Shown piece by piece: positions 1 through 64,000 of a stretch of DNA of 64,000 nucleotides. The position numbers and the translations under genes were made by a program. Within the stretch, counting starts at the first letter, position 1. The number at the start of each line of letters is the position of its first letter. The DNA comes from Thermoplasmatota archaeon (GTDB lineage Archaea; Thermoplasmatota; Poseidoniia; Poseidoniales; Thalassarchaeaceae), in contig JAYZLP010000023.1 of assembly GCA_036154155.1 (NCBI GenBank), forward strand, positions 3,056 to 67,055, read 5' to 3'. The notes under the pieces are model-generated. The model searched no databases and had not been told where the DNA came from. It was given only the letters and a program-made list of their open reading frames with translations.

Positions 1-155
1 TATGTGACGCACTTGACAACACGGACGACAGCGCTGGTGAGGGAGACTCCGAGACCGAGCTTGGCTGGACCAACGCGGTACCAGGATTCCCATCGCTCTT
101 CGCAGCTATCGCCCTAATCGGTGCAGCATTCGCCGGTCGCAGGAAGCAGGACTGA
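1..155 (+). CDS. 3' end of a secreted or surface protein with a PGF-CTERM archaeosortase sorting signal (partial, continues upstream of the window)
   Basis: Frame 3 translates to ...DDSAGEGDSETELGWTNAVPGFPSLFAAIALIGAAFAGRRKQD*. This is an acidic linker, then the PGF tripeptide, a hydrophobic TM segment and a basic tail (RRKQD), the canonical PGF-CTERM architecture. Stop TGA at 153-155. Confidence 0.7.
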   Translation, partial: CDALDNTDDSAGEGDSETELGWTNAVPGFPSLFAAIALIGAAFAGRRKQD

Positions 156-305
156 GCAATTAGCCAGTTTACGAAAATCCCGGTCCGGGGGCAGCAGCCC
201 TCGGATCGGGCCACTGCCTTGCTATGCGAGTAGCTTTGCACTGCTCATCCTGCCACTTTCACCGGCAATGCTGATAAGTCGGCTAGATAGCCATCGTTCG
301 ATAGC

Positions 306-692
306 ATGCCCGGCACGACACGAGTTGAGATTAGGACCTTGAAAGTAGGAAGGTACGTCGCCATTGACGAGAACGCGTACAAGATACTGGGAATGAGCAA
401 GTCCAAGCCTGGAAAACACGGCTCAGCAAAGGCCAGGATTGAGCTAGAAGACATCTTCACGGGCCAGAAGAGGAGCCACGTCGGTACTGTTACTGACACC
501 ATTAATGTGCCAATGATAGAGAAGGGATCGGCTATTGTCACCCATATCCAAGGAAACGAGGTACATGCTATGGACAACAAGACCTACGAGACACTGATCC
601 TCCCGACCGATCCAGAACTAAACCTAGAGCCCGGCGGGGAGATCCAGTGGATGGAAGCAATGGGAAGGTACAAGGTCACACGTGACCACTGA
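306..692 (+). CDS. eif5a: Translation initiation factor 5A (aIF-5A)
   Basis: 128 aa. The hypusination loop SKSKPGKHGSAKARIE has the conserved GKHG lysine. The N-terminal SH3-like part and the C-terminal OB part are typical of a/eIF5A. Confidence 0.9.
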   Translation: MPGTTRVEIRTLKVGRYVAIDENAYKILGMSKSKPGKHGSAKARIELEDIFTGQKRSHVGTVTDTINVPMIEKGSAIVTHIQGNEVHAMDNKTYETLILPTDPELNLEPGGEIQWMEAMGRYKVTRDH

Positions 693-771
693 TTGGGAAA
701 CCGAACTCCCCACCAATTATCGCGAGTGAAGTATAAGCGATTAGGCCCAGCCTTTCGTACTAGGGAATGCC

Positions 772-3129
772 ATGTCTGATGTCAAGCGTTCGGCCTACAG
801 GCAGCCTGTGACGCCATCAGGCCTAGAGGCCATAGAGAAGGGCACGCTAACATGGCTAGATGAGGACATGTACAACAACCTCAACACGGGGGTTCTCGAG
901 CAATACCTAGAGGAGAAGAACCTCAAAGAGTCATTCGAAGTCAGCCACTGGGATACTAGGAAGGTGCTGATAGGGGTCCTAATCGGCGCCTTGTTCAGCG
1001 GAGTGACTGCCTACATCGGGCTAAAGATAGGGTTGGCTGTATCTGCTGCATGGTATGTCGCCTACTTGCTTGGCATGGCCCTGAAGTGGTCCCCGTCCGA
1101 GGTGAACATCGCCACAAGTGCGACCACGGGGGCAACACACGCCTCAACTGGATTCATATTCACGTTCCCCGCAATCTTCCTGCTCGCCTACTCGGATGCC
1201 TACAGGGTTGGAGACGGCTTCTTAGTTAGTTCCGTGGACACTCTGCAACTAGCATTCATTGGAATTATCGCATCCATGTTTGCGGGATTCCTGGGTGTGA
1301 TGTATTTCATCATATTCAGGAGGGTCTGGCTTGTCGAGGATCCCCTTCCAATGCCTGGGTTCGAGGCTACACTGAAGATGCTGGACATTGCATCCGACGT
1401 GAGCACCGGAGCTGCAGACACAGCAAGGGAGTCTCTCAAAACCGTCGGCATATGGACCGTCTTCACAATGGGCTTCATGTTTGTAATCGACTATCCTGTT
1501 AGGTGGGGGAAGAAGCTGGCTGGTGTTCCCAGCAGCATCGCAGACTGGGTTTCAATGACGCTATCTGGCGGGGACTGGGGTCTGGCATCAGTGTACACGG
1601 AGAGGTGGATACACCAGCCAAGTAAGCTCGAGGGCGGGCATGCGCCATATGGTGGAATCACTCCCTACGAGTCCGGAAACCCATTCTCGTACACGTTCCT
1701 CGGAATCGAGCTCAGCCCTACCCTTTTGGCCATTGGCTGGTTCATGAAATTCAGAGTCGCCTTCCTAGTTAATCTAGGGTCCTTGGTCGCATGGTTCTTC
1801 CTTGTACCCCTGGTGGTCATACAGGATGTACCAGTATACGACCCAGCGCTCGGATCATACGTCAACATTACCGAGTACGGTGACATGTCATCCGCACCGT
1901 ACTACCCGATCGTCCAGTGGAAGGCGTTCTCTTCGGTAGTAAGGACGATTGCCATTGGTGCGATACTGGGAGGGGGGATGTTCGGACTGGTCAAGATGGC
2001 CCCTACATTCGTGTCAATTTTCGGGGACATATCATCGGCCTTCACCGGGGACAGGGGAGAGGAGTTCATCGAGAACAGGGGATGGTATGAATGGCCACTC
2101 ACGCACATCCCGGTCTTCATGGGAATCTCGTTCTTCGCAATGATTCTCACCTTCCTAATTGGTGGTTTCCCAGCCCTGCCATCTGCGATATTCGCGATAG
2201 TATTGATCCTCACAACCTTCCTTCTGGGTGCCATAGCTGTCAGGGTGATGGGGGAGACGGGAATAGAGCCCGTATCCGGAACGTCGTTCATCGTCCTGCT
2301 GATGCTCCTACTCGTCTTCCTGAACGTCGACGTCGGCCTCGACAAGGAGGAATCCGTACTTATCGCCCTTGTAGGGACCACTGTTTTCGGCTCCGCCATA
2401 AGCATGAGCGGGACAGTGGTCGGGGATTACAAGAACAGCTTGTACATAGGAAACAGGCCTTACCACATCTCAAAGGGCAACATCATGGGTGTCGTCCCAG
2501 GTGCTATTCTCGGTGCAGCGGTCGCCATTTTCCTGTCAAAGCTCCTAGCAGACGGAACAATCGACCTACTGGCCCCACAAGCCAACGCATTCGCCTACTT
2601 CACGACAATCCTAGCAGAGGGCCAAGGAGACTGGGGCGCACTGGCGCTTGGCTTCGCTCTGGGCGCCTTTGTAGAGTGGGCCACTGGGATGGGGACCTCA
2701 TTCGGCCTCGGGATGTACCTCCCTACGCCAGCAACATTCCCGATGCTTATCGGAGGGGCAGCTAGGGACTGGTGGGAGAAGAGGAGGCTGCAGCCAAAGG
2801 TCGACTCGATAAGGGCGGAAGAGGGCTCCCAAGCAGCCGAGAGGAGCAGGGCCCTACTGCTTCTCGGAACGTTCATGATAGCAGCAGGGGCCTTCACCGG
2901 AGAGGCGTTTTATGGAGTAGAGGCCGCTATTCTTGCCGTATTGGACGAACAGATAGGGGACATTGACAACTGGCCACTGATCAGGTTCTCAGGGTTCGTC
3001 ATACTCAATGCAATACTGGGGGCTGTCATTTACGTCCTGTTCAGGAAGGCAGGAATCCTAGGCCAAGGCGGTTCACAGGGAGGCGATGGCAGCCAAGGTG
3101 ATGTTATGGATGCAGAGTTGGCGGCCTGA
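772..3129 (+). CDS. Large polytopic membrane transporter, probably an OPT-family oligopeptide transporter
   Basis: 785 aa with about 16 hydrophobic segments. The YIGLKIGLAVSAA block resembles the conserved OPT-family motif around the first TM helices. There is a Gly/Gln-rich cytoplasmic tail. Confidence 0.5.
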   Translation: MSDVKRSAYRQPVTPSGLEAIEKGTLTWLDEDMYNNLNTGVLEQYLEEKNLKESFEVSHWDTRKVLIGVLIGALFSGVTAYIGLKIGLAVSAAWYVAYLLGMALKWSPSEVNIATSATTGATHASTGFIFTFPAIFLLAYSDAYRVGDGFLVSSVDTLQLAFIGIIASMFAGFLGVMYFIIFRRVWLVEDPLPMPGFEATLKMLDIASDVSTGAADTARESLKTVGIWTVFTMGFMFVIDYPVRWGKKLAGVPSSIADWVSMTLSGGDWGLASVYTERWIHQPSKLEGGHAPYGGITPYESGNPFSYTFLGIELSPTLLAIGWFMKFRVAFLVNLGSLVAWFFLVPLVVIQDVPVYDPALGSYVNITEYGDMSSAPYYPIVQWKAFSSVVRTIAIGAILGGGMFGLVKMAPTFVSIFGDISSAFTGDRGEEFIENRGWYEWPLTHIPVFMGISFFAMILTFLIGGFPALPSAIFAIVLILTTFLLGAIAVRVMGETGIEPVSGTSFIVLLMLLLVFLNVDVGLDKEESVLIALVGTTVFGSAISMSGTVVGDYKNSLYIGNRPYHISKGNIMGVVPGAILGAAVAIFLSKLLADGTIDLLAPQANAFAYFTTILAEGQGDWGALALGFALGAFVEWATGMGTSFGLGMYLPTPATFPMLIGGAARDWWEKRRLQPKVDSIRAEEGSQAAERSRALLLLGTFMIAAGAFTGEAFYGVEAAILAVLDEQIGDIDNWPLIRFSGFVILNAILGAVIYVLFRKAGILGQGGSQGGDGSQGDVMDAELAA

Positions 3130-3131
3130 GT

Positions 3132-4085
3132 ATGGTCTCGAATGAATCTACACCCATCTATGCGTATGCACTACTCGGGATAGCATTGCTCGCTGTTTCT
3201 AGCGCGGGTGCAGTGCTCCAGCAGATGGGCGAGGTCCCGCCCCTCCTCAGGGCCTCGTGGAGGATGCAGGGCACATCTCTGGTACTCCTTCCGGGATTCG
3301 TCTACCAGTGGTTGAAGATGGATAGGTCGTCAATATCGAGGAACGACTGGCTCCTCATGCTCGCTTCCAGCGTATTTCTCGCTCTGCATTTCGGAAGTTG
3401 GATCTGGTCGCTCGACAACACTAGTCTGGTCCACAGCCTCCTTTTCGTAACTAGCCACCCTCTTGTCGTGGTCGCACTAATGCCAATTCTCGGCACTGCA
3501 GTCAGGAGAGGGCACATCACAGGCGCACTAGTCGGCTTTGCGGGCGCCGCAATCACATTGGGGGACATCAGCGGAGGAGACGGGGTCACCCTATTGGGGG
3601 ACATGGCTGCATTCTTCGGAGCAGTTACCGTAGTTGGGTACCTGTTCGTTGGAAGGCACCTCCGTTCCGAGAGGGGCATTCCTGTTTTCGTTTACGCGTT
3701 TCCCGTGACATTACTGGCAGGCTTCTTCCTAGCGGCCTCTTCAATGGGGATTGAAGGAACCTCGTTCTCAGGTTCGCTTCCCGATCAATCACTAATTGGA
3801 TGGGGTGAAATGGCCTGGATTCCATGGGTTGCTTATCTCTCTCTGGGACCGGGCCTCTGCGGCCATACCGTCATTAACACCGTCCTCAAGTGGATTTCCC
3901 CCATCATTGTCTCAATCACACTGCTTTTCGAACCTGTAATAGGCGGTCTAATCGGATGGCTTTGGACAGGGGAAATCACCCTTGGCATGTGGACCCTAGT
4001 TGGTGGTCCACTGATGCTTTGCGGAGCGATAATGGTGACTCTGGAGGAAGGCAGGGAAGAGGGCATTGAAGAAGTGCATTCATGA
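3132..4085 (+). CDS. EamA/DMT-superfamily permease
   Basis: 317 aa with ten predicted TM helices arranged as two five-helix repeats. The pattern is typical of drug/metabolite transporters. Confidence 0.6.
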   Translation: MVSNESTPIYAYALLGIALLAVSSAGAVLQQMGEVPPLLRASWRMQGTSLVLLPGFVYQWLKMDRSSISRNDWLLMLASSVFLALHFGSWIWSLDNTSLVHSLLFVTSHPLVVVALMPILGTAVRRGHITGALVGFAGAAITLGDISGGDGVTLLGDMAAFFGAVTVVGYLFVGRHLRSERGIPVFVYAFPVTLLAGFFLAASSMGIEGTSFSGSLPDQSLIGWGEMAWIPWVAYLSLGPGLCGHTVINTVLKWISPIIVSITLLFEPVIGGLIGWLWTGEITLGMWTLVGGPLMLCGAIMVTLEEGREEGIEEVHS

Positions 4086-4107
4086 ACCAGACTCCAGTCC
4101 CCAAGCC

Positions 4108-5034
4108 GTGCGTCAACTTCCTCTCCTGATCACTAATGATGATGGGATTGAATCAGAGGGACTCATCTCTCTGGTGAGTGCCTTGCATATGCGTGGGCAC
4201 CCCATAGTGGTCATAGCGCCCGAGAGCGAACAGTCGGCTACTGGGATGAAGCTGACACTTAGGAGCGACATGAGTTTCATCGAGCGTGACGACCTTTCCA
4301 GCAATATCGCGAAAGAGGGCGGCCCACTTCTCAGAATGTTCTCTCTAGATGGCAGCCCTTGCGATTGCGTTATCGTCGCCTTGGAGATGGCAGTAAGCTC
4401 CAGGGTCCCCGGATTCAAGCCTATGTTGTGCGTTTCCGGAATTAACCACGGCCCCAATGTCTCGGTCGACGTACTGCACTCCGGAACCGTCTCAGCGGCA
4501 CGCGAGGCATCCCTCTATGGGATGCCTTCGATCGCCGTCAGCCTAGCTACCTACGAACACAAGGACTTCTCCGACTCTATTACAGCCGTCTCAAGGGTGA
4601 TTGATGCATGCTCCGCCAACATGCCAAAAGAACTGCCGAATTTGCTTAGGCCAGCCGGCACCGACAACACACCATCCGGGAACTCCCCCCACGAGGAAAT
4701 CAGGTCGGCATTCCATAATGGGGACATCCTGCTCAACATCAACGTTCCAGAGGAATGGAACGGGGTTTACAGGACCGTTGATCTCGGTGCCAGGTGGTAC
4801 AGGAGCGCAACTGATGCAATCAATAGCGAGGGAACCGGGGTGGCATTCGAGGTCGGCGCCGCCATCATCGATGAGGAGGACATCCCGGACACCGACTGCA
4901 ATGCATTGAACTCTGGCTGTGTTTCAATAACCCCTCTTGGTAGCTGGCCCTCCAACCACCCTCTTGGGGTGTCGGACAATATGCTAGCCTCTGCCGCTAC
5001 CGAGGACGATCACGGTCTGCCTAATTGGCTCTAG
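4108..5034 (+). CDS. surE: 5'/3'-nucleotidase SurE
   Basis: The LLITNDDGIESEGL...VVIAPESEQSATGMKLTL stretch matches the SurE N-terminal signature (TNDDG, then APxxxxSgxxxxxT). A GTG at 4108 gives an MRQLPLLITNDDG start. The 4066 TTG start in the ORF track is likely a 5' over-extension. Confidence 0.8.
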   Translation: MRQLPLLITNDDGIESEGLISLVSALHMRGHPIVVIAPESEQSATGMKLTLRSDMSFIERDDLSSNIAKEGGPLLRMFSLDGSPCDCVIVALEMAVSSRVPGFKPMLCVSGINHGPNVSVDVLHSGTVSAAREASLYGMPSIAVSLATYEHKDFSDSITAVSRVIDACSANMPKELPNLLRPAGTDNTPSGNSPHEEIRSAFHNGDILLNINVPEEWNGVYRTVDLGARWYRSATDAINSEGTGVAFEVGAAIIDEEDIPDTDCNALNSGCVSITPLGSWPSNHPLGVSDNMLASAATEDDHGLPNWL

Positions 5035-5621
5035 GAGTCAATTGAGTGATGGATTATAGCTATGCAAGAGTGCCCTTGGAGCCACTTTTCACCGAGAGAT
5101 ACCTTCTCTATAGACCCCATCAATCCTAATTCAGAGTCACCGAAAGGCTGGTCGTCAGAAAGTATGAATCCAACGGAATCCGAGTGATGGGCCTCGGAAT
5201 CGTACCTTTCTCCACACGCATCAAGGACAAAGGTTCTGACCCCATCTCTTTCCCACTCGGCGATTGTCTGCCCAATATCTCCTCCTGAGTGCCAAAGTCC
5301 CTTATGCAATTCGACTTGCTGGCCTATTGCTGGAACTGGGTCCCTCAATGCTTTGGCTATCTGTCCAGCTATCGCCCTTTCATCGGGATGAACCCCTCTC
5401 AACCTGGACCCCTGGAACCATATTCTCCTGGGCGGACCCGGCCCTCCCATCAGGTGCAGCACGATGTCGGTGTCATCACGAATCCCGTGAGAAAGAAACA
5501 GGCCGGTATTCACAGCACGAGCTAGAACATCCAGCCTACCGGAAGATCCGGCCAAGTCGTTCAGATTTATCTTGCCCGATGAAGGGGCCCTGTGCCCAAT
5601 CACTGCAAACCTGCGAACCAT
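5031..5621 (-). CDS. trmY: tRNA (pseudouridine54-N1)-methyltransferase TrmY (SPOUT family, DUF358)
   Basis: MVRRFAVIGHRAPSSGKINLNDLAGSSGRLDVLARAVNTGLFLSHGIRDD matches the TrmY N-terminus. The size is 196 aa. Confidence 0.75.
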   Translation of the reverse strand: MVRRFAVIGHRAPSSGKINLNDLAGSSGRLDVLARAVNTGLFLSHGIRDDTDIVLHLMGGPGPPRRIWFQGSRLRGVHPDERAIAGQIAKALRDPVPAIGQQVELHKGLWHSGGDIGQTIAEWERDGVRTFVLDACGERYDSEAHHSDSVGFILSDDQPFGDSELGLMGSIEKVSLGEKWLQGHSCIAIIHHSIDS

Positions 5622-5629
5622 TAGACTAC

Positions 5630-6982
5630 CTACATCGGCAAATCAACGTCATCAATGTCGACCATTGATTGCATGTCTCGCCTGAATTTCCTATTGCCCT
5701 TGATCATCTTCATCTGTTTACGACTTCGGTTCCAGTGAGAGATGAGCTCCTTAACGTCCTTCTCGGTAACGCCTGAGCCCCTAGCTATCCTCCTGATGCG
5801 GCTAGATTTGAGGACAAGAGGCTCGTCTTTCTCGTGCTGGGTCATAGAGTCCATAATCACCCTGAACTTGTCCAGGTTCCTCTGTATCTGCTGTTTCTGC
5901 CCGGTACTCATGCTACCCATGCCGAACATCCCATCAGGAAGGTGTGACATCAGCCTCTCCATTGTCCCAATCTTCCCCATCATTTCCATTTGCGTATACA
6001 TGTCTGTAAGGGTGAATCTCCCTGACATCATTCTCTGTGTGAGCCTCATCGCTTCTTCTTGGTCTAGGTCCTCTGGGGTTAGATCGATGAGGCCCTTGAT
6101 GTCCCCCATTCCGAGGAGTCTAGAAATGAACCTATCAGATTCGAACTTCTCTAGGTCCTGTACCCTCTCTCCTTCACCAACGAAAACGATGGGAGCACCA
6201 GTAGCCGCCACTGCGCTGAGGGCACCCCCTCCTCTTGCTGTTCCATCCAGCTTTGTGACAATGGTGCCTGTCACCCCCACCAATTCGTGGAACGTCTCGG
6301 CTACCGGGCCAGCTGCTTGTCCGACCTGGGCGTCAATTACCAGAAATCTCTCTGTTGCATTAGCAGTCTCAGCTATGCTAACTAGCTCTTCCCTCAGTTC
6401 GCCATCGAGACTATCCCGTCCCGCAGTGTCGATAATCACAACATCGGCGTTACCGACCTTCCGGAGCCCGTTCTTGACGATCTTCGATGCATCCTTTTCT
6501 TCGGGTTCGCCGTACACTTCGACCCCAGTCCCCTCTAGTAGTTGCGTCAGTTGTTGGAATGCTCCTGGCCTGTGAGTGTCCGCCTCAATCACTGCGACCC
6601 TGACGCCATGCCTCCTTCTCCACCAGTCAGCAACCTTTGCTGTGGTAGTGGTTTTCCCCTGCCCGTAAAGCCCAACCATTAGTACGGTTTCATTGTGGGG
6701 CCTAATTTCCCTGGCGGGACCAAGTAGCCTGACTAGCTCGGTGTAGATCAGATTCATCGCATGAGTCTCGAGTTTGGTTCCCGGCCTAGGCTCCTCCTCG
6801 ACCATCCTGCGCTCTACCCTTTCTGTGAGCTCCTTGGTTTGTCTTACATTGAAATCGGCTTCAAGCAAGGCCCTTCTTAGTGACTTACTGAGTTCCTTGA
6901 CGGTCTCTTCGTCAATCTCTCTCTTTCCCTTCAGAAGTCCGACCGAACCAAGCAGACGCCTCTTCAGGGTGTCCAGCGCCAT
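5630..6982 (-). CDS. srp54: Signal recognition particle protein SRP54
   Basis: It starts MALDTLKRRLLGSVGLLKGKREIDEETVKEL (N domain). The G domain has GLYGQGKTTTTAKVA, and there is a C-terminal Met-rich M domain. The 141 codons upstream in the ORF-track entry (6983-7405) do not look like protein and are excluded. Confidence 0.9.
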   Translation of the reverse strand: MALDTLKRRLLGSVGLLKGKREIDEETVKELSKSLRRALLEADFNVRQTKELTERVERRMVEEEPRPGTKLETHAMNLIYTELVRLLGPAREIRPHNETVLMVGLYGQGKTTTTAKVADWWRRRHGVRVAVIEADTHRPGAFQQLTQLLEGTGVEVYGEPEEKDASKIVKNGLRKVGNADVVIIDTAGRDSLDGELREELVSIAETANATERFLVIDAQVGQAAGPVAETFHELVGVTGTIVTKLDGTARGGGALSAVAATGAPIVFVGEGERVQDLEKFESDRFISRLLGMGDIKGLIDLTPEDLDQEEAMRLTQRMMSGRFTLTDMYTQMEMMGKIGTMERLMSHLPDGMFGMGSMSTGQKQQIQRNLDKFRVIMDSMTQHEKDEPLVLKSSRIRRIARGSGVTEKDVKELISHWNRSRKQMKMIKGNRKFRRDMQSMVDIDDVDLPM

Positions 6983-7043
6983 GCTATCGGGTCTACATCG
7001 AGTGGTTTGAACGTTATCGGGGGCAGATGCCCTCAAATGGCGG

Positions 7044-7850
7044 GTGCCATGCCAGAACATGGTCGCAGGGCTCTGGCAAACCCAGGCCGCTTTTGCCATC
7101 GGCCTTCTTGGTGTGTTCATCGGTTGGAGGGGCTCGATGGCCAGGATGACCGGTTTTTTCGATCTAGCAGGCTCTGTCAGGTACTTGTTGTATGGAATCG
7201 TTTCCGGAATGATACTTGCATCGGCCGTTGACAGGCTTATACTGGCCGGAATTGTGGAAAGCTCTCTGAATATTGCATCTGCCAGCATCCTAGCATTGCT
7301 AATCGCTCTCGCCGAGTCCGCACTCGTGATGTTCCTGCTCGGAAGGCCAAGAAATGTCGCATTACGCACATCTCCTCCCTTTGGATGGACTTTGGGCCTA
7401 GGCATTGGTGCTATGCAGGCGTCAGTAATCGCGTGGAGGCTGTTTGGCGACGAACTAACTAATTCCGATTACTCCGGATTTTCGATGATTTCAGTTACAA
7501 TTGCACTAGTCATAGCTGCTTCATCATGCATAGGTCATGCCATTCCAGCAGCATTTCAGGGCGCATTGATCCTCGAATCCAAGAGATTCTCCCCTTTCGC
7601 ATTAGCAGCATTGGGTAGGGCGGCCCTAACAATGACACTAGTGCTATCGATTTATGCTCCAATTATTCTCATAGCACCGCTAATTGCTATTGCAGCATTC
7701 TGGACTCCAGCCCACTCTAATTGGATACCTTCCGGGCTAACCCCAGCAGCCAGACAGGCATACAGGAGGACAACTAGGCAGTCCGATAGGCACAGGAAGG
7801 CATCAGAATCCAGAACCAAGGGGTCTTTGGTAAATGACAGCGAAGAGTGA
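7044..7850 (+). CDS. Hypothetical integral membrane protein
   Basis: 268 aa with six or seven hydrophobic helices and a basic C-terminal tail. It is divergent from srp54. The start is uncertain (alternative Met at 7059). Confidence 0.4.
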   Translation: MPCQNMVAGLWQTQAAFAIGLLGVFIGWRGSMARMTGFFDLAGSVRYLLYGIVSGMILASAVDRLILAGIVESSLNIASASILALLIALAESALVMFLLGRPRNVALRTSPPFGWTLGLGIGAMQASVIAWRLFGDELTNSDYSGFSMISVTIALVIAASSCIGHAIPAAFQGALILESKRFSPFALAALGRAALTMTLVLSIYAPIILIAPLIAIAAFWTPAHSNWIPSGLTPAARQAYRRTTRQSDRHRKASESRTKGSLVNDSEE

Positions 7851-7899
7851 CCACTAGTCGAAAATCCCCCATTATCGGCGCATTATCGGACATACGTAT

Positions 7900-7915
7900 G
7901 GCGCAGTATTATATT
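7900..7915 (+). promoter_or_regulatory. Putative archaeal TATA box / BRE upstream of trkA
   Basis: An AT-rich 'gtattatattcg' sits about 25-30 nt upstream of the trkA ATG (7939) in an otherwise GC-balanced spacer. A direct repeat 'cattatcgg' x2 lies just upstream at 7871-7892. Confidence 0.3.
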
Positions 7916-7938
7916 CGTACCGCGGAGGCATCGAGCTG

Positions 7939-9357
7939 ATGAGAGTAATCATCGCTGGTGCTGGAGAGGTCGGTCGTGGCGTCGCAGCCGCGCTAAGGCA
8001 GGAAAAAAGAAGCGTGGCGCTCATCGACACTGATCCCACTGCGATTAATGAGTCCCAGTATCTTGATTGCCTGTTGGTCACAGGGAGCGTCCTATCTAGG
8101 GATTCCCTGTTAAGAGCGGGGATAACCGATGCTGAAATGATAGTTATGGCAACCAATGACGACATGGTCAACCTTCTGGCTTGCTCGTTCGCTAAGAAGG
8201 TCTACAGTGAGCAGGTAGGCGATAGAAACGCTACTGGCCTAAAGGCGATAGCCAGGATAAGGAATCCCAATATGGAAGATCCAGTCAGGGGTGCAGGGCC
8301 GATTAGCAATTGGTCCCGAGCAGATCACATCGTTTGTGCCGCAGATGAGATTGTAGAGCAGCTGGCTGCAGGCCTTCTGGCACCTTCCATCGACGAAATC
8401 CTCCCTCTAGGGGACTCTTCTTGGATTGCCGCCACAGAAGTCACGTCTTCATCGGCACTGATAGGGACTAAGACGGGGGAAGTGGGGGACATATTCAGAG
8501 GAATGCCATCCATCTATGCCATCAGTCCTAATGGTGAGGCGGGAAGGCTTTCCAATGGCAACGAGGTAATTCAACCAGGGGACACATTGGTTTTCGTTTC
8601 CAATTCTACGGATCAATTCGCACAAGTAACTAGAGGGGTCGGGAAGTCCGACCCGGACTTGAAGGAAAGGGCCCAGATAGCGGTCTTCGGAGCTAGCCAG
8701 TTCGGCATGAGACTTGCCAGCTATTATCTCTCAAAGGGGCACAATGTAGTGGTAATTGAGCCGGATCTAGATGCGGCCAACGAACTCGTCGGATCAACTG
8801 TCGGCAACAGCAAGAGGCTGGATGTTATCCATGGAGACCCTCAGGACGAGGAGCTCCTGAAGGAACTCGGGATAGACACCCATGACATCGCCGTAGCGGC
8901 ATTGAACGATGACAATCTCAATATCGCTATTTCGATGAGGGCTAAAGACAAGGGCGTACAAAGGACCGGGCTGGTGCTGAAGGACAGGGCCCTAGTTGAG
9001 GCGGTCCAGAGAATAGGCTCAATCAATCCAGTAAGTAGGAGGCAAGTAACCATCACATCAATTCTCAAATCCATACACATGAACGTCCCTGGCACCTTTC
9101 AGGTAATTCCACCAGTCCCCGAGATTATCTCAATCTCGGCCGAAGTTCGTCCCGAACACAGCTTCGCAGGTAAGGAAATTCCGAAGATCGAGTCCAAGTT
9201 AGGTGTCCGGGTTGCAATGGTCGACAGGGTCGACGAACACGGTGTTACCAACATCATCGACCCTATTTCCATACAGACAATAGAAGCTGGCGACAGAATA
9301 TACCTGCTCCTTCTAAAGGAGGATCTGAAGAAGCTTGAGAAGACTCTCGGGAGTTGA
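7939..9357 (+). CDS. trkA: K+ uptake system NAD-binding subunit TrkA (tandem TrkA-N/TrkA-C)
   Basis: Rossmann motif MRVIIAGAGEVGRGVAAAL at the N-terminus. A second motif IAVFGASQFGMRLA lies mid-protein. 472 aa, typical of the two-repeat TrkA. Confidence 0.85.
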   Translation: MRVIIAGAGEVGRGVAAALRQEKRSVALIDTDPTAINESQYLDCLLVTGSVLSRDSLLRAGITDAEMIVMATNDDMVNLLACSFAKKVYSEQVGDRNATGLKAIARIRNPNMEDPVRGAGPISNWSRADHIVCAADEIVEQLAAGLLAPSIDEILPLGDSSWIAATEVTSSSALIGTKTGEVGDIFRGMPSIYAISPNGEAGRLSNGNEVIQPGDTLVFVSNSTDQFAQVTRGVGKSDPDLKERAQIAVFGASQFGMRLASYYLSKGHNVVVIEPDLDAANELVGSTVGNSKRLDVIHGDPQDEELLKELGIDTHDIAVAALNDDNLNIAISMRAKDKGVQRTGLVLKDRALVEAVQRIGSINPVSRRQVTITSILKSIHMNVPGTFQVIPPVPEIISISAEVRPEHSFAGKEIPKIESKLGVRVAMVDRVDEHGVTNIIDPISIQTIEAGDRIYLLLLKEDLKKLEKTLGS

Positions 9358-9359
9358 AA

Positions 9360-10928
9360 ATGCGCTGGGATGTTGTCGGTTTTGTATTGGGATGGACGAT
9401 CAGACTAGTCGCCCTCCCCCTAGCAATTGTAGCTGCGTACAGTTGCTACTTAGCTGAATCCGAGGGTTACGAGTTCGCTGCTAGGACATACCTCCTGCCC
9501 CTGATGATAGCAGCCATAGTGGGCCAGGGGCTGGTCTCACTTGCTAAGGGGGCTGACACCGGCTCAAGGTTACGCGACAGAGAGGCTTTCGCCTCAGTCG
9601 CTCTTGGTTGGATACCAGTGGTTCTCGTAGGGGCTCTACCATACTGGCTCGGAGGAGTATTCTACGGGCCTTTCCAACTATCCGATCCGGGCGTCGGACT
9701 CTCTGACGTACTCCTTGGTGCGGTACACTCATGGTTTGAATCAATGTCAGGATTCACCACGACCGGGGCCACCGTTATCGATCCAGCCACCAGCCCACTA
9801 TGTCAGGCCGTAACTGACTGCATAGGGTCTCAGCCAGAGAGCCTGATAGTTTGGCGTTCTGTTTCTCAGTGGCTGGGGGGAATGGGAGTGATAATGCTGG
9901 GACTACTGATACTATCCCAGGCACTGGGAGGGGGAATGACTCTAGCAAGAGCAGAATTGACTGGTCCAACCCTATCTAGACTCGGCCCCTCCCTACAATG
10001 GACGGCTAGGAGATTGTGGTCAATTTACATCGCTCTGACGATTATCGAGATCCTCCTGCTAAGGTTCGTCGGGGACATGTCCCTGTTCGATTCCGTGAAC
10101 TACTCTCTTACCACCCTATCTTCCGGGGGCTTCGGTACCACTGACGGCGGAATCATGTCCTTTGATTCTGCAAGGATAGAGTCAATCGTCATGGTTTTCA
10201 TGCTCATAACATGTATCAACTTCAGTCTGTTGCACCTCGTACTTGCAGGACGTTCGCGTGAGGCACTCAGGGACGAGGAGTTCAGAGGCTACATCCTGAT
10301 CATTCTAATTGCATGGCTAGCCATGTCGTTCAACCTCCTGCGTTCCGGGGTCGAGGGAGAAGGAGTCCTCGAGACGATGAGGCATACCGCATTCCAAGCG
10401 ATTTCAATTTCAAGCACTGGGTACTCCTCTGCTGATTTCGCCTCTTGGCCGGTATTCAGCCAATTTGTCCTTCTTTTGCTTATGATAATAGGTGCTTCTG
10501 CAGGCTCTACCGGCGGTGGGCTCAAGGTCCTCAGGATTAGAATCGCATTCGAGCTATCGAAGAGGGAGATACTCAGGATCATCAGGCCAAGGAAGGTAGT
10601 CGCTATACGACTCAATGGGGAAGTTCTGGACGATGGTAGAATTTGGACAGTGCTTGGCATGCTCAGCTCTTGGACCGTCCTTGTAACGGCTTCCATGCTT
10701 GCTCTGGCCCTATTAGAGCCGTCATTGGAAATGACTGACGTCCTGTCCATCTCGGTTTCATTACTTGGCAACACAGGCCCTGCTCTGGGGGCATTTGGAC
10801 CTACTGCGACTTGGGCCGCTCTAAGCGAACCATCCATGATTGTAGCTAGCCTACTGATGTGGCTTGGAAGGCTGGAGCTTCTAACGGTCCTCGTCCTTCT
10901 GCACCCCAAAACATGGGGCGGAGACTAG
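9360..10928 (+). CDS. trkH: K+ transporter membrane subunit TrkH
   Basis: Polytopic membrane protein with selectivity-filter-like repeats (TTTGATV, SSGGFGTT, SSTGYSS, STGGGLK). It overlaps the trkA stop by a few nt. ATG at 9360 (the track gives TTG 9354). Confidence 0.85.
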   Translation: MRWDVVGFVLGWTIRLVALPLAIVAAYSCYLAESEGYEFAARTYLLPLMIAAIVGQGLVSLAKGADTGSRLRDREAFASVALGWIPVVLVGALPYWLGGVFYGPFQLSDPGVGLSDVLLGAVHSWFESMSGFTTTGATVIDPATSPLCQAVTDCIGSQPESLIVWRSVSQWLGGMGVIMLGLLILSQALGGGMTLARAELTGPTLSRLGPSLQWTARRLWSIYIALTIIEILLLRFVGDMSLFDSVNYSLTTLSSGGFGTTDGGIMSFDSARIESIVMVFMLITCINFSLLHLVLAGRSREALRDEEFRGYILIILIAWLAMSFNLLRSGVEGEGVLETMRHTAFQAISISSTGYSSADFASWPVFSQFVLLLLMIIGASAGSTGGGLKVLRIRIAFELSKREILRIIRPRKVVAIRLNGEVLDDGRIWTVLGMLSSWTVLVTASMLALALLEPSLEMTDVLSISVSLLGNTGPALGAFGPTATWAALSEPSMIVASLLMWLGRLELLTVLVLLHPKTWGGD

Positions 10929-12424
10929 TAGGAGTCCAATGTGAATTGGGTGCTGTTCCCGTTATCAGAAGACCCCTCATCCGAAACCTCTTCCTCGGCC
11001 TCAACAGGAACAACTTCCTCTTCCGCCTCATCAAAGATTTTGATGATGCTCTTGCCTTCTCTACCACTTTTCGGGATGCCATGTAGAGCCAGGTGATCCT
11101 CCACTCCGAGGCCGAGATTTACCGACACAGAGAAGTCCCGAGAGTCGCCACCCAATGATTCGTCATGTACCGCTAGCAATATTGGCCAAATTTCCTCTCT
11201 AAATGAGGATCTACTGGTTGAGATAATATCAGCCATCTTCTCAACCACGGTACGCGATCTCCACGTCTCGCCACCCCTCCGTAGAAAATCGGGAAAACCG
11301 AGATACGGGTCAGAAGTTATTGGATTCTGAGATACCGCAGACTGGGACGTCAGGGCCGAGCCCCAATACCACGATCTGAATGCCCTATTCGTGAATTTTG
11401 TTGCCAGTGACCTATCTGCCATTTCCATGGCCGGACTAATCCTTCTAAGGCTCTTGGAATCAAACACGGATTGGTTATTCCATGCGAACCAAGCAAGCAT
11501 CTGATCCGGGTCCTTGTCGCTATTCATCAGGATGGAACTAGCCTCCTTTCCTGACTTGCTGGAGTAAACCTCTCTCATCGCTCTGAACACATCTACTTGG
11601 ACGTCTCTGACAGCTACTTCGGATAGATCCGCCACGTCTCCCGAAGAGATGTGTCCGTTGCTTATGGAACAAAGGGCCTGCAAATCCCGAACCAAAGCCC
11701 GCAAGTCACCGGGGTTAGATGCAACCAGCTCTTCCAATGCCCCAGGGTCAATGGTAAAACCCTCACTATCGAGAACTCTATGAGCAATTTTCCTCATGTC
11801 CAAATTTCCCGCTCTCTTGAATTGAACAAGCTCGGCGTAAGATAGGACCCGGTCCCTATTCCTTCTCCACGAACGCCCCGATCCCCAAAGCCTCATTGGA
11901 TCATTACAGGTCATTATTACCGGCTGCTCTGTTACACTCAAGAGTCTCAGGAGCTCAGCCTTTCCCCCAGAGTCGCCAACCAGTACTGGCCCCTCCTCGT
12001 CACTAGAAATCACCCTTTCTAACCTATCTTCAGAGATCTCTGTGAATCCTCCTCCAAGATGATCAACCTCGTCTAGGAGGATTACGGTTCTTCCGTCATT
12101 GTTAGCCCCACCTGAGAAGGCATCCAGGGAAATGTGCTGTGACCCCCTAGTAGCAGATTTCCTAATCGCAGCCGCATTCCTCTCTTCCGATGCATTCAAT
12201 TCGATAATCATCCAACCGCGCTCCTTCGCGATTGCCTTAGCTAATGTTGTCTTTCCAACACCCGGTGGACCAGAGAGCAGGATTCCCCTTTTGGCAGGCT
12301 TTTCACCCTTCTCCCAATGGTCAAGCCACCTCCTTATGGCCCTCATCTGACTGTCGTTCCCTTCCATCTCGCGAAGGCTGGAGGGCCTGTGACGTTCAGT
12401 CCAGTCCTCGTCATCCGTGACCAT
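10925..12424 (-). CDS. rfcL: Replication factor C large subunit
   Basis: WTERHRPSSLREMEGND... then LLSGPPGVGKTTLAKAIA (Walker A), DEVD (Walker B), and an SRC-like box. The likely start is MVTDDEDW. The first 24 codons of the track ORF look like an over-extension. Confidence 0.85.
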   Translation of the reverse strand: MVTDDEDWTERHRPSSLREMEGNDSQMRAIRRWLDHWEKGEKPAKRGILLSGPPGVGKTTLAKAIAKERGWMIIELNASEERNAAAIRKSATRGSQHISLDAFSGGANNDGRTVILLDEVDHLGGGFTEISEDRLERVISSDEEGPVLVGDSGGKAELLRLLSVTEQPVIMTCNDPMRLWGSGRSWRRNRDRVLSYAELVQFKRAGNLDMRKIAHRVLDSEGFTIDPGALEELVASNPGDLRALVRDLQALCSISNGHISSGDVADLSEVAVRDVQVDVFRAMREVYSSKSGKEASSILMNSDKDPDQMLAWFAWNNQSVFDSKSLRRISPAMEMADRSLATKFTNRAFRSWYWGSALTSQSAVSQNPITSDPYLGFPDFLRRGGETWRSRTVVEKMADIISTSRSSFREEIWPILLAVHDESLGGDSRDFSVSVNLGLGVEDHLALHGIPKSGREGKSIIKIFDEAEEEVVPVEAEEEVSDEGSSDNGNSTQFTLDSY

Positions 12425-12464
12425 CGTCTGTCTTGTGGAAGTGGAGCCCCTTGAAGATTCGCCG

Positions 12465-14183
12465 TCAAAACATCCCGTTAAGGCTCCTCGAGCCAATTCC
12501 TTCGATGACCATTTCTATGGGAGCCCGGATCTGCATCTGATCGTCTCTTCTTCGAACTGTCACAGTCCTGTCTTCCAATGATGTATGATCAACGGTAATC
12601 GCCCATGGCACCCCAATTTCGTCTGCTCTCGCATACCTCCTGCCAATGGACCTTGAAGTGTCAATATCTGCCCTAATGCCCGGGATTGAGTTTATTTCGG
12701 ATGCTAGATTCCTCGCCAACTCGTCCATACCATCCTTGTCGAATAGGGGTAGGACCGATACATCGTAGGGGGTTACACGTTCGTCTAGTGATAGTATTGT
12801 GTACTCTTCCCCCTCCTTCCCGCTTTCGTTGAATGCATGGTCAATAACATGCCAAATTATCCTATCAATGCCGAATGCTGGCTCAACGACATGAGGGGTG
12901 AACCACTCGCCATGCACGTTTACTTCCTCGAACCTCCTAGTTACCATCTCCGAGGTAATTTCCACAATTTCCCCCTCCCCAATATCGATAGAGAAAGGTA
13001 AATTTCCGGGGATCTCCTCCAATCTGGAGAGCGCATCAGATACATTCGAGGCCTTACCTTTGAAGATAGGCCCAATTACCGATCCAATAGGAGAAAGAAC
13101 CTCTCTCTTGACAAGAACAGGTTCCGAATACTGCCTCCACCCCCTCAGCAGATTAGTTCCTGAGTGCTCTTCGTGTGACTCAAGATCGTGACAGGTCCTG
13201 TTGGCGATTCCAACGCACTCGATCCACCCATACTCGCCAAATATCTCGCAATCCCAGCAATCTGATGCATAATGCGCCATCTCTGTACTGGTGTGTTGCC
13301 TGAATCTAATTTTCGAACCATCAATGCCGATGCCAACAAGGAAATCCCATGTTCGTGCTAGGAACCAAGCCACAGTAGGGTGCTTGATCATCCCCCTTTC
13401 AAGGGCATCAGCGAAGGATATTCTGTGAGTCTCAAGATCCCCTCCCTCGGGATCGGGAACCAATTCTACAGGGGTATCCAACCCTCCAATATCACCCATT
13501 GGCGGGTCCTGTGGATCAATGAAGTATTCCAACTCAGCCATATTAAATTCCCTTAGCCTAATCATGCCCTGCCTCGGACTAATCTCGTTCCGGTATCCCC
13601 TGCCTGTCTGCAATGCTCCAAATGGAAGCTTCTGCTTGAAATGCCGGTAAAGGGAGGGGTACAACATGAACATCCCCTGTGCAGTTTCCGGCCTCATATA
13701 GGCCTCCCTTCCTCCCTTCATTGCTCCGATGGTAGTTGGAAACATCAGGTTCATCGGTTTAGCGGGATTCCAGTTGCACTCCCCACAGTTCGGGCATGTT
13801 ACTCCCTCGGCAGAAATCACGTCGTCAATCTCTCTGCCTGAAATCGAATCAGGGTTCGGGTGTCTCCCTTCTATGAGGTGATCACTCCTGAATATGCCCT
13901 CGCAAGAAATACACTCTGACATGTGGTCATTGAACTCCCCGACATGCCCACTAGCCACAAGAACCTCCTTCGGCGTTATTGAGGGCGAGTCAATTTCTAC
14001 GACATCACCTTGGCTCGTCCAATGGTCGACCCAGGATTCTACGACCCTTCTTTTGATCCTAGCCCCAACGGGGCCGTAATCTATCAATCCAGAAACTCCT
14101 CCGTATATCTCAAAAGATGGGAGGACAATACCTCTCCTCCTCATCATGGAAGTTAGACGCTCCAATCTACCCTCTTCGGACAT
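12465..14183 (-). CDS. glyS: Glycyl-tRNA synthetase, archaeal/eukaryotic type
   Basis: MSEEGRLERLTSMMRRRGIVLPSFEIYGGVSGLIDYGPVGARIKRR is the canonical GlyRS N-terminus. Class II motifs 2 and 3 are present. 572 aa. Confidence 0.9.
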   Translation of the reverse strand: MSEEGRLERLTSMMRRRGIVLPSFEIYGGVSGLIDYGPVGARIKRRVVESWVDHWTSQGDVVEIDSPSITPKEVLVASGHVGEFNDHMSECISCEGIFRSDHLIEGRHPNPDSISGREIDDVISAEGVTCPNCGECNWNPAKPMNLMFPTTIGAMKGGREAYMRPETAQGMFMLYPSLYRHFKQKLPFGALQTGRGYRNEISPRQGMIRLREFNMAELEYFIDPQDPPMGDIGGLDTPVELVPDPEGGDLETHRISFADALERGMIKHPTVAWFLARTWDFLVGIGIDGSKIRFRQHTSTEMAHYASDCWDCEIFGEYGWIECVGIANRTCHDLESHEEHSGTNLLRGWRQYSEPVLVKREVLSPIGSVIGPIFKGKASNVSDALSRLEEIPGNLPFSIDIGEGEIVEITSEMVTRRFEEVNVHGEWFTPHVVEPAFGIDRIIWHVIDHAFNESGKEGEEYTILSLDERVTPYDVSVLPLFDKDGMDELARNLASEINSIPGIRADIDTSRSIGRRYARADEIGVPWAITVDHTSLEDRTVTVRRRDDQMQIRAPIEMVIEGIGSRSLNGMF

Positions 14184-14353
14184 GTTCGAGTCATCGACTC
14201 TCCCATCTCGCTTTCAAGCCATCCTAGCATTATGGCGCTAGAACGTCTATACTGCACTAATTGCATCACCGCCATCCCAATGCACTGTATTCCTCGAGAA
14301 GATAACATTGATGTACGTACACGAGGCCCGCCAACCGTTAGGTGCACGAAAAA

Positions 14354-17300
14354 ATGCCAATAATTGAGTACGTAGAAGACCGGATGGAGACAGAGGAGCT
14401 TTTGGAAAACCTCAGTCAACCAGTAAGGAACTGGTTCACGGACAAGTTTCCCGATTTCACGGAGCCTCAGAAGGTCGCTATACCTAGGATACTCAAGGGT
14501 GAGCACCTACTGCTCTGCTCTCCAACAGGATCGGGAAAGACGCTAACGGCCTTCCTCACAATTATCGACGACTTGGTAAGGAGATCCCTCGATGGTTCAC
14601 TCTCGGACTCCGTTCAGTGCGTCTATATCTCCCCGATTAAGGCCCTGGCTAATGACATTGAGAAGAATCTGATAGGCCCATTAGAGGAAATCAAGGAGAG
14701 GTACCTGCCCAGCAGGGCCAAGGAAATAAAAGTCGGACTAAGAACGGGAGACACCCCTCAGAGCGAGAGGGAAAAGATGCTCAGGAAACCCCCTCACATC
14801 CTTATTACAACCCCAGAATCACTCGCTCTAGGACTCGCCTCCAAGAGGTTCAGGCCAATCCTTGACGAGATGAAGTGGCTAATTATCGACGAGATGCACT
14901 CACTGGTCCCAACAAAGAGGGGGACTCACTTATCCCTAAGTATGGCCCTAATGGACTCAGTCGTGTCTTCCGAGGTCCAAAGAATCGGGATTAGCGCGAC
15001 TATGGAACCCCTTGACGCCGTCGCTGAGTTCCTAGTTGCTAGCGACTCAAGAGAGAGGGACGAGGATAATCAGAAGGTCGCCATAGCAAAAATCTCTGGA
15101 GACAGAGAATTGGACCTTGACATCATCCTCCCAACCCCCAGATTCAGCTCAACTCCCGTGAAGGAGGTCCTCGATCACAATATAGACAGGATCAAGGAAC
15201 TTGTCGAGGCACATACTACCACTCTGGTCTTCGTCAATACTAGGAATATGACCGAGACATTCGTTCAGAAGCTAAAGGTAGCAGGTTTGGAGGGCGTAGA
15301 GGGCCATCACGGATCTATGGACAAGGCAATCAGGCTAGATGTTGAGAGGCAGCTGAAGAACGGCCTTCTCCGATGCGTGGTTTCCTCCTCAAGCCTTGAG
15401 ATGGGTATAGATATCGGTTCAGTAGACCTAGTCATCCAGGTTGGGTCACCTGGATCAATAGCCACAGCTCTCCAGAGAATTGGCCGTGCTGGCCATCAGG
15501 TAGGGGGCCTTCCTCGGGCTAGGTTCCTCCCCACCTCGCCTCACGACCTACTCGAGGTGGTCGCGCTTCAAACTGCTATACTAGAGGGTGAAATGGACCT
15601 TCTAAAATTCCCTGAAAATTGCTTGGACGTGCTAGCGCAATTCCTCATTGGACTAACAATCATCAAAGAATGGGATATTGATGAGGCATTCGACCTAGTC
15701 TCCTCTTCATGGCCATACAGATCGCTTCCCTATGATGATTACATCGAGGTTCTCGACATGCTCGACGAGGAGCGTAGGCTTTGGCTAGACTGGGAAGACA
15801 ACAAGTTCGGGAAGAGAGGGTTTGCCCAGATGATATACTACACCAATATTGGAACCATAGCCCCCGATAACAACTACCTCGTATTCACAGGGGACGGGAC
15901 CCTAGTCGGACAGTTGTCATCCTCTTTCGTTTCCAGTCTCCGGAATGGCGACGTATTCCTTCTTGGAGGCTCCACATACAGGGTTGCAAGTGTAAGGGGG
16001 ACTAGGGTGAATGTTACTCCTGCAACAGGATATAGGCCCACTATACCTTCCTGGACTGGCGAGGCCAACAGCAGGACCCACGAGCTGAGCCAGGCAGTCT
16101 TGAGGCTACTGGGGCACGTATCAATTGGAATTAGGATGGGCGAAGACTCCGAGCCACTCCTGATTGACGCCCTAGGGCTCAATAGGCCAGTCGCACTAGC
16201 ATTGAAGCAGTTTCTCGATGAGCACTCCGCGACGACATTCCAGGTTCCATCAAATGACAGAATCCTAGTCGAGCAGGTAGAAGCCCCCCTTCCCACATAT
16301 GTCGTAACAACCTGCAGAGGGAGGGCATTCAATCTGGCACTGGGCTACCTTTTCGCCGGAATAGCGGCTCAGGACAATGTAATAGTTCACGAATTGTCAT
16401 TCGATGAGAATGGATTCATGGCCAAACTAAGCCACGAGGTCGAGATATCGAAAATACCCGATGTTTTCAGGAACGACTCCAGTGAGGAGGTTCTTCAGAG
16501 GTATCTCATGGATTCGCAATTGTTTGCAAAGAGATTCAGGGAAGTCTCATCAAGAAGCATGCTTAATCCTCGTAGGATAGGATCCGAGGAAGTTAGTCCC
16601 AAGCAGTTCCAACAAAAGGCAGAGGCAATCATGACAAAGCATAGGCAGTTGGATGGCTCGGTAATTATTCGAGAAGCCATGAATGAGATCATGAATGGCG
16701 ATTTGGATATGAAGCAGCTAAGGAACTTCATCATGAGGATGGATAGTGAGGATGTCAGGATTGTTCATCGAAGGGTGAAGATGCCGTCCCCTCTGGGAAT
16801 GACGCTTTTCATGTCAGCATTCGAGGACCTATTGAGCCTCAGAACTCGGGCCTACCTAATCAAGGACGTAGACCCCGAGATCCTCAGGAGGCTTCTAGGT
16901 GCTCGCTCATTGGCCACAGATCTCGACAAAGAGAGAATCGGAGAATATTACCAATCGAAGGTCGCTGTTCCGAATGACGCACTTAGCCTTCTAAGACTCA
17001 TGGATATGGGAGGGGGCTTGGAGAGGCAACTCACACACCCTCTCTACAGTGAGAAACTAAAGGGCCTCGATTTCGATACACTTAGGGGATGGGTGCACGA
17101 ATTAGCTGAGAGGGGCCTGATTACAAAGGTCCGTAATACGAACCACGAGCAAATCGATGACAAGTGGTTCTCGATGAGGATGGCCAGCGTTCATGGCACC
17201 CTGGGTTGCCTAGCCGTGGCCGGGGCTTCTGAGATGGACGATCTTAGGGCACTTTACACAGGGGGAATGACATACGAGATGGCAGAGGGCTTCAAGGGAT

Positions 17301-19642
17301 CAGAACCCGAGAGATGGGTAGAATCAAATCTCTCCGACCCCATCGACTGCCTCAGGCTAAAGCTCCTTGATATGCTGGGTTCAGAGGGCCCTCAAACATT
17401 GGAATCACTAAGTGAAAGGCTACCATTCCCCCTCGCCCAAGTTGAATCTGTCCTTCAGGAGTTGGAGATGAGAAACCTGGTTTCAATTGGCTTCTTCACT
17501 CAGACAGACGAAGGCGAGTTTATCCTGAGGGTGGATGAGTACAGAATAACAGGTGGAAGCGTCGAAGTTGTAGACTACAGGACCCTGCAGACTTTGCTTC
17601 TCCAGAAGTCATTCACCAAGTTCGACGAGCCTTCTGAGGCCATACGATCACTGGCCCTAATCCAGAGAAGGGATGAGTTGCTACACAGGGTCGACAACTA
17701 CAGGTTCAGGGATTGGAAAGATATCAAACACGATCCGGATGTATTCAATGGAAGACTCCTCCATAACCGAGTCGGCTACACAACTAGAGACCAACTTCCA
17801 ATGCTTCAGGGGCTCAGGACTGAGCCGTGGTTAGGCGCTCTTGAAACCGAGCTTCTGGAGAAGATTCCCGAGGAAGGAATTACTCGCACTGAGCTATTCT
17901 CGGAATACCCCCGAGGAAAGGAAAACCAGCACATACAGAAGAGCCTCAAGAGGGCCCTTTCCAATCTAGAGAGGCAACTTGTGGTAGCCAAGCAGTTCCT
18001 CGATATGCCTAACAGGAGGAGGTCAGTAGCGATATTCAGGAAGGTCCATGGTGCGATTGAAGCAATGCCCTTCCCCCAGGCACTCTCCACTCTGATAAAG
18101 AAAATCGGACCAGTGAGGCTACACACTCTACGCTTCTTCGTAAGCAGACCTGTCGAGGAGTTGGCAGAGGTCCTCAGAGAGCTAGAGTCTGACGGCAGCA
18201 TATGCAGAGTAGTCGCACTGCAACCAGACCCAACTGACTACTATGCTTCCCATGAAGATGCAGAGAGGCTCCTATCCCCAATGCCCGAGGATAGGGAAAT
18301 GAGGATACTTTCCCAATCAGACCCATTCTGCAGCAGGTTCATCCAGGAGGTCAGGATGATACTCAAACAGGGCTGGTACCACCCTGTCTTCAAAGGGGTC
18401 GACCCCATTGGCAGAATTCTTATGTTCGTAGTAAACGACTACCTGGAAATTAAGGACATCAACATCCCCCATTCGTATCTCGACGAATTCAAGGTGGCGT
18501 TCAACGATCTACTGGAAAACTATCGGGATAGGCTAGTGGACGTCTCAGTAATCCATGCCTTCAATGGGGTCCCAGTGCATGATTGTGACGAGAACATCCA
18601 GTCAATTCTTTCTGAATTGGGATTCTCATCCATGGGCGACGATGAGAGGTATATCAGAGGCGGAATTGTGGAACCGCGCCCCCGCCAAGAGATCAATAGG
18701 AGGCTATTCCATCGTCACAACGTCCACCAGAATAGCCGCTGGGAAAATGAGACCTTCGCCCTGAAGGATATTGACGAGCTCAGGGACGACTTCGCCTTGA
18801 GGGGACGTTGCGAGATGTTCCGTGTAGACCTCCAGTCGATGGCCGCTACAGAGCAACTACACCAAGGCACTAATCTCAGGGGCCACCAGGTCTGGGCCAG
18901 ACTGCCCCATTTCCAGAGGCTACTGACGATCCGGAACATGCAGCCCGAGGACGATGTACTGGGAATCCTCGATTTCTTCAGTAACCACAATGATCCATCT
19001 GTGTTTATGGAAAGGCTGGCAATGAAGAGGGGAGAGTTCAGGAAACTGATATCCCCATTGGTCAGGAGCGGCCATCTCGTCCAAGATTATCGCGGCGGTT
19101 TCAAGACCGTGAAACCACTTGAGGGAGTCGACCTCTGGCAGATTAAGAGTGACTACCTGAGAGACATGGTCGAGGAGTACCCTGTAATTACGATGAAGCA
19201 ATTCGAGAGGCTAGCCGGAACCCCATTCGCCCCTGAGGAAATTAGTGACGTTCTTCATGAGTTTGAGGAGGATGGCACGCTCATCAAGGGCTTCCTCGTC
19301 GATGACCAACACGACATCTCATGGGGGCGCAAGGACCTTTTGGAAGTTGAGGGGATACCCAGAACAAGAGATCTAGTAATACCTCCTTCGGACTCTCTGA
19401 TTCACTACTTTGGAGGGATTCTACGGGAAAAGTTCGGCTACGGCTCCGCCTACTTGGTGTTCCACAAGGAGGAGCCCATTGCCGCATTCAAGGCCAATAC
19501 TAGGAACGGAACCATCGATGTCACCGATTTCGTTGGCGACTCCGAGCTTGAGAAGGAGGCCCTGAGGGTGATGAAGGAGTTCGCCTGGGAGCACCAGATG
19601 CCCCTAACGGGAGAGCTATACGAAAAGCTCAGGTCAAGATGA
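14354..19642 (+). CDS. lhr: Lhr-type ATP-dependent DNA helicase (superfamily 2) with an unusually long C-terminal region
   Basis: FTEPQKVAIPRILKGEHLLLCSPTGSGKTLTAFL (Q motif plus Walker A), DEMH (motif II), an ISATMEP SAT-like motif, QRIGRAGH (motif VI), then the Lhr domain-4 region. About 1760 aa in total, with roughly 900 aa of extra C-terminal sequence. Confidence 0.8.
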   Translation: MPIIEYVEDRMETEELLENLSQPVRNWFTDKFPDFTEPQKVAIPRILKGEHLLLCSPTGSGKTLTAFLTIIDDLVRRSLDGSLSDSVQCVYISPIKALANDIEKNLIGPLEEIKERYLPSRAKEIKVGLRTGDTPQSEREKMLRKPPHILITTPESLALGLASKRFRPILDEMKWLIIDEMHSLVPTKRGTHLSLSMALMDSVVSSEVQRIGISATMEPLDAVAEFLVASDSRERDEDNQKVAIAKISGDRELDLDIILPTPRFSSTPVKEVLDHNIDRIKELVEAHTTTLVFVNTRNMTETFVQKLKVAGLEGVEGHHGSMDKAIRLDVERQLKNGLLRCVVSSSSLEMGIDIGSVDLVIQVGSPGSIATALQRIGRAGHQVGGLPRARFLPTSPHDLLEVVALQTAILEGEMDLLKFPENCLDVLAQFLIGLTIIKEWDIDEAFDLVSSSWPYRSLPYDDYIEVLDMLDEERRLWLDWEDNKFGKRGFAQMIYYTNIGTIAPDNNYLVFTGDGTLVGQLSSSFVSSLRNGDVFLLGGSTYRVASVRGTRVNVTPATGYRPTIPSWTGEANSRTHELSQAVLRLLGHVSIGIRMGEDSEPLLIDALGLNRPVALALKQFLDEHSATTFQVPSNDRILVEQVEAPLPTYVVTTCRGRAFNLALGYLFAGIAAQDNVIVHELSFDENGFMAKLSHEVEISKIPDVFRNDSSEEVLQRYLMDSQLFAKRFREVSSRSMLNPRRIGSEEVSPKQFQQKAEAIMTKHRQLDGSVIIREAMNEIMNGDLDMKQLRNFIMRMDSEDVRIVHRRVKMPSPLGMTLFMSAFEDLLSLRTRAYLIKDVDPEILRRLLGARSLATDLDKERIGEYYQSKVAVPNDALSLLRLMDMGGGLERQLTHPLYSEKLKGLDFDTLRGWVHELAERGLITKVRNTNHEQIDDKWFSMRMASVHGTLGCLAVAGASEMDDLRALYTGGMTYEMAEGFKGSEPERWVESNLSDPIDCLRLKLLDMLGSEGPQTLESLSERLPFPLAQVESVLQELEMRNLVSIGFFTQTDEGEFILRVDEYRITGGSVEVVDYRTLQTLLLQKSFTKFDEPSEAIRSLALIQRRDELLHRVDNYRFRDWKDIKHDPDVFNGRLLHNRVGYTTRDQLPMLQGLRTEPWLGALETELLEKIPEEGITRTELFSEYPRGKENQHIQKSLKRALSNLERQLVVAKQFLDMPNRRRSVAIFRKVHGAIEAMPFPQALSTLIKKIGPVRLHTLRFFVSRPVEELAEVLRELESDGSICRVVALQPDPTDYYASHEDAERLLSPMPEDREMRILSQSDPFCSRFIQEVRMILKQGWYHPVFKGVDPIGRILMFVVNDYLEIKDINIPHSYLDEFKVAFNDLLENYRDRLVDVSVIHAFNGVPVHDCDENIQSILSELGFSSMGDDERYIRGGIVEPRPRQEINRRLFHRHNVHQNSRWENETFALKDIDELRDDFALRGRCEMFRVDLQSMAATEQLHQGTNLRGHQVWARLPHFQRLLTIRNMQPEDDVLGILDFFSNHNDPSVFMERLAMKRGEFRKLISPLVRSGHLVQDYRGGFKTVKPLEGVDLWQIKSDYLRDMVEEYPVITMKQFERLAGTPFAPEEISDVLHEFEEDGTLIKGFLVDDQHDISWGRKDLLEVEGIPRTRDLVIPPSDSLIHYFGGILREKFGYGSAYLVFHKEEPIAAFKANTRNGTIDVTDFVGDSELEKEALRVMKEFAWEHQMPLTGELYEKLRSR

Positions 19643-20677
19643 TTTCTCAGGATCAGGACCTTCGATAATATCCATCAGTGGCTTCAGAATTCTCAGTATG
19701 TGCCTGTGTAATTCAGGTAATATATCGAACAGTGCTATGGCCATCAGGAACATTGCGAATAGGCTGGCAAACTTCGCCGCATAACTGTGCGTGAAATCGA
19801 ACATGCCGATTCCCAGAAAGGTCCAGTCAACATAAGTATCGCTGAGCCAAACAATTCCCGCATTCCTGAAGACATTCAGAACGTGAATGGTAGGCAGGAC
19901 GATCAACAGCGCGCGCATTCTGCGCTTCCAGGGGACTGACCTGAGAGCGAAAATAGCTCCTACGAAGATTATCATTGATTGCAGCCCCGAGCATGCGAGG
20001 ATGAAACTCACGCTAACTGGAGTCCCATCAGAGTGACTGAAAGGTACGAAGAATCCACTTTCACCAAGTGGCTGCGTGAGGATCCACTTGCTTCCCTCCC
20101 ACTGTGAGGCAAGTATGTCCCCCTCTGGCAGGTCGACCCTCATCAGTCCGACTTCGTATGACCCCATGCCTGCAAACTCAAGTAGCCATTCCGTGCTATG
20201 TGCCGTGAAACTGACAAACGCCATATTCAGCATAGGCACGCTGTAGACCGTGTAGTAAGGGATGACCGACCAAACAACCGCCCCTCTGAGCCAAACCAAT
20301 GACTCTGGAGCCATCTCCCAGTTTCTAACCTCCCAAATCCCGAGTGCTATTCCCGCAGGCAACGCTCCCGCTGTCATCGCAACCAACACGGGATCAGAAA
20401 TTTCCACGAAATGCGAAGACTGCAAGTAGAAGAACAAACCGAGAAATGACCACCCTATGGCCGAGCAATATGGAGAATATGACTTATCTTGGAGGTGAAA
20501 ACCTACTCCCAATAGGATAGCCCCCATCCAGCAGAATGACAGTCCCAACGTGAACTCCGTGACTCCAATTACCTCTGCCAAAGAGCCCACAAGCACCCCC
20601 ACAGGCTCCTCCATATGTGCCAATGAGTCATCAACCCGTAAATATGATGCCCTCGACGGACAACCCGGTAAACACAT
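19634..20677 (-). CDS. artA: Archaeosortase A (exosortase/archaeosortase family transpeptidase)
   Basis: Polytopic membrane protein. It carries the family active-site cysteine motif ILACSGLQSM and the conserved arginine in HVLNVFRNAGIVW. It is consistent with the PGF-CTERM substrate at 1..155. The true start may be the internal Met at about 20614. Confidence 0.75.
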   Translation of the reverse strand: MCLPGCPSRASYLRVDDSLAHMEEPVGVLVGSLAEVIGVTEFTLGLSFCWMGAILLGVGFHLQDKSYSPYCSAIGWSFLGLFFYLQSSHFVEISDPVLVAMTAGALPAGIALGIWEVRNWEMAPESLVWLRGAVVWSVIPYYTVYSVPMLNMAFVSFTAHSTEWLLEFAGMGSYEVGLMRVDLPEGDILASQWEGSKWILTQPLGESGFFVPFSHSDGTPVSVSFILACSGLQSMIIFVGAIFALRSVPWKRRMRALLIVLPTIHVLNVFRNAGIVWLSDTYVDWTFLGIGMFDFTHSYAAKFASLFAMFLMAIALFDILPELHRHILRILKPLMDIIEGPDPEKSS

Positions 20678-21245
20678 GGCATTCGACTTCGAGGAGTTCG
20701 CAAATTCCTATATTTCGGACCTAAAAAGGACGCTCAGTGAACTCCCAATGGAGCCTATTTCGTCATTTTGGAGGATGGTTGAGGAAGTCAGATCCTCGGG
20801 CGGCAGTGTACACTTCATTGGTAACGGAGGAAGTGCAGCCACTCCCTCCCATAGTGCAGGGGACTGGTCCAAGGAACTGTCTCTGAGAACTATTTCACAC
20901 ACTGATAACACTTCTTCACTTACCGCATGGGCAAACGACACGGATTACTCCAACATTTTCGTTGGACAATTATCCACATTTGTAAGCGACGGTGACTTAG
21001 TGGTGGCTTACAGTGGCTCCGGAAACTCAGAGAACGTACTGAATGGAATCTCTTTCGCCAAGGAAAATGGCTGCTCAACGGCAGCAATTACTGGCGACTA
21101 CAAAGGTTTGGCAGGAGGAAAACTCGCTAAGCTTGCAGACGTGGCCATTGTTGTTCCGACCACTTCGATGGAGAGGATCGAGGATGTTCAACTAGTGATT
21201 AATCACATCATCAAGGAAGCCGTCAAATCGAACAATGGGTTGTGA
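20676..21245 (+). CDS. gmhA: SIS-domain sedoheptulose-7-phosphate isomerase (GmhA-like)
   Basis: The sugar-isomerase fold shows in VHFIGNGGSAATPSHSAGDW and AYSGSGNSENVL...ITGDYKGLAGGKLAKLADVAIVVPTT. The start was refined to MAFDFEEF. The 5' part of the track ORF overlaps artA. Confidence 0.7.
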   Translation: MAFDFEEFANSYISDLKRTLSELPMEPISSFWRMVEEVRSSGGSVHFIGNGGSAATPSHSAGDWSKELSLRTISHTDNTSSLTAWANDTDYSNIFVGQLSTFVSDGDLVVAYSGSGNSENVLNGISFAKENGCSTAAITGDYKGLAGGKLAKLADVAIVVPTTSMERIEDVQLVINHIIKEAVKSNNGL

Positions 21246-21300
21246 TACAATGCTCCCACCCCAAAGGGACTCAGGAAAACTCGAACAACCACTGGATTTG

Positions 21301-21882
21301 ATGCCGCTACCCGATATGAAAGCATGGGATGGTAGAATCGCATACCTTGACAGGGACGGCGTCATAAACAGAGGTTTCGAGGACTACGTCAATTCAGTCG
21401 ATGAGGTCGAGTTACTACCAATGGCAGCTAAGTCAATTGGCGAACTCAGGAGATCAGGCTTCAGGGTTTGCGTTGTGACAAACCAGTCACCAGTGGGTCG
21501 CGGACTTTGGAGCAGAGAAAACCTAGCTTCAATTCATTCCGAGATAAGGAGGCTCCTCCTCATAGACGACAAGGACGCGCATCTGGACTTAGTTCTGCAT
21601 AGCCCATACGCCCCATGGGAGAACTCTTGGGCAAGAAAGCCGAATCCTGGGATGCTGGAGGCATCAAGACAAATAATGAATCATGCTCATTCGGACTCTT
21701 CGTTATCAGGCCTAACCATATTGTACGGCCCTGATTGGAAGGATAGGCCATCAGAGGAAGGCTCAGTAATGGTCGGTGACAGGGGAGTTGACATGAAGGC
21801 ATCCGCCGAATTTGGAGTAATTGGTTATAGGTGCGATCCCGATGATGGAATTGGTGGGGTCATCGAATCTATCCTGGGGTGA
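21301..21882 (+). CDS. gmhB: HAD-family D,D-heptose 1,7-bisphosphate phosphatase (GmhB-like)
   Basis: AYLDRDGVIN is the HAD motif I (DxDG). VVTNQSPVGRG is motif II and MVGDRGVDMKASAEFG is motif III/IV. Confidence 0.7.
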   Translation: MPLPDMKAWDGRIAYLDRDGVINRGFEDYVNSVDEVELLPMAAKSIGELRRSGFRVCVVTNQSPVGRGLWSRENLASIHSEIRRLLLIDDKDAHLDLVLHSPYAPWENSWARKPNPGMLEASRQIMNHAHSDSSLSGLTILYGPDWKDRPSEEGSVMVGDRGVDMKASAEFGVIGYRCDPDDGIGGVIESILG

Positions 21883-23144
21883 TCAGGCTGACTAAATCTC
21901 TCCGTACCACAGTCATGATTGGTCTGGATGACACCGACCATCCTGATGTAGGATGCACGACCCATGCTCTGGATTCGCTCGTGTCAAGAATATCGGAAGA
22001 ACCCTGGTCTGAGATATTGGAGAGGCGCCTGGTAAGACTCTGGCCCTTTGCACCAAGGAGGACTAGGGGGAATGGTGCACTTTGCGTGATTGCCTCAGTG
22101 GAATCATCTTCAATCGATCTCTTGGAGGGAATATGTGAAAGTTGGTTTGATGACCTAGCAGAGTCTATTTCCAAGTATCCAGATAATGGTATCAAGGCAT
22201 CACCTTGCCTTCTGATTTCATACAGTCGGACTCCAGAGTCATGGTACTGGGATTCAGTCAGGGCGGAGGTCGACATAGAAAACAGGAGGGCCGAGGTAAG
22301 GGCCTCTGGCACCAAGGTACTGGAGTTAGACGAGGGATGGGGCATTATTGGGGCTTCAGCGGCCATTTCATGGGTGCCAAGGGAGCACTCTTCGTGGGAA
22401 CTAATAGCCTGGAGGGATGAAGCAAGGGTTGGTTCAGAAAGAGAAGTCAGTCACGAGGCCGTTGCTCAGATGGCGCAAAGCCATCCAGAAACGTTCCTGA
22501 ACAGAGACCCCACCAAGAATAAGGGGCTGATTGCCCCTAGGACGCCATGTCCTGTTTTGTATGGCATCAGGGGCGAAACATGCAATTCAGTTACCGAAGC
22601 CCATATGTGGTTGCAAGGAAGAAACGACGTTGAGGCCAGCCATAAATGGGCCCCGCACAGAACCAATCAAATGTCCGATGACCACTTGGTCGGAGTCTGC
22701 ACAGGAACCGTACTTTCTCCACCTCATGAGGGAAGGGGGGCCCACACAAATCTCAGGGTTCTGGCCAATGGAAAGGTGTCCATTCTAGTGGTCTTCAAGG
22801 AGGGCGGAGAAGTCAACAGGCTAGTGAGGCAGTTAATTCCCGGAGACCGTATTAATTGGATGGGCTTAGAATCTCCCGATGGATCAATACACCTTGAGAG
22901 GGTCTCATTGCACTCTGCTGTTCCAAGGATTTCTTCACGGCCATCGTGTTGTGGTACGACAATGAGGAGTGCCGGAAGGAACCAATCCCTCAGATGCCTC
23001 AATTGCGGCAACACTAGTGACAAGTTGTGGGTGTCAGAACCATGGTCTCCCACCGGCGTCTCTCCTGTATCCGGTTGGTTTGAGCCGTCCCCCTCGCAGA
23101 GGAGGCACCTCGCAAAGCCACTAAATCAGGGAGTCCCCACGTAA
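21879..23144 (+). CDS. tiaS: tRNA(Ile2) 2-agmatinylcytidine synthetase TiaS
   Basis: The N-terminal MIGLDDTDHPDVGCTTH matches the TiaS kinase-like signature (GIDDTDSxxGMCTT). There is a C-terminal zinc ribbon (LRCLNCGNTSD). Confidence 0.75.
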   Translation: MIRLTKSLRTTVMIGLDDTDHPDVGCTTHALDSLVSRISEEPWSEILERRLVRLWPFAPRRTRGNGALCVIASVESSSIDLLEGICESWFDDLAESISKYPDNGIKASPCLLISYSRTPESWYWDSVRAEVDIENRRAEVRASGTKVLELDEGWGIIGASAAISWVPREHSSWELIAWRDEARVGSEREVSHEAVAQMAQSHPETFLNRDPTKNKGLIAPRTPCPVLYGIRGETCNSVTEAHMWLQGRNDVEASHKWAPHRTNQMSDDHLVGVCTGTVLSPPHEGRGAHTNLRVLANGKVSILVVFKEGGEVNRLVRQLIPGDRINWMGLESPDGSIHLERVSLHSAVPRISSRPSCCGTTMRSAGRNQSLRCLNCGNTSDKLWVSEPWSPTGVSPVSGWFEPSPSQRRHLAKPLNQGVPT

Positions 23145-23161
23145 TAAATGGAGAAACCAAA

Positions 23162-23377
23162 ATGGCCATTTCCACAGAGGCTCTCCTACAGGCCATCCTC
23201 ATACTAACCGCATTGGCTCTATTGTGGCTTATTTTCAAGAGGAACTCATTTGGCAGCACAGAGGAAGATGATGAATACTCGGGCTTAGCTAGGGACCCAG
23301 AGTCACTTTCGGAACCAACTCCAGAGGCCATTTCTGAGCTGGATAGGCTGATTCAGAAAGGATCAGACCAACGATAG
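23162..23377 (+). CDS. Small single-pass membrane protein (hypothetical)
   Basis: 71 aa. It has an N-terminal TM helix (ALLQAILILTALALLWLIF) followed by an acidic tail. I see no similarity to anything I recognise. Confidence 0.3.
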   Translation: MAISTEALLQAILILTALALLWLIFKRNSFGSTEEDDEYSGLARDPESLSEPTPEAISELDRLIQKGSDQR

Positions 23378-23935
23378 TCCAAATCTCCCCATCTCCAGAA
23401 GCTTCTCATCTCCATCGTCACTGAGGATCCTATATGACTCTCTCCTGGGGTGTCTAAGCAACATTACAGTCCGTAATGCCCCTGCAAGGCCCCGCTCCCC
23501 TCTAGCAATCAATGGGGGCCCAGAACCCGATGCGTTACCTACTGCGGACGATGTAGCTATAATTCCACATTCTGATAGCTTCGCAATTTTGGTCAATGAA
23601 TCACTAACCTCTTTCCTTGTCCTGCCAATCGGCTCGCACCAGTCATCAATTACCAACAGTCCACCACTCCCCAATTGACCGATATTATCGAGAATGAGGT
23701 CCTCAATCAGAGGCAAGCTGCTCCCAAACTCAATGATTCTCATTTCCATAATCTGATTATTATCCAAGCCATCCATAATCTCTGAGAATCTTGATCCGTC
23801 CGGCGCATTCATACACGCCCAGATTACAGAGCTGCCATTTTCCAAGGCCTCCCTGGCCATATTCAGGCAGAGTGTAGTTCTACCTGCCCCTGGTTCAGAC
23901 GATAGATGTACACCACCTCGGCCCAAATCTATCAT
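23363..23935 (-). CDS. KaiC/RadA-like RecA-superfamily ATPase domain protein with a degenerate Walker A
   Basis: 190 aa. It has a P-loop-like EPGAGRTTL (Arg in place of the Walker lysine) and a Walker B LLVIDDW. The fold is a single RecA domain. Confidence 0.5.
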   Translation of the reverse strand: MIDLGRGGVHLSSEPGAGRTTLCLNMAREALENGSSVIWACMNAPDGSRFSEIMDGLDNNQIMEMRIIEFGSSLPLIEDLILDNIGQLGSGGLLVIDDWCEPIGRTRKEVSDSLTKIAKLSECGIIATSSAVGNASGSGPPLIARGERGLAGALRTVMLLRHPRRESYRILSDDGDEKLLEMGRFGLSLV

Positions 23936-23979
23936 ATGCTTTGCTCCGAAACATCGCGAATGAGCATTACTGAGGAAGA

Positions 23980-24252
23980 TTGCTGTTTTCCTCTAAAAAG
24001 AATATTGTACATGCACTCGCAGTCAGTGCCATGAGCGGCGCACCACGAGGCAAGGAGAGAATTCCAAGGAGGCCCCTCCCCGCCTTCGAGGAGACCGAGT
24101 CCGGAATCGTCGAAGGCATTACTGAATCCGGTTTCCTCAAAGTCGCACTTGATGACGTAAACCAATACGGCCCCCATGCAATGATTGTACTTCTGGGAAT
24201 TGTAGCCGCTGCCACAGCAGCAGTATTGATGGTCGCGATGTTCCTAACCTAG
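23980..24252 (+). CDS. Small C-terminally anchored membrane protein (hypothetical)
   Basis: 90 aa. It has a C-terminal TM helix (MIVLLGIVAAATAAVLMVAMFL). It is divergent from the KaiC-like gene. Coding status is uncertain. Confidence 0.25.
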   Translation: MLFSSKKNIVHALAVSAMSGAPRGKERIPRRPLPAFEETESGIVEGITESGFLKVALDDVNQYGPHAMIVLLGIVAAATAAVLMVAMFLT

Positions 24253-25598
24253 GCCATTAATTCCCTAGCGATGGTCACCGCACTATCCACGATCTCGCCT
24301 GATACGCCAAGGTGCCCTCGAGGATCGAACAAATCGTCTAATTGGTCAGTGTCGAATATTGAAGATATTGACTCAGAAGAAACGCATACCTCCTTCAGAT
24401 GCACCCCCTCCTCCATTGCCTTCATTGAAGCAGCCCTGAGCTCCTCATGTGCCTTGTCCCTAGGCATCCCCGAATCAACTAGTGCAAGCATCATCTTCTC
24501 TGCCATAACGAGGCCATTCTGACTTTCGATATTCTCCAACATTCTTTCTCTGTTGACGACCAGCCTTGAAAGGACCCTGTCGCACTTGTCTAATATGTCG
24601 TCTAGGAGTATCATAGAGTGCGAGAGAGTGAATCTCTCCGATGAAGAGTTGGCAAGGTCTCTTTCGTGCCACAGAAGCGCATTTTCATACGATGGAACGA
24701 TCATCGATCTTACAATTCTGGCAAGCCCACAGGCATTTTCAGCCGTAATCGGGTTCTTTTTGTGAGCCATGGTCGATGAACCGACCTGCTTCTTCACGTC
24801 GAATGACTCTGCTACCTCGCCAATCTCGCTTCTCTGTAGATTCCTAACTTCCTGTAGGATTTTCTCAATACTGGTTGCCACATTGGACATCCATCCGACC
24901 CACTCAATGTACCTGTCCCTGCCAACTACCTGTGTGGTCGCAACTGGTATCCCGAGACCCAATTCAGTGAGTATGAGCCTCTGTAGCTCGATTGCCCTCT
25001 CGCCTTGTGCGGCACCAGTCCCAACTGCTCCTAGGAACTTACCAGTGGTAGCCCTCGGGGCCAACTCATCAAGCCTAACCATGTGCCTACGGAACTCATC
25101 TACCCAAACAGCCACTTTCAATCCGAATGTTATGGGGACCGCAGCTTGTCCATGGGTCCTGCCTAGCATTATCGTATCCCTTTCCCTCTCTGCTAGGTCA
25201 CACATGGTCGAAGTCAGTCTTACGAGCATCTCTTTCTGTAACTCTATGCTATTCTTGATTTGGAGTGCAACAGCGGAGTCTACGATATCGTTACTTGTGG
25301 CCCCGAGGTGAATGCACCAACCTGCCTCTCCCGCCACTTCTGCCATTGCCTTAGTGAGTGCCATGATGTCATGCCTGGTTTCTGCCTCGATCTCATCGAC
25401 CCTGTCGGCCGTGACAATTCCGGGGTCCGAAATATCAGCAATTATGTCATAGTGCTCCGGGCTAACTATCCCCATTTTGCTATGGGCCCAAACCAATGCC
25501 CTCTCGACTTCCAATTGCCTAGAATGCCTTCCTTCGCGAGACCATATGGCCTTAGCTTCATCCCGCCCATACCTATAGTCCAGAGGTGATACTGACAT
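24249..25598 (-). CDS. purB: Adenylosuccinate lyase
   Basis: The N-terminal MSVSPLDYRYGRDEAKAIWS and the fumarase/ASL-family signature GSSTMAHKKNP are present. 449 aa. Confidence 0.9.
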   Translation of the reverse strand: MSVSPLDYRYGRDEAKAIWSREGRHSRQLEVERALVWAHSKMGIVSPEHYDIIADISDPGIVTADRVDEIEAETRHDIMALTKAMAEVAGEAGWCIHLGATSNDIVDSAVALQIKNSIELQKEMLVRLTSTMCDLAERERDTIMLGRTHGQAAVPITFGLKVAVWVDEFRRHMVRLDELAPRATTGKFLGAVGTGAAQGERAIELQRLILTELGLGIPVATTQVVGRDRYIEWVGWMSNVATSIEKILQEVRNLQRSEIGEVAESFDVKKQVGSSTMAHKKNPITAENACGLARIVRSMIVPSYENALLWHERDLANSSSERFTLSHSMILLDDILDKCDRVLSRLVVNRERMLENIESQNGLVMAEKMMLALVDSGMPRDKAHEELRAASMKAMEEGVHLKEVCVSSESISSIFDTDQLDDLFDPRGHLGVSGEIVDSAVTIARELMA

Positions 25599-25638
25599 AC
25601 TTCCCCGTGTCGTTCCGACCCCAGTCCCCTGTTTGAGT

Positions 25639-26391
25639 CTAGCGCACGGGTGTTAGCCTTGCAGAATTGACATTCCATGCCCCTCTGGAGCCTTCCCAAG
25701 CAACTTCCCCCACTGCCTCTATACTCCGTTCCATATGTGGAGCTCCAAGAACTAGCGTCTCAAACTCCCCTCCCTCTCCATCTACATTGAATCTGTATCT
25801 TCTCGAGAGATCCTGTAGTCGTTCAACTTCCTCATTCCCTATACTGGCGCCCAGCCACTCAACGCCCAGCCCCTCGCAAGAGACTGAGGCAATACGGACA
25901 TCGAAGCCGTGTCGGCAGAGATTTTCCATGTGCTTATCAGGGGAGTTATGCCAGAGTGGTGAGAACGAATGAACACCCAATCTCTCGCACATCATCTCTA
26001 TCCTGGTCTTTTGAAAATCGGATCTGAGGGCCCCGGAGACAACAGCATCAAACTCCAACAAACCCTCATGAATCTCTATTCCAGAAGAGTCCCACCCCTC
26101 GGGCCACGCCTTTTCCATAGCCAGTCCTGGCTCGGAAAGACCTCTCAGACCACCTTCCAAATCCCTCATTTCCTGCTCAATGTCCCCCGAAGTCAGTATT
26201 GGTAGCCATGGGATTCCCGCTGATGCCGCTTGCATGCCGGCTATGGCAACCCCCTGAGTTTGGAACATCATTGAATCATCTCCAGTTATGCACATGGTAA
26301 CTACGGCCTTGACGTCCCAGCCCCTCATTAGTGCCCACCAAGTGGAATATGCGGAATCTTTTCCCCCTGAACCCATAATTACCACTCTCAT
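25639..26391 (-). CDS. dph6: Diphthine--ammonia ligase (Dph6, PP-loop ATPase)
   Basis: MRVVIMGSGGKDSAYS is the PP-loop SGGKDS motif at the N-terminus. The substrate, EF-2, is encoded in the same window. The 20-codon 5' extension in the track was trimmed. Confidence 0.7.
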   Translation of the reverse strand: MRVVIMGSGGKDSAYSTWWALMRGWDVKAVVTMCITGDDSMMFQTQGVAIAGMQAASAGIPWLPILTSGDIEQEMRDLEGGLRGLSEPGLAMEKAWPEGWDSSGIEIHEGLLEFDAVVSGALRSDFQKTRIEMMCERLGVHSFSPLWHNSPDKHMENLCRHGFDVRIASVSCEGLGVEWLGASIGNEEVERLQDLSRRYRFNVDGEGGEFETLVLGAPHMERSIEAVGEVAWEGSRGAWNVNSARLTPVR

Positions 26392-26481
26392 GCATCCCCC
26401 TGTGGGCTGAAGCGCTTGAATGCCTCGATTGACGAGCCTCTTAACAACCAACCTTGATAAGAGGCCAGTGAGGCATGGGGC

Positions 26482-27198
26482 TTGATAGCGATGCAGCCAA
26501 GCGGACGTGGATACGACTCATCAGTAGGAACTTTCTCACCAGACGGACGACTTCACCAGGTGGAGTACGCTAGAGAGTCGGTAAAGAGGGGCTCAACAAC
26601 AGTGGGCCTGAAATTCCGTGATGGAGTCATACTGATAGTGGCGAAGAGGATACCAAGCAGACTTGTAATTCCCGACTCAATAGAAAAAATGTATCAGATC
26701 GATGACCACATTGGCATTACAACATCTGGTTTGGTGGCCGATGCTAGGCAGTTGGTTGATAGGGCTAGAGTCCAGTGCCAGATAAACAGAATGACATACG
26801 GGGCTCAGATCGATGTGACATCTCTGGTGAAGAAGATGTGCGACTACAAGCAATCATTCACCCAATATGGGGGAGCCAGGCCATTCGGAACCGCATTACT
26901 GATTGCAGGGGTTGATTCAGATGGACCCCACCTCTTCGAGACCGACCCATCCGGTGCATATGGCTCATATCAGGCGGGAGCTATTGGGAGCGGCCGCAGT
27001 GAGGTGATCGCTTACTTCGAGGATAAGTGGAAACCGGGCATGACTGAGAACGCTTCGATTAAGATAGGGCTCGAGGCCCTGGCTGAAACCCTTGAAGACG
27101 GCCTTTCCGGAGATTCGGTAGAGATTTGCGTCATTGATGGAAATGGGTACAGAGAACTGTCGTCGGAAGATACTGAGAAGCATCTTGCCAAGTTGTAG
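26482..27198 (+). CDS. psmA: Proteasome alpha subunit
   Basis: YDSSVGTFSPDGRLHQVEYA is the alpha-subunit N-terminal motif. It is the first gene of the archaeal exosome/proteasome superoperon. Confidence 0.9.
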   Translation: MIAMQPSGRGYDSSVGTFSPDGRLHQVEYARESVKRGSTTVGLKFRDGVILIVAKRIPSRLVIPDSIEKMYQIDDHIGITTSGLVADARQLVDRARVQCQINRMTYGAQIDVTSLVKKMCDYKQSFTQYGGARPFGTALLIAGVDSDGPHLFETDPSGAYGSYQAGAIGSGRSEVIAYFEDKWKPGMTENASIKIGLEALAETLEDGLSGDSVEICVIDGNGYRELSSEDTEKHLAKL

Positions 27199-27252
27199 GT
27201 ACAGTGGCAAGCACTATCCCCCCGTTCACACTCGGCTCCTTGAGGGAGCTCA

Positions 27253-27942
27253 TTGGTCAGTCTGGATGATGCCGTAATCGCTCGTATCGAGAAAGGGGGC
27301 AGTAGGTACGAGATCCTAGTTGATCCGGATTTGGTCGATGAATGGAAAAACGATCCCTCTTCTGTTGAAATGGACGACCTTCTTGCAATAGGAGAGGTAT
27401 GGACCGACTCCAAGAATGGCGAGAGGCCAACCTCGGATGCATTGGAGAATGTATTCGGATCAAGTGATCTTGAGGTCTGTGTATCTAAGATACTGAGAGA
27501 TGGCAGCATACAGCTAACTACAGCTCAACGCAAAAAGATGGTCGAGGAAAAGAGACTGCAGATAATTAGTGAAATTGCTAGCACTGCAACCGATCCAAAG
27601 ACAAAGATGCCTCATCCACGCACCAGGATTGAGAACGCACTCGACGAGGCTAGATTTTCCGTAGATCCTTTCAAGTCTGTAGAAAGCCAGGTAAGTGACG
27701 CAATAAAAGTCCTGAAACCCCTGATTCCTCTTCAATTCATCACAGTCAGGCTCGCGTTCAAGATACCGGGGAGCTCCTATGGCTCAGTGAACCAGATGCT
27801 TCGTGATTCTGTAATGAGGGAGGAATGGCTCTCTGATGGCACGTGGGCCTGTGTAATTGAGGTCCCGGGCGGCATGAAAAACGAGGTCATCAGCAAGGTT
27901 GCCAGCAGAGCTTCAGATGCTGAAGTAAGAGAACTTGACTGA
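27253..27942 (+). CDS. sdo1: Ribosome maturation protein SBDS homolog
   Basis: 229 aa. The conserved superoperon position between psmA and rrp4 and the FYSH-domain-like N-terminus support the call. Confidence 0.7.
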   Translation: MVSLDDAVIARIEKGGSRYEILVDPDLVDEWKNDPSSVEMDDLLAIGEVWTDSKNGERPTSDALENVFGSSDLEVCVSKILRDGSIQLTTAQRKKMVEEKRLQIISEIASTATDPKTKMPHPRTRIENALDEARFSVDPFKSVESQVSDAIKVLKPLIPLQFITVRLAFKIPGSSYGSVNQMLRDSVMREEWLSDGTWACVIEVPGGMKNEVISKVASRASDAEVRELD

Positions 27943-27955
27943 TATTTCACCGTAG

Positions 27956-28675
27956 GTGGTAGCATCAACGGTTATGAAGGGCTGGCCGGTCGCGCGGCCC
28001 GATACTATGAGTAGAGAGAGCGACGCGGACGGACCGCGAGACTCACGACGAGACCTCGTCGTCGTGCCCGGGGAAGACCTCGGTGTATCAGAGGGGTATG
28101 AGGCAGGGCACGGAGTACTAGTTGTCGACGGCCGCCTCAAATCGACGAAACAAGGACGAATGAATACGAAGGGCAGCACTGTCTCAGTGGAGCCCCTTCA
28201 CACTACATACATGCCCAGGCCGGGAGATCTGGTGATTGGGCATATAGAAGGGTGCACGAACAATATATGGTTCGTTGACATAGGAGCGCCCTTCAACTCC
28301 ATACTTCCTATGAGCCTAGGGCCAGCTAAGGTTGAGTTCGGGGGGACTAGGAAGGTACTGGACATAGGAGACTCTATTCTCTGCAGGGTTCAAGAAGTTG
28401 AAGAGACCCATCAGAGTGTTGTTACAATGAAAGGGCTCGGCCTCAGGAAGATTAGGTCCGGCGCACTCGACGATGTCGACCCACACCTTCTGGGCAGGCT
28501 AATTGGCAAGGGGGGAAACTTCCTCAGAGACTTGAAACTTGAGTCCGAGTGCCGGATAGTCGTAGCCGAGAACGGCCGATTGTGGATAGACGGAGGCCTA
28601 GAGGGAATTCTCAAGGTGAGAAAATCACTGAAGGAATTATCTCATGAGGCAAGACAAGTTGGAGGTGTTAATTGA
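27956..28675 (+). CDS. rrp4: Exosome RNA-binding subunit Rrp4 (S1 + KH)
   Basis: An S1-like domain (PRPGDLVIGHIEG...) is followed by a KH domain with a GXXG loop (LIGKGGNFLRDL). Confidence 0.8.
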   Translation: MVASTVMKGWPVARPDTMSRESDADGPRDSRRDLVVVPGEDLGVSEGYEAGHGVLVVDGRLKSTKQGRMNTKGSTVSVEPLHTTYMPRPGDLVIGHIEGCTNNIWFVDIGAPFNSILPMSLGPAKVEFGGTRKVLDIGDSILCRVQEVEETHQSVVTMKGLGLRKIRSGALDDVDPHLLGRLIGKGGNFLRDLKLESECRIVVAENGRLWIDGGLEGILKVRKSLKELSHEARQVGGVN

Positions 28676-29391
28676 TGGGAGGATACGGAGACGTACAGAT
28701 GATTGATGAGAATGGCCTTAGAATGGACGGTAGGAAGCCTGGCGACGTACGACCTATCACTATCGAAACAGGCGTTGTGCCAGTAGCCGATGGCTCATGC
28801 AGGATGACATGGGGCACCAACGAGGTCATCGTCGCTGTATATGGGCCAATGGAGGCTCATCCAAGGAAGATCCAGAGGCAGGATAGAGCAGTACTTGACG
28901 TCGCATACAATATGGCACCATTCTCTACATCGGACAGGATAAGGCCCGGATTCAACCGACGCAGCAGGGAGATAAGCAAGGTAACCGCCGATGCTCTTGA
29001 GAGCGTCGTCCTTCTGGAGCTTTATCCACGCTCAAAGATCAGAGTCGGAATTGAGATAGTTTCTGCCGAGGCTGGAACCAGATGCGTGGGATTGACTGCT
29101 GCCTCAGTTGCTCTGGCTGATGCCGGCATACCCATGACTGACCTTGTGGTTAGCGTTGCAAGTGGCAAGATCAACGATGTCGTGGTCTGTGACCTGAACA
29201 AGGAGGAGGATAACTACGGAGAGGCAGATTTGCCAATGGGAATTCTCCCAAACACAGGCGAACTTGTGTTCCTACAGATGGACGGGGACTTGTCTCCAGA
29301 TGAGTTCAAGCAAGCATGGGACTACAACATGGATGCAGCGATGGAAGTTCACAAACTGATGGTTGAGGCCTTGAAGGGAGGTGGGAACTGA
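28672..29391 (+). CDS. rrp41: Exosome catalytic subunit Rrp41 (RNase PH-like)
   Basis: LRMDGRKPGDVRPI is the RNase PH start, with a second signature at ...VLLELYPRSKIRVGIEIVSAEAGTRC. 239 aa. Confidence 0.85.
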   Translation: MMGGYGDVQMIDENGLRMDGRKPGDVRPITIETGVVPVADGSCRMTWGTNEVIVAVYGPMEAHPRKIQRQDRAVLDVAYNMAPFSTSDRIRPGFNRRSREISKVTADALESVVLLELYPRSKIRVGIEIVSAEAGTRCVGLTAASVALADAGIPMTDLVVSVASGKINDVVVCDLNKEEDNYGEADLPMGILPNTGELVFLQMDGDLSPDEFKQAWDYNMDAAMEVHKLMVEALKGGGN

Positions 29392-30167
29392 TGTCTGTGC
29401 CACTAGTTCCAAAGCTCCTAAGGGCCCATCTAGCAGATCTAGCGTTGAATGACACGAGATTGGGCGATAGGGGCCAGTGGGATGGCAGAGAAGTCAAGCT
29501 TGAAACAGGCGTACTAGCAAACGCAGAGGGTTCTGCCAGAGTCACCATGGGCGATACTATTGTCTTGGCTGGAGTAAAGTTCCAGATCATGACACCATAC
29601 CCCGATAGGCCCAACCAAGGTGGCCTAATGTGCTCGTGCGAGGTTAGGCCAATAGCAGGACGTCACTGGGAAGCTGGACCTCCTAGCCCACAATCAATCG
29701 AACTCGGAAGGGTAGTCGACAGAGGAATTAGGGAATCTGGTTGCATTGACGTCGATGAACTGTGCATTATTCCAGGGGAGAAGGCATGGCAGGTCATCCT
29801 AGACCTTCATGCAATCTCCGATGACGGAAACCTATTCGATGCATTCGCATTGGCCGGTATCGCGGCTCTCAGGAGTGCTACCATTCCGGCCGAGAAGTTC
29901 GAGATTGGGGAAGACGCCCCGCTCAAGGTTTCCAAGACGCCGATAATGTGTTCATATCACAAGGTCGGAGGAAGGTTCGTTTACGACGCCTCTTATCGAG
30001 AGGAACTGGGTGGAGATGAGAGGATTCACATTACTCTGGGGGACGATGACCACGTACATTCCCTCCAGAAGGGTCTAAAGGGAATCTTCACGGCAGAAGA
30101 ATTCGAAGAGATAATGGAGCACGCTAAGGCAAGGTGTGCAGAACTCCGACAAATAGTAAATGGATAG
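29391..30167 (+). CDS. rrp42: Exosome subunit Rrp42 (RNase PH-like, non-catalytic)
   Basis: The fold is RNase PH-like (RLGDRGQWDGREVKLETGVLANAEGSARVTMGDT). The start overlaps the rrp41 stop (ATGA). Confidence 0.85.
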   Translation: MSVPLVPKLLRAHLADLALNDTRLGDRGQWDGREVKLETGVLANAEGSARVTMGDTIVLAGVKFQIMTPYPDRPNQGGLMCSCEVRPIAGRHWEAGPPSPQSIELGRVVDRGIRESGCIDVDELCIIPGEKAWQVILDLHAISDDGNLFDAFALAGIAALRSATIPAEKFEIGEDAPLKVSKTPIMCSYHKVGGRFVYDASYREELGGDERIHITLGDDDHVHSLQKGLKGIFTAEEFEEIMEHAKARCAELRQIVNG

Positions 30168-30175
30168 GTGCGATT

Positions 30176-30544
30176 ATGGCAAAGAGAACACAGAAGGCAG
30201 GCCTAACTGCACGCTTTGGATCCAGGTATGGAGTTAGCGTAAGGAGGAGGGCTGGCTCCGCACTTAGGAAGAAGTCCAGGGAGTACACATGCCCATCATG
30301 TCAGTATCCAAAGGTTAGGAGGAAGGTTGCAGGTATCTGGGAGTGTAGGAAGTGTGGCCACACATTCACAGGCGGCGTTTGGGAGCCATTCACTAGGGCA
30401 TCCGAGGCTAACAACAGGGTCATTCGAAGGTCTATGGAAGGGGCTACCGCCACAGACATGACTGTTATCGCACAGCAGGCAGCTCTGGATTATGAGCGCA
30501 AGATTGCGGAGGCCGAGAGCAATGACGACTCAGAGGAAGAGTGA
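30176..30544 (+). CDS. rpl37ae: Ribosomal protein L37ae (eL43) with an acidic C-terminal extension
   Basis: MAKRTQKAGLTARFGSRYG, followed by a C4 zinc ribbon CPSCQYPKVRR...CRKCGHTF. An acidic tail of about 30 aa follows. Confidence 0.85.
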   Translation: MAKRTQKAGLTARFGSRYGVSVRRRAGSALRKKSREYTCPSCQYPKVRRKVAGIWECRKCGHTFTGGVWEPFTRASEANNRVIRRSMEGATATDMTVIAQQAALDYERKIAEAESNDDSEEE

Positions 30545-30758
30545 CACGTCGTCAATCATCCTACGTGCCACACATCAAGACGCAGAGTCAATTTGCGCTG
30601 GAATGGTCACAGAGTCTGAGTTCAGCCTATCTGGCGAGAATATGGAATTCACACTCTCATCCAGAAGTATCTCAGATCTCCGAGCTAGGTGGAATTCACT
30701 ACTCAGGGGAATAGTCGCTTCGGAGCAAGCATTGAAGGCAATTAGGGACTCAAGGTGA
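30522..30758 (+). CDS. pcc1: KEOPS complex subunit Pcc1-like
   Basis: About 78 aa with alternating beta/alpha character and a C-terminal ...DLRARWNSLLRGIVASEQAL. It holds the conserved superoperon position downstream of L37ae. It overlaps the L37ae 3' end in another frame. The start is uncertain. Confidence 0.5.
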   Translation: MTTQRKSDTSSIILRATHQDAESICAGMVTESEFSLSGENMEFTLSSRSISDLRARWNSLLRGIVASEQALKAIRDSR

Positions 30759-30762
30759 AAGC

Positions 30763-31086
30763 ATGCAGGGCGGACAGGACGCGGGTGAGGCGCTGAAATT
30801 AGTAGCTCAGGAGCTACAGGCAGTAATGTCACAGATTCAAACAGTAAACTCCCAAATTAGTGAGCTTTCTATGACACTAGAGGCCCTTTCTTCACAGGAT
30901 CCAGAAAGGCCAGTATACCGAGCAGTAGGTAGCCTACTCTTGGAAGTGAGTGACAGGGACTCCCTCAAGTCAGACATTGAAACTTCAAGGAACTCATTCC
31001 AAACTCACATGGACAGGCTCTCAGAGAGGGAGTCCGAACTTAGGGAGAACTACGAGGAATTGGTCAAATCATTCGAATCGCAGTGA
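30763..31086 (+). CDS. pfdB: Prefoldin beta subunit
   Basis: 107 aa coiled-coil protein (QELQAVMSQIQTVNSQISELSMTLEAL...). It closes the superoperon. Confidence 0.8.
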   Translation: MQGGQDAGEALKLVAQELQAVMSQIQTVNSQISELSMTLEALSSQDPERPVYRAVGSLLLEVSDRDSLKSDIETSRNSFQTHMDRLSERESELRENYEELVKSFESQ

Positions 31087-31122
31087 GGTGGTCCAATTCC
31101 TTCCGAGAGTGATAATGAACCA

Positions 31123-31923
31123 TTGGATCAGAGCCTTGTGAAACTCCTGAGATTGATTTCATCCGGTGATATGGAAGAGGCAGTCCTTCTATCGGATGAG
31201 ATACTATCTAGATCGAGAACACCAGACGAAAGAGACCATCTGATTGAGGCCAGAGTCAGGATGGAAAGGGCTCTAGTTGGAGCGACACCCACGGAAGAGG
31301 TCGGCTCCGAATTAAGGTGGTGCGTTGACAGACTCAACGCGATATGCCCCGGCTCGGCATTGCATGGACTCGCCCTGCTAAACCTAGCTATTTGGCATTC
31401 AAATAAAGGCGAACAGATGATGGCCATGGCTGTCCACTCCGACATCTCGATTAGTTCTGGCCACCCAACAGATATCAGATCCCTGTCTAGGCTAGAAATT
31501 GCAAGAATTCTTGTGGGGATGTCCGACTTAGATCCCGCTATGAGGCACCTTTGGTCCGCACGAAGTGGTTTCATCGAATCGGGAATGGCGGCAGAAGCTT
31601 TGGTCTCCTCATTAGAGTGGTTGGACATCGCGCTAGACGGAGTCTCAGAAGATGCACCAAGCATGGAGAAGAGAATCGAAGACGCGGCTCCCAGGGAAGG
31701 TCCCGGAAACACATGGATTCCAGCCAATCCCTCTGACATTATTGATGTCGTCGAATACCTCATTCCACTACTTCTAGCTGACCTATCGGGACAAAATAGG
31801 GGAGACTTGGGACTAATTGTAGACGCCTCGGAGATTATTGGGAAACCCGAATGGATATCGGGTATGAAATCCAGGATTTCAGAAATTCAGGATGAGAGCG
31901 TCACCGAAGCACTCCAGTCGTGA
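31123..31923 (+). CDS. Hypothetical all-alpha protein
   Basis: 266 aa with helical, TPR-like composition. I recognise no motif in it. Confidence 0.4.
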   Translation: MDQSLVKLLRLISSGDMEEAVLLSDEILSRSRTPDERDHLIEARVRMERALVGATPTEEVGSELRWCVDRLNAICPGSALHGLALLNLAIWHSNKGEQMMAMAVHSDISISSGHPTDIRSLSRLEIARILVGMSDLDPAMRHLWSARSGFIESGMAAEALVSSLEWLDIALDGVSEDAPSMEKRIEDAAPREGPGNTWIPANPSDIIDVVEYLIPLLLADLSGQNRGDLGLIVDASEIIGKPEWISGMKSRISEIQDESVTEALQS

Positions 31924-32291
31924 TTCCTAATCGCATCTATCTCCGATACGCTCCATGCGAGTGAATTCGGCGCTTCTACACACCAGCCAACTTCTGCAAT
32001 CATCGGGTCAGTGGATAGCCACGGCTCAGGCCCGGGCTCTTCTTCCACTTCGATCCATACTACTACGCCCCCGTTCACTAGATTTTCATCATAGGCCTTG
32101 GCAGTTCCAAGCAATCCCGTTTCTTCATACAGCTCCCGTAGAGCTGCCACATCCCACTCCTCACCTTCGTCTGTGGCTCCCCCAGGAAACTCCCATCCCC
32201 TCTCTTCATGGAGTACCATTACCCAGGGATTCATTTCACCGCCGTGCTTCGATGTGACCCATGAAATCACAAATTTTTCACTCATCTCCAA
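31887..32291 (-). CDS. Nudix hydrolase
   Basis: Nudix box GWEFPGGATDEGEEWDVAALRELYEETGL (G x5 E x7 REUxEExGU). 134 aa. Confidence 0.8.
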   Translation of the reverse strand: MEMSEKFVISWVTSKHGGEMNPWVMVLHEERGWEFPGGATDEGEEWDVAALRELYEETGLLGTAKAYDENLVNGGVVVWIEVEEEPGPEPWLSTDPMIAEVGWCVEAPNSLAWSVSEIDAIRNHDWSASVTLSS

Positions 32292-33279
32292 TTTTCCTCC
32301 TAATCTCCTCTGTGATGTTGACAGCTTCAGAAACTCCCTCAGCTGCTAGGCGCCTAGCCACAAAGAATGCTTCAGAGAGCCTCCCTCCCTCAATTAGCCC
32401 CCTGACTTCTGCCAGTGGTTCCTCCTCAATCTCCTCTTCTGGAGAGCCTTCATCGACTCGGTCCAGAACTGGTGTGGCCATAGATTCCATCTTCCTCAAG
32501 AAATCCACTCTCTCGTTAACTGCGGGAATAATCCAAGGCCTACTTTCGCCACCGTCAAGAAGAGCCTCCATTCTTTCCTTGAATTGATCACGTACGTCCA
32601 TCTTGGGGAATTGCGTCTGTGCTTGATCGTAACAGATCCAAGCATCGCTATATTCTCCTCTACGTTCATGCATCCTTCCCAATTCGGCCCATGCCTCAAA
32701 GTTCGTAGGCCTTTGAGCCAGAATCAGTCTAGCTAGTGATAAGTAGCCATCTTCATCACCACTATCCCTGACTCTCTCTATTCTCCTTGAGAACAAGACA
32801 TTGGCCCTCCTGTCCCGCAGGTCTAGGGATTTGACCCTGGTGATGAAGGCAGAGATTTCTTCATTCGAGCCTGATATTGTCCCCCACCACTCGTCTGGGT
32901 CCAATGGATCAGCCGCCAGAGCCCCCTCCAGTATCATACTGCCCGACTCAAGCATGTCGACATCATCCAGCTGATTGAGAAGTTCCGGGTCCCTTCCCAG
33001 TACCGTGAAGATATCATCTAGTACCGCCCTAATCCCTTCCCGGTCACCGGATACAGCCTTGACCTTGAGAAGAACCCTCCAGTTATCCGGGTGGGTAAAG
33101 TCATGCAGTACGGCCTGTCGAGCATTCTGCTCTGCCCAACCAAGATTTGTAGAATCTGAATCAGTTCCATTTGCAATTTTCAGATACTTTACTGCCTGAC
33201 TTCTGTGGCGGTTCCCAAGACTCCTTCTTGGATGCTGTAGCTTATCGTCAATTGAGTCTACAGACATTGGATACCTCAC
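32278..33279 (-). CDS. Hypothetical TPR-like repeat protein
   Basis: 333 aa, helical and acidic. It overlaps the stops and starts of its neighbours, so it lies in an operon with the UbiD-family gene and the Nudix gene. Confidence 0.4.
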   Translation of the reverse strand: MRYPMSVDSIDDKLQHPRRSLGNRHRSQAVKYLKIANGTDSDSTNLGWAEQNARQAVLHDFTHPDNWRVLLKVKAVSGDREGIRAVLDDIFTVLGRDPELLNQLDDVDMLESGSMILEGALAADPLDPDEWWGTISGSNEEISAFITRVKSLDLRDRRANVLFSRRIERVRDSGDEDGYLSLARLILAQRPTNFEAWAELGRMHERRGEYSDAWICYDQAQTQFPKMDVRDQFKERMEALLDGGESRPWIIPAVNERVDFLRKMESMATPVLDRVDEGSPEEEIEEEPLAEVRGLIEGGRLSEAFFVARRLAAEGVSEAVNITEEIRRKIGDE

Positions 33280-34613
33280 AGAACCGACTCATACGGACTC
33301 CTGTCCTCATCTGGATCAAGTGTAGCATCCATCCCTATCTTACTAGTCATTCCATTCTCTGACCTGCTCGGGTCTAAACTGGAACCTTTCTGGTTAGAGA
33401 GAATAACTGTGTCAGCATCCGGCTGCCAACGTGTCATTAAGGCCCACTCCACCCTCATCGGGTCAGAAATATCGATATCCTCGTCCACCACAATCACCTG
33501 TTTCATTGATGGATGTCCCTCGAAGGCCGCCTGAATGGCCTTCCTACCATCCTCTGGGCCCTCGGGCACGATTTGAATAACCGATGCCAACCACCCACAG
33601 CCGCCATCTGTCATGTGAACGTCCGTGCACTTCACGACTTCCGATACCGCTGTTTTGATCGTCGGGGCTCTAGGCATTCCCATCAGGGTCCTATGCTCCA
33701 CGCCAGTGGGGATTATGGCGTGGAAGATAGGGTCGGACCTGTGATGCACGGCATCGTACTCGATAACATGCTCCTGCCGGACATCATCGACGGTTCCGGT
33801 AATGTCAACATAGGGGCCTTCATCATCCCGCTGAGGTGTAATTCTTGCTTGCATGGCATATTCTGCATCTGCGGGAACGATGACCCCATTGGATAACCGA
33901 ACTACCCTGAGGGGGCTACCGTGTAATTTCTCATGCAATGCCGCTGCTACGGTTAACTCGTCGACGTAGTCCGTGAAGGACATAGCAGCTGCAAGAAGTA
34001 CAGTTGGATCGGCGCCGTTCACTACGGCTATCTGGACATCTTCACCTTTGTCGGCGGCCATCGTGCTGAGGGTTCTGAGATGCCTCGGCACTAGCCTAGC
34101 AACTGTATGGTTCCCATCTCGCAATAGCTGCCTGTGGAATGACACATTCCTCACTCCTCCGTATTCAGCGATAATTATGGAAGCTGACTGATATCTCCCG
34201 CCATCCTCCCTGAAGTGCCAGGGTATTGGCAATTTTTCTAAATCCACTGAATCCTGCCCCGATTCCATTACTTCGGCATCCGATTTCTCAACCATGAGTG
34301 GCTCCGAGGGGTTCTCCATTGCCCACGCTAGGATGTCAATAAGCTCCCCAGGCCCCACATCAAACATCTCGCACAATCTAGAGCGTTCTAAGACATTGAG
34401 CGCGGCTCTGTGCCCGGGCGTTTCAGAAATATTGTTGAAAACCAAGGGAATATTGCCCATGGAAACAGACGTGTCCATCATATCGTAGTTTACACTAACA
34501 GAATCGTCTATGCGATGGACGCCCTCGAGCATATCGCGGAATGCCATGTACGGGGGCGACATCAGGTCGTGCTTCAATGTTAGTGAGACTATCGTACCTA
34601 GAGTGCTACTCAC
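33276..34613 (-). CDS. ubiD: UbiD-family (prFMN-dependent) decarboxylase
   Basis: 445 aa. UbiD-like sequence blocks appear throughout (…VVRLSNGVIVPADAEYAM…, …GTVDDVRQEHVIEYDAVHH…). Confidence 0.7.
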   Translation of the reverse strand: MSSTLGTIVSLTLKHDLMSPPYMAFRDMLEGVHRIDDSVSVNYDMMDTSVSMGNIPLVFNNISETPGHRAALNVLERSRLCEMFDVGPGELIDILAWAMENPSEPLMVEKSDAEVMESGQDSVDLEKLPIPWHFREDGGRYQSASIIIAEYGGVRNVSFHRQLLRDGNHTVARLVPRHLRTLSTMAADKGEDVQIAVVNGADPTVLLAAAMSFTDYVDELTVAAALHEKLHGSPLRVVRLSNGVIVPADAEYAMQARITPQRDDEGPYVDITGTVDDVRQEHVIEYDAVHHRSDPIFHAIIPTGVEHRTLMGMPRAPTIKTAVSEVVKCTDVHMTDGGCGWLASVIQIVPEGPEDGRKAIQAAFEGHPSMKQVIVVDEDIDISDPMRVEWALMTRWQPDADTVILSNQKGSSLDPSRSENGMTSKIGMDATLDPDEDRSPYESVL

Positions 34614-34680
34614 CTACGGTGACCCCGTCACGCTCTTATACCCCATGAGGGTCGGCGAGGCGTCATTCTGAGGTGTCACT

Positions 34681-35121
34681 TTGGGTAGAGGACTGTTCTC
34701 CGGCCAGAAGATGAAGACCGATAGGAAGAGGTATAGGTGGAAGGAGCGCAAGTTCCGGGACCGTCAATTCAAGCAACAGAGGGGCGGGGTGCTCAAGCAC
34801 GACCCCCTCCGTGGAAGCACCCAGGCCAAGGGAATAGTTGTCGAGAAGGTGGGCTTCGAGGCGAAACAGCCCAATTCTGGCATCAGGAAGGCTGTGAAGA
34901 TCAGCCTAATCAAGACTGGTAACCAACTAACGGCGTTCGCACCGGGAGATGGGGCCATCTCATTCATTGATGAGCACGATGAGGTCCTAGTCGAGGGTAT
35001 CGGAGGCAGCAAGGGACGTTCATACGGTGACCTTCCCGGTGTCAGATTCAAGGTAATCAAGGTAAACGGCGTCTCTCTTGACGAAATGGTAAGGGGACGC
35101 AAGGAGAAGCCGATTAGGTAG
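34681..35121 (+). CDS. rps12: 30S ribosomal protein S12 (uS12)
   Basis: [71 protein letters not shown] is diagnostic for uS12. Confidence 0.9.
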
Positions 35122-35129
35122 GTATTACG

Positions 35130-35726
35130 ATGTCCGAGAATACCGAATCACCCATAGCCGGTATAGGGACCATGGTGTTTGGCAAGTGGGACGCAACTGA
35201 GGTAACTTGCGCAGATCCCGGACTGGCCCCCTACATCAACCTGACAACCATAGGAACACCTCACAGCGGAGGTAGGCACGCAAATGCATGGTTCGGAAAG
35301 GCGAAGCTATCCGTGATTGAGAGGTTCATCAACAACCTGATGAGGACTGGAAAGTTCTCAGGAAAAAAGCAGCACTGTGTCAAGGCCTTTGAAGCAGCCC
35401 TCGACTCCATCAATGATAGGTCCGGGGAAAATCCCCTCCAATCATTCATCGATGCAATCGTAGAGGCCGCACCTTGCGAGGAAATTACCAGAATAAAGCA
35501 GGGAGCAGTAAGCACGCCCAAGGCCGTCGACTCTTCTCCTAGCAGACGTCTCGATATTGCTCTGAGGAACCTGTCAATAGGTTGTGCAGCAGCCACAGCA
35601 GGGAGCAAAAGAACACTCACCCAGGGAATTGTAAATGAAATCACAAAGGCAGCCGAGGGAGACGTTGGTGCATTCTCTATAGGAAAGAGAGAGGAAATTG
35701 AGAGAGTAGCAGCATCTGCAAGATGA
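35130..35726 (+). CDS. rps7: 30S ribosomal protein S7 (uS7)
   Basis: 198 aa. The gene order is S12-S7-EF2 (str operon). A conserved uS7 block is present (...ALRNLSIGCAAATAG...). Confidence 0.85.
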   Translation: MSENTESPIAGIGTMVFGKWDATEVTCADPGLAPYINLTTIGTPHSGGRHANAWFGKAKLSVIERFINNLMRTGKFSGKKQHCVKAFEAALDSINDRSGENPLQSFIDAIVEAAPCEEITRIKQGAVSTPKAVDSSPSRRLDIALRNLSIGCAAATAGSKRTLTQGIVNEITKAAEGDVGAFSIGKREEIERVAASAR

Positions 35727-35827
35727 TCCGTGCTAACTCTAAATCAGACCACTGAGGCATATTATGCCACCTTCACAATTGTATTTATGAACCAAAGTCA
35801 GGTCGCCGCATCAATTGAGGAATAGAG

Positions 35828-38035
35828 ATGGGTCGTAAGGAAGACAACATCAAGCGTGCTACAGAGATAATGCACGATAGGGAGCACATCAGAAACATCG
35901 CTATCGCAGCTCACATAGATCATGGAAAGACGACGCTTTCAGACAATCTAATCGCTGGCGCTGGAATGATGTCGGAGGACCTCGCAGGAAAGTCCAGGGT
36001 TCTGGACTTCGACGAGCAGGAAAGCGCGCGCGGTATCACGATCAATGCCGCCAGCGCTTCAATGGTACACAGCGTTGAAGGTCAGGACTACCTGATCAAT
36101 CTAATCGATACCCCCGGGCACGTTGATTTCGGTGGCGACGTCACCAGAGCGATGAGGGCCGTGGACGGCTGCATCATTCTTGCATGTGCCGTTGAGGGCA
36201 CAATGCCCCAGACCGAGACTGTTGTTCGCCAAGCGCTGAAGGAGAAGGTCCGCCCTGTTCTCTTCATCAACAAGGTTGACCGATTGATCAACGAGCTACA
36301 GATAGATGGCCCAGAGATGATGGAGCGATTCAAGAGGATCATCACCAAGGTCAACAAATTGATCACCACCTATGCGCCAGAGGACCTGAAGAAACAATGG
36401 CAGGTCTCCGTTGAGAATGGAACCGTTGCATTCGGCTCGGCTTACTACAATTGGGGGATGTCGATACCTTACATGCAGAAGAGCGGATTGAATTTCACAC
36501 AGATTTTTGAGTATTGCCACAACGATAACCAGAAGGAGCTTGCGAAACTCGCACCCGTTCACACCGTACTCCTCGACATGACCGTCGAAAAGCACCCTTC
36601 ACCCGTAATTGCTCAGAAGTACAGGATACCAAACATCTGGCAAGGGGACCTTGACTCAGGCGTTGGAAAGGCAATGATTGAGTGCGACCCAGATGGCCCG
36701 CTCTCACTCATGATAACCAAGATTTGGATGGACCCTCACGCTGGTGAGGTTGCTGTAGGAAGAGTCTACTCAGGCAGGATAAAGCATGGTGAATCCGTTT
36801 GGGCCATAGGTGCTGCGAAGGCTGAGAGGGTTCAGCAGGTCGGTATGATGGTCGGAGGCGACAGAATCGCCACATCAGAAGTTACATCTGGAAATATTGC
36901 TGCAATAACGGGAATCCGCAGCGCTGCTGCAGGCGTGACCATTGCCAGGGAGAAGGACGCAGCACCATTTGAGGCGATCAGGCACATCTCCGAACCTGTC
37001 GTCACTGTTGCAGTTGAGCCTAAGTCGATGAAGGACCTTCCAAAGTTCATCGACGCTCTGAGGGGCCTCGCCAAAGCAGATGCCTCATTGGACGTCTCAA
37101 CTAACCAGGAAACCGGTGAGGCATTGTTGGCAGGAATGGGCGAACTGCATCTCGAAATCACAGTATACAGGCTCGAAGAAGAGCAGGGCATCAAAGTAAA
37201 GGTAAGCGAGCCAATTGTCGTTTACAGGGAATCAGTACAGAGCACTAACACCGGAAGCCCGTTCGAAGGTAAGTCCCCTAACAGGCACAACCGTTTCTAC
37301 ATCGAGATAGAACCCCTTCCTGATGTAGTCGTTGAGCAGCTCAGGGCTGGCGAATTCAGAGACGGAGCAGTCAGAACCAAGGATGCCAAAGAAGTCGGAG
37401 ATAAGTTCGCCGAACTTGGAATGAACAAGGATCTGATGAGGAAAATATACGCTATCAATGGAACGAATGTACTAGTCAATGACACTAAGGGGATTCAGAA
37501 CCTCCACGAGACCAGGGAGCTCATTATCGAGGGCTTCAATGATGTTTGTAAGAAAGGCCCTGTTGCCGACGAGCCTTTGATGGGTGTCATGGTTAGGCTG
37601 GTAGACGCAAAGCTTCACGAGGATGCCATCCACAGGGGCCCAGCACAAACCATTCCAGCTGTAAGAAACGCGGTTAAGGGGGCATTCATGAGATCCAGGC
37701 CAGTAATTTTCGAACCAATACAGAAGATACAGATCGACTCACCGAATGACGTAATTGGCGGAGTTACAAGGGAGGTGTCCACGAGGAGAGGGATCATCGA
37801 GGACATGCCAGTGGAGGACGGAGTTACAAAGGTCATAGGAACAATCCCTGTTGCCGAGACTTTCGGTTTCTCTAACGACATACGTGCAGCCAGCCAAGGA
37901 AGGGCGATATGGAACACTGAGAATGCTGGATTCGTACATCTTCCACCTAACCTATTTGAGAAGGTCACCGCTGAGATCAGGGAGAGGAAGGGACTCAACC
38001 CTGACATCCCAGGCGAATCTCATTACCAGGATTGA
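35828..38035 (+). CDS. fusA: Elongation factor 2 (aEF-2)
   Basis: NIAIAAHIDHGKTTLSDNL is the G1 motif and DTPGHVDF is G3. 735 aa. The diphthamide loop region is near the C-terminus. Confidence 0.95.
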   Translation: MGRKEDNIKRATEIMHDREHIRNIAIAAHIDHGKTTLSDNLIAGAGMMSEDLAGKSRVLDFDEQESARGITINAASASMVHSVEGQDYLINLIDTPGHVDFGGDVTRAMRAVDGCIILACAVEGTMPQTETVVRQALKEKVRPVLFINKVDRLINELQIDGPEMMERFKRIITKVNKLITTYAPEDLKKQWQVSVENGTVAFGSAYYNWGMSIPYMQKSGLNFTQIFEYCHNDNQKELAKLAPVHTVLLDMTVEKHPSPVIAQKYRIPNIWQGDLDSGVGKAMIECDPDGPLSLMITKIWMDPHAGEVAVGRVYSGRIKHGESVWAIGAAKAERVQQVGMMVGGDRIATSEVTSGNIAAITGIRSAAAGVTIAREKDAAPFEAIRHISEPVVTVAVEPKSMKDLPKFIDALRGLAKADASLDVSTNQETGEALLAGMGELHLEITVYRLEEEQGIKVKVSEPIVVYRESVQSTNTGSPFEGKSPNRHNRFYIEIEPLPDVVVEQLRAGEFRDGAVRTKDAKEVGDKFAELGMNKDLMRKIYAINGTNVLVNDTKGIQNLHETRELIIEGFNDVCKKGPVADEPLMGVMVRLVDAKLHEDAIHRGPAQTIPAVRNAVKGAFMRSRPVIFEPIQKIQIDSPNDVIGGVTREVSTRRGIIEDMPVEDGVTKVIGTIPVAETFGFSNDIRAASQGRAIWNTENAGFVHLPPNLFEKVTAEIRERKGLNPDIPGESHYQD

Positions 38036-38036
38036 A

Positions 38037-39749
38037 TTAGTTAATCCTGATTAGCTGGAAATCGGTTAGCTCTCTGAGTATGCTCAATGCGGGACTATCT
38101 GAAACTGAGTCTAGGCACTCATGCGCAACAGCGTGGTGATGCATGGCTCTGTTCTTCGCGTATTCGATTGAGCCACTTTCGTGCAATTCGGCCACAGCTC
38201 TCGACAGCACATCTTCAGAACACTCTCCAGAACCATACGCCTCTGAAAATGCCGGCATTTCATGATCACAATTTAGAGCATGGATGGCAATCAATGTCTT
38301 CTTTCCTTGGACAATGTCTGATCCGGCTGGTTTTCCTAGGGTTTCCGTGTCTCCAGTGATATCAATCAAATCATCCATCAGCTGAAAACAAAGTCCCAAA
38401 TTTAGCCCCCATCTCTTCATATTGTCCACAGCTTCATCAGAAGCACCTGCAAGTATCGCCCCTGTTCCAGCGCATGTCTCGAACATCACGCTGGTCTTGC
38501 CTTTGATCATCTCGATGTATTCTTCCTCAGATACCGAGTCCCTAGACTCAAATGAGATGTCCTCCTGTTGACCACTCGCAACATTCCTTACCATTTCACC
38601 AATCGATCTTACTAGAAACCCGAGCTTGTCCTGTTCAATATGCGGCGACTCAGCCAGGATCTCAAAGGCAACTGCTAGCATCGCATCTCCAGCATTTATC
38701 GCCGTAGAATCATCATATGCTACATGCACTGCATCTAGACCTCTCCTGATGGGGTCCTGATCCATCAAATCATCATGTACGAGGGTGAAATTATGGATTA
38801 TCTCGATAGATGCACCGAGGGTATAGTGTCCTTCATGTGCCTCACCAACGGCCTCCCCTACTAATCTGGGCAGCGTAGCCCTCAGTCTCTTGCCACCCCC
38901 ACTGAATAGGTGACTCATGGCCCCATGCAACCTCTCCTGCTTCATTTTGCTGAGGCTGTGCATGATGACATCCTCAACATGCTCTCGGTGGTTGCCTATT
39001 GCAATCATTAGGTTCTGTCCAGGATTGACCGGCTCTCCATCCATCATGACCTCTCCGAAGTTGACAACCCCATCTATGGGTGGAATACTGCCCACATCTG
39101 GGTAATGATCGGCTAGGAATCTCCCCCATAGAAGTCTGAACCAAGGAGCAATAATCTCGCCCTCCCAAATTCCTGAGCCAGAAAACATCTCCTCAATTTC
39201 CTCTCCCTCTATCCATCTGTGGTTGGAGATTTCGTTTGGATTCGGGCTTACTTCAATTGAATCTGTGGTGGCCACCAATACATGATCTACTTCTCTCTCA
39301 ATCCATTCCTCATTCCATCTACATTCGTAAAGGAATGACCCTATGTGCCGAAAATCTATTCTGGCAATATCGTCCTCTGAAACCCCCAATTCCTGGGAAA
39401 GCTTCCTTTTCGCCGCATTAATGGCTCCTTCCGCTGGGTCCCCGTTCTCACCAGTAATGTCCAGGGGGTGGCTACAACACGAGTTCGCCCAAACGGATGG
39501 GAACGTGATTTTGTCATGTGACCTCTGCTGAACTAGCATTTTCCCCTCCCCATCAAACAATAACACACTGAATGCCCTGTGCAGAATCCCTTCCTCATAG
39601 TGGCAGTTAAATTTTGAATCGGAACCTGTCATTTTGTCCGCACTATCGACCAAGATACACATTTCGGACATCATTTCTGCCTGCGAGCTGTCCTGCCCAC
39701 TAAGTGCCCCATCTCGACTCGCCATAATTCCCGGAGGAATCGGCAACAT
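38037..39749 (-). CDS. idi-ggps: Bifunctional fusion: type-1 isopentenyl-diphosphate isomerase (Nudix) + geranylgeranyl diphosphate synthase
   Basis: The N-terminal half has IDI1 signatures (ILVDSADKMTG...HRAFSVLLFDGEGKMLVQQRSHDKITFPSVWANSCCSHPL, with the catalytic Cys and Glu). The C-terminal half is a trans-prenyltransferase with FTLVHDDLMDQD (first DDxxD) and a second Asp-rich motif FQLMDDLIDI. 570 aa as called. The true start may be the internal MM at about 39674. Confidence 0.8.
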   Translation of the reverse strand: MLPIPPGIMASRDGALSGQDSSQAEMMSEMCILVDSADKMTGSDSKFNCHYEEGILHRAFSVLLFDGEGKMLVQQRSHDKITFPSVWANSCCSHPLDITGENGDPAEGAINAAKRKLSQELGVSEDDIARIDFRHIGSFLYECRWNEEWIEREVDHVLVATTDSIEVSPNPNEISNHRWIEGEEIEEMFSGSGIWEGEIIAPWFRLLWGRFLADHYPDVGSIPPIDGVVNFGEVMMDGEPVNPGQNLMIAIGNHREHVEDVIMHSLSKMKQERLHGAMSHLFSGGGKRLRATLPRLVGEAVGEAHEGHYTLGASIEIIHNFTLVHDDLMDQDPIRRGLDAVHVAYDDSTAINAGDAMLAVAFEILAESPHIEQDKLGFLVRSIGEMVRNVASGQQEDISFESRDSVSEEEYIEMIKGKTSVMFETCAGTGAILAGASDEAVDNMKRWGLNLGLCFQLMDDLIDITGDTETLGKPAGSDIVQGKKTLIAIHALNCDHEMPAFSEAYGSGECSEDVLSRAVAELHESGSIEYAKNRAMHHHAVAHECLDSVSDSPALSILRELTDFQLIRIN

Positions 39750-39766
39750 ATAATCGAAATCCAGTA

Positions 39767-40564
39767 TTATGGCAATATCTTCGTACCTATGGGCAATAAG
39801 CCGTCAACCACTAGGTCGACTACCCTGTCAGGTTCTCTACCGTCAATAAACCAAACATTAGGCACCTTCCGTGCGATTTCTGAAGCCCTGCGGGCCTTGA
39901 GCTCAATACCTCCAGTAACATCCTCTTCTGCGTTATGGAAAGTCTCCGCTTCTACCCCTGGCGACCAAACATCGAGTAGAGCCGCACCATGCCTCTCCGG
40001 GGGCCTATCCATCATTCCAGGTGAGTCACCGAGAAGGAAAATTGAGTATTCGACGCCAGGCACCTCAATTGATAATCTTACCATCAGATCATCACCAGAG
40101 AGTATCCCAAACTCGGAAGGCCCAACCTTCTCTACCACATCTCCAAATGTAACCATGACTTCGTTCTGCGGAGATTCAGAAAACTCCTCCAAACTACCTG
40201 AAAAATCAGAACCGGTTCCCATGGCCCAAACTGATGGAGGCCGTGATTTGCATTGTAGGCCTTTGCCTTCTAAGCTACTAATGACATGCCCACTCAACTC
40301 AATCATGTCCCCACGTACTTGAATGACTGCTTCCCTCTGCCTATCGGCAATTTCCTCCTTTACGCCACTGCTGAGACCCCACTCCTTAGCTGTGAGGTGT
40401 CCAAATGACCCAGCTCCATGAACTAAAATCACTGAATGACCCTTTTCCACCAGAACAGATACCATGGTTGTGAGAGAATCAATAACGTCCAGCTTAACCG
40501 TCTTGTGTTTGGATTTGTCAGTAATCAGGCCGCCACCCATCTTGATAACCACTGTACTGTGCAT
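39767..40564 (-). CDS. ipk: Isopentenyl phosphate kinase (amino-acid kinase family)
   Basis: MHSTVVIKMGGGLITDK...VILVHGAGSFGH is the IPK N-terminal signature. Confidence 0.8.
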   Translation of the reverse strand: MHSTVVIKMGGGLITDKSKHKTVKLDVIDSLTTMVSVLVEKGHSVILVHGAGSFGHLTAKEWGLSSGVKEEIADRQREAVIQVRGDMIELSGHVISSLEGKGLQCKSRPPSVWAMGTGSDFSGSLEEFSESPQNEVMVTFGDVVEKVGPSEFGILSGDDLMVRLSIEVPGVEYSIFLLGDSPGMMDRPPERHGAALLDVWSPGVEAETFHNAEEDVTGGIELKARRASEIARKVPNVWFIDGREPDRVVDLVVDGLLPIGTKILP

Positions 40565-40638
40565 TTGCTCGCCCGTCCGAGACAGACAAATGATTTGGGT
40601 TCTCCTACTCCTAACATACACACAGGGTTCATTTCGGT

Positions 40639-40986
40639 ATGTCCTCTCGCACCCATATGGCCGAACCGAGCGAGATGGACAATTTCCAGAGATGGCTTCA
40701 GACCCAGCTTTCTATGACCTCATCTATCGAGGATCCTGTAGACAGGGAGCGTAGACGATTACAGATAGAGTCAGCAATAAGAGAGGCTATTGCATTCAGA
40801 GAGTCGCTTAAAATTCTTGAAGAGCTAAAGGTCTCCCCTCCATTTGTGAATTCTGAGAAATCAGTTAGGAGTATCTCCGAGGCACCGTCAAACAACTCGA
40901 AGGCAGACAACACAATGTGCCCTATTTGTGACTCTGACATAGAACAGGATTTGGGTTTCTGCACTGTTTGCGGAGAGAGGAGCTAG
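40639..40986 (+). CDS. Small hypothetical protein with a C-terminal zinc ribbon
   Basis: 115 aa, ending in CPICDS...CTVCGE (CxxC...CxxC). Confidence 0.35.
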   Translation: MSSRTHMAEPSEMDNFQRWLQTQLSMTSSIEDPVDRERRRLQIESAIREAIAFRESLKILEELKVSPPFVNSEKSVRSISEAPSNNSKADNTMCPICDSDIEQDLGFCTVCGERS

Positions 40987-41745
40987 TTACTCTTCTTCCC
41001 ACCTGGCTCTTGCTGCTTCAAATTCAGGGTCATCATCAGCCAAGACGCTCAGATATTCACCCGATACGGAGTCCGCGAGATAAACAGTTACTCCGGCGTG
41101 CCATATCGTGTCTCCCGAAGCTACCATCCTTGCAGTATCAACCTCCAATAGGGTGGGGCTTGCGTGATGCACGTGACCCGCCTCAGCTGCCGCCCTTATG
41201 GTAGCAGATAGGTGAACGTGAGAACGGCCACTGGGTGATATCCCGACCTCAATCAAATTCCCCGCCTCGTCGGGGGAACACGGGTAGTATAGTAGAGGTG
41301 GAATATTCTCAGTAGGCAGATCCAACTCAATCTCTAGGCTGTGCCCATATGTTGCCCTCATCATATTCCCTCTGACTTCGTAGCGGCCCTTTGGATCCGT
41401 TTCCGAGATGGCTCTGAAGTGATGCGGCCTTAGCCAATGAAATCTCCTCTCATTGGACTTTTTGAATTGGTATATGATGTCCTTAACATCGATCCAGCCA
41501 TTGATGTCCATTTCTAAATCGAACTTCTCAGGTGCGTGCCTTAGGACTAATGCCAGCCTTCTCGCTATCGTGTCTCTTTCATTCCCCCTCATGATGAATT
41601 TACCTTCCGAGTTGCATGCCGGACAGAGATCGTCATCGGAGAAATATCCATGTGTGTTGCACTCCCTAATCATTGTATCAGACATTCGAGATGCAATTAT
41701 TTCAAGAACCCCTCGGTCTAGATTCTCATTTTCCTCCCTACTCAA
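40987..41745 (-). CDS. kptA: RNA 2'-phosphotransferase (Tpt1/KptA family) with a Cys-containing N-terminal extension
   Basis: The RRLALVLRHAPEKFDLEMDINGWIDVKDI block matches the Tpt1 signature, and the catalytic R-H-R-R residues are present. The N-terminus carries CNTHG...CPACN. Confidence 0.7.
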   Translation of the reverse strand: MSREENENLDRGVLEIIASRMSDTMIRECNTHGYFSDDDLCPACNSEGKFIMRGNERDTIARRLALVLRHAPEKFDLEMDINGWIDVKDIIYQFKKSNERRFHWLRPHHFRAISETDPKGRYEVRGNMMRATYGHSLEIELDLPTENIPPLLYYPCSPDEAGNLIEVGISPSGRSHVHLSATIRAAAEAGHVHHASPTLLEVDTARMVASGDTIWHAGVTVYLADSVSGEYLSVLADDDPEFEAARARWEEE

Positions 41746-41776
41746 CGGTTATGTCCCTGATATTATCCGCAACACC

Positions 41777-42907
41777 GTGAGAGCTGTAATTGTCGACTGG
41801 GCGAGGACCCCATTCCATCGTGCTCACAAAGGAAGCTTATCTGATATAAGGCCAGATGAGATGCTTGGGCAGGTAACTAAGTTCTTGTTGAATCGTAACA
41901 ATATAGACCCAGCCACAATCGATGACATACTCGTGGGATGTGCTTATCCCGAAGGTGAGCAGGGATACAACATTGGGCGCCTTTCAGTATTTCTAGGCGG
42001 ACTTCCAAATAGTGTGCCGGGTGCTACGTTCAATAGGCTGTGTGGATCATCGATGCAAGCAATACTTACTGCAGCAGCGCATATCGAAGTTGGTTGGGGG
42101 GACTGTTTCCTCTGCTCTGGAGTGGAATCAATGAGTAGGATTCAGAGAAGAGGGTTCAATTGGAGCCCACATCCGGAATTGGAGCAGAATTACCCAGATG
42201 CATATGTGAATATGGGCATAACTGCTGAGAACGTCGCCGAGAAGTGGAATATTTCGAGAGAAGAGCAGGAAAATTTTGCCCTTAATTCGCACATCAAGGC
42301 AAGCACTGCACACCAATCCGGATTTTTCGATGATGAATTATGCGCGGTTGAGTCACATGATGTTGTGAGTACTGATGGATGCATCAGGCCCAATACGAGT
42401 TCAGAATCGATGTCCAAACTAAAGCCCGCATTCAGGGAAGGGGGAACTGTGACCGCCGCCACATCATCGCCCCTCACAGACGGCGCGGTTTCATTATTGG
42501 TATGTAGTGAGGAATTTGCATCGGCAAACGACCTTATTCCGCTTGCTAGGATTGTCTCAGGTGCGGTGGTAGGATGCCCTCCTGAGTTGATGGGAATAGG
42601 TCCGATAGAGGCCACGAGAAAGGCTCTTTCCAGAGCTAAATGGGATGTTGAATCAGTGGATATTTTTGAGATCAATGAGGCTTTCTCTTCTCAAAGCATC
42701 GCTGTAATCAAGGAATTGGGTTTGGATGAATCTAAGGTGAATATTGACGGTGGGGCAATAGCAATTGGGCACCCTCTTGGTGCATCGGGCGCTCGTATTA
42801 CCGGTAAGGCTGCCTCCCTCATTCAGAGAACCAACTCTCAACGTGCAGTTGCCACCATGTGCATTGGTGGTGGCATGGGTATCGCTATTGCGCTAGAGTC
42901 TCCTTGA
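41777..42907 (+). CDS. acaB: Acetyl-CoA C-acetyltransferase (thiolase)
   Basis: VIVDWARTPF... the active-site Cys in NRLCGSSMQAI, and the C-terminal catalytic CIGGGMGIA are present. A GTG start at 41777 is proposed. The upstream part of the track ORF overlaps kptA and is not thiolase-like. Confidence 0.8.
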   Translation: MRAVIVDWARTPFHRAHKGSLSDIRPDEMLGQVTKFLLNRNNIDPATIDDILVGCAYPEGEQGYNIGRLSVFLGGLPNSVPGATFNRLCGSSMQAILTAAAHIEVGWGDCFLCSGVESMSRIQRRGFNWSPHPELEQNYPDAYVNMGITAENVAEKWNISREEQENFALNSHIKASTAHQSGFFDDELCAVESHDVVSTDGCIRPNTSSESMSKLKPAFREGGTVTAATSSPLTDGAVSLLVCSEEFASANDLIPLARIVSGAVVGCPPELMGIGPIEATRKALSRAKWDVESVDIFEINEAFSSQSIAVIKELGLDESKVNIDGGAIAIGHPLGASGARITGKAASLIQRTNSQRAVATMCIGGGMGIAIALESP

Positions 42908-43454
42908 CTAGAAAACCATTGCAACTCGGGCACCTATCCCCCACCTTCAACTCAACAGGTATGACTGCCAGGATGCTGTGGCAGTTAGGACACGCTGCTA
43001 GAACCTCTCCTTCATTCAGCATTCCACCTGCAATTGAGTTACTACCCGAACCAGAATACCATTGCATGAATGCCTCGCTTCTGAGGGTGCCAATTCTACG
43101 CAATGAACTCACGCCAAGAAGGATGTATAAGGCGCCTTGGAATAATTGCCCCAACGAGAACATCACCATTCCAGAAACGATTAGAGCAAATCCACACATC
43201 AACAGGAATGACGAACCCAACCATGGACCAGGAGAGCCCTTTGATCTTAGAGACAATGCCGCCGCAACTCCGACGGGTATGGTCAATAGGCAAATAACGA
43301 TAGAACCGATTACTGGGAACGTTACCCCGTACTGGAGAAATGATATTGTCAGCAATAGTATTAGCATCGTCATAACGGAGATGAAAACCACCATATTTCT
43401 CAGCAGTCTTTCCATACTCAACGCCCTCTCCGTTCCTCCATGCATGCGACGCAC
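42885..43454 (-). CDS. Hypothetical membrane protein with a C-terminal zinc ribbon
   Basis: 189 aa with four hydrophobic helices, then CPNCHS...CPSCNG. It is preferred over the same-locus plus-strand extension, which has a non-protein-like composition. Confidence 0.5.
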   Translation of the reverse strand: MRRMHGGTERALSMERLLRNMVVFISVMTMLILLLTISFLQYGVTFPVIGSIVICLLTIPVGVAAALSLRSKGSPGPWLGSSFLLMCGFALIVSGMVMFSLGQLFQGALYILLGVSSLRRIGTLRSEAFMQWYSGSGSNSIAGGMLNEGEVLAACPNCHSILAVIPVELKVGDRCPSCNGFLVKETLAQ

Positions 43455-44685
43455 TCATGAATCACACGGCCTTGCGGTGCATGTGAGCAGAGACACGGGG
43501 GTTACAATCGCAAGTCGATGCCTCGAGGGGAGAAGAATCCTTCTGGCGGTTACTGGGGGCATTGCAGCTGTGGAGTCAGTGAAATTGGCGAGGGAGATAA
43601 GGAGGCATGGCGCCGATGTTTCGCCCATGATGTCTACAGACGCAACTAGGGTGATTTCACCATTGGCCCTGTCATGGGGTTCTGGTGTTGACGTGATTAC
43701 AAAATGGGAGCCATCGATGTCTCAGTTGGGAAGCTTTGACGCCATATTAGTGGCGCCCGCTACAAGGAACACCATAGCCAAGCATATTCACGGAATTATG
43801 GACTCACCAATAATGATGGCGCTGGCTGCATCACGCGGCAATAATACCCCGATACTGTTCGTACCGTCCATGCACAAAGATCTGTTCGATGACCCAGTGA
43901 CAGAGGAGCTTCTTTCGGCAGTTGCAGACTCAGGAGCTAGTGTCATTGTCGATGAACAATCGGAGGGAAGGAGGAAACAACCAGACCCAGTCTCGATTGT
44001 GGCCGAATTGTGCCACATGTGTAATTCATCTCTTCCCGCAAGACGAAAAGTTGCAATCACATTGGGTGCAAATAGGGCCCCGATTGACTCAGTCAGGGCA
44101 ATTCAAAACGCCTCTTCTGGTAGAACTGGTTGGGCCATTGCTGAACATCTTCATAGGATGGGCCATAGTGTAGTCTGTATCGCAGGAAAAACTTCCGTCC
44201 GTCCAACCTTCAAGATGCCAGATGTCCGTGTCGACGGAACTCCTCAGGGGATGCTCACAATAGCCAGAGATGTTGCTTCGGGCGACCCTAAGCCTGATGT
44301 CTGGATTCATGCCGCCGCCGTCCTTGACTATTTTCAGGAGCCAATCAAAGGTAAGAGGCCCAGTGGAAGCGGCAATTGGACTCTCGAACTAATTGAGGGT
44401 CCGAAACACATTTCAGAACTTTCAGAATTGACTACAGGCTCCTTTAGGATAGGATTCAAACTAGAGGTCAACTCTTCTGAAGAAGATTTAGTTAACAGGT
44501 CTCTGGAGCAGATATCCAGATACGGTATCGATGCTGTCGTGGCAAATAACTTGGATGATCTGAGCAGTGATAAGAAACCTAGGTGCCGCATTGTCATGCC
44601 TGATGGCAATTTCATTGTAATAGAAGATGAGATGTCTATGTGCGATTCTATTGAGTCCCTAGTTTCGCAACATAAGCTAGAATAG
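43444..44685 (+). CDS. coaBC: Bifunctional phosphopantothenoylcysteine decarboxylase / phosphopantothenate-cysteine ligase (CoaBC)
   Basis: The flavoprotein CoaC domain has RILLAVTGGIAAVESVKL. The CoaB domain has ITLGANRAPIDSVRAIQNASSGRTGWAIAE. The start was trimmed to the Met at 43444 (413 aa). Confidence 0.8.
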   Translation: MRRTHESHGLAVHVSRDTGVTIASRCLEGRRILLAVTGGIAAVESVKLAREIRRHGADVSPMMSTDATRVISPLALSWGSGVDVITKWEPSMSQLGSFDAILVAPATRNTIAKHIHGIMDSPIMMALAASRGNNTPILFVPSMHKDLFDDPVTEELLSAVADSGASVIVDEQSEGRRKQPDPVSIVAELCHMCNSSLPARRKVAITLGANRAPIDSVRAIQNASSGRTGWAIAEHLHRMGHSVVCIAGKTSVRPTFKMPDVRVDGTPQGMLTIARDVASGDPKPDVWIHAAAVLDYFQEPIKGKRPSGSGNWTLELIEGPKHISELSELTTGSFRIGFKLEVNSSEEDLVNRSLEQISRYGIDAVVANNLDDLSSDKKPRCRIVMPDGNFIVIEDEMSMCDSIESLVSQHKLE

Positions 44686-44725
44686 TTGCGAATAATTCAA
44701 GCCACGGTCATTCCGGGTTCGTACC

Positions 44726-46246
44726 ATGACAGGGCATGGCAAGGCCAAGAGGGGCATCCCCTCCAAGTCTGACTTCAATTCCTGGTATCCCTCAATTGTC
44801 GAGATTGCCGACCTAGTCGACAAGAGATATCCAATCAAGGGAATGGATGTATGGAAGCCATACGGTCTATCGGCAATGACGTTGATTGACGGCCTTGCTA
44901 GGCAGCAGATGTCCAAGACAGGCCACTCTGAGTATAGGTTCCCCCTACTAGTTCCCGAGGATTTACTGGAGAGGGAAAATAAACTCGTTTCCCGCCTGAA
45001 GGCTGCCAGGGCTGCTGGGGTGGACCCCTCGGAACTAAGGATCGAGGAGGAGGACTCGGGGTTCAAGAAAGAGGTCTATTGGGTAACGCATGGCGGTGAA
45101 AACGAACTCGATATCCCCATGTTCCTCAGGCCAACGTCAGAGACACCAATGTATACCATGTTCTCCTTATGGGTCAGGAGTCATGCTGACCTACCTCTGA
45201 AAACATTCCAGATTGTTAACACATTCAGATATGAGACAAAGCAGACCCGATCGTTCATCAGGGTCAGGGAGATACATTTCTTCGAAGCTCATACGGTTCA
45301 TGCAACCGAGGATGATGCCACTGAACAAATCAATGAGGATGCAGAGATGGTTCAGAGCATACTGCATGACCTCTGCCTTCCAAGCATAGTGTCAAAGAGG
45401 CCTGTCTGGGACACATTCCCAGGGGCCTGGTACACTATGGCGGCAGATGTTGTAATGCCTAACGGCAGGACACTGCAAGTAGCAACATATCACCACTATA
45501 GGGACCAATGGGCAGGAGCGTTCGACCTCTCGTACGAGGATTCGGATGGAAACACCCAACTCTGCCATCAGACAACATTTGGAATGTCAGAGAGGTTGCT
45601 TGGCTCGGTCGTTGGGATGCATGGGGACGATCAGGGACTAATCATGCCCCCTGCGATTGCCCCCTTCCAGGTTGTTTTGTTTCCAGTAGCAGCTCATGTA
45701 AATGAGAATGTTATGCCTGCAATAAAGGACCTGGCAGAATCACTTAGGTCATCAGGATATAGGGTAAAATTGGATGATCGTGATGTCAGACCAGGAGTTA
45801 AGCACTACGACTGGGAAATCAAGGGAGCCCCTATACGACTAGAGCTAGGCCCTAGGGACCTAGAGTCCGGTAATTGCGTACTCTCATTACGCACCGGGGG
45901 AAAGGAGGAGGTCTCGATCGAAGGCATTTCTGAAACGATTAGAAACAGACTCGACACAATTTCCGATGAACTCAGGAGCAGGTCCTCTGTACATATTGAA
46001 TCCTTAATTCGTCCGTTTCCCGGTGTAGTTCCTACTGGCGACAAGTGGGAGCTCGCGGGGGAAATCGAAGATGGTGTAATCTACGAAATCGCCTTTGACG
46101 GAAACGACTCTGACGCCGAGGTTCTCGAGAAACTCACAGGTCTGGCAATATTGGGCGATTGTGACGAGCCTTACTCCGAACCCAAGCCATGCGTTGTAAC
46201 TGGTAGGATGACTACTAGGAAGCAGCACCTTGCTAGGATGTACTGA
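44726..46246 (+). CDS. proS: Prolyl-tRNA synthetase, archaeal type
   Basis: 506 aa. Class II motifs are present (FRYETKQTRSFIRVREIHFFEAH), and the C-terminal archaeal-specific domain ends in ...Y. Confidence 0.85.
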   Translation: MTGHGKAKRGIPSKSDFNSWYPSIVEIADLVDKRYPIKGMDVWKPYGLSAMTLIDGLARQQMSKTGHSEYRFPLLVPEDLLERENKLVSRLKAARAAGVDPSELRIEEEDSGFKKEVYWVTHGGENELDIPMFLRPTSETPMYTMFSLWVRSHADLPLKTFQIVNTFRYETKQTRSFIRVREIHFFEAHTVHATEDDATEQINEDAEMVQSILHDLCLPSIVSKRPVWDTFPGAWYTMAADVVMPNGRTLQVATYHHYRDQWAGAFDLSYEDSDGNTQLCHQTTFGMSERLLGSVVGMHGDDQGLIMPPAIAPFQVVLFPVAAHVNENVMPAIKDLAESLRSSGYRVKLDDRDVRPGVKHYDWEIKGAPIRLELGPRDLESGNCVLSLRTGGKEEVSIEGISETIRNRLDTISDELRSRSSVHIESLIRPFPGVVPTGDKWELAGEIEDGVIYEIAFDGNDSDAEVLEKLTGLAILGDCDEPYSEPKPCVVTGRMTTRKQHLARMY

Positions 46247-47110
46247 TCATCTCTTCCTTAGCATCAGGCGCATTGTTACCAAGCTGAATAGCATCATTAG
46301 AGCACCATCGATAACACCGCCAGTTCCCGCTTGACCCCATGAATCAAGATTGTTATACTCAGGCAATTCGGACCATAGCAATCTAGTGTTTTCATCACAA
46401 TTGGGAGTCGAATCCGACATCTTAGCCAATACGCTCAAGCCTCCCACAGTGCCATTGCTGTATGCGACAGGCTCCCCTTCCAGACTCAGTATTGAGAGGT
46501 ATGTGTAAGGGGGCGTTGTAACCATCCAGTTTTCAGTCTGGATCCTCACTGTCTCACCTGCGGTCCAGGCGGATCCACCTTCGTCAACAACTTCATTTGA
46601 GCCATTTTCTGATATGACCCATGAAATGCTGTAGTTTGATGAAATGTTCATCCCCGTAACGGTCCATGAGATCAATAGATTTCCGTCATTAACCGTGGCC
46701 GAAGATGAGTAAGCCAGTTCCTTCGGACCTACTTCGTCCTCACATAGTGGGACATAGCTACCAATGCCTATCGCTACATTTGATGCCACTATGGAGAGGC
46801 AGAGCAGACTAACCACGATTGAGAAAACTGGCCTTCTAGGCGTCATCACTCCACCCGAATCTCCCTCATCGTCCGACTCTTCGCTTTCGGGTATCTCCAC
46901 TCCGCCATTGCCGTTTGATACAGAAATCCCATGCGCCTTTGGTTTGACCGGCTTATTGACGCCCATCTCTTCTAGAGCATCCCTCCCGTATATCCTCTCA
47001 GCCATAGAATAGAGCCCTGGGTCGCCCTCAATCTCGGAAGGATCGATAGATCCGTCAAGAAGGCCTTTGAGCCTCTCCGAGTCACTCATATTGTGCGCCC
47101 CACTATGCAT
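46247..47110 (-). CDS. Hypothetical two-TM membrane protein
   Basis: 287 aa. It has an acidic N-terminal region, a central TM, a Ser/Asn-rich ectodomain with several N-x-S/T sequons, and a C-terminal TM with a basic tail. Confidence 0.4.
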   Translation of the reverse strand: MHSGAHNMSDSERLKGLLDGSIDPSEIEGDPGLYSMAERIYGRDALEEMGVNKPVKPKAHGISVSNGNGGVEIPESEESDDEGDSGGVMTPRRPVFSIVVSLLCLSIVASNVAIGIGSYVPLCEDEVGPKELAYSSSATVNDGNLLISWTVTGMNISSNYSISWVISENGSNEVVDEGGSAWTAGETVRIQTENWMVTTPPYTYLSILSLEGEPVAYSNGTVGGLSVLAKMSDSTPNCDENTRLLWSELPEYNNLDSWGQAGTGGVIDGALMMLFSLVTMRLMLRKR

Positions 47111-47152
47111 ACTTCATCAATCAAACGCTAGCATGACCGAAATCGAGTCATT

Positions 47153-48100
47153 TCAGACACTGTTGATGATGTCGCGAGCTTGTGCGGCAATCTCGTTCCT
47201 AGTTAGGCCCATGTGGTGCATTAGTTCGGAGCTCCCCCCACTCTCCCCAAATCTGTCATCTACTCCAACCATTCGAAGTGGGAAGCCTCCCTTGGTTGAA
47301 AGGTACTCAGCAACAGCACCGCCGAGACCGCCGATAACTGAATGGTCCTCTGCAGTGACAATACCGAGACAATTTTCCCTGACATCATCCAGTAATCCCG
47401 TATCCAGTGGCTTAATCGTGTGCATATCAATTACACGAGCACTGATCCCCTCTCCCTCAAGTAATTCCGCTGCCTCCATTGCCTCTGAAACCATAACCCC
47501 GCAAGCTACTATGGCAATATCCCCACCTTCTCTTAGTAGCGACCCCTTGCCAATCTCTAGTGTTTTGACCGTTTCAGAGTCATACATTCTCGGGGTCTTA
47601 TTTCTAGCGGTTCTAGTGTATGAAGCATTACTATGCTCTAGAAGTTGTACGGTGAGCTCCTCTGCTGATAGGTCATCACAGGGAGTGATGACGGTCAGTC
47701 CGGGGATCGTCCTGTAAATTGCTAGGTCCTCTATGGATTGAGCACTACTCCCGTCGGTTCCGGTATGTATCCCACCATGGCTTCCGCATATGTGTACGGC
47801 TAGCCCCGGTCTGGATATGCCGTTCCTGACTTGTTCAAATGCGCGCTCAGTGAAAATGGCAAAGGTGCTAGCAAATGGAACCTTGCCAGATGATGCCATG
47901 CCTGCTGCAACCAGCATCATGTTTTGTTCCGCGATTCCGAGGGAGACAGTTCTTTCAGGATGTTCGGCTCTGAATAGGCAGGATTTGGTAGATTTACCAA
48001 GATCAGCCTCAAGGACGACTACTCTGGGGTCAGCGGACAGCCTCAGGAGTGCGGAGCCGTACCCGTCCCTGGATGCACCTCCCGTGGACGGAGCACTCAT
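47153..48100 (-). CDS. tktB: Transketolase, C-terminal section (split form)
   Basis: Pyrimidine-binding and C-terminal domains (AFASTFAIFTERAFEQVRN, GSHGGIHTGTDGSSAQ). Confidence 0.85.
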   Translation of the reverse strand: MSAPSTGGASRDGYGSALLRLSADPRVVVLEADLGKSTKSCLFRAEHPERTVSLGIAEQNMMLVAAGMASSGKVPFASTFAIFTERAFEQVRNGISRPGLAVHICGSHGGIHTGTDGSSAQSIEDLAIYRTIPGLTVITPCDDLSAEELTVQLLEHSNASYTRTARNKTPRMYDSETVKTLEIGKGSLLREGGDIAIVACGVMVSEAMEAAELLEGEGISARVIDMHTIKPLDTGLLDDVRENCLGIVTAEDHSVIGGLGGAVAEYLSTKGGFPLRMVGVDDRFGESGGSSELMHHMGLTRNEIAAQARDIINSV

Positions 48101-48981
48101 GATAGCTCCTCCAATGCCTTTTCCAACTCCTCGTCATTGGGAGCTTTCCCATGGAATGATGGATTATCCTCCATGAATGAAACGCCCTTGCCCTTTACAG
48201 TGTGAGCAACAATAGCTGATGGCCCGGTGTGCGTATTGGATGCCCACTCCAAGGCCTGGACAATTTCCCCCATATCATGGCCATCAATTTCCCTGACATT
48301 CCATCCGAAGGCCTCAATCTTTGACGCTACATCGCCGACTTCCATCTGTACATTTACAAAGTCATCATTCTGGATCCTATTCCTGTCCACAATCAGCTTC
48401 AATCCTGATACACCATGGAAGTCGGCTGCCATCATAGCCTCCCATATCTGCCCCTCCTGTATCTCACCATCGCCTACCATGACCCACGTCTCTCTATTGC
48501 TAGAGTCCATCCTAGCAGCCAACGCGCATCCAAGGCCGAATGACAGACCCATGCCTAAGCTTCCAGCGGAGAAATCTACACCATCCGTCCACTTCATGTC
48601 TACATGCCCTTGACAAACAGAGCCAAGTGTCCTGAAGGTAGACAGGTCATTCTCGTTCAGAAATCCCATTTCGTGCAGTATGGAGTAAACGGCAGGACTT
48701 GCGTGTCCCTTGCTCATTACGAAACGGTCCCTATCTTCCCAATCCGGTTCGCTGGTCTTGAACCTTAGTCGTGTACCGTACAGTGCAGCAATAATGTCAA
48801 TCGCCGAGAGCGATCCCCCTGGATGCCCCGCACCGGCATTATGAATCATTTTGACTATGTGCTTCCTGCAGTCGTTTGACAGTTCTTCCAGCTCGGGGAT
48901 TGACAGGTTCCGGCGCCCGGCATCCCCTCCCATGATACTCCTACTGAATCTAACTAATGATGATTTCCGGACACGGAACAC
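48097..48981 (-). CDS. tktA: Transketolase, N-terminal section (split form)
   Basis: TPP-binding GHPGGSLS. The stop overlaps the start of the C-terminal section, the arrangement typical of split transketolases. Confidence 0.85.
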   Translation of the reverse strand: MFRVRKSSLVRFSRSIMGGDAGRRNLSIPELEELSNDCRKHIVKMIHNAGAGHPGGSLSAIDIIAALYGTRLRFKTSEPDWEDRDRFVMSKGHASPAVYSILHEMGFLNENDLSTFRTLGSVCQGHVDMKWTDGVDFSAGSLGMGLSFGLGCALAARMDSSNRETWVMVGDGEIQEGQIWEAMMAADFHGVSGLKLIVDRNRIQNDDFVNVQMEVGDVASKIEAFGWNVREIDGHDMGEIVQALEWASNTHTGPSAIVAHTVKGKGVSFMEDNPSFHGKAPNDEELEKALEELS

Positions 48982-49126
48982 TCCTTGTCAGACAATTCTT
49001 ATCACATGCCTCTAGGTGTCAATACACATGGTGGCGGAGGTCATGCCGCTATCTGGAAATCTAGAATGGCGCGAAAGGCTTTCCATGATGCCGGTCCCAC
49101 TGGCTGTATCTTCCGACCCTTTGACC

Positions 49127-50239
49127 ATGTCTTGCCTAAATTCCCTAATCGAGGAAGGAAGAGTTTCTCGTAACCAGGGGATCAAGTTATTCGAGAATCC
49201 GTCTCTTTCCTCCGTCACATCACTCGCAAACATGGTAAAGAAGTCCAGATACGGGGATAACGTATTTTTCAATGAGAATCTACATGTTAACACTACCAAT
49301 ATCTGTGTCTTAGCATGCCGTTTTTGCGCATTCAGGAAGGGACCTAGGCATCCCGATGCTTACGAATTGGACAAAGACGAATACCTGGGTAGGATAAGGC
49401 CATTTTCAGGCTCCATTGATGAAGTTCACACAGTAGGTGGCCTCCATCCAAATTGGGATGTCGAGGACTATTGCAGGCTGTTTTCTGCTACCAAATTAGA
49501 ATTCCCGCACATCCATATCAAGGCTCTAACAGCCGTTGAGATCAAACACCTCTCTCAACGATCCTCATTGCCCGTCAAGGAGACGCTCTCATTGCTCTCC
49601 GAAGCAGGGTTGGACTCGCTCCCCGGTGGCGGTGCTGAGATACTAGTTGACCACGTTAGAGACAGGATATGCATGGGCAAGGAGTCCTCCCGGGAATATC
49701 TCGATATCCATTCAATAGCCCATGGTATAGGCATGCCAACAAATTGCACAATGTTATTTGGCACAGTCGAAACAATCGAAGACAGGGTCGAGCACCTCAT
49801 ACGACTGAGGGAGCAGCAGGATATCAGTGAGGGATTCCAGTGCTTCGTCCCATACCCTTTCCTCCCTGACAAAACGAGGCTGCCGGAGGCTCAACTAGCG
49901 ACTGGTAGCGAGATCATTAGGGTAATTTCCCTATCTAGGATAATGTTGGACAACATTCCCCACATTAAGGCATACAGGATGAATATAGGAGACAAGCTAT
50001 CGTCATTGGCACTCACGTGCGGTGCGGACGATATTGATGGAACGGTCGGCCACGAAGAAATTATGCACGTTGCTGGAAGCTCTACTAGGCTTGACACGAG
50101 CTCTGACCAGCTAGCAGCATTGGTATCTTCTACTGGCTCGATTCCTGTTAAAAGAAACTCTAACTACTCCACATTCGAGCTCTATACGACTAATAATCCC
50201 TCATTCTCGAGAGTTCTGCCTCAGATAGCCATAAATTAG
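49127..50239 (+). CDS. mqnC: Radical SAM enzyme of the MqnC/MqnE (futalosine pathway) family
   Basis: NENLHVNTTNICVLACRFCAFRK is the CxxxCxFC radical-SAM motif in its MqnC/E/CofH-type context. About 370 aa from the MSCLNSLIEEG start. I cannot assign MqnC versus MqnE by eye. Confidence 0.65.
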   Translation: MSCLNSLIEEGRVSRNQGIKLFENPSLSSVTSLANMVKKSRYGDNVFFNENLHVNTTNICVLACRFCAFRKGPRHPDAYELDKDEYLGRIRPFSGSIDEVHTVGGLHPNWDVEDYCRLFSATKLEFPHIHIKALTAVEIKHLSQRSSLPVKETLSLLSEAGLDSLPGGGAEILVDHVRDRICMGKESSREYLDIHSIAHGIGMPTNCTMLFGTVETIEDRVEHLIRLREQQDISEGFQCFVPYPFLPDKTRLPEAQLATGSEIIRVISLSRIMLDNIPHIKAYRMNIGDKLSSLALTCGADDIDGTVGHEEIMHVAGSSTRLDTSSDQLAALVSSTGSIPVKRNSNYSTFELYTTNNPSFSRVLPQIAIN

Positions 50240-50253
50240 GTCAGGTGCAAATT

Positions 50254-51054
50254 ATGAGTTGGATGGATGTGATAGGCAGGGTCTCATTCGCGAATTGTGA
50301 TCCAATTTTCGATGGATTGGATGAGAAGTGGTCTGTTCTCTCGGCTCCACCCGCTTGGCTAACCGGGCATGTTCTCAGAAAGGACTGCCTGACGGCACCC
50401 ATACCAGCTGCTGACTACGCGTTGCACCATGACGAGCTTTTCCTCCTCCCTGACCTGGGGATTGTTAGTAGCGGGGATGTAGGATCCGTTCTTCTGTTCG
50501 GGTCAAGGCCTCTGGAAAGCATGAGGGATATCGCACTACCTTCCGACTCCTCCACATCCAAGGTACTACTCAGATGGGCACTCGGTAATAGAGGCCTAGA
50601 TCCAAAATTCGTCGATTCTGGTCCAGATATAGATACAATGCTGGCAAAATGCGATGGGGCCTTGCTTATCGGTGACCGTTCACTTTTGGCTTCAAGGGAG
50701 TACCCCGATTTAGTACAATTGGATCTTGGGCGTGAATGGAACGAATCCACTGGTCTGCCAATGGTCTTCGGCGTGTTTGCAGCTAGACGCGACACGCCGA
50801 TAAATCACTTGATGGGGGCATACGATGATATGATTTCTCAGCTGGAGAAATTCGAGACTGATGATTCATGGAGGGCTAGTGTTGTTTCCAGGACATCTGA
50901 GAAATTAGGATTCCCTTACTCTAGAATGGACGACTATTTTCGGCGCGAGGTAAGGAATAGGATGAATGACAGGGATGTCGAAGGATTGACGACCTTCCTG
51001 GAAATTGCCTGCGGATTGGAAGATGTTCCGCATTGGGCCTTTCATTCGGAATAG
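50254..51054 (+). CDS. mqnA: Chorismate dehydratase MqnA-like
   Basis: The N-terminal VIGRVSFANCDPIFDGL resembles the MqnA 'lrIGrIsYLNxlPLf' signature. The fold is periplasmic-binding-protein-like. Confidence 0.55.
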   Translation: MSWMDVIGRVSFANCDPIFDGLDEKWSVLSAPPAWLTGHVLRKDCLTAPIPAADYALHHDELFLLPDLGIVSSGDVGSVLLFGSRPLESMRDIALPSDSSTSKVLLRWALGNRGLDPKFVDSGPDIDTMLAKCDGALLIGDRSLLASREYPDLVQLDLGREWNESTGLPMVFGVFAARRDTPINHLMGAYDDMISQLEKFETDDSWRASVVSRTSEKLGFPYSRMDDYFRREVRNRMNDRDVEGLTTFLEIACGLEDVPHWAFHSE

Positions 51055-51521
51055 TTGAGCCTCTTGCTGGCAACCCATTCTAGGAGGTCTAATGCGACCT
51101 CGCAAGATTCCGCTACAACGATGTCCCTATCGTCCTTGAACTCTTCAAGGACACCCAGTGCCTTCCTATCTCCTATCGCACCCAATGCTTCTGCAGCCTC
51201 GTGCCTAACCATGACATCCTCTTCCATGTCTCGCAGCCTCTCAATTAGGTGTGGAACTGCATGAGAATCTTGCATTTGCCCCATCACATATGCAATTTCA
51301 TGCTTCAGTAGTGCTGAATCTGATGTGAATGCCGCAGCAAGGGCCTCTACGGAGTCCTTGCCACCAATATTCCTCAACGCGAATAGTGCCCTCATCCTCT
51401 GAAACATCCTCTCTTTCTCGTCGCAAATCGTCTTCCTAAGGCTAGGAACATCAGAATCGCTGCTAGGAGGAGCAGGATCTACTGAGTCGAACTCACTCAT
51501 CTCCGGCTTTTCACCATTCAT
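51042..51521 (-). CDS. Half-size deoxyhypusine-hydroxylase-like HEAT-repeat protein with two His-Glu motifs
   Basis: 159 aa. SVDPAPP...RMRALFALRNIGG...SALLKHEIAYVMGQMQD...PMVRHEAAEALGAIGD...VVAESCEVALDLLEW aligns block for block with one half of eukaryotic DOHH as I recall it. Both HE metal-ligand dyads are present. The ATG directly abuts the mqnD TAA stop. Confidence 0.6.
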   Translation of the reverse strand: MNGEKPEMSEFDSVDPAPPSSDSDVPSLRKTICDEKERMFQRMRALFALRNIGGKDSVEALAAAFTSDSALLKHEIAYVMGQMQDSHAVPHLIERLRDMEEDVMVRHEAAEALGAIGDRKALGVLEEFKDDRDIVVAESCEVALDLLEWVASKRLNYSE

Positions 51522-52382
51522 TTACTCACCCGATCCAATGAATATTATTGAGTCCACATCTAGTGTTTCCCTAACCATTCCGATTCTTTGCCCCTCCTTC
51601 AGAAATAGGCGTATTGCATCCCTGCCGTCCTCTCCGTAGTCTAGAGTCCTTTCGTTGACATACATCCCAACAAATTCCCTATTCGTGTCATCGTCTATCC
51701 CCCTGCCCCACGCTTTTGCGAATTCAAGGGCTGCGGTCGGGTTAGCTAACGAATGCTCGATGCTATTCCTGACATCAGCAGTAAGTTGTTCGCACAACTC
51801 AACACCAAGGTCCTTCCTCACGACATTTCCGCCCAGGGGTAGCGGTAGACCTGTGTGCTCATTCCACCACACCCCTAGATCCAAAACCAACTTTACCCCT
51901 TCTGACTCCCATGTCAACTGACCTTCATGAATTATCAATCCCAAATCGTACTTTCCCTCGGATACTCCTGGGAGAATTTCATCGAATGGTACCACCTCTA
52001 TGTCGACATCTCCCCATGCCAGCCTCAATGCCAGATATGCGCTCGTCCCCAGTCCGGGTATTGCAATCTTCGTTCTCCTAGCCTCTTCAATGGACATGTC
52101 TCTGTTAGAAATTAGCATAGGGCCATAACCCTCTCCCATAGAAGCGCCACAGTTCATCAGATGGTACTTATCGGAAATCTCCGGGAATGAATGGATGCTT
52201 ACTGCTGAAACTTCATACTCACCAAGGAGGGCGTGTTTGTTCAGGGTCTCAATATCAAGAAGTACATGTTCATACTCTCTGTCACCAGTATCGATAGCCC
52301 CTGTTGTCATCGCATGAAACATGAATGCATCATCGGGATCTGGGGAATGGCCAACTCGGTACGCCCCCGCCTTACTACTCAT
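51522..52382 (-). CDS. mqnD: MqnD-like (1,4-dihydroxy-6-naphthoate synthase family)
   Basis: YRVGHSPDPDDAFMFHAMTTG matches the MqnA/MqnD-family N-terminal signature (SPxxxDxF). The start was trimmed to MSSKAG. Confidence 0.55.
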   Translation of the reverse strand: MSSKAGAYRVGHSPDPDDAFMFHAMTTGAIDTGDREYEHVLLDIETLNKHALLGEYEVSAVSIHSFPEISDKYHLMNCGASMGEGYGPMLISNRDMSIEEARRTKIAIPGLGTSAYLALRLAWGDVDIEVVPFDEILPGVSEGKYDLGLIIHEGQLTWESEGVKLVLDLGVWWNEHTGLPLPLGGNVVRKDLGVELCEQLTADVRNSIEHSLANPTAALEFAKAWGRGIDDDTNREFVGMYVNERTLDYGEDGRDAIRLFLKEGQRIGMVRETLDVDSIIFIGSGE

Positions 52383-52470
52383 GTGCCTTCGGTATGGGAC
52401 GCATAGAAAATTCCTTTCCTGCTGAATTGTGTATGGCAACAGTGAATAGCCATCGCTCGGTCCCAGATTT

Positions 52471-52668
52471 GTGCCTGACCCGACCAAACTATCAACCGCT
52501 ACTGGTCAACTCGGGCCTATATGCGCAGTTACAGGGAAGGCACTGACGTTCTCGGAGGCGATCGTCGTCGATGACAGATTCGTTTGCTACGAGGCATACC
52601 TCGAATTAACGGGCAACGAGCCAGCTACGGACTCAAAGGAAGTACCTACCAGCCTAGTACTGGATTAG
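52471..52668 (+). CDS. Small hypothetical ORF in the mqnD–priS divergent spacer
   Basis: 65 aa with no recognised motif. It is the only ORF in a 320-bp intergenic region. Coding status is doubtful. Confidence 0.2.
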   Translation: MPDPTKLSTATGQLGPICAVTGKALTFSEAIVVDDRFVCYEAYLELTGNEPATDSKEVPTSLVLD

Positions 52669-52706
52669 ATGCACATGTTCATGTGCTAGCCTCCATTCAA
52701 TACCTC

Positions 52707-53885
52707 ATGGCATCCGGATGGAGTAGGTTCGCTCTGAGATTTAGCGAATACTACCAGTCACTGTCAGTTTCAGACATCTGGGCCCCGCCGAGGCTGAGAT
52801 CCAGAGAGTGGATGTTCATCCCATGGGGCAGTAAACCGCCAGATAGGCACAGGGCACTGCCGACAAAGGGAGACCTGTTATCGTACCTCCAAACTAGAGG
52901 CCCCCACTCATGCTTTCACAGTACCGCATATTACGAGGACCCGGGCCAAAGGAAAATGTCTGAGAAGGGTTGGCTAGGTGCGGATTTAATCTTCGACTTG
53001 GACGGTGATCACCTCCCGGGTGTTTCCGATAATGACTTTCCGGGAATGATGGAAAAAATTCAGGAGCAGGCCTGGAGCCTCTGGAACGACTTTCTACATC
53101 CTGAATTCGGTTTCAAGGAGGAGTATGTTCAGACCACCTTCTCTGGTCACAGGGGATTCCATATTCATGTTCGTGATCCAGCATATCTGCATCTTGATTC
53201 GAATGCCAGGAGGGAGCTTGTGAATTACATCACTGGGGTGGGAATTGATGTAAAATCGGTAATGGCTGGACCTGACATTGGTTGGTCCGACAGAATTGAC
53301 TTAGGATTCGATGGGGTGATAGATTCACTATCTTCAATCTCGTCTTCCTCAGAAAACTCAAAACAACTAGTTAGTGAACTCCACTCCAGTCTCAAATCAA
53401 GAAACTTTACCTGTTCCGAGGAACTAATCAGGAGACTGGCAGACGAGTCTTCAAAGGGCGATAGAATAGCACGACTTCGTCACGATAGGAGTAGGACAGT
53501 ATTCACGACCCCCAAGCTCAATGAGACATTCTGGGAGCTAGTCAAAGGCGCCCCACTGGCCGTTGGGGAGACTGACGAGAACGTGACAGTCGATGTCAAG
53601 AGGGTAATTAGGTGGGTTGGCAGCCTCCATGGGAAATCTGGATTGAGGGTTACCGAATTCCCGCTCGAAAGATTGGAACCAGATACGTCAATTTCCTTCG
53701 ATGCACTGTCCAGCACACACGTTTTCAGCACACAGTCATCCATCAAGGTCGAGCTCGTGTCCGACGATGTAACCGCTAGAATCGCTAATCAGGACGTTTC
53801 CGGATCGACTGGAGACGTTTTCGATGTACATGAGGCCATGGCCACATTTTTGTCCCTCAAAGGGTGGGCAAGGACTGTAGAATGA
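52707..53885 (+). CDS. priS: DNA primase small (catalytic) subunit PriS
   Basis: FSEYYQ... ADLIFDLDGDH carries the catalytic DxD. FSGHRGFHIHV is the primase SGxRGxH motif. The start was trimmed to MASGWSRF. Confidence 0.8.
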   Translation: MASGWSRFALRFSEYYQSLSVSDIWAPPRLRSREWMFIPWGSKPPDRHRALPTKGDLLSYLQTRGPHSCFHSTAYYEDPGQRKMSEKGWLGADLIFDLDGDHLPGVSDNDFPGMMEKIQEQAWSLWNDFLHPEFGFKEEYVQTTFSGHRGFHIHVRDPAYLHLDSNARRELVNYITGVGIDVKSVMAGPDIGWSDRIDLGFDGVIDSLSSISSSSENSKQLVSELHSSLKSRNFTCSEELIRRLADESSKGDRIARLRHDRSRTVFTTPKLNETFWELVKGAPLAVGETDENVTVDVKRVIRWVGSLHGKSGLRVTEFPLERLEPDTSISFDALSSTHVFSTQSSIKVELVSDDVTARIANQDVSGSTGDVFDVHEAMATFLSLKGWARTVE

Positions 53886-53945
53886 CCACAACACACTAAC
53901 CTATCCACAGAATATTGAATAGTGTAGAGTTTCGGATTCGTTACA

Positions 53946-54683
53946 GTGGGGCATATGCCAGACGACGAAGAAACCGAAGGTGGGCCTTCAGGGATGCCGC
54001 TTCCGCCGCTTCCCCCAGGCATTGCGATGCCTCCTCCGCCACCCCCCCCTCCACTCCCAGACGAGTCCATAGAGAGTGCAATTGACGAGAATCCGCCCCT
54101 GCCTACATTGCCGAGTCAAGAAGAAGAGTCGGAATCCAATGATTTCCAAGCGCACTGGGAGAAAAGAAAGCTTGAGGAGTCGACCGAGTCATCCGGCAAT
54201 AGGGATAGCATGTACGGCCATATTGATAGGATATCTTCAGGGCAGGTCGGAACTTTGTTAGATAGATTTTCGGATAGATTCGGCTCCGAATTGGATAGGG
54301 AAATTATCGTTCTTAGGAAGAAGCAGCAACAGGATATGCTGGCAATCAAGCCCATTGTAGAGCTCATCTCCGCACCAGAATCTGATGATGACGCGATTGA
54401 AGAGAGCGAGGATGATGAGTTCCCAGAATTTTTCTCTATAGTCAATGAACTGTTAGGAAATATGCCCGAGGAATTCGTTCAGGAGTTCATAGAGTCGGAA
54501 TCATTCGAGCTTTTCCAGAATGTGGGTGAAGACCCATCAGGTTGCGATCATGACACCAGGAGCGAGTTTTTCACCATGATTAATTCAGTTCTAGGAGACC
54601 TTCCCGAGAGCGAAATTAATGACTTCGTTGCTTCACCTGGGTTCCAAGTCTTTCAACGAATGAGTGAGTTATACGGAGAGTGA
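53946..54683 (+). CDS. Hypothetical highly acidic protein with a poly-proline tract and an internal tandem duplication
   Basis: PLPPLPPGIAMPPPPPPPPLPDE, then two copies of a module of about 35 aa (EFFSIVNELLGNMPEEFVQEFIESESFELFQNV / EFFTMINSVLGDLPESEINDFVASPGFQVFQRM). Confidence 0.5.
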   Translation: MGHMPDDEETEGGPSGMPLPPLPPGIAMPPPPPPPPLPDESIESAIDENPPLPTLPSQEEESESNDFQAHWEKRKLEESTESSGNRDSMYGHIDRISSGQVGTLLDRFSDRFGSELDREIIVLRKKQQQDMLAIKPIVELISAPESDDDAIEESEDDEFPEFFSIVNELLGNMPEEFVQEFIESESFELFQNVGEDPSGCDHDTRSEFFTMINSVLGDLPESEINDFVASPGFQVFQRMSELYGE

Positions 54684-55491
54684 TGATTTGGGTCTATTGG
54701 AGAAGGCAGGAAAGATTGCGGATGATAATACTGGCGATGAGGAAGCACCTGCTGCAGTTCCCGCAACTGTAGTTTCGGACCCTGAACCAGTTGCAGTAAA
54801 GCCGAAGAAGGAAAAGAAGGCTAAGAAGCCTAAGAAGCAGAAGAAGCCGAGGGCAAAGAAGCAGAAGAAGCCCCGATCCTCGGTAAAAGAGCTACCGGAT
54901 GGCTTCGAGCTTGCAGGACGTGGGAGGAGTTCACTGAGGTTCATAGTAGACTTCACAGTCAACTTCGGCCTAATCATAGGACTAGTTGTATTTGGACTGG
55001 TCTTGACATATACCGACATTACATGGCCGTTGGTCTTGGTCCTTCTTCTTTCGATATTCAATATGGCGGTAATGCCCATCCAATACAAGAGTTCGATGGG
55101 CAATGTCATCTCTCGAACAAAGTTCATCAACTCACGCGGCGATTCCGCGATCTTCCTCTATCATATGTTGAAGAACATCAACATTCCAGCCTACCTGATT
55201 TTCTTCGGGGGACTTCTAATTGCTATATCTGCAGGCACTGTATGGACAACAGCAACAAAAATCACCGTTGGGCTATCAATCTCTATTATCCTAATTCCAT
55301 TCCTGGATTGGATATTCCGCAGGACGAGGAAGGATAACCTAGGTTTGTGGGAGGTGGCCTTTGGAGGAGTGTGGCTAGTCAGATCGACTGAAACAACCAG
55401 TGACGGCTCTAAGTTCATGAAGCGGCTGGAGTCAATGGCTCAGTATGCAGAGACCAAGGGTTTCGTTGATGACGAGGACGATGAGTCCTAG
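54664..55491 (+). CDS. RDD-family membrane protein with a lysine-rich N-terminal tail
   Basis: A KPKKEKKAKKPKKQKKPRAKKQKKPR tract is followed by the RDD-like GRSSLRFIVDFTVNFG, three or four TM helices and NLGLWEVAFGGVWLV. GTG start. It overlaps the stop of the acidic-protein gene. Confidence 0.5.
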   Translation: MSYTESDDLGLLEKAGKIADDNTGDEEAPAAVPATVVSDPEPVAVKPKKEKKAKKPKKQKKPRAKKQKKPRSSVKELPDGFELAGRGRSSLRFIVDFTVNFGLIIGLVVFGLVLTYTDITWPLVLVLLLSIFNMAVMPIQYKSSMGNVISRTKFINSRGDSAIFLYHMLKNINIPAYLIFFGGLLIAISAGTVWTTATKITVGLSISIILIPFLDWIFRRTRKDNLGLWEVAFGGVWLVRSTETTSDGSKFMKRLESMAQYAETKGFVDDEDDES

Positions 55492-55492
55492 A

Positions 55493-56548
55493 TCACTCGC
55501 TCTCCTCAATACGCTGTTTGGCTAGCTCACGCATATCTTCGTGATGTACGCCAACGTCAATTCCAGCCTGGTCTGACTCATCGACTATCTCTACGCCTAG
55601 TAGCGTCTCAATCACATCCTCCATAGTCACGAGTCCCTCTGTACCTCCGAATTCGTCCTTAACAATCAAGATCTGGGTTTTGTTCTCCAGCAGTACATCC
55701 AATGCTCGATCCACGGAATCATCGTCACGACATGTAATCACTTCTCTGGAAATTTCTGACATCTTCTTGCCATATTCATCAACAGCTGCTCTGCGTAGTA
55801 TCTCACTCCTCAGAACAACTCCCCTCACATCATCAATGGTGTCTCCAGTCACAGGCATCCTCCCATGTATCATGATGGGTATATTCGCCATTACATCGGA
55901 TACGGTATCATCTACATTCACCGATGTAACTACGACACGTGGAGTCATCACCTCACTGATTTTTATTTCTCTCAATCTCAGTAGGTTATGTATGACAGTC
56001 TCCTCATCTTGTTCAATTACATGGGTTTCTTCGGCAATATCCGCTAATACAGACAGCTCATTCCTAGTAACGGTCTCAGTCTCTACCTCTGGCAATAGTG
56101 ACCTAGTCAATTGAATCGGCTTAACTATCACCCACAGCAACACCATCATTGAATTCAATGCCCTAGCTGACGGTATCGTCAACTTCCTCCAGTATAGTGC
56201 GCCAATCGTCTTAGGTAGAATTTCACTCAGCAGCAGTATAGCTAGTGTTAGAACGGCCGCGGCTACATGCACGATCGTCCCTCCGCCAAATTGTGTCTGT
56301 ACCTCCGCTCCTACACCTAATGCGCCAACAGTGTGTGCTATCGTGTTGAGGGTCAGTATGGCAGTCAATGGCCTCTCAGGATCATCCTTCCATTCACTCC
56401 ACCTTTCACTAATGGATGGGTGAGTGTCCTTTAGGGCAGCAATGTGCCCGTGCGTTGTTGAGAGGAGCACAGCCTCAAGTATGCTGCATAGGAATGAAGC
56501 TCCCAGTGCCAGGGATGCATACGCAATGATCAGTGTATAGTCAACCAA
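55493..56548 (-). CDS. corC: CNNM/CorC-family transporter (DUF21 membrane domain + CBS pair)
   Basis: An N-terminal four-TM DUF21 region (TLNTIAHTVGALGVGAEV) is followed by a tandem CBS region (…ISEVMTPRVVV…, …ILIVKDEFGGTEGLVTMEDVIETLLG…). Confidence 0.7.
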   Translation of the reverse strand: MVDYTLIIAYASLALGASFLCSILEAVLLSTTHGHIAALKDTHPSISERWSEWKDDPERPLTAILTLNTIAHTVGALGVGAEVQTQFGGGTIVHVAAAVLTLAILLLSEILPKTIGALYWRKLTIPSARALNSMMVLLWVIVKPIQLTRSLLPEVETETVTRNELSVLADIAEETHVIEQDEETVIHNLLRLREIKISEVMTPRVVVTSVNVDDTVSDVMANIPIMIHGRMPVTGDTIDDVRGVVLRSEILRRAAVDEYGKKMSEISREVITCRDDDSVDRALDVLLENKTQILIVKDEFGGTEGLVTMEDVIETLLGVEIVDESDQAGIDVGVHHEDMRELAKQRIEESE

Positions 56549-56665
56549 CTAGATTTCCTCACGGTATTTTGGGCGCGAATAGCACGTCACTATGAGTCAC
56601 GATTGGCTGCTCCCGGACCCCTTACGACCGATTGCGACATAAATAGGTGTCTAACCCCTAGAGTC

Positions 56666-58870
56666 GTGTCGGATGGTGAATATGTCACTATTTTCATGGC
56701 TTGGCCATATGTCAATGCCCCGTTACACCTAGGGCACGTGGCAGGAAATTGCCTTCCAGCCGATATTCAATACAGATACGAGAGAGCGAGGGGAAGAAGG
56801 GTTCTGATGTGCAGTGGTTCGGATGAGCATGGAACCCCAATTACACTTACCGCCGAGCAACTGGGAGTTTCCCCCCAGGAAATTGTTGATGAATACCATG
56901 AGATGGCCCTCAAGTCGCTAAATGACCTAGGTTGCTCGTGGTCGAATAATATAGACAGCAGAGGCGTTGAGTTTGGTGGGGCCCTATACAATAGAACATC
57001 TGATATTAGGCATAAGGAGCTTGTCAGAGAGGTCTTCACCGACTTGTTAGGCTCAAACATGCTCTCCAAGCAGACCATGGAACAGTATTGCTCGATTTCT
57101 GGGGATGTAGTAAGGTTCCTTCCGGATAGATACGTCGAAGGAACATGTCCCGTATGCGAGGCTTCTGAGGCCAGGGGGGATCAATGCGACGAATGCGGTT
57201 CTACATATGAGGCTCATGAGCTGATTAGTCCAGTATCGAAATTGGATCCGGAGGCTTCAATCGAGGTCAGAGATACTGATCACCTATTTTTCAGACTGGA
57301 TATGTTCCAAGATAGCCTTGAGTCGCATGCAGCCTTGAGGAATACTGTTTGGAAGCCAAATGTCCGTTCCATGACAAAAAACTGGCTAGATATGGGCCTC
57401 AGGCCAAGAGCCGTTACTAGGGATATAGACTGGGGAATCGAGCTCCCTATGGATGGCGATGAATGGTCCTCAAAGAGGGTTTACGTTTGGTTTGAGGCCG
57501 TTCAGGGATACTACACATGCGCAAGGATTTGGTCCGAAAGGTTCGCTAATGCTAACGGCCACCCAGATGGTGACTCCGCTTGGGAGAGATGGTGGAAGGT
57601 CTCGGATGATGGCCAGTCCCCGAAACACATCTACTTCATGGGTAAGGACAACATTCCATTCCATACTGTAATATGGCCTGCAATTATCATGGGAATCAAC
57701 TCTACTCGCTCAGAACTCCCTATATCCCACATAGGAGAACCCGGGGATATGGCGTTAGAATACAATGTTTCTTCGAATGAGTATCTGATGCTTCAGGGCG
57801 GCCAGTTCAGCAAAAGCAGAAAGCATGCAGTTTGGCTGCCCTCATTCCTGGAGAAGTATGATGCAGACTCATTGAGGTACTACCTTTCAATAAACATGCC
57901 AGAGACCCATGATACTGACTTCAGATGGGAGGATTTTGTTGACAGGGTAAATAATGAGTTAATTGGCACATATGGGAACTTTGTTCACAGAGTAATGACA
58001 TTGAGCCACAGACTAACTGATGAAGGCTCAAACCCACTATCCGAATTCGACGATCCCGGATCACACGCTAAAATTATTGAAGACTCAATGAGTATAATTG
58101 AGTCAGCTATTTCCTCAATGGAGAGGCAGAGATTCAAGGAGGCCCTGAGGTCTATAATGGGCATAGCACAAATTGGTAATGTGCTACTACAGAACGCAGC
58201 CCCGTGGAAATTTATGAATTCCGAAGAGTCTGAAGATCGTACAAAATCACTATCTTCCCTCGCAATGGCATGGAGGCTATGCAGGACTCTCTCAATACTT
58301 ACAAGACCATTCATGCCTTTCCAGTCAGAGAAATTATGGGCGATGCTAGGAGAAACTGCAGATATAGACTCAATGCTCTGGGATGATTCCCTCGATACTG
58401 AATGTAGCCTGTTGTGGAACCCCGAAAAACCACAACCATTGTTCTCTAGGCTAGATTTAGACGAAATAATCGCAGACGAGATGTCCATTGTTGACGACAG
58501 TAACGTCAATGACCCGGAGCACGTCCCGGGGGATGGAGATGATTACATAGAGTTCGAAGATTTCCTCAAGGTCCAAATGAGAACTGGCAAAATCACATCT
58601 GTAGAGGACCATCCCAATGCAGATAAGCTACTGGTAATCAAAATCGAAGATGGTCCGGGAACTTCAAGAACGGTTTGTGCTGGTCTGAAGGGAATATACC
58701 AGGAGTCCGATTTACTAGGTCTTAATGTGGTGTACGTCGCCAATCTCGCACCCAGGGAATTAAGGGGGGTCCTCTCTGAGGGAATGATACTCGCGGCTGA
58801 TGACGGCGATGGCAATGTGAGACTCCTTACTCCTGATGGGGAGATTACACCTGGATCCACTGTCAGATAG
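56666..58870 (+). CDS. metG: Methionyl-tRNA synthetase with a C-terminal tRNA-binding (EMAP/Trbp111-like) domain
   Basis: PYVNAPLHLGHVAG is the HIGH-type motif. There are two CxxC zinc knuckles (CPVCEA, CDECGS), and GGQFSKSRKH is the KMSKS motif. The C-terminus has LVIKIEDGPGTSRTVCAGL, an OB-fold. A GTG start at 56666 is proposed. The track gives TTG 56603. Confidence 0.8.
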   Translation: MSDGEYVTIFMAWPYVNAPLHLGHVAGNCLPADIQYRYERARGRRVLMCSGSDEHGTPITLTAEQLGVSPQEIVDEYHEMALKSLNDLGCSWSNNIDSRGVEFGGALYNRTSDIRHKELVREVFTDLLGSNMLSKQTMEQYCSISGDVVRFLPDRYVEGTCPVCEASEARGDQCDECGSTYEAHELISPVSKLDPEASIEVRDTDHLFFRLDMFQDSLESHAALRNTVWKPNVRSMTKNWLDMGLRPRAVTRDIDWGIELPMDGDEWSSKRVYVWFEAVQGYYTCARIWSERFANANGHPDGDSAWERWWKVSDDGQSPKHIYFMGKDNIPFHTVIWPAIIMGINSTRSELPISHIGEPGDMALEYNVSSNEYLMLQGGQFSKSRKHAVWLPSFLEKYDADSLRYYLSINMPETHDTDFRWEDFVDRVNNELIGTYGNFVHRVMTLSHRLTDEGSNPLSEFDDPGSHAKIIEDSMSIIESAISSMERQRFKEALRSIMGIAQIGNVLLQNAAPWKFMNSEESEDRTKSLSSLAMAWRLCRTLSILTRPFMPFQSEKLWAMLGETADIDSMLWDDSLDTECSLLWNPEKPQPLFSRLDLDEIIADEMSIVDDSNVNDPEHVPGDGDDYIEFEDFLKVQMRTGKITSVEDHPNADKLLVIKIEDGPGTSRTVCAGLKGIYQESDLLGLNVVYVANLAPRELRGVLSEGMILAADDGDGNVRLLTPDGEITPGSTVR

Positions 58871-59432
58871 TGGGCCTATCGAAGAACTCCCACTGTATTT
58901 CGGATAGCTCTTCATTGCTTTTAGCGTCCCTGTACGCAATCAAAGGCTCAATGTTCAGATTGAAGAAGTTGTCTCCGTATGGGAATGATGAGAGAATTAT
59001 TCTAGCTTGCTCTTCCCTCCCAAGTATGAACAATGAGGCAGCAAAGGCCTCGGACGTGGATAGCCTCCCTGGCTTACCCCATGATACGGGGTTTGCAGCT
59101 AATAGTACTGGCAGCGTCCTCCCTTCTAGCCTAGTGTGTCTGCTAATGGCCTCCAGTGACTCCTCAATCCTCTTCCACGAGCAGTCCAATGCGACGATTG
59201 ACCCCCCTCTATCAATGGACTTTTTATCATCCGGCCCCATCAATTTTCCACTACTCGGATCAAGAAGAAAACCTCTCTTTGGCGCCCTACGGATATCAAA
59301 GTGCAATATGGCGTCTCCAGCCTTTGCCATTCTCCTGGCACTGCATTTGCGCGGGTCATCTTGATCCAGGTGGACCACATGTAATGGGACTGAGTCATCA
59401 ATCGCCCTTGCTGAGGAACTCATCCAATGCAT
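58863..59432 (-). CDS. tsr3: 16S rRNA aminocarboxypropyltransferase Tsr3 (DUF367)
   Basis: DQDDPRKCSARRMAKAG...LDCSW...ANPVSWGKPGRLSTSEAFAASLFILG matches Tsr3 signatures. Confidence 0.65.
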   Translation of the reverse strand: MHWMSSSARAIDDSVPLHVVHLDQDDPRKCSARRMAKAGDAILHFDIRRAPKRGFLLDPSSGKLMGPDDKKSIDRGGSIVALDCSWKRIEESLEAISRHTRLEGRTLPVLLAANPVSWGKPGRLSTSEAFAASLFILGREEQARIILSSFPYGDNFFNLNIEPLIAYRDAKSNEELSEIQWEFFDRPTI

Positions 59433-59886
59433 CTCCTATTGTCATTCCACGACCGCTTGGTACGTTCACTGCTCGTTCCATATCTTCTTCTGCCTCTACA
59501 AGTAGTGTAATGCCAAGCGCCTTCTCAATTTTCATAGCAATTGAGTCGGATGGTACAATTCCACTCTCGACCTTCTGAATATCGTTTAATCTGACGTTTA
59601 TCCTCTTTGCTAGCTCCCTTTGTTCCCAGCCCTTGGATACTCTGGCCTTCCTTACTCTGAGGTGAAAATCAGGTGCAACTTCCTTCTCAGGCTTCTTTGA
59701 CATCGGCCTATCGATTTGCTTTTTCGATTTAGACCGGGATATTGATGCCTCTTTAGGTACATATCTCTCGAGAACTAGCATTTCGTTGGATTCAATGCAA
59801 CGTGAGCAGCATCTCAACCTAGCTCCTGAAACCTCCGCCAACAGGGTCGTGACGCGATCCGTGCCGCACATCTCACACGTCCCCAT
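59398..59886 (-). CDS. mbf1: Archaeal multiprotein bridging factor 1 (aMBF1: zinc ribbon + HTH_XRE)
   Basis: MGTCEMCG...CCSRC is the N-terminal Zn ribbon. It is followed by the XRE-type HTH (WEQRELAKRINVRLNDIQKVESG). The start was trimmed to the Met before CEMCG. Confidence 0.7.
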   Translation of the reverse strand: MGTCEMCGTDRVTTLLAEVSGARLRCCSRCIESNEMLVLERYVPKEASISRSKSKKQIDRPMSKKPEKEVAPDFHLRVRKARVSKGWEQRELAKRINVRLNDIQKVESGIVPSDSIAMKIEKALGITLLVEAEEDMERAVNVPSGRGMTIGDALDEFLSKGD

Positions 59887-59941
59887 GACACTCACTAGGG
59901 CACATACATCATATGGATTGGGGTGAAAGTATGAAATCTGT

Positions 59942-61177
59942 ATGCCCTGCCACGGACTCATGGCATCCGAGTCCGATAGCCAACCCAAGGACGTTCAGGA
60001 GTCCCTGAAATCCTCAGTTAGGAGGCTTCAGTCGGAGATGAGAGAGTTGTCAGAATCGGCCCACCAGTTGCTAACTGAGAAAATGGTCCTTGAGAACGAG
60101 GTTTCGCAGGTCAAGAAGAGGGCGAGCAGGCTCGAAGAAGAAATTAGGAATCTGAGATCGCCTCCAATGATTGTTGGATATATCCAGGACGTTACTGATG
60201 AGGGGGCAATAGTAAGGAGCTCCAACGGGACCGTTTTTCTCGTCTCCGTCAATAATAGGATAGACTCTTCCAGACTAGTATCTGGTGCGAGGGTGGCTTT
60301 GAATCAGGATACCCTTTCTGTAATTGAGATTCTAGATGATTCATGGGATCCTCTTGTAGTTACTGCTGAGATTATCGATAGGCCAGACGTGACATTTGAT
60401 GACATAGGGGGGCTTGACGAACAGATTTCCAAGCTCAAGGAGACCGTCGAGTTATCGTTCAGAAATCCTGAGGCTTTCAGAAGATTCGGTATTGAACCCC
60501 CGAAGGGGATACTCCTTACAGGAAGTCCGGGAACTGGTAAAACTCTACTCGCCAAAGCTGTCGCCAATTCAACCGATGCCGTCTTCCTGGGCATCGTTGC
60601 ATCTGAACTAGCACAGAAGTATATCGGTGAAGGAGGCAGGCTCGTTAGAGAGCTATTCGATCTCGCTCGAAATAGAGCGCCAGCTATCGTATTTATTGAT
60701 GAGTTGGATGCCATAGGATCCAAGAGGCTCGATACGGCCACGTCGGGTGACAGAGAGGTTCAGAGAACACTGATGCAACTACTCGCCGAGCTTGATGGAT
60801 TCGAATCTCTGGAGAATGTAAAGGTGATAGCAGCTACTAACAGGCCGGAATTATTGGATGAGGCCCTACTTCGCCCAGGTAGGTTCGATAGGGTCGTCGA
60901 GGTTCCTATGCCCGATGAAGAGGCACGGCTCGCAATTTTGGGCGTCCATACATCCAATACGCCACTCACGAAAGGGGTATCATTGGAGTCTCTAGCTAGG
61001 AAAACAGAGGGTTTCAGTGGTGCTGAAATCATGTCCCTAGTCACCGAGGCTGGAGTTACTGCCATTAGCGAGGGGAGGAAGAAGATCTCCAAATCTGATT
61101 TTTCTAAGGCCTTACTAGCCGTCGAAAGAAATCTGGATAATAAATCCAATATTTCGAACCATAGGCTGTATGACTAA
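59942..61177 (+). CDS. pan: Proteasome-activating nucleotidase PAN (AAA+ ATPase)
   Basis: N-terminal coiled coil, then an OB region, then an AAA domain with GSPGTGKTLLAKAVA (Walker A) and IVFIDELDA (Walker B). The C-terminal HbYX-like tail ends ...RLYD. Confidence 0.9.
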   Translation: MPCHGLMASESDSQPKDVQESLKSSVRRLQSEMRELSESAHQLLTEKMVLENEVSQVKKRASRLEEEIRNLRSPPMIVGYIQDVTDEGAIVRSSNGTVFLVSVNNRIDSSRLVSGARVALNQDTLSVIEILDDSWDPLVVTAEIIDRPDVTFDDIGGLDEQISKLKETVELSFRNPEAFRRFGIEPPKGILLTGSPGTGKTLLAKAVANSTDAVFLGIVASELAQKYIGEGGRLVRELFDLARNRAPAIVFIDELDAIGSKRLDTATSGDREVQRTLMQLLAELDGFESLENVKVIAATNRPELLDEALLRPGRFDRVVEVPMPDEEARLAILGVHTSNTPLTKGVSLESLARKTEGFSGAEIMSLVTEAGVTAISEGRKKISKSDFSKALLAVERNLDNKSNISNHRLYD

Positions 61178-61212
61178 CAGTAACCCTATTTCCCACCCCT
61201 CAATCGCGGGTC

Positions 61213-62250
61213 GTGAATCGTGTCCTAATTGAGTGTGTACCAAATTTCAGTGAGGGGAGGGACCAGTCTGTAATTGATCGGATTACTAGGCCAATTATCG
61301 ATACCGAGGGAGTAGAGTTGCTGGATATCGATATGGGCTATGATTTCAATAGAACAGTTGTAACGATGGTCGGTGAGCCAGAGGCCGTTCTGAAAGCAGC
61401 AATAGACTGCACCTCTATTGCCGTAGAACTGATAGATATGAGGAATCATACCGGTGAGCACGCTCGAATGGGTGCTGTAGACGTCGTTCCGTTCATTCCC
61501 CTTAGTGGCTCTACAATGGATGATTGTGTATCCTTATCGCAGAGATTCGCGGAAGCGGTTTCTGAACTACTTGGCCTCCCAGTATACCTATATGCAGAGG
61601 CTGCAAGAATGGAGGAAAGGATCAGGCTACCGGATATCAGGAGGGGGGAGTACGAAGGAATGGAAGAGAAAATCTCATCAGATGGATGGGAGCCTGACTA
61701 CGGGCCCGCTATTTTCAACCCATCAATGGGTGTAACTGCAACAGGAGCAAGACAGATTCTCATTGCCTACAACGTCAATCTGGATACTAAGGATAAGAAA
61801 ATTGCTAACTCAATCGCTTCTATGATCCGGACAAGTGGAGCATTAGTCAGAGACGAAAACGGTGACAAGGTCATTGGCGAGGATGGGAAGCCGATGAGGA
61901 CTCCCGGGGCCTTCCAGTCACTACAAGCGGCTGGTTGGATGTACGATGAGGATACTGCCCAAGTATCCATGAACCTGCTTGACCATAGCGTAACCGGACT
62001 TCATGACGTTACAGAGGCAATCAGAATTGAGGCCAACAATCTAGGTCATTCTGTTACTGCCTCAGAACTAGTTGGACTAGTGCCCCTAAATGCCATGGTT
62101 TCTGCTGGTAAGAAATATCTCGGAGATACTGAGGGTATCGATGAGATAGAGTTAGTAAATGCCGCCATCACCGGACTATCATTGGATAAATTCGGGGAGT
62201 TCGATCCCCACACATCCATCATTGAATGGGCAATTAACCGTGGTGACTGA
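61213..62250 (+). CDS. ftcD: Glutamate formimidoyltransferase (FtcD N-terminal-type domain)
   Basis: VLIECVPNFSEGRD is the formiminotransferase N-terminal signature. 345 aa. GTG start. Confidence 0.7.
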   Translation: MNRVLIECVPNFSEGRDQSVIDRITRPIIDTEGVELLDIDMGYDFNRTVVTMVGEPEAVLKAAIDCTSIAVELIDMRNHTGEHARMGAVDVVPFIPLSGSTMDDCVSLSQRFAEAVSELLGLPVYLYAEAARMEERIRLPDIRRGEYEGMEEKISSDGWEPDYGPAIFNPSMGVTATGARQILIAYNVNLDTKDKKIANSIASMIRTSGALVRDENGDKVIGEDGKPMRTPGAFQSLQAAGWMYDEDTAQVSMNLLDHSVTGLHDVTEAIRIEANNLGHSVTASELVGLVPLNAMVSAGKKYLGDTEGIDEIELVNAAITGLSLDKFGEFDPHTSIIEWAINRGD

Positions 62251-62251
62251 C

Positions 62252-62872
62252 ATGAATGAGGGATATGCGGAGATACTCAGTAGGATTGCATCCTCGGACC
62301 CCACACCCGGAGGTGGCTCAGTAGCGGCCATGGCGCTCGCTCATGCACATGCTCTGGCTGTAATGGTATCCAGGTTGACATTAGGTAGGGATAAGTGGAA
62401 GGACGGCCATGCTGCAGCCGAAGAAATCATCGCTAATTCAGAGGAGGGGATAGAGGCATCTATTATCATGGCACAAGACGATGCTGAGTCATTCGATCGG
62501 GTAATGATGGCCTATAGATTACCGCGAAATAACGAGGATGAGATTGAGTCTCGAAAAGCCTCCATAAGGGACGCGACAATTGGTGCTGCTAACTCCCCAC
62601 TAAAAATTGCCAACAGCTCTCTCCAGCTCCTAGAATCCATTATTGATCTCGCAAAATTCGGAAACTCGAACGCTCTAACGGATTTGGCCGCCTCTGCAGA
62701 GTTGGCCAAGGCATCATTCGTCATTGCTTCAATGAATGTCAGGATAAATCTCGATTCGATTGATGGCAAGGAATGCGAAAGCATCTCATCACGGCTATCA
62801 TCATTGGAGAGCGACGTCAACACCCGCTATGCTAATCTTAGAGAAATTATTGATGAGAGGTTGGGATGGTAA
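62252..62872 (+). CDS. Formiminotetrahydrofolate cyclodeaminase (FtcD C-terminal-type domain)
   Basis: PTPGGGSVAAMALAHAHALAVMVSRLT is the cyclodeaminase signature. 206 aa. It is separated from the transferase by a single stop. Confidence 0.7.
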   Translation: MNEGYAEILSRIASSDPTPGGGSVAAMALAHAHALAVMVSRLTLGRDKWKDGHAAAEEIIANSEEGIEASIIMAQDDAESFDRVMMAYRLPRNNEDEIESRKASIRDATIGAANSPLKIANSSLQLLESIIDLAKFGNSNALTDLAASAELAKASFVIASMNVRINLDSIDGKECESISSRLSSLESDVNTRYANLREIIDERLGW

Positions 62873-64000
62873 TGGCTGACATCGTTCAAACGTACGGAAT
62901 TCCCAATACATTGCCAGACCCACCCATGATTGACAATAACTTGCCCCATGCACCGGCAAGGCCCCAGGTGCTGGATGAAGCGGGAAAGGTCTTGGCGGTC
63001 CGAAACGCGTTGAGATATTTCCCCAAGGAATGGCACTCCGAACTAGGCAAGGAGTTCCTATCCGAATTAGATAGTCTTGGACACATATACATGCATAGAT
63101 TTAGGCCGGAATATGAGATGTTTGCGAGACCCATCGGTGAATACGATGCCAAATCAATGAATGCGGCCGCAATTATGATGATGATACAGAACAACCTGGA
63201 TCCGGAGGTAGCTCAATTCCCGCATGAATTAGTAACATACGGCGGCAATGGAACGGTTTTCCAGAATTGGGCTCAGTACCAGTTAACCATGAAATATCTC
63301 TCAGAAATGTCAGATGAGCAAACGTTGGTCATGAATTCCGGACACCCATTAGGACTGTTCCCTTCATCTATATCCGCGCCTAGGGTTGTGGTCTCAAATG
63401 GGATGGTAATTCCCAATTATTCATCGCAGAGTGACTATGAAAAAATGAACGCTCTTGGAGTAACACAGTATGGTCAGATGACTGCAGGCTCATACATGTA
63501 CATAGGTCCACAGGGCATTGTTCATGGGACAACAATTACGATTCTTAATGCATCGAGGAAGTACCTGGGACTTTCCCCATCAGAGGGACTAGGGGGGGTT
63601 CTGTACGTTACATCCGGCCTAGGAGGAATGTCGGGCGCTCAGGCCAAGGCCTCTGTAATCGCCGGCGCTGTATGCATAATAGCCGAGGTAGATGCACATG
63701 CAGCAACAAAGAGGCATCAGCAAGGTTGGCTCTCAGAACTCCATGAGGATATTGAAACAGTAATTTCCAGAACTCGGGAGGCGGTACAGAACAAGGAAGC
63801 AGTCTCCATTGGTTACATTGGCAACATTGTAGACCTTCTTGAAGCACTAATTGAGTTCGATTTAACTCCTGACTTAGGCAGTGATCAAACTAGCTTACAC
63901 AACCCCTGGCTAGGCGGATACACGCCAGTTGGTCATACATATGAGCAGGCAAAGGAACTTCTCTCAAGCGATCCCGAGGGATTCAAGGCACATGTCCAAC
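62872..64000 (+). CDS. hutU: Urocanate hydratase (partial, 3' end beyond the window)
   Basis: The ATG overlaps the previous stop (TAATG). GLGGMSGAQAKA and GSDQTSLHNP are urocanase motifs. Translation is open to the window end. Confidence 0.75.
   Translation, partial: MADIVQTYGIPNTLPDPPMIDNNLPHAPARPQVLDEAGKVLAVRNALRYFPKEWHSELGKEFLSELDSLGHIYMHRFRPEYEMFARPIGEYDAKSMNAAAIMMMIQNNLDPEVAQFPHELVTYGGNGTVFQNWAQYQLTMKYLSEMSDEQTLVMNSGHPLGLFPSSISAPRVVVSNGMVIPNYSSQSDYEKMNALGVTQYGQMTAGSYMYIGPQGIVHGTTITILNASRKYLGLSPSEGLGGVLYVTSGLGGMSGAQAKASVIAGAVCIIAEVDAHAATKRHQQGWLSELHEDIETVISRTREAVQNKEAVSIGYIGNIVDLLEALIEFDLTPDLGSDQTSLHNPWLGGYTPVGHTYEQAKELLSSDPEGFKAHVQ

What the first reader, a model, noticed from the sequence alone, without database searches (positions are those of the whole stretch)
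51042..51521. Half-size deoxyhypusine-hydroxylase (DOHH)-like di-iron HEAT protein, translationally coupled to mqnD
The 159-aa protein reads like one symmetric half of eukaryotic DOHH. The matching blocks are SVDPAPP, RMRALFALRNIGG, the two His-Glu dyads (LLKHEIAYVMGQMQD and MVRHEAAEALGAIGD) and a terminal ...ESCEVALDLLEW. That is beyond the generic PBS-lyase HEAT consensus, which has VRxxAA rather than VRHEAA. Eukaryotic DOHH needs four HE dyads from two such halves, so a homodimer of this protein could rebuild the di-iron site. Several archaea hydroxylate deoxyhypusine on aIF5A, yet no archaeal DOHH has been found. The aIF5A gene with its GKHG lysine is at 306..692 in this window. Alternatively, the tight ATG/TAA junction with mqnD suggests a di-iron oxygenase acting on a quinone intermediate, for example ring hydroxylation towards a modified archaeal quinone. 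Either role would be new.
Basis: partly seen in the sequence, partly recalled or inferred. Interest (0 to 1): 0.85.

Follow-up and report, generated by a model that had tools for sequence, protein, structure and literature searches.

The report
Half-size archaeal deoxyhypusine hydroxylase homologue
A marine archaeon (Marine Group II) encodes a protein that is exactly one half of the eukaryotic enzyme that finishes the hypusine modification of translation factor 5A; published reviews say archaea lack this enzyme, so the gene gives a concrete candidate to test.

Summary
ORF 51042..51521 (-) encodes 159 aa with four HEAT repeats. It matches both halves of human deoxyhypusine hydroxylase (DOHH, PDB 4D4Z) over its whole length: E 1.8e-76, 125 and 133 bits, about 46-50% identity. 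Generic PBS-type HEAT proteins give at most 46 bits per stretch.

Both His-Glu dyads (H74-E75, H107-E108) and the counterparts of the human deoxyhypusine-binding residues (E75, G81) are essentially invariant in 199 distinct orthologues. A head-to-tail tandem of the protein models onto 4D4Z at TM 0.94 and rmsd 1.3 A.

All identified carriers are Poseidoniales (Marine Group II). The gene always sits directly after mqnD and is better conserved than its neighbours. It is roughly equidistant from eukaryotic N- and C-halves, and closer to each than they are to each other.

Best reading: a homodimeric di-iron DOHH that converts deoxyhypusine on aIF5A to hypusine. This is inferred, not shown. The main rival is a different substrate linked to menaquinone synthesis. 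Automated pipelines already label it "deoxyhypusine monooxygenase", but I found no paper describing an archaeal DOHH. It does not explain hypusine in Crenarchaeota.

The parts
51042..51521 (-). Half-size (four HEAT repeat, 159 aa) homologue of deoxyhypusine hydroxylase
   Evidence: ORF. Pfam HEAT_PBS 3.5e-17 and HEAT_2 3.1e-15. Human DOHH 4D4Z E 1.8e-76, both halves matched. Monomer model pLDDT 88.3 with 4D4Z as best PDB match, TMq 0.83. Tandem model TM 0.94 and rmsd 1.3 A to 4D4Z.
51297..51302 (-). His74-Glu75 dyad (CAT GAA), counterpart of human H56-E57 and H207-E208
   Evidence: Read from the sequence. Register from the alignment. H in 198 of 199 and E in 199 of 199 distinct orthologues.
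51198..51203 (-). His107-Glu108 dyad (CAC GAG), counterpart of human H89-E90 and H240-E241
   Evidence: Read from the sequence. Register from the alignment. Both residues in 199 of 199 orthologues.
51465..51491 (-). N-terminal arm FDSVDPAPP, homologous to the linker between the two halves of eukaryotic DOHH
   Evidence: Aligned to human ...YLSVDPAPP. D and P are invariant in 46 eukaryotic DOHHs. At least 99% conserved in 199 archaeal sequences. Confidently placed only in the linker position of the tandem model.
51522..52487 (-). mqnD (1,4-dihydroxy-6-naphthoate synthase). The probable start is the ATG at 52382 (286 aa). Its stop codon abuts the DOHH-like start codon.
   Evidence: Pfam VitK2_biosynth 1.6e-66. 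PDB 2CZL/3A3U 2.7e-54. Relatives are called at 285 aa. Directly upstream in 79 of 79 species genomes that hold upstream DNA.
50245..51054 (+). mqnA (chorismate dehydratase), convergent; its 3' end overlaps the DOHH-like gene by 13 bases
   Evidence: Pfam VitK2_biosynth 3.1e-47. PDB chorismate dehydratase 7AHR 1.1e-20.
49016..50239 (+). Radical SAM enzyme of the futalosine pathway (MqnE or MqnC)
   Evidence: NCBIfam MqnE 1.2e-114 and MqnC 1.3e-97, both below the curated cut-offs.
306..692 (+). aIF5A, the proposed substrate. The modifiable lysine is Lys37 in GKHG (414..416). It lies 50 kb away and is not linked.
   Evidence: Pfam IF5A-like_N 1.6e-13. Translation. Best PDB matches are archaeal aIF5A 1EIF/2EIF at 4.4e-29.

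Best explanation
The gene encodes a single-unit deoxyhypusine hydroxylase. Each 159-aa chain is one arm of four HEAT repeats. Each chain carries one complete iron-binding set (His74, His107, Glu108), plus Glu75 and Gly81, the counterparts of the human residues that bind the amino end of the deoxyhypusine side chain. Two chains associate around a two-fold axis in the way the N- and C-halves of eukaryotic DOHH pack, which brings the two iron sites together into an O2-activating di-iron centre. The conserved N-terminal arm FDSVDPAPP, which is the inter-half linker in eukaryotes, probably clasps the partner subunit. The enzyme then hydroxylates C2 of the deoxyhypusine on Lys37 of aIF5A to give hypusine in this aerobic archaeon.

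Shown: the specific homology, conservation of ligand and substrate-binding residues, single copy, strong purifying selection, and compatibility of two copies with the 4D4Z architecture. Inferred: dimerisation, iron content, the substrate and the role of the arm.

Co-transcription with mqnD is read as operon hitch-hiking, or as co-regulation of two functions tied to aerobic life, not as a shared pathway.
For: 1. DOHH-specific similarity. Human DOHH scores E 1.8e-76, with the whole query aligned to each half at 125.5 and 132.6 bits. Generic HEAT proteins give at most 46 bits per stretch.
2. Among 1.84 billion representative proteins, the best non-repetitive matches are about 300-aa two-stretch proteins at 42-52% identity. 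Those looked up are eukaryotic DOHH.
3. H74, E75, G81, Q82, H107 and E108 are invariant or nearly so in 199 distinct orthologues. The human counterparts H56/H89/E90/H207/H240/E241 anchor the irons, and E57/E90/E208/E241 plus two glycines bind the deoxyhypusine side chain (PMC9117371).
4. Twenty-six columns are invariant across the archaeal proteins and both eukaryotic halves.
5. The tandem model has pLDDT 91.8 and pTM 0.89. It superposes on 4D4Z at TM 0.94 and rmsd 1.3 A over 285-288 columns.
6. The protein is 72-95% identical across 80 species, more than MqnD (59-95%), MqnA (49-92%), the radical SAM enzyme or PriS. Sixty-eight of 159 positions are at least 99% conserved.
7. No paralogue lies in the window and base composition is native, so a homodimer is more likely than a heterodimer.
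8. aIF5A with the GKHG lysine is present. Marine Group II archaea are aerobic (PMC6461757), and some of their genomes carry a deoxyhypusine synthase homologue (PMC10407285).
Against: There are no biochemical data.

The gene is always fused into an operon with mqnD and is never next to dhs or aIF5A.

The tandem model used an alignment of eukaryotic DOHHs, and 4D4Z predates AlphaFold2 training, so it shows compatibility and is not independent evidence for a dimer.

A single chain already holds a 2-His-1-carboxylate set, so a mono-iron monomer is conceivable.

Deoxyhypusine synthase was not found in the window or in the flanks of relatives. Its presence in this genome rests on the literature.

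All identified carriers are Poseidoniales, so the gene does not explain hypusine in Crenarchaeota.
Confidence: 0.6

Rival explanations
1. Same fold and di-iron chemistry, but the substrate is a menaquinone-pathway intermediate or the finished quinone. The enzyme would make a hydroxylated or otherwise oxidised archaeal naphthoquinone, and would be co-expressed with MqnD because it acts in that pathway.
For: There is zero to a few bases between mqnD and this gene in every genome examined, down to 60% protein identity. MqnA and a futalosine radical SAM enzyme lie next door. A UbiD-family decarboxylase and a polyprenyl synthase are in the same window.
Against: All genomes are from one order with conserved synteny over the whole block from PriS to transketolase, so the linkage counts as one evolutionary event. 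The canonical futalosine route needs no hydroxylation after MqnD (established pathway knowledge). The non-ligand Glu75 and Gly81, which bind the amine of deoxyhypusine in the human enzyme, are invariant, which is unexpected for an aromatic, hydrophobic substrate. Identity of 43-46% to enzymes whose only known substrate is eIF5A favours an unchanged substrate.
Confidence: 0.15
2. A DOHH-derived hydroxylase that acts on another aminobutyl-bearing molecule, for example free homospermidine, spermidine or another polyamine, and not on aIF5A.
For: The amine-binding residues are kept. Marine Group II genomes carry a deoxyhypusine synthase homologue interpreted as a homospermidine synthase, next to agmatinase and an arginine decarboxylase (PMC10407285).
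Against: No DOHH is known to use a free polyamine. Conservation extends well beyond the active-site residues, with 26 columns shared with both eukaryotic halves, which suggests a protein-binding surface is kept too.
Confidence: 0.1
3. A monomeric mono-iron enzyme or a non-catalytic HEAT scaffold, with the DOHH resemblance a relic.
For: One chain carries only two of the four HE dyads that define DOHH. The monomer is predicted to fold on its own, with pLDDT 88.3.
Against: Near-absolute conservation of both dyads and of the arm argues for catalysis. The protein fits the two-half architecture. It is more conserved than the neighbouring enzymes.
Confidence: 0.05

Closest known systems
Eukaryotic deoxyhypusine hydroxylase (human DOHH, PDB 4D4Z; yeast Lia1)
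   Same: HEAT-repeat fold. His-Glu dyads in the same helices. The motifs SALLKHE.AY.GQ and MVRHEAAEALG. The SVDPAPP segment. Identity of 43-46% to each half on average, up to 53%. Two copies superpose at TM 0.94.
   Different: Half the length: four HEAT repeats and two HE dyads per chain instead of eight and four. It must therefore act as a dimer. It is encoded in an archaeon, in an operon with mqnD. It carries an N-terminal arm where eukaryotes have an internal linker.
PBS-lyase type HEAT repeat proteins (Pfam PF03130; CpcE, NblB, MTH187, designed alphaRep proteins)
   Same: Same repeat type. The Pfam HEAT_PBS gathering score is passed (61.4 against 20.9).
   Different: They have no His-Glu dyads. 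Scores are only 20-46 bits per equivalent stretch. NCBIfam lyase models are far below their cut-offs (NblB 39 against 300, CpcE 25 against 330). Fold match is TM 0.66 against 0.83 for DOHH.
EpmC (YfcM), the bacterial hydroxylase of the lysyl-lysine modification on EF-P
   Same: Functional analogue from my own knowledge: it is the last, hydroxylating step in modifying the orthologous translation factor.
   Different: Unrelated fold and sequence; no similarity was seen in any search here.
Ferritin-like di-iron hydroxylases (Coq7, MiaE)
   Same: O2-activating di-iron chemistry. Coq7 acts on a quinone ring, which is the model for the rival explanation.
   Different: They have a four-helix-bundle carboxylate-bridged fold, not HEAT repeats. 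No Pfam match to such families was found.

Membership tests
Deoxyhypusine hydroxylase (DOHH) | Sequence similarity specific to DOHH and above the generic HEAT_PBS level | tested here: met
   4D4Z E 1.8e-76, with 125.5 and 132.6 bits for the two halves, against at most 46 bits per stretch for other HEAT proteins.
Deoxyhypusine hydroxylase (DOHH) | Eight HEAT repeats in a symmetric dyad, with four His-Glu motifs in one polypeptide | tested here: not met
   159 aa, four repeats and two HE motifs. The full set would need a homodimer.
Deoxyhypusine hydroxylase (DOHH) | Iron ligands equivalent to H56, H89, E90 / H207, H240, E241 | tested here: met
   H74, H107 and E108 align with them. They are present in 198-199 of 199 orthologues.
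Deoxyhypusine hydroxylase (DOHH) | Deoxyhypusine-binding residues equivalent to E57/E208 and the conserved glycines (G214 and its N-half counterpart) | tested here: met
   E75 and G81 are invariant in 199 of 199. Roles of the human residues come from PMC9117371.
Deoxyhypusine hydroxylase (DOHH) | The two halves pack so that the HE helices face each other | tested here: inconclusive
   The tandem model matches 4D4Z at TM 0.94 and rmsd 1.3 A. However, it was built on a eukaryotic alignment, and no multimer prediction or independent interface test was possible.
Deoxyhypusine hydroxylase (DOHH) | Two irons per active unit and a stable peroxo-di-iron(III) intermediate | not testable with these tools
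   Needs purified protein.
Deoxyhypusine hydroxylase (DOHH) | Converts deoxyhypusine to hypusine on IF5A | not testable with these tools
   Needs an enzyme assay or mass spectrometry.
Deoxyhypusine hydroxylase (DOHH) | The genome also encodes IF5A and deoxyhypusine synthase | tested here: inconclusive
   aIF5A is present at 306..692. No DHS was found in the window or in 86 related loci. The literature reports DHS in all archaeal genomes and a DHS homologue in Marine Group II genomes.
Phycobilin lyase / NblB type HEAT_PBS proteins | Reaches the curated NCBIfam score for CpcE, CpeY or NblB | tested here: not met
   39.2 against 300, 24.7 against 330 and 15.4 against 600.
Pfam HEAT_PBS (PF03130) | Reaches the gathering score | tested here: met
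   61.4 bits against 20.9.

The most novel reading that the evidence does not exclude
The Marine Group II protein is a slowly evolving survivor of the single-unit ancestor from which eukaryotic DOHH arose by head-to-tail duplication. In that case the hydroxylation step of hypusine synthesis is not a purely eukaryotic invention. It either existed in archaea or passed between a Poseidoniales-like lineage and stem eukaryotes before the duplication.

Supporting observations:
- The protein is about equally distant from N- and C-halves (Kimura 1.02 and 0.99), closer than they are to each other (1.26), and closer to generic HEAT repeats (1.54 against 1.84).
- Eighty-two of 94 eukaryotic N-halves resemble it more than they resemble other N-halves on average.
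- Its open reading frame begins exactly at the boundary between the eukaryotic halves.

Rooting is unresolved. Quartets give 42% for branching outside both halves, 33% for sister to the C-half and 25% for sister to the N-half. An ancient eukaryote-to-archaeon transfer followed by halving is not excluded.
Probability: 0.3. Interest if true: 0.85.

Novelty: new variant of a known kind. Interest (0 to 1): 0.75.

Why it matters
Hypusine is among the most specific protein modifications known. Its second enzyme, DOHH, has been described as absent from archaea for about twenty years, although some archaea contain hypusine.

This gene family gives a clear archaeal homologue that can be cloned and tested. 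It predicts that the abundant surface-ocean Marine Group II archaea carry fully hydroxylated hypusine.

It also offers a natural minimal, symmetric version of an unusual HEAT-repeat di-iron oxygenase, which would be useful for mechanistic and structural work. It bears directly on how the eight-repeat eukaryotic enzyme arose.

It would not solve how Crenarchaeota such as Sulfolobus make hypusine, because every carrier identified is Poseidoniales.

Tried and rejected
1. Neighbour-joining trees of 80 eukaryotic halves, 8 archaeal proteins and 8 generic HEAT outgroups. Bootstrap support for any arrangement of the three groups was low: monophyly of the archaeal group 0.85 without outgroup, and 0.2 or less for the N and C groups. 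Quartet rooting was unresolved. A first attempt timed out.

2. Diagnostic columns separating N- from C-halves. Only two pass a 60% threshold, one of each type. The protein is a mosaic, not a copy of either half.

3. A tandem alignment made only of archaeal sequences, for an independent dimer prediction.

4. A Foldseek search of the AlphaFold database, to find half-size relatives with organism names. That library was not available.

Nothing was found. Pfam scans of about 45 window ORFs also found none.

6. Full-length (about 280 aa) hits that might have been prokaryotic. Their contigs have low coding density and fragments of eukaryotic domains, so they are eukaryotic.

7. Recent horizontal transfer. 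Rejected because GC and GC3 match the neighbours and the gene is present with the same synteny throughout the group.

8. Literature searches for an archaeal DOHH, for K06072, or for any link to Marine Group II. None was found.

Full report
**Observation**

The minus-strand ORF 51042..51521 starts with ATG and encodes 159 residues. The TAA stop of the upstream gene (51522-51524) touches the ATG (51519-51521).

The upstream gene is MqnD: Pfam VitK2_biosynth 1.6e-66 and Thermus MqnD 2CZL/3A3U at 2.7e-54. The convergent downstream gene is MqnA, chorismate dehydratase (7AHR, 1.1e-20). Next to it is a futalosine-pathway radical SAM enzyme, MqnE or MqnC. aIF5A lies at 306..692, with the modifiable lysine at position 37 in GKHG.

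**Is the DOHH resemblance specific?**

Yes. Pfam sees only HEAT_PBS and HEAT_2. NCBIfam phycobilin-lyase models are far below their cut-offs.

A phmmer search of all PDB sequences puts human deoxyhypusine hydroxylase (4D4Z) first at E 1.8e-76. The entire query aligns without gaps to the N-half (125.5 bits) and again to the C-half (132.6 bits). Designed PBS-HEAT proteins reach at most 46 bits for an equivalent stretch. The natural archaeal HEAT protein MTH187 and CpcE reach about 22 bits.

An exhaustive HMMER scan of 1.84 billion representatives gave three kinds of top hit:
- very long multi-repeat proteins, whose best single stretches score only 25-39 bits;
- about 300-aa proteins with two matched stretches at 42-52% identity;
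- three half-size entries: two clusters (P0018 and P0217) and a 123-aa fragment.

The 300-aa proteins that I looked up are eukaryotic DOHH: a fungus, a crustacean, insects and EukProt transcripts. Two that came from metagenomes sit on contigs with eukaryotic gene structure.

**Active-site residues**

The alignment puts H74-E75 opposite human H56-E57 and H207-E208. It puts H107-E108 opposite H89-E90 and H240-E241. G81 falls opposite G214 and the corresponding glycine of the N-half.

According to PMC9117371, the six residues H56, H89, E90, H207, H240 and E241 anchor the two irons. E57, E90, E208, E241 and two glycines bind the deoxyhypusine side chain.

In 199 distinct archaeal orthologues (120 protein clusters, 77 species genomes and the P0217 group), E75, G81, Q82, H107 and E108 are invariant, and H74 is present in 198. 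Sixty-eight of 159 positions are at least 99% conserved, including the N-terminal segment F-DSVDPAP. Twenty-six columns are invariant across the archaeal proteins and both halves of three eukaryotic enzymes.

**Structure**

With an alignment of archaeal sequences only, the monomer is predicted as four helical hairpins (pLDDT 88.3), with a disordered N-terminal arm and tail. Its best PDB match is 4D4Z (TMq 0.83, 48% identity), ahead of the alphaRep proteins (0.66).

A head-to-tail tandem of the window protein mimics the eukaryotic architecture, because residues 3-20 align with the eukaryotic inter-half linker. It was modelled with an alignment of 46 eukaryotic DOHHs. The result was pLDDT 91.8 and pTM 0.89. 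It superposes on 4D4Z at TM 0.94 and rmsd 1.3 A over 285-288 columns, whereas the next hits have TM below 0.45.

This shows that two copies are compatible with the di-iron architecture. It is not independent proof of dimerisation: the alignment was eukaryotic and 4D4Z predates the training of the predictor. A prediction based only on archaeal sequences could not be set up.

**Distribution and context**

A scan of one genome per species for 185,579 prokaryotic species found 401 stretches that encode a relative. The 80 best are all Poseidoniales (Marine Group II) genomes, and the named ones are Thalassarchaeaceae. I could not inspect the remaining 321.

In all 79 loci that hold upstream DNA, mqnD lies immediately upstream on the same strand. 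MqnA, the radical SAM enzyme, PriS and transketolase also keep their places. The same holds for the divergent P0217 group at 60% identity. There a WD40 protein of about 790 aa is inserted after the gene.

The protein is 72-95% identical across these species. That is higher than MqnD (59-95%), MqnA (49-92%), the radical SAM enzyme or PriS. The window holds no paralogue, and GC and GC3 match the neighbours.

No deoxyhypusine synthase was found in the window or in the flanks. aIF5A is 50 kb away and is absent from the flanks of relatives.

**Relation to the two eukaryotic halves**

Over 127 aligned columns the window protein is on average 43% identical to 94 eukaryotic N-halves and 46% to the C-halves. 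N- and C-halves of the same protein share 38%.

Mean Kimura distances:

| Pair | Distance |
|---|---|
| Archaeal protein to N-halves | 1.02 |
| Archaeal protein to C-halves | 0.99 |
| N-halves to C-halves | 1.26 |
| Archaeal protein to generic HEAT outgroups | 1.54 |
| Either eukaryotic half to generic HEAT outgroups | 1.84 |

Eighty-two of 94 N-halves are closer to the archaeal proteins than to the average of other N-halves. Similarity to the archaeal proteins tracks overall conservation (r 0.81 and 0.64), so no donor lineage stands out.

The sequence is a mosaic. The core looks N-like (LLKHE, GQMQD, GAIGD, LEW). The ends look C-like (the SVDPAPP arm, ESCEVALD, the tail).

Rooting with outgroups is unresolved: 42% of quartets place it outside both halves, 33% with C and 25% with N. 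Neighbour-joining bootstraps are weak. Both a pre-duplication origin and an ancient transfer followed by halving remain open.

**Mechanism proposed**

Each chain supplies His74, His107 and Glu108 to one iron. Two chains pack like the two arms of DOHH to form the di-iron centre. Glu75 and Gly81 from both chains hold the terminal amine of deoxyhypusine. O2 is activated as in the human enzyme, and C2 of the aminobutyl chain on aIF5A Lys37 is hydroxylated.

This fits an aerobic organism (PMC6461757). It also fits the report that Marine Group II genomes carry a deoxyhypusine synthase homologue next to agmatinase and an arginine decarboxylase (PMC10407285). That arrangement recalls the agmatine-based route described in Haloferax (PMC6105217). 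Dimerisation, metal content and substrate are inferences. I put this reading at about 0.6.

**Rivals**

The fixed operon with mqnD suggests a quinone-related substrate. Three points weigh against it. The linkage is a single event within one order. The futalosine route needs no hydroxylation after MqnD. The amine-binding residues are invariant. I give it about 0.15.

A free polyamine substrate gets about 0.1. A mono-iron monomer or a scaffold gets about 0.05.

**Novelty**

Papers from 2016, 2018 and 2021 state that no DOHH orthologue has been found in archaea. Full-text searches found no later report, no mention of K06072 and no link to Marine Group II.

JGI's automated annotation already calls these proteins deoxyhypusine monooxygenase, while NCBI calls them HEAT repeat, PBS lyase or hypothetical proteins. 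The sequence is therefore known to pipelines but, as far as the held literature shows, undescribed.

It is a new variant of a known enzyme kind: half-size, presumably homodimeric, and archaeal. It does not explain hypusine in Crenarchaeota, because all identified carriers are Poseidoniales.

Noticed in passing
L087:8542-10902, L090:6547-8922, L091:6523-8928, L092:6532-8916; also inferred in L030, L032, L036-L038, L041, L062, L065, L068, L081: In part of the Marine Group II lineage, a WD40 beta-propeller protein of about 790 aa is inserted directly after the DOHH-like gene on the same strand, making an mqnD / DOHH-like / WD40 array. The window's own lineage lacks it. Large WD40 proteins are unusual in archaea.
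   Followed up: partly
window 52471-52668 (+): A 65-aa ORF lies between PriS and mqnD, divergent from mqnD. It is called as a 64-85 aa gene at the same place in most related contigs examined (not called in L090). It has no Pfam hit on record.
   Followed up: no
window 33276-34613 (-) and 38037-39749 (-): A UbiD-family decarboxylase, possibly the late futalosine-pathway decarboxylase, and a polyprenyl synthase fused to a NUDIX domain. Several quinone or isoprenoid genes therefore lie in this window but are scattered.
   Followed up: no
window 25639-26451 (-), 21879-23144 (+), 35828-38035 (+): Other translation-factor and tRNA modification genes are in the window: a diphthamide synthase (Dph6-like), the agmatidine synthase TiaS, and EF-2, which is the diphthamide target.
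   Followed up: no
window 14342-19642 (+): A 1766-aa Lhr-type helicase (DEAD, Helicase_C, WH_Lhr and DEAD_assoc domains) with about 900 residues of C-terminal sequence that match no Pfam family.
   Followed up: no
window 53946-54683 (+): A 245-aa ORF with a proline-rich N-terminus (PPPPPPPLP) and a very acidic remainder, next to PriS. Relatives have unannotated genes of similar size at this position.
   Followed up: no
L014 and L029 (both from MAG UBA105): Two different contigs of one metagenome-assembled genome each carry the full mqnD / DOHH-like block, at 84% and 79% identity to the query. This points to a mixed bin and not to a true paralogue.
   Followed up: no
window 51522-52487 (-): The mechanical ORF for MqnD starts at a TTG that gives 321 aa. 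Relatives are called at 285 aa, so the likely start is the ATG at 52382, leaving an 88-base divergent intergenic region up to the small ORF.
   Followed up: partly
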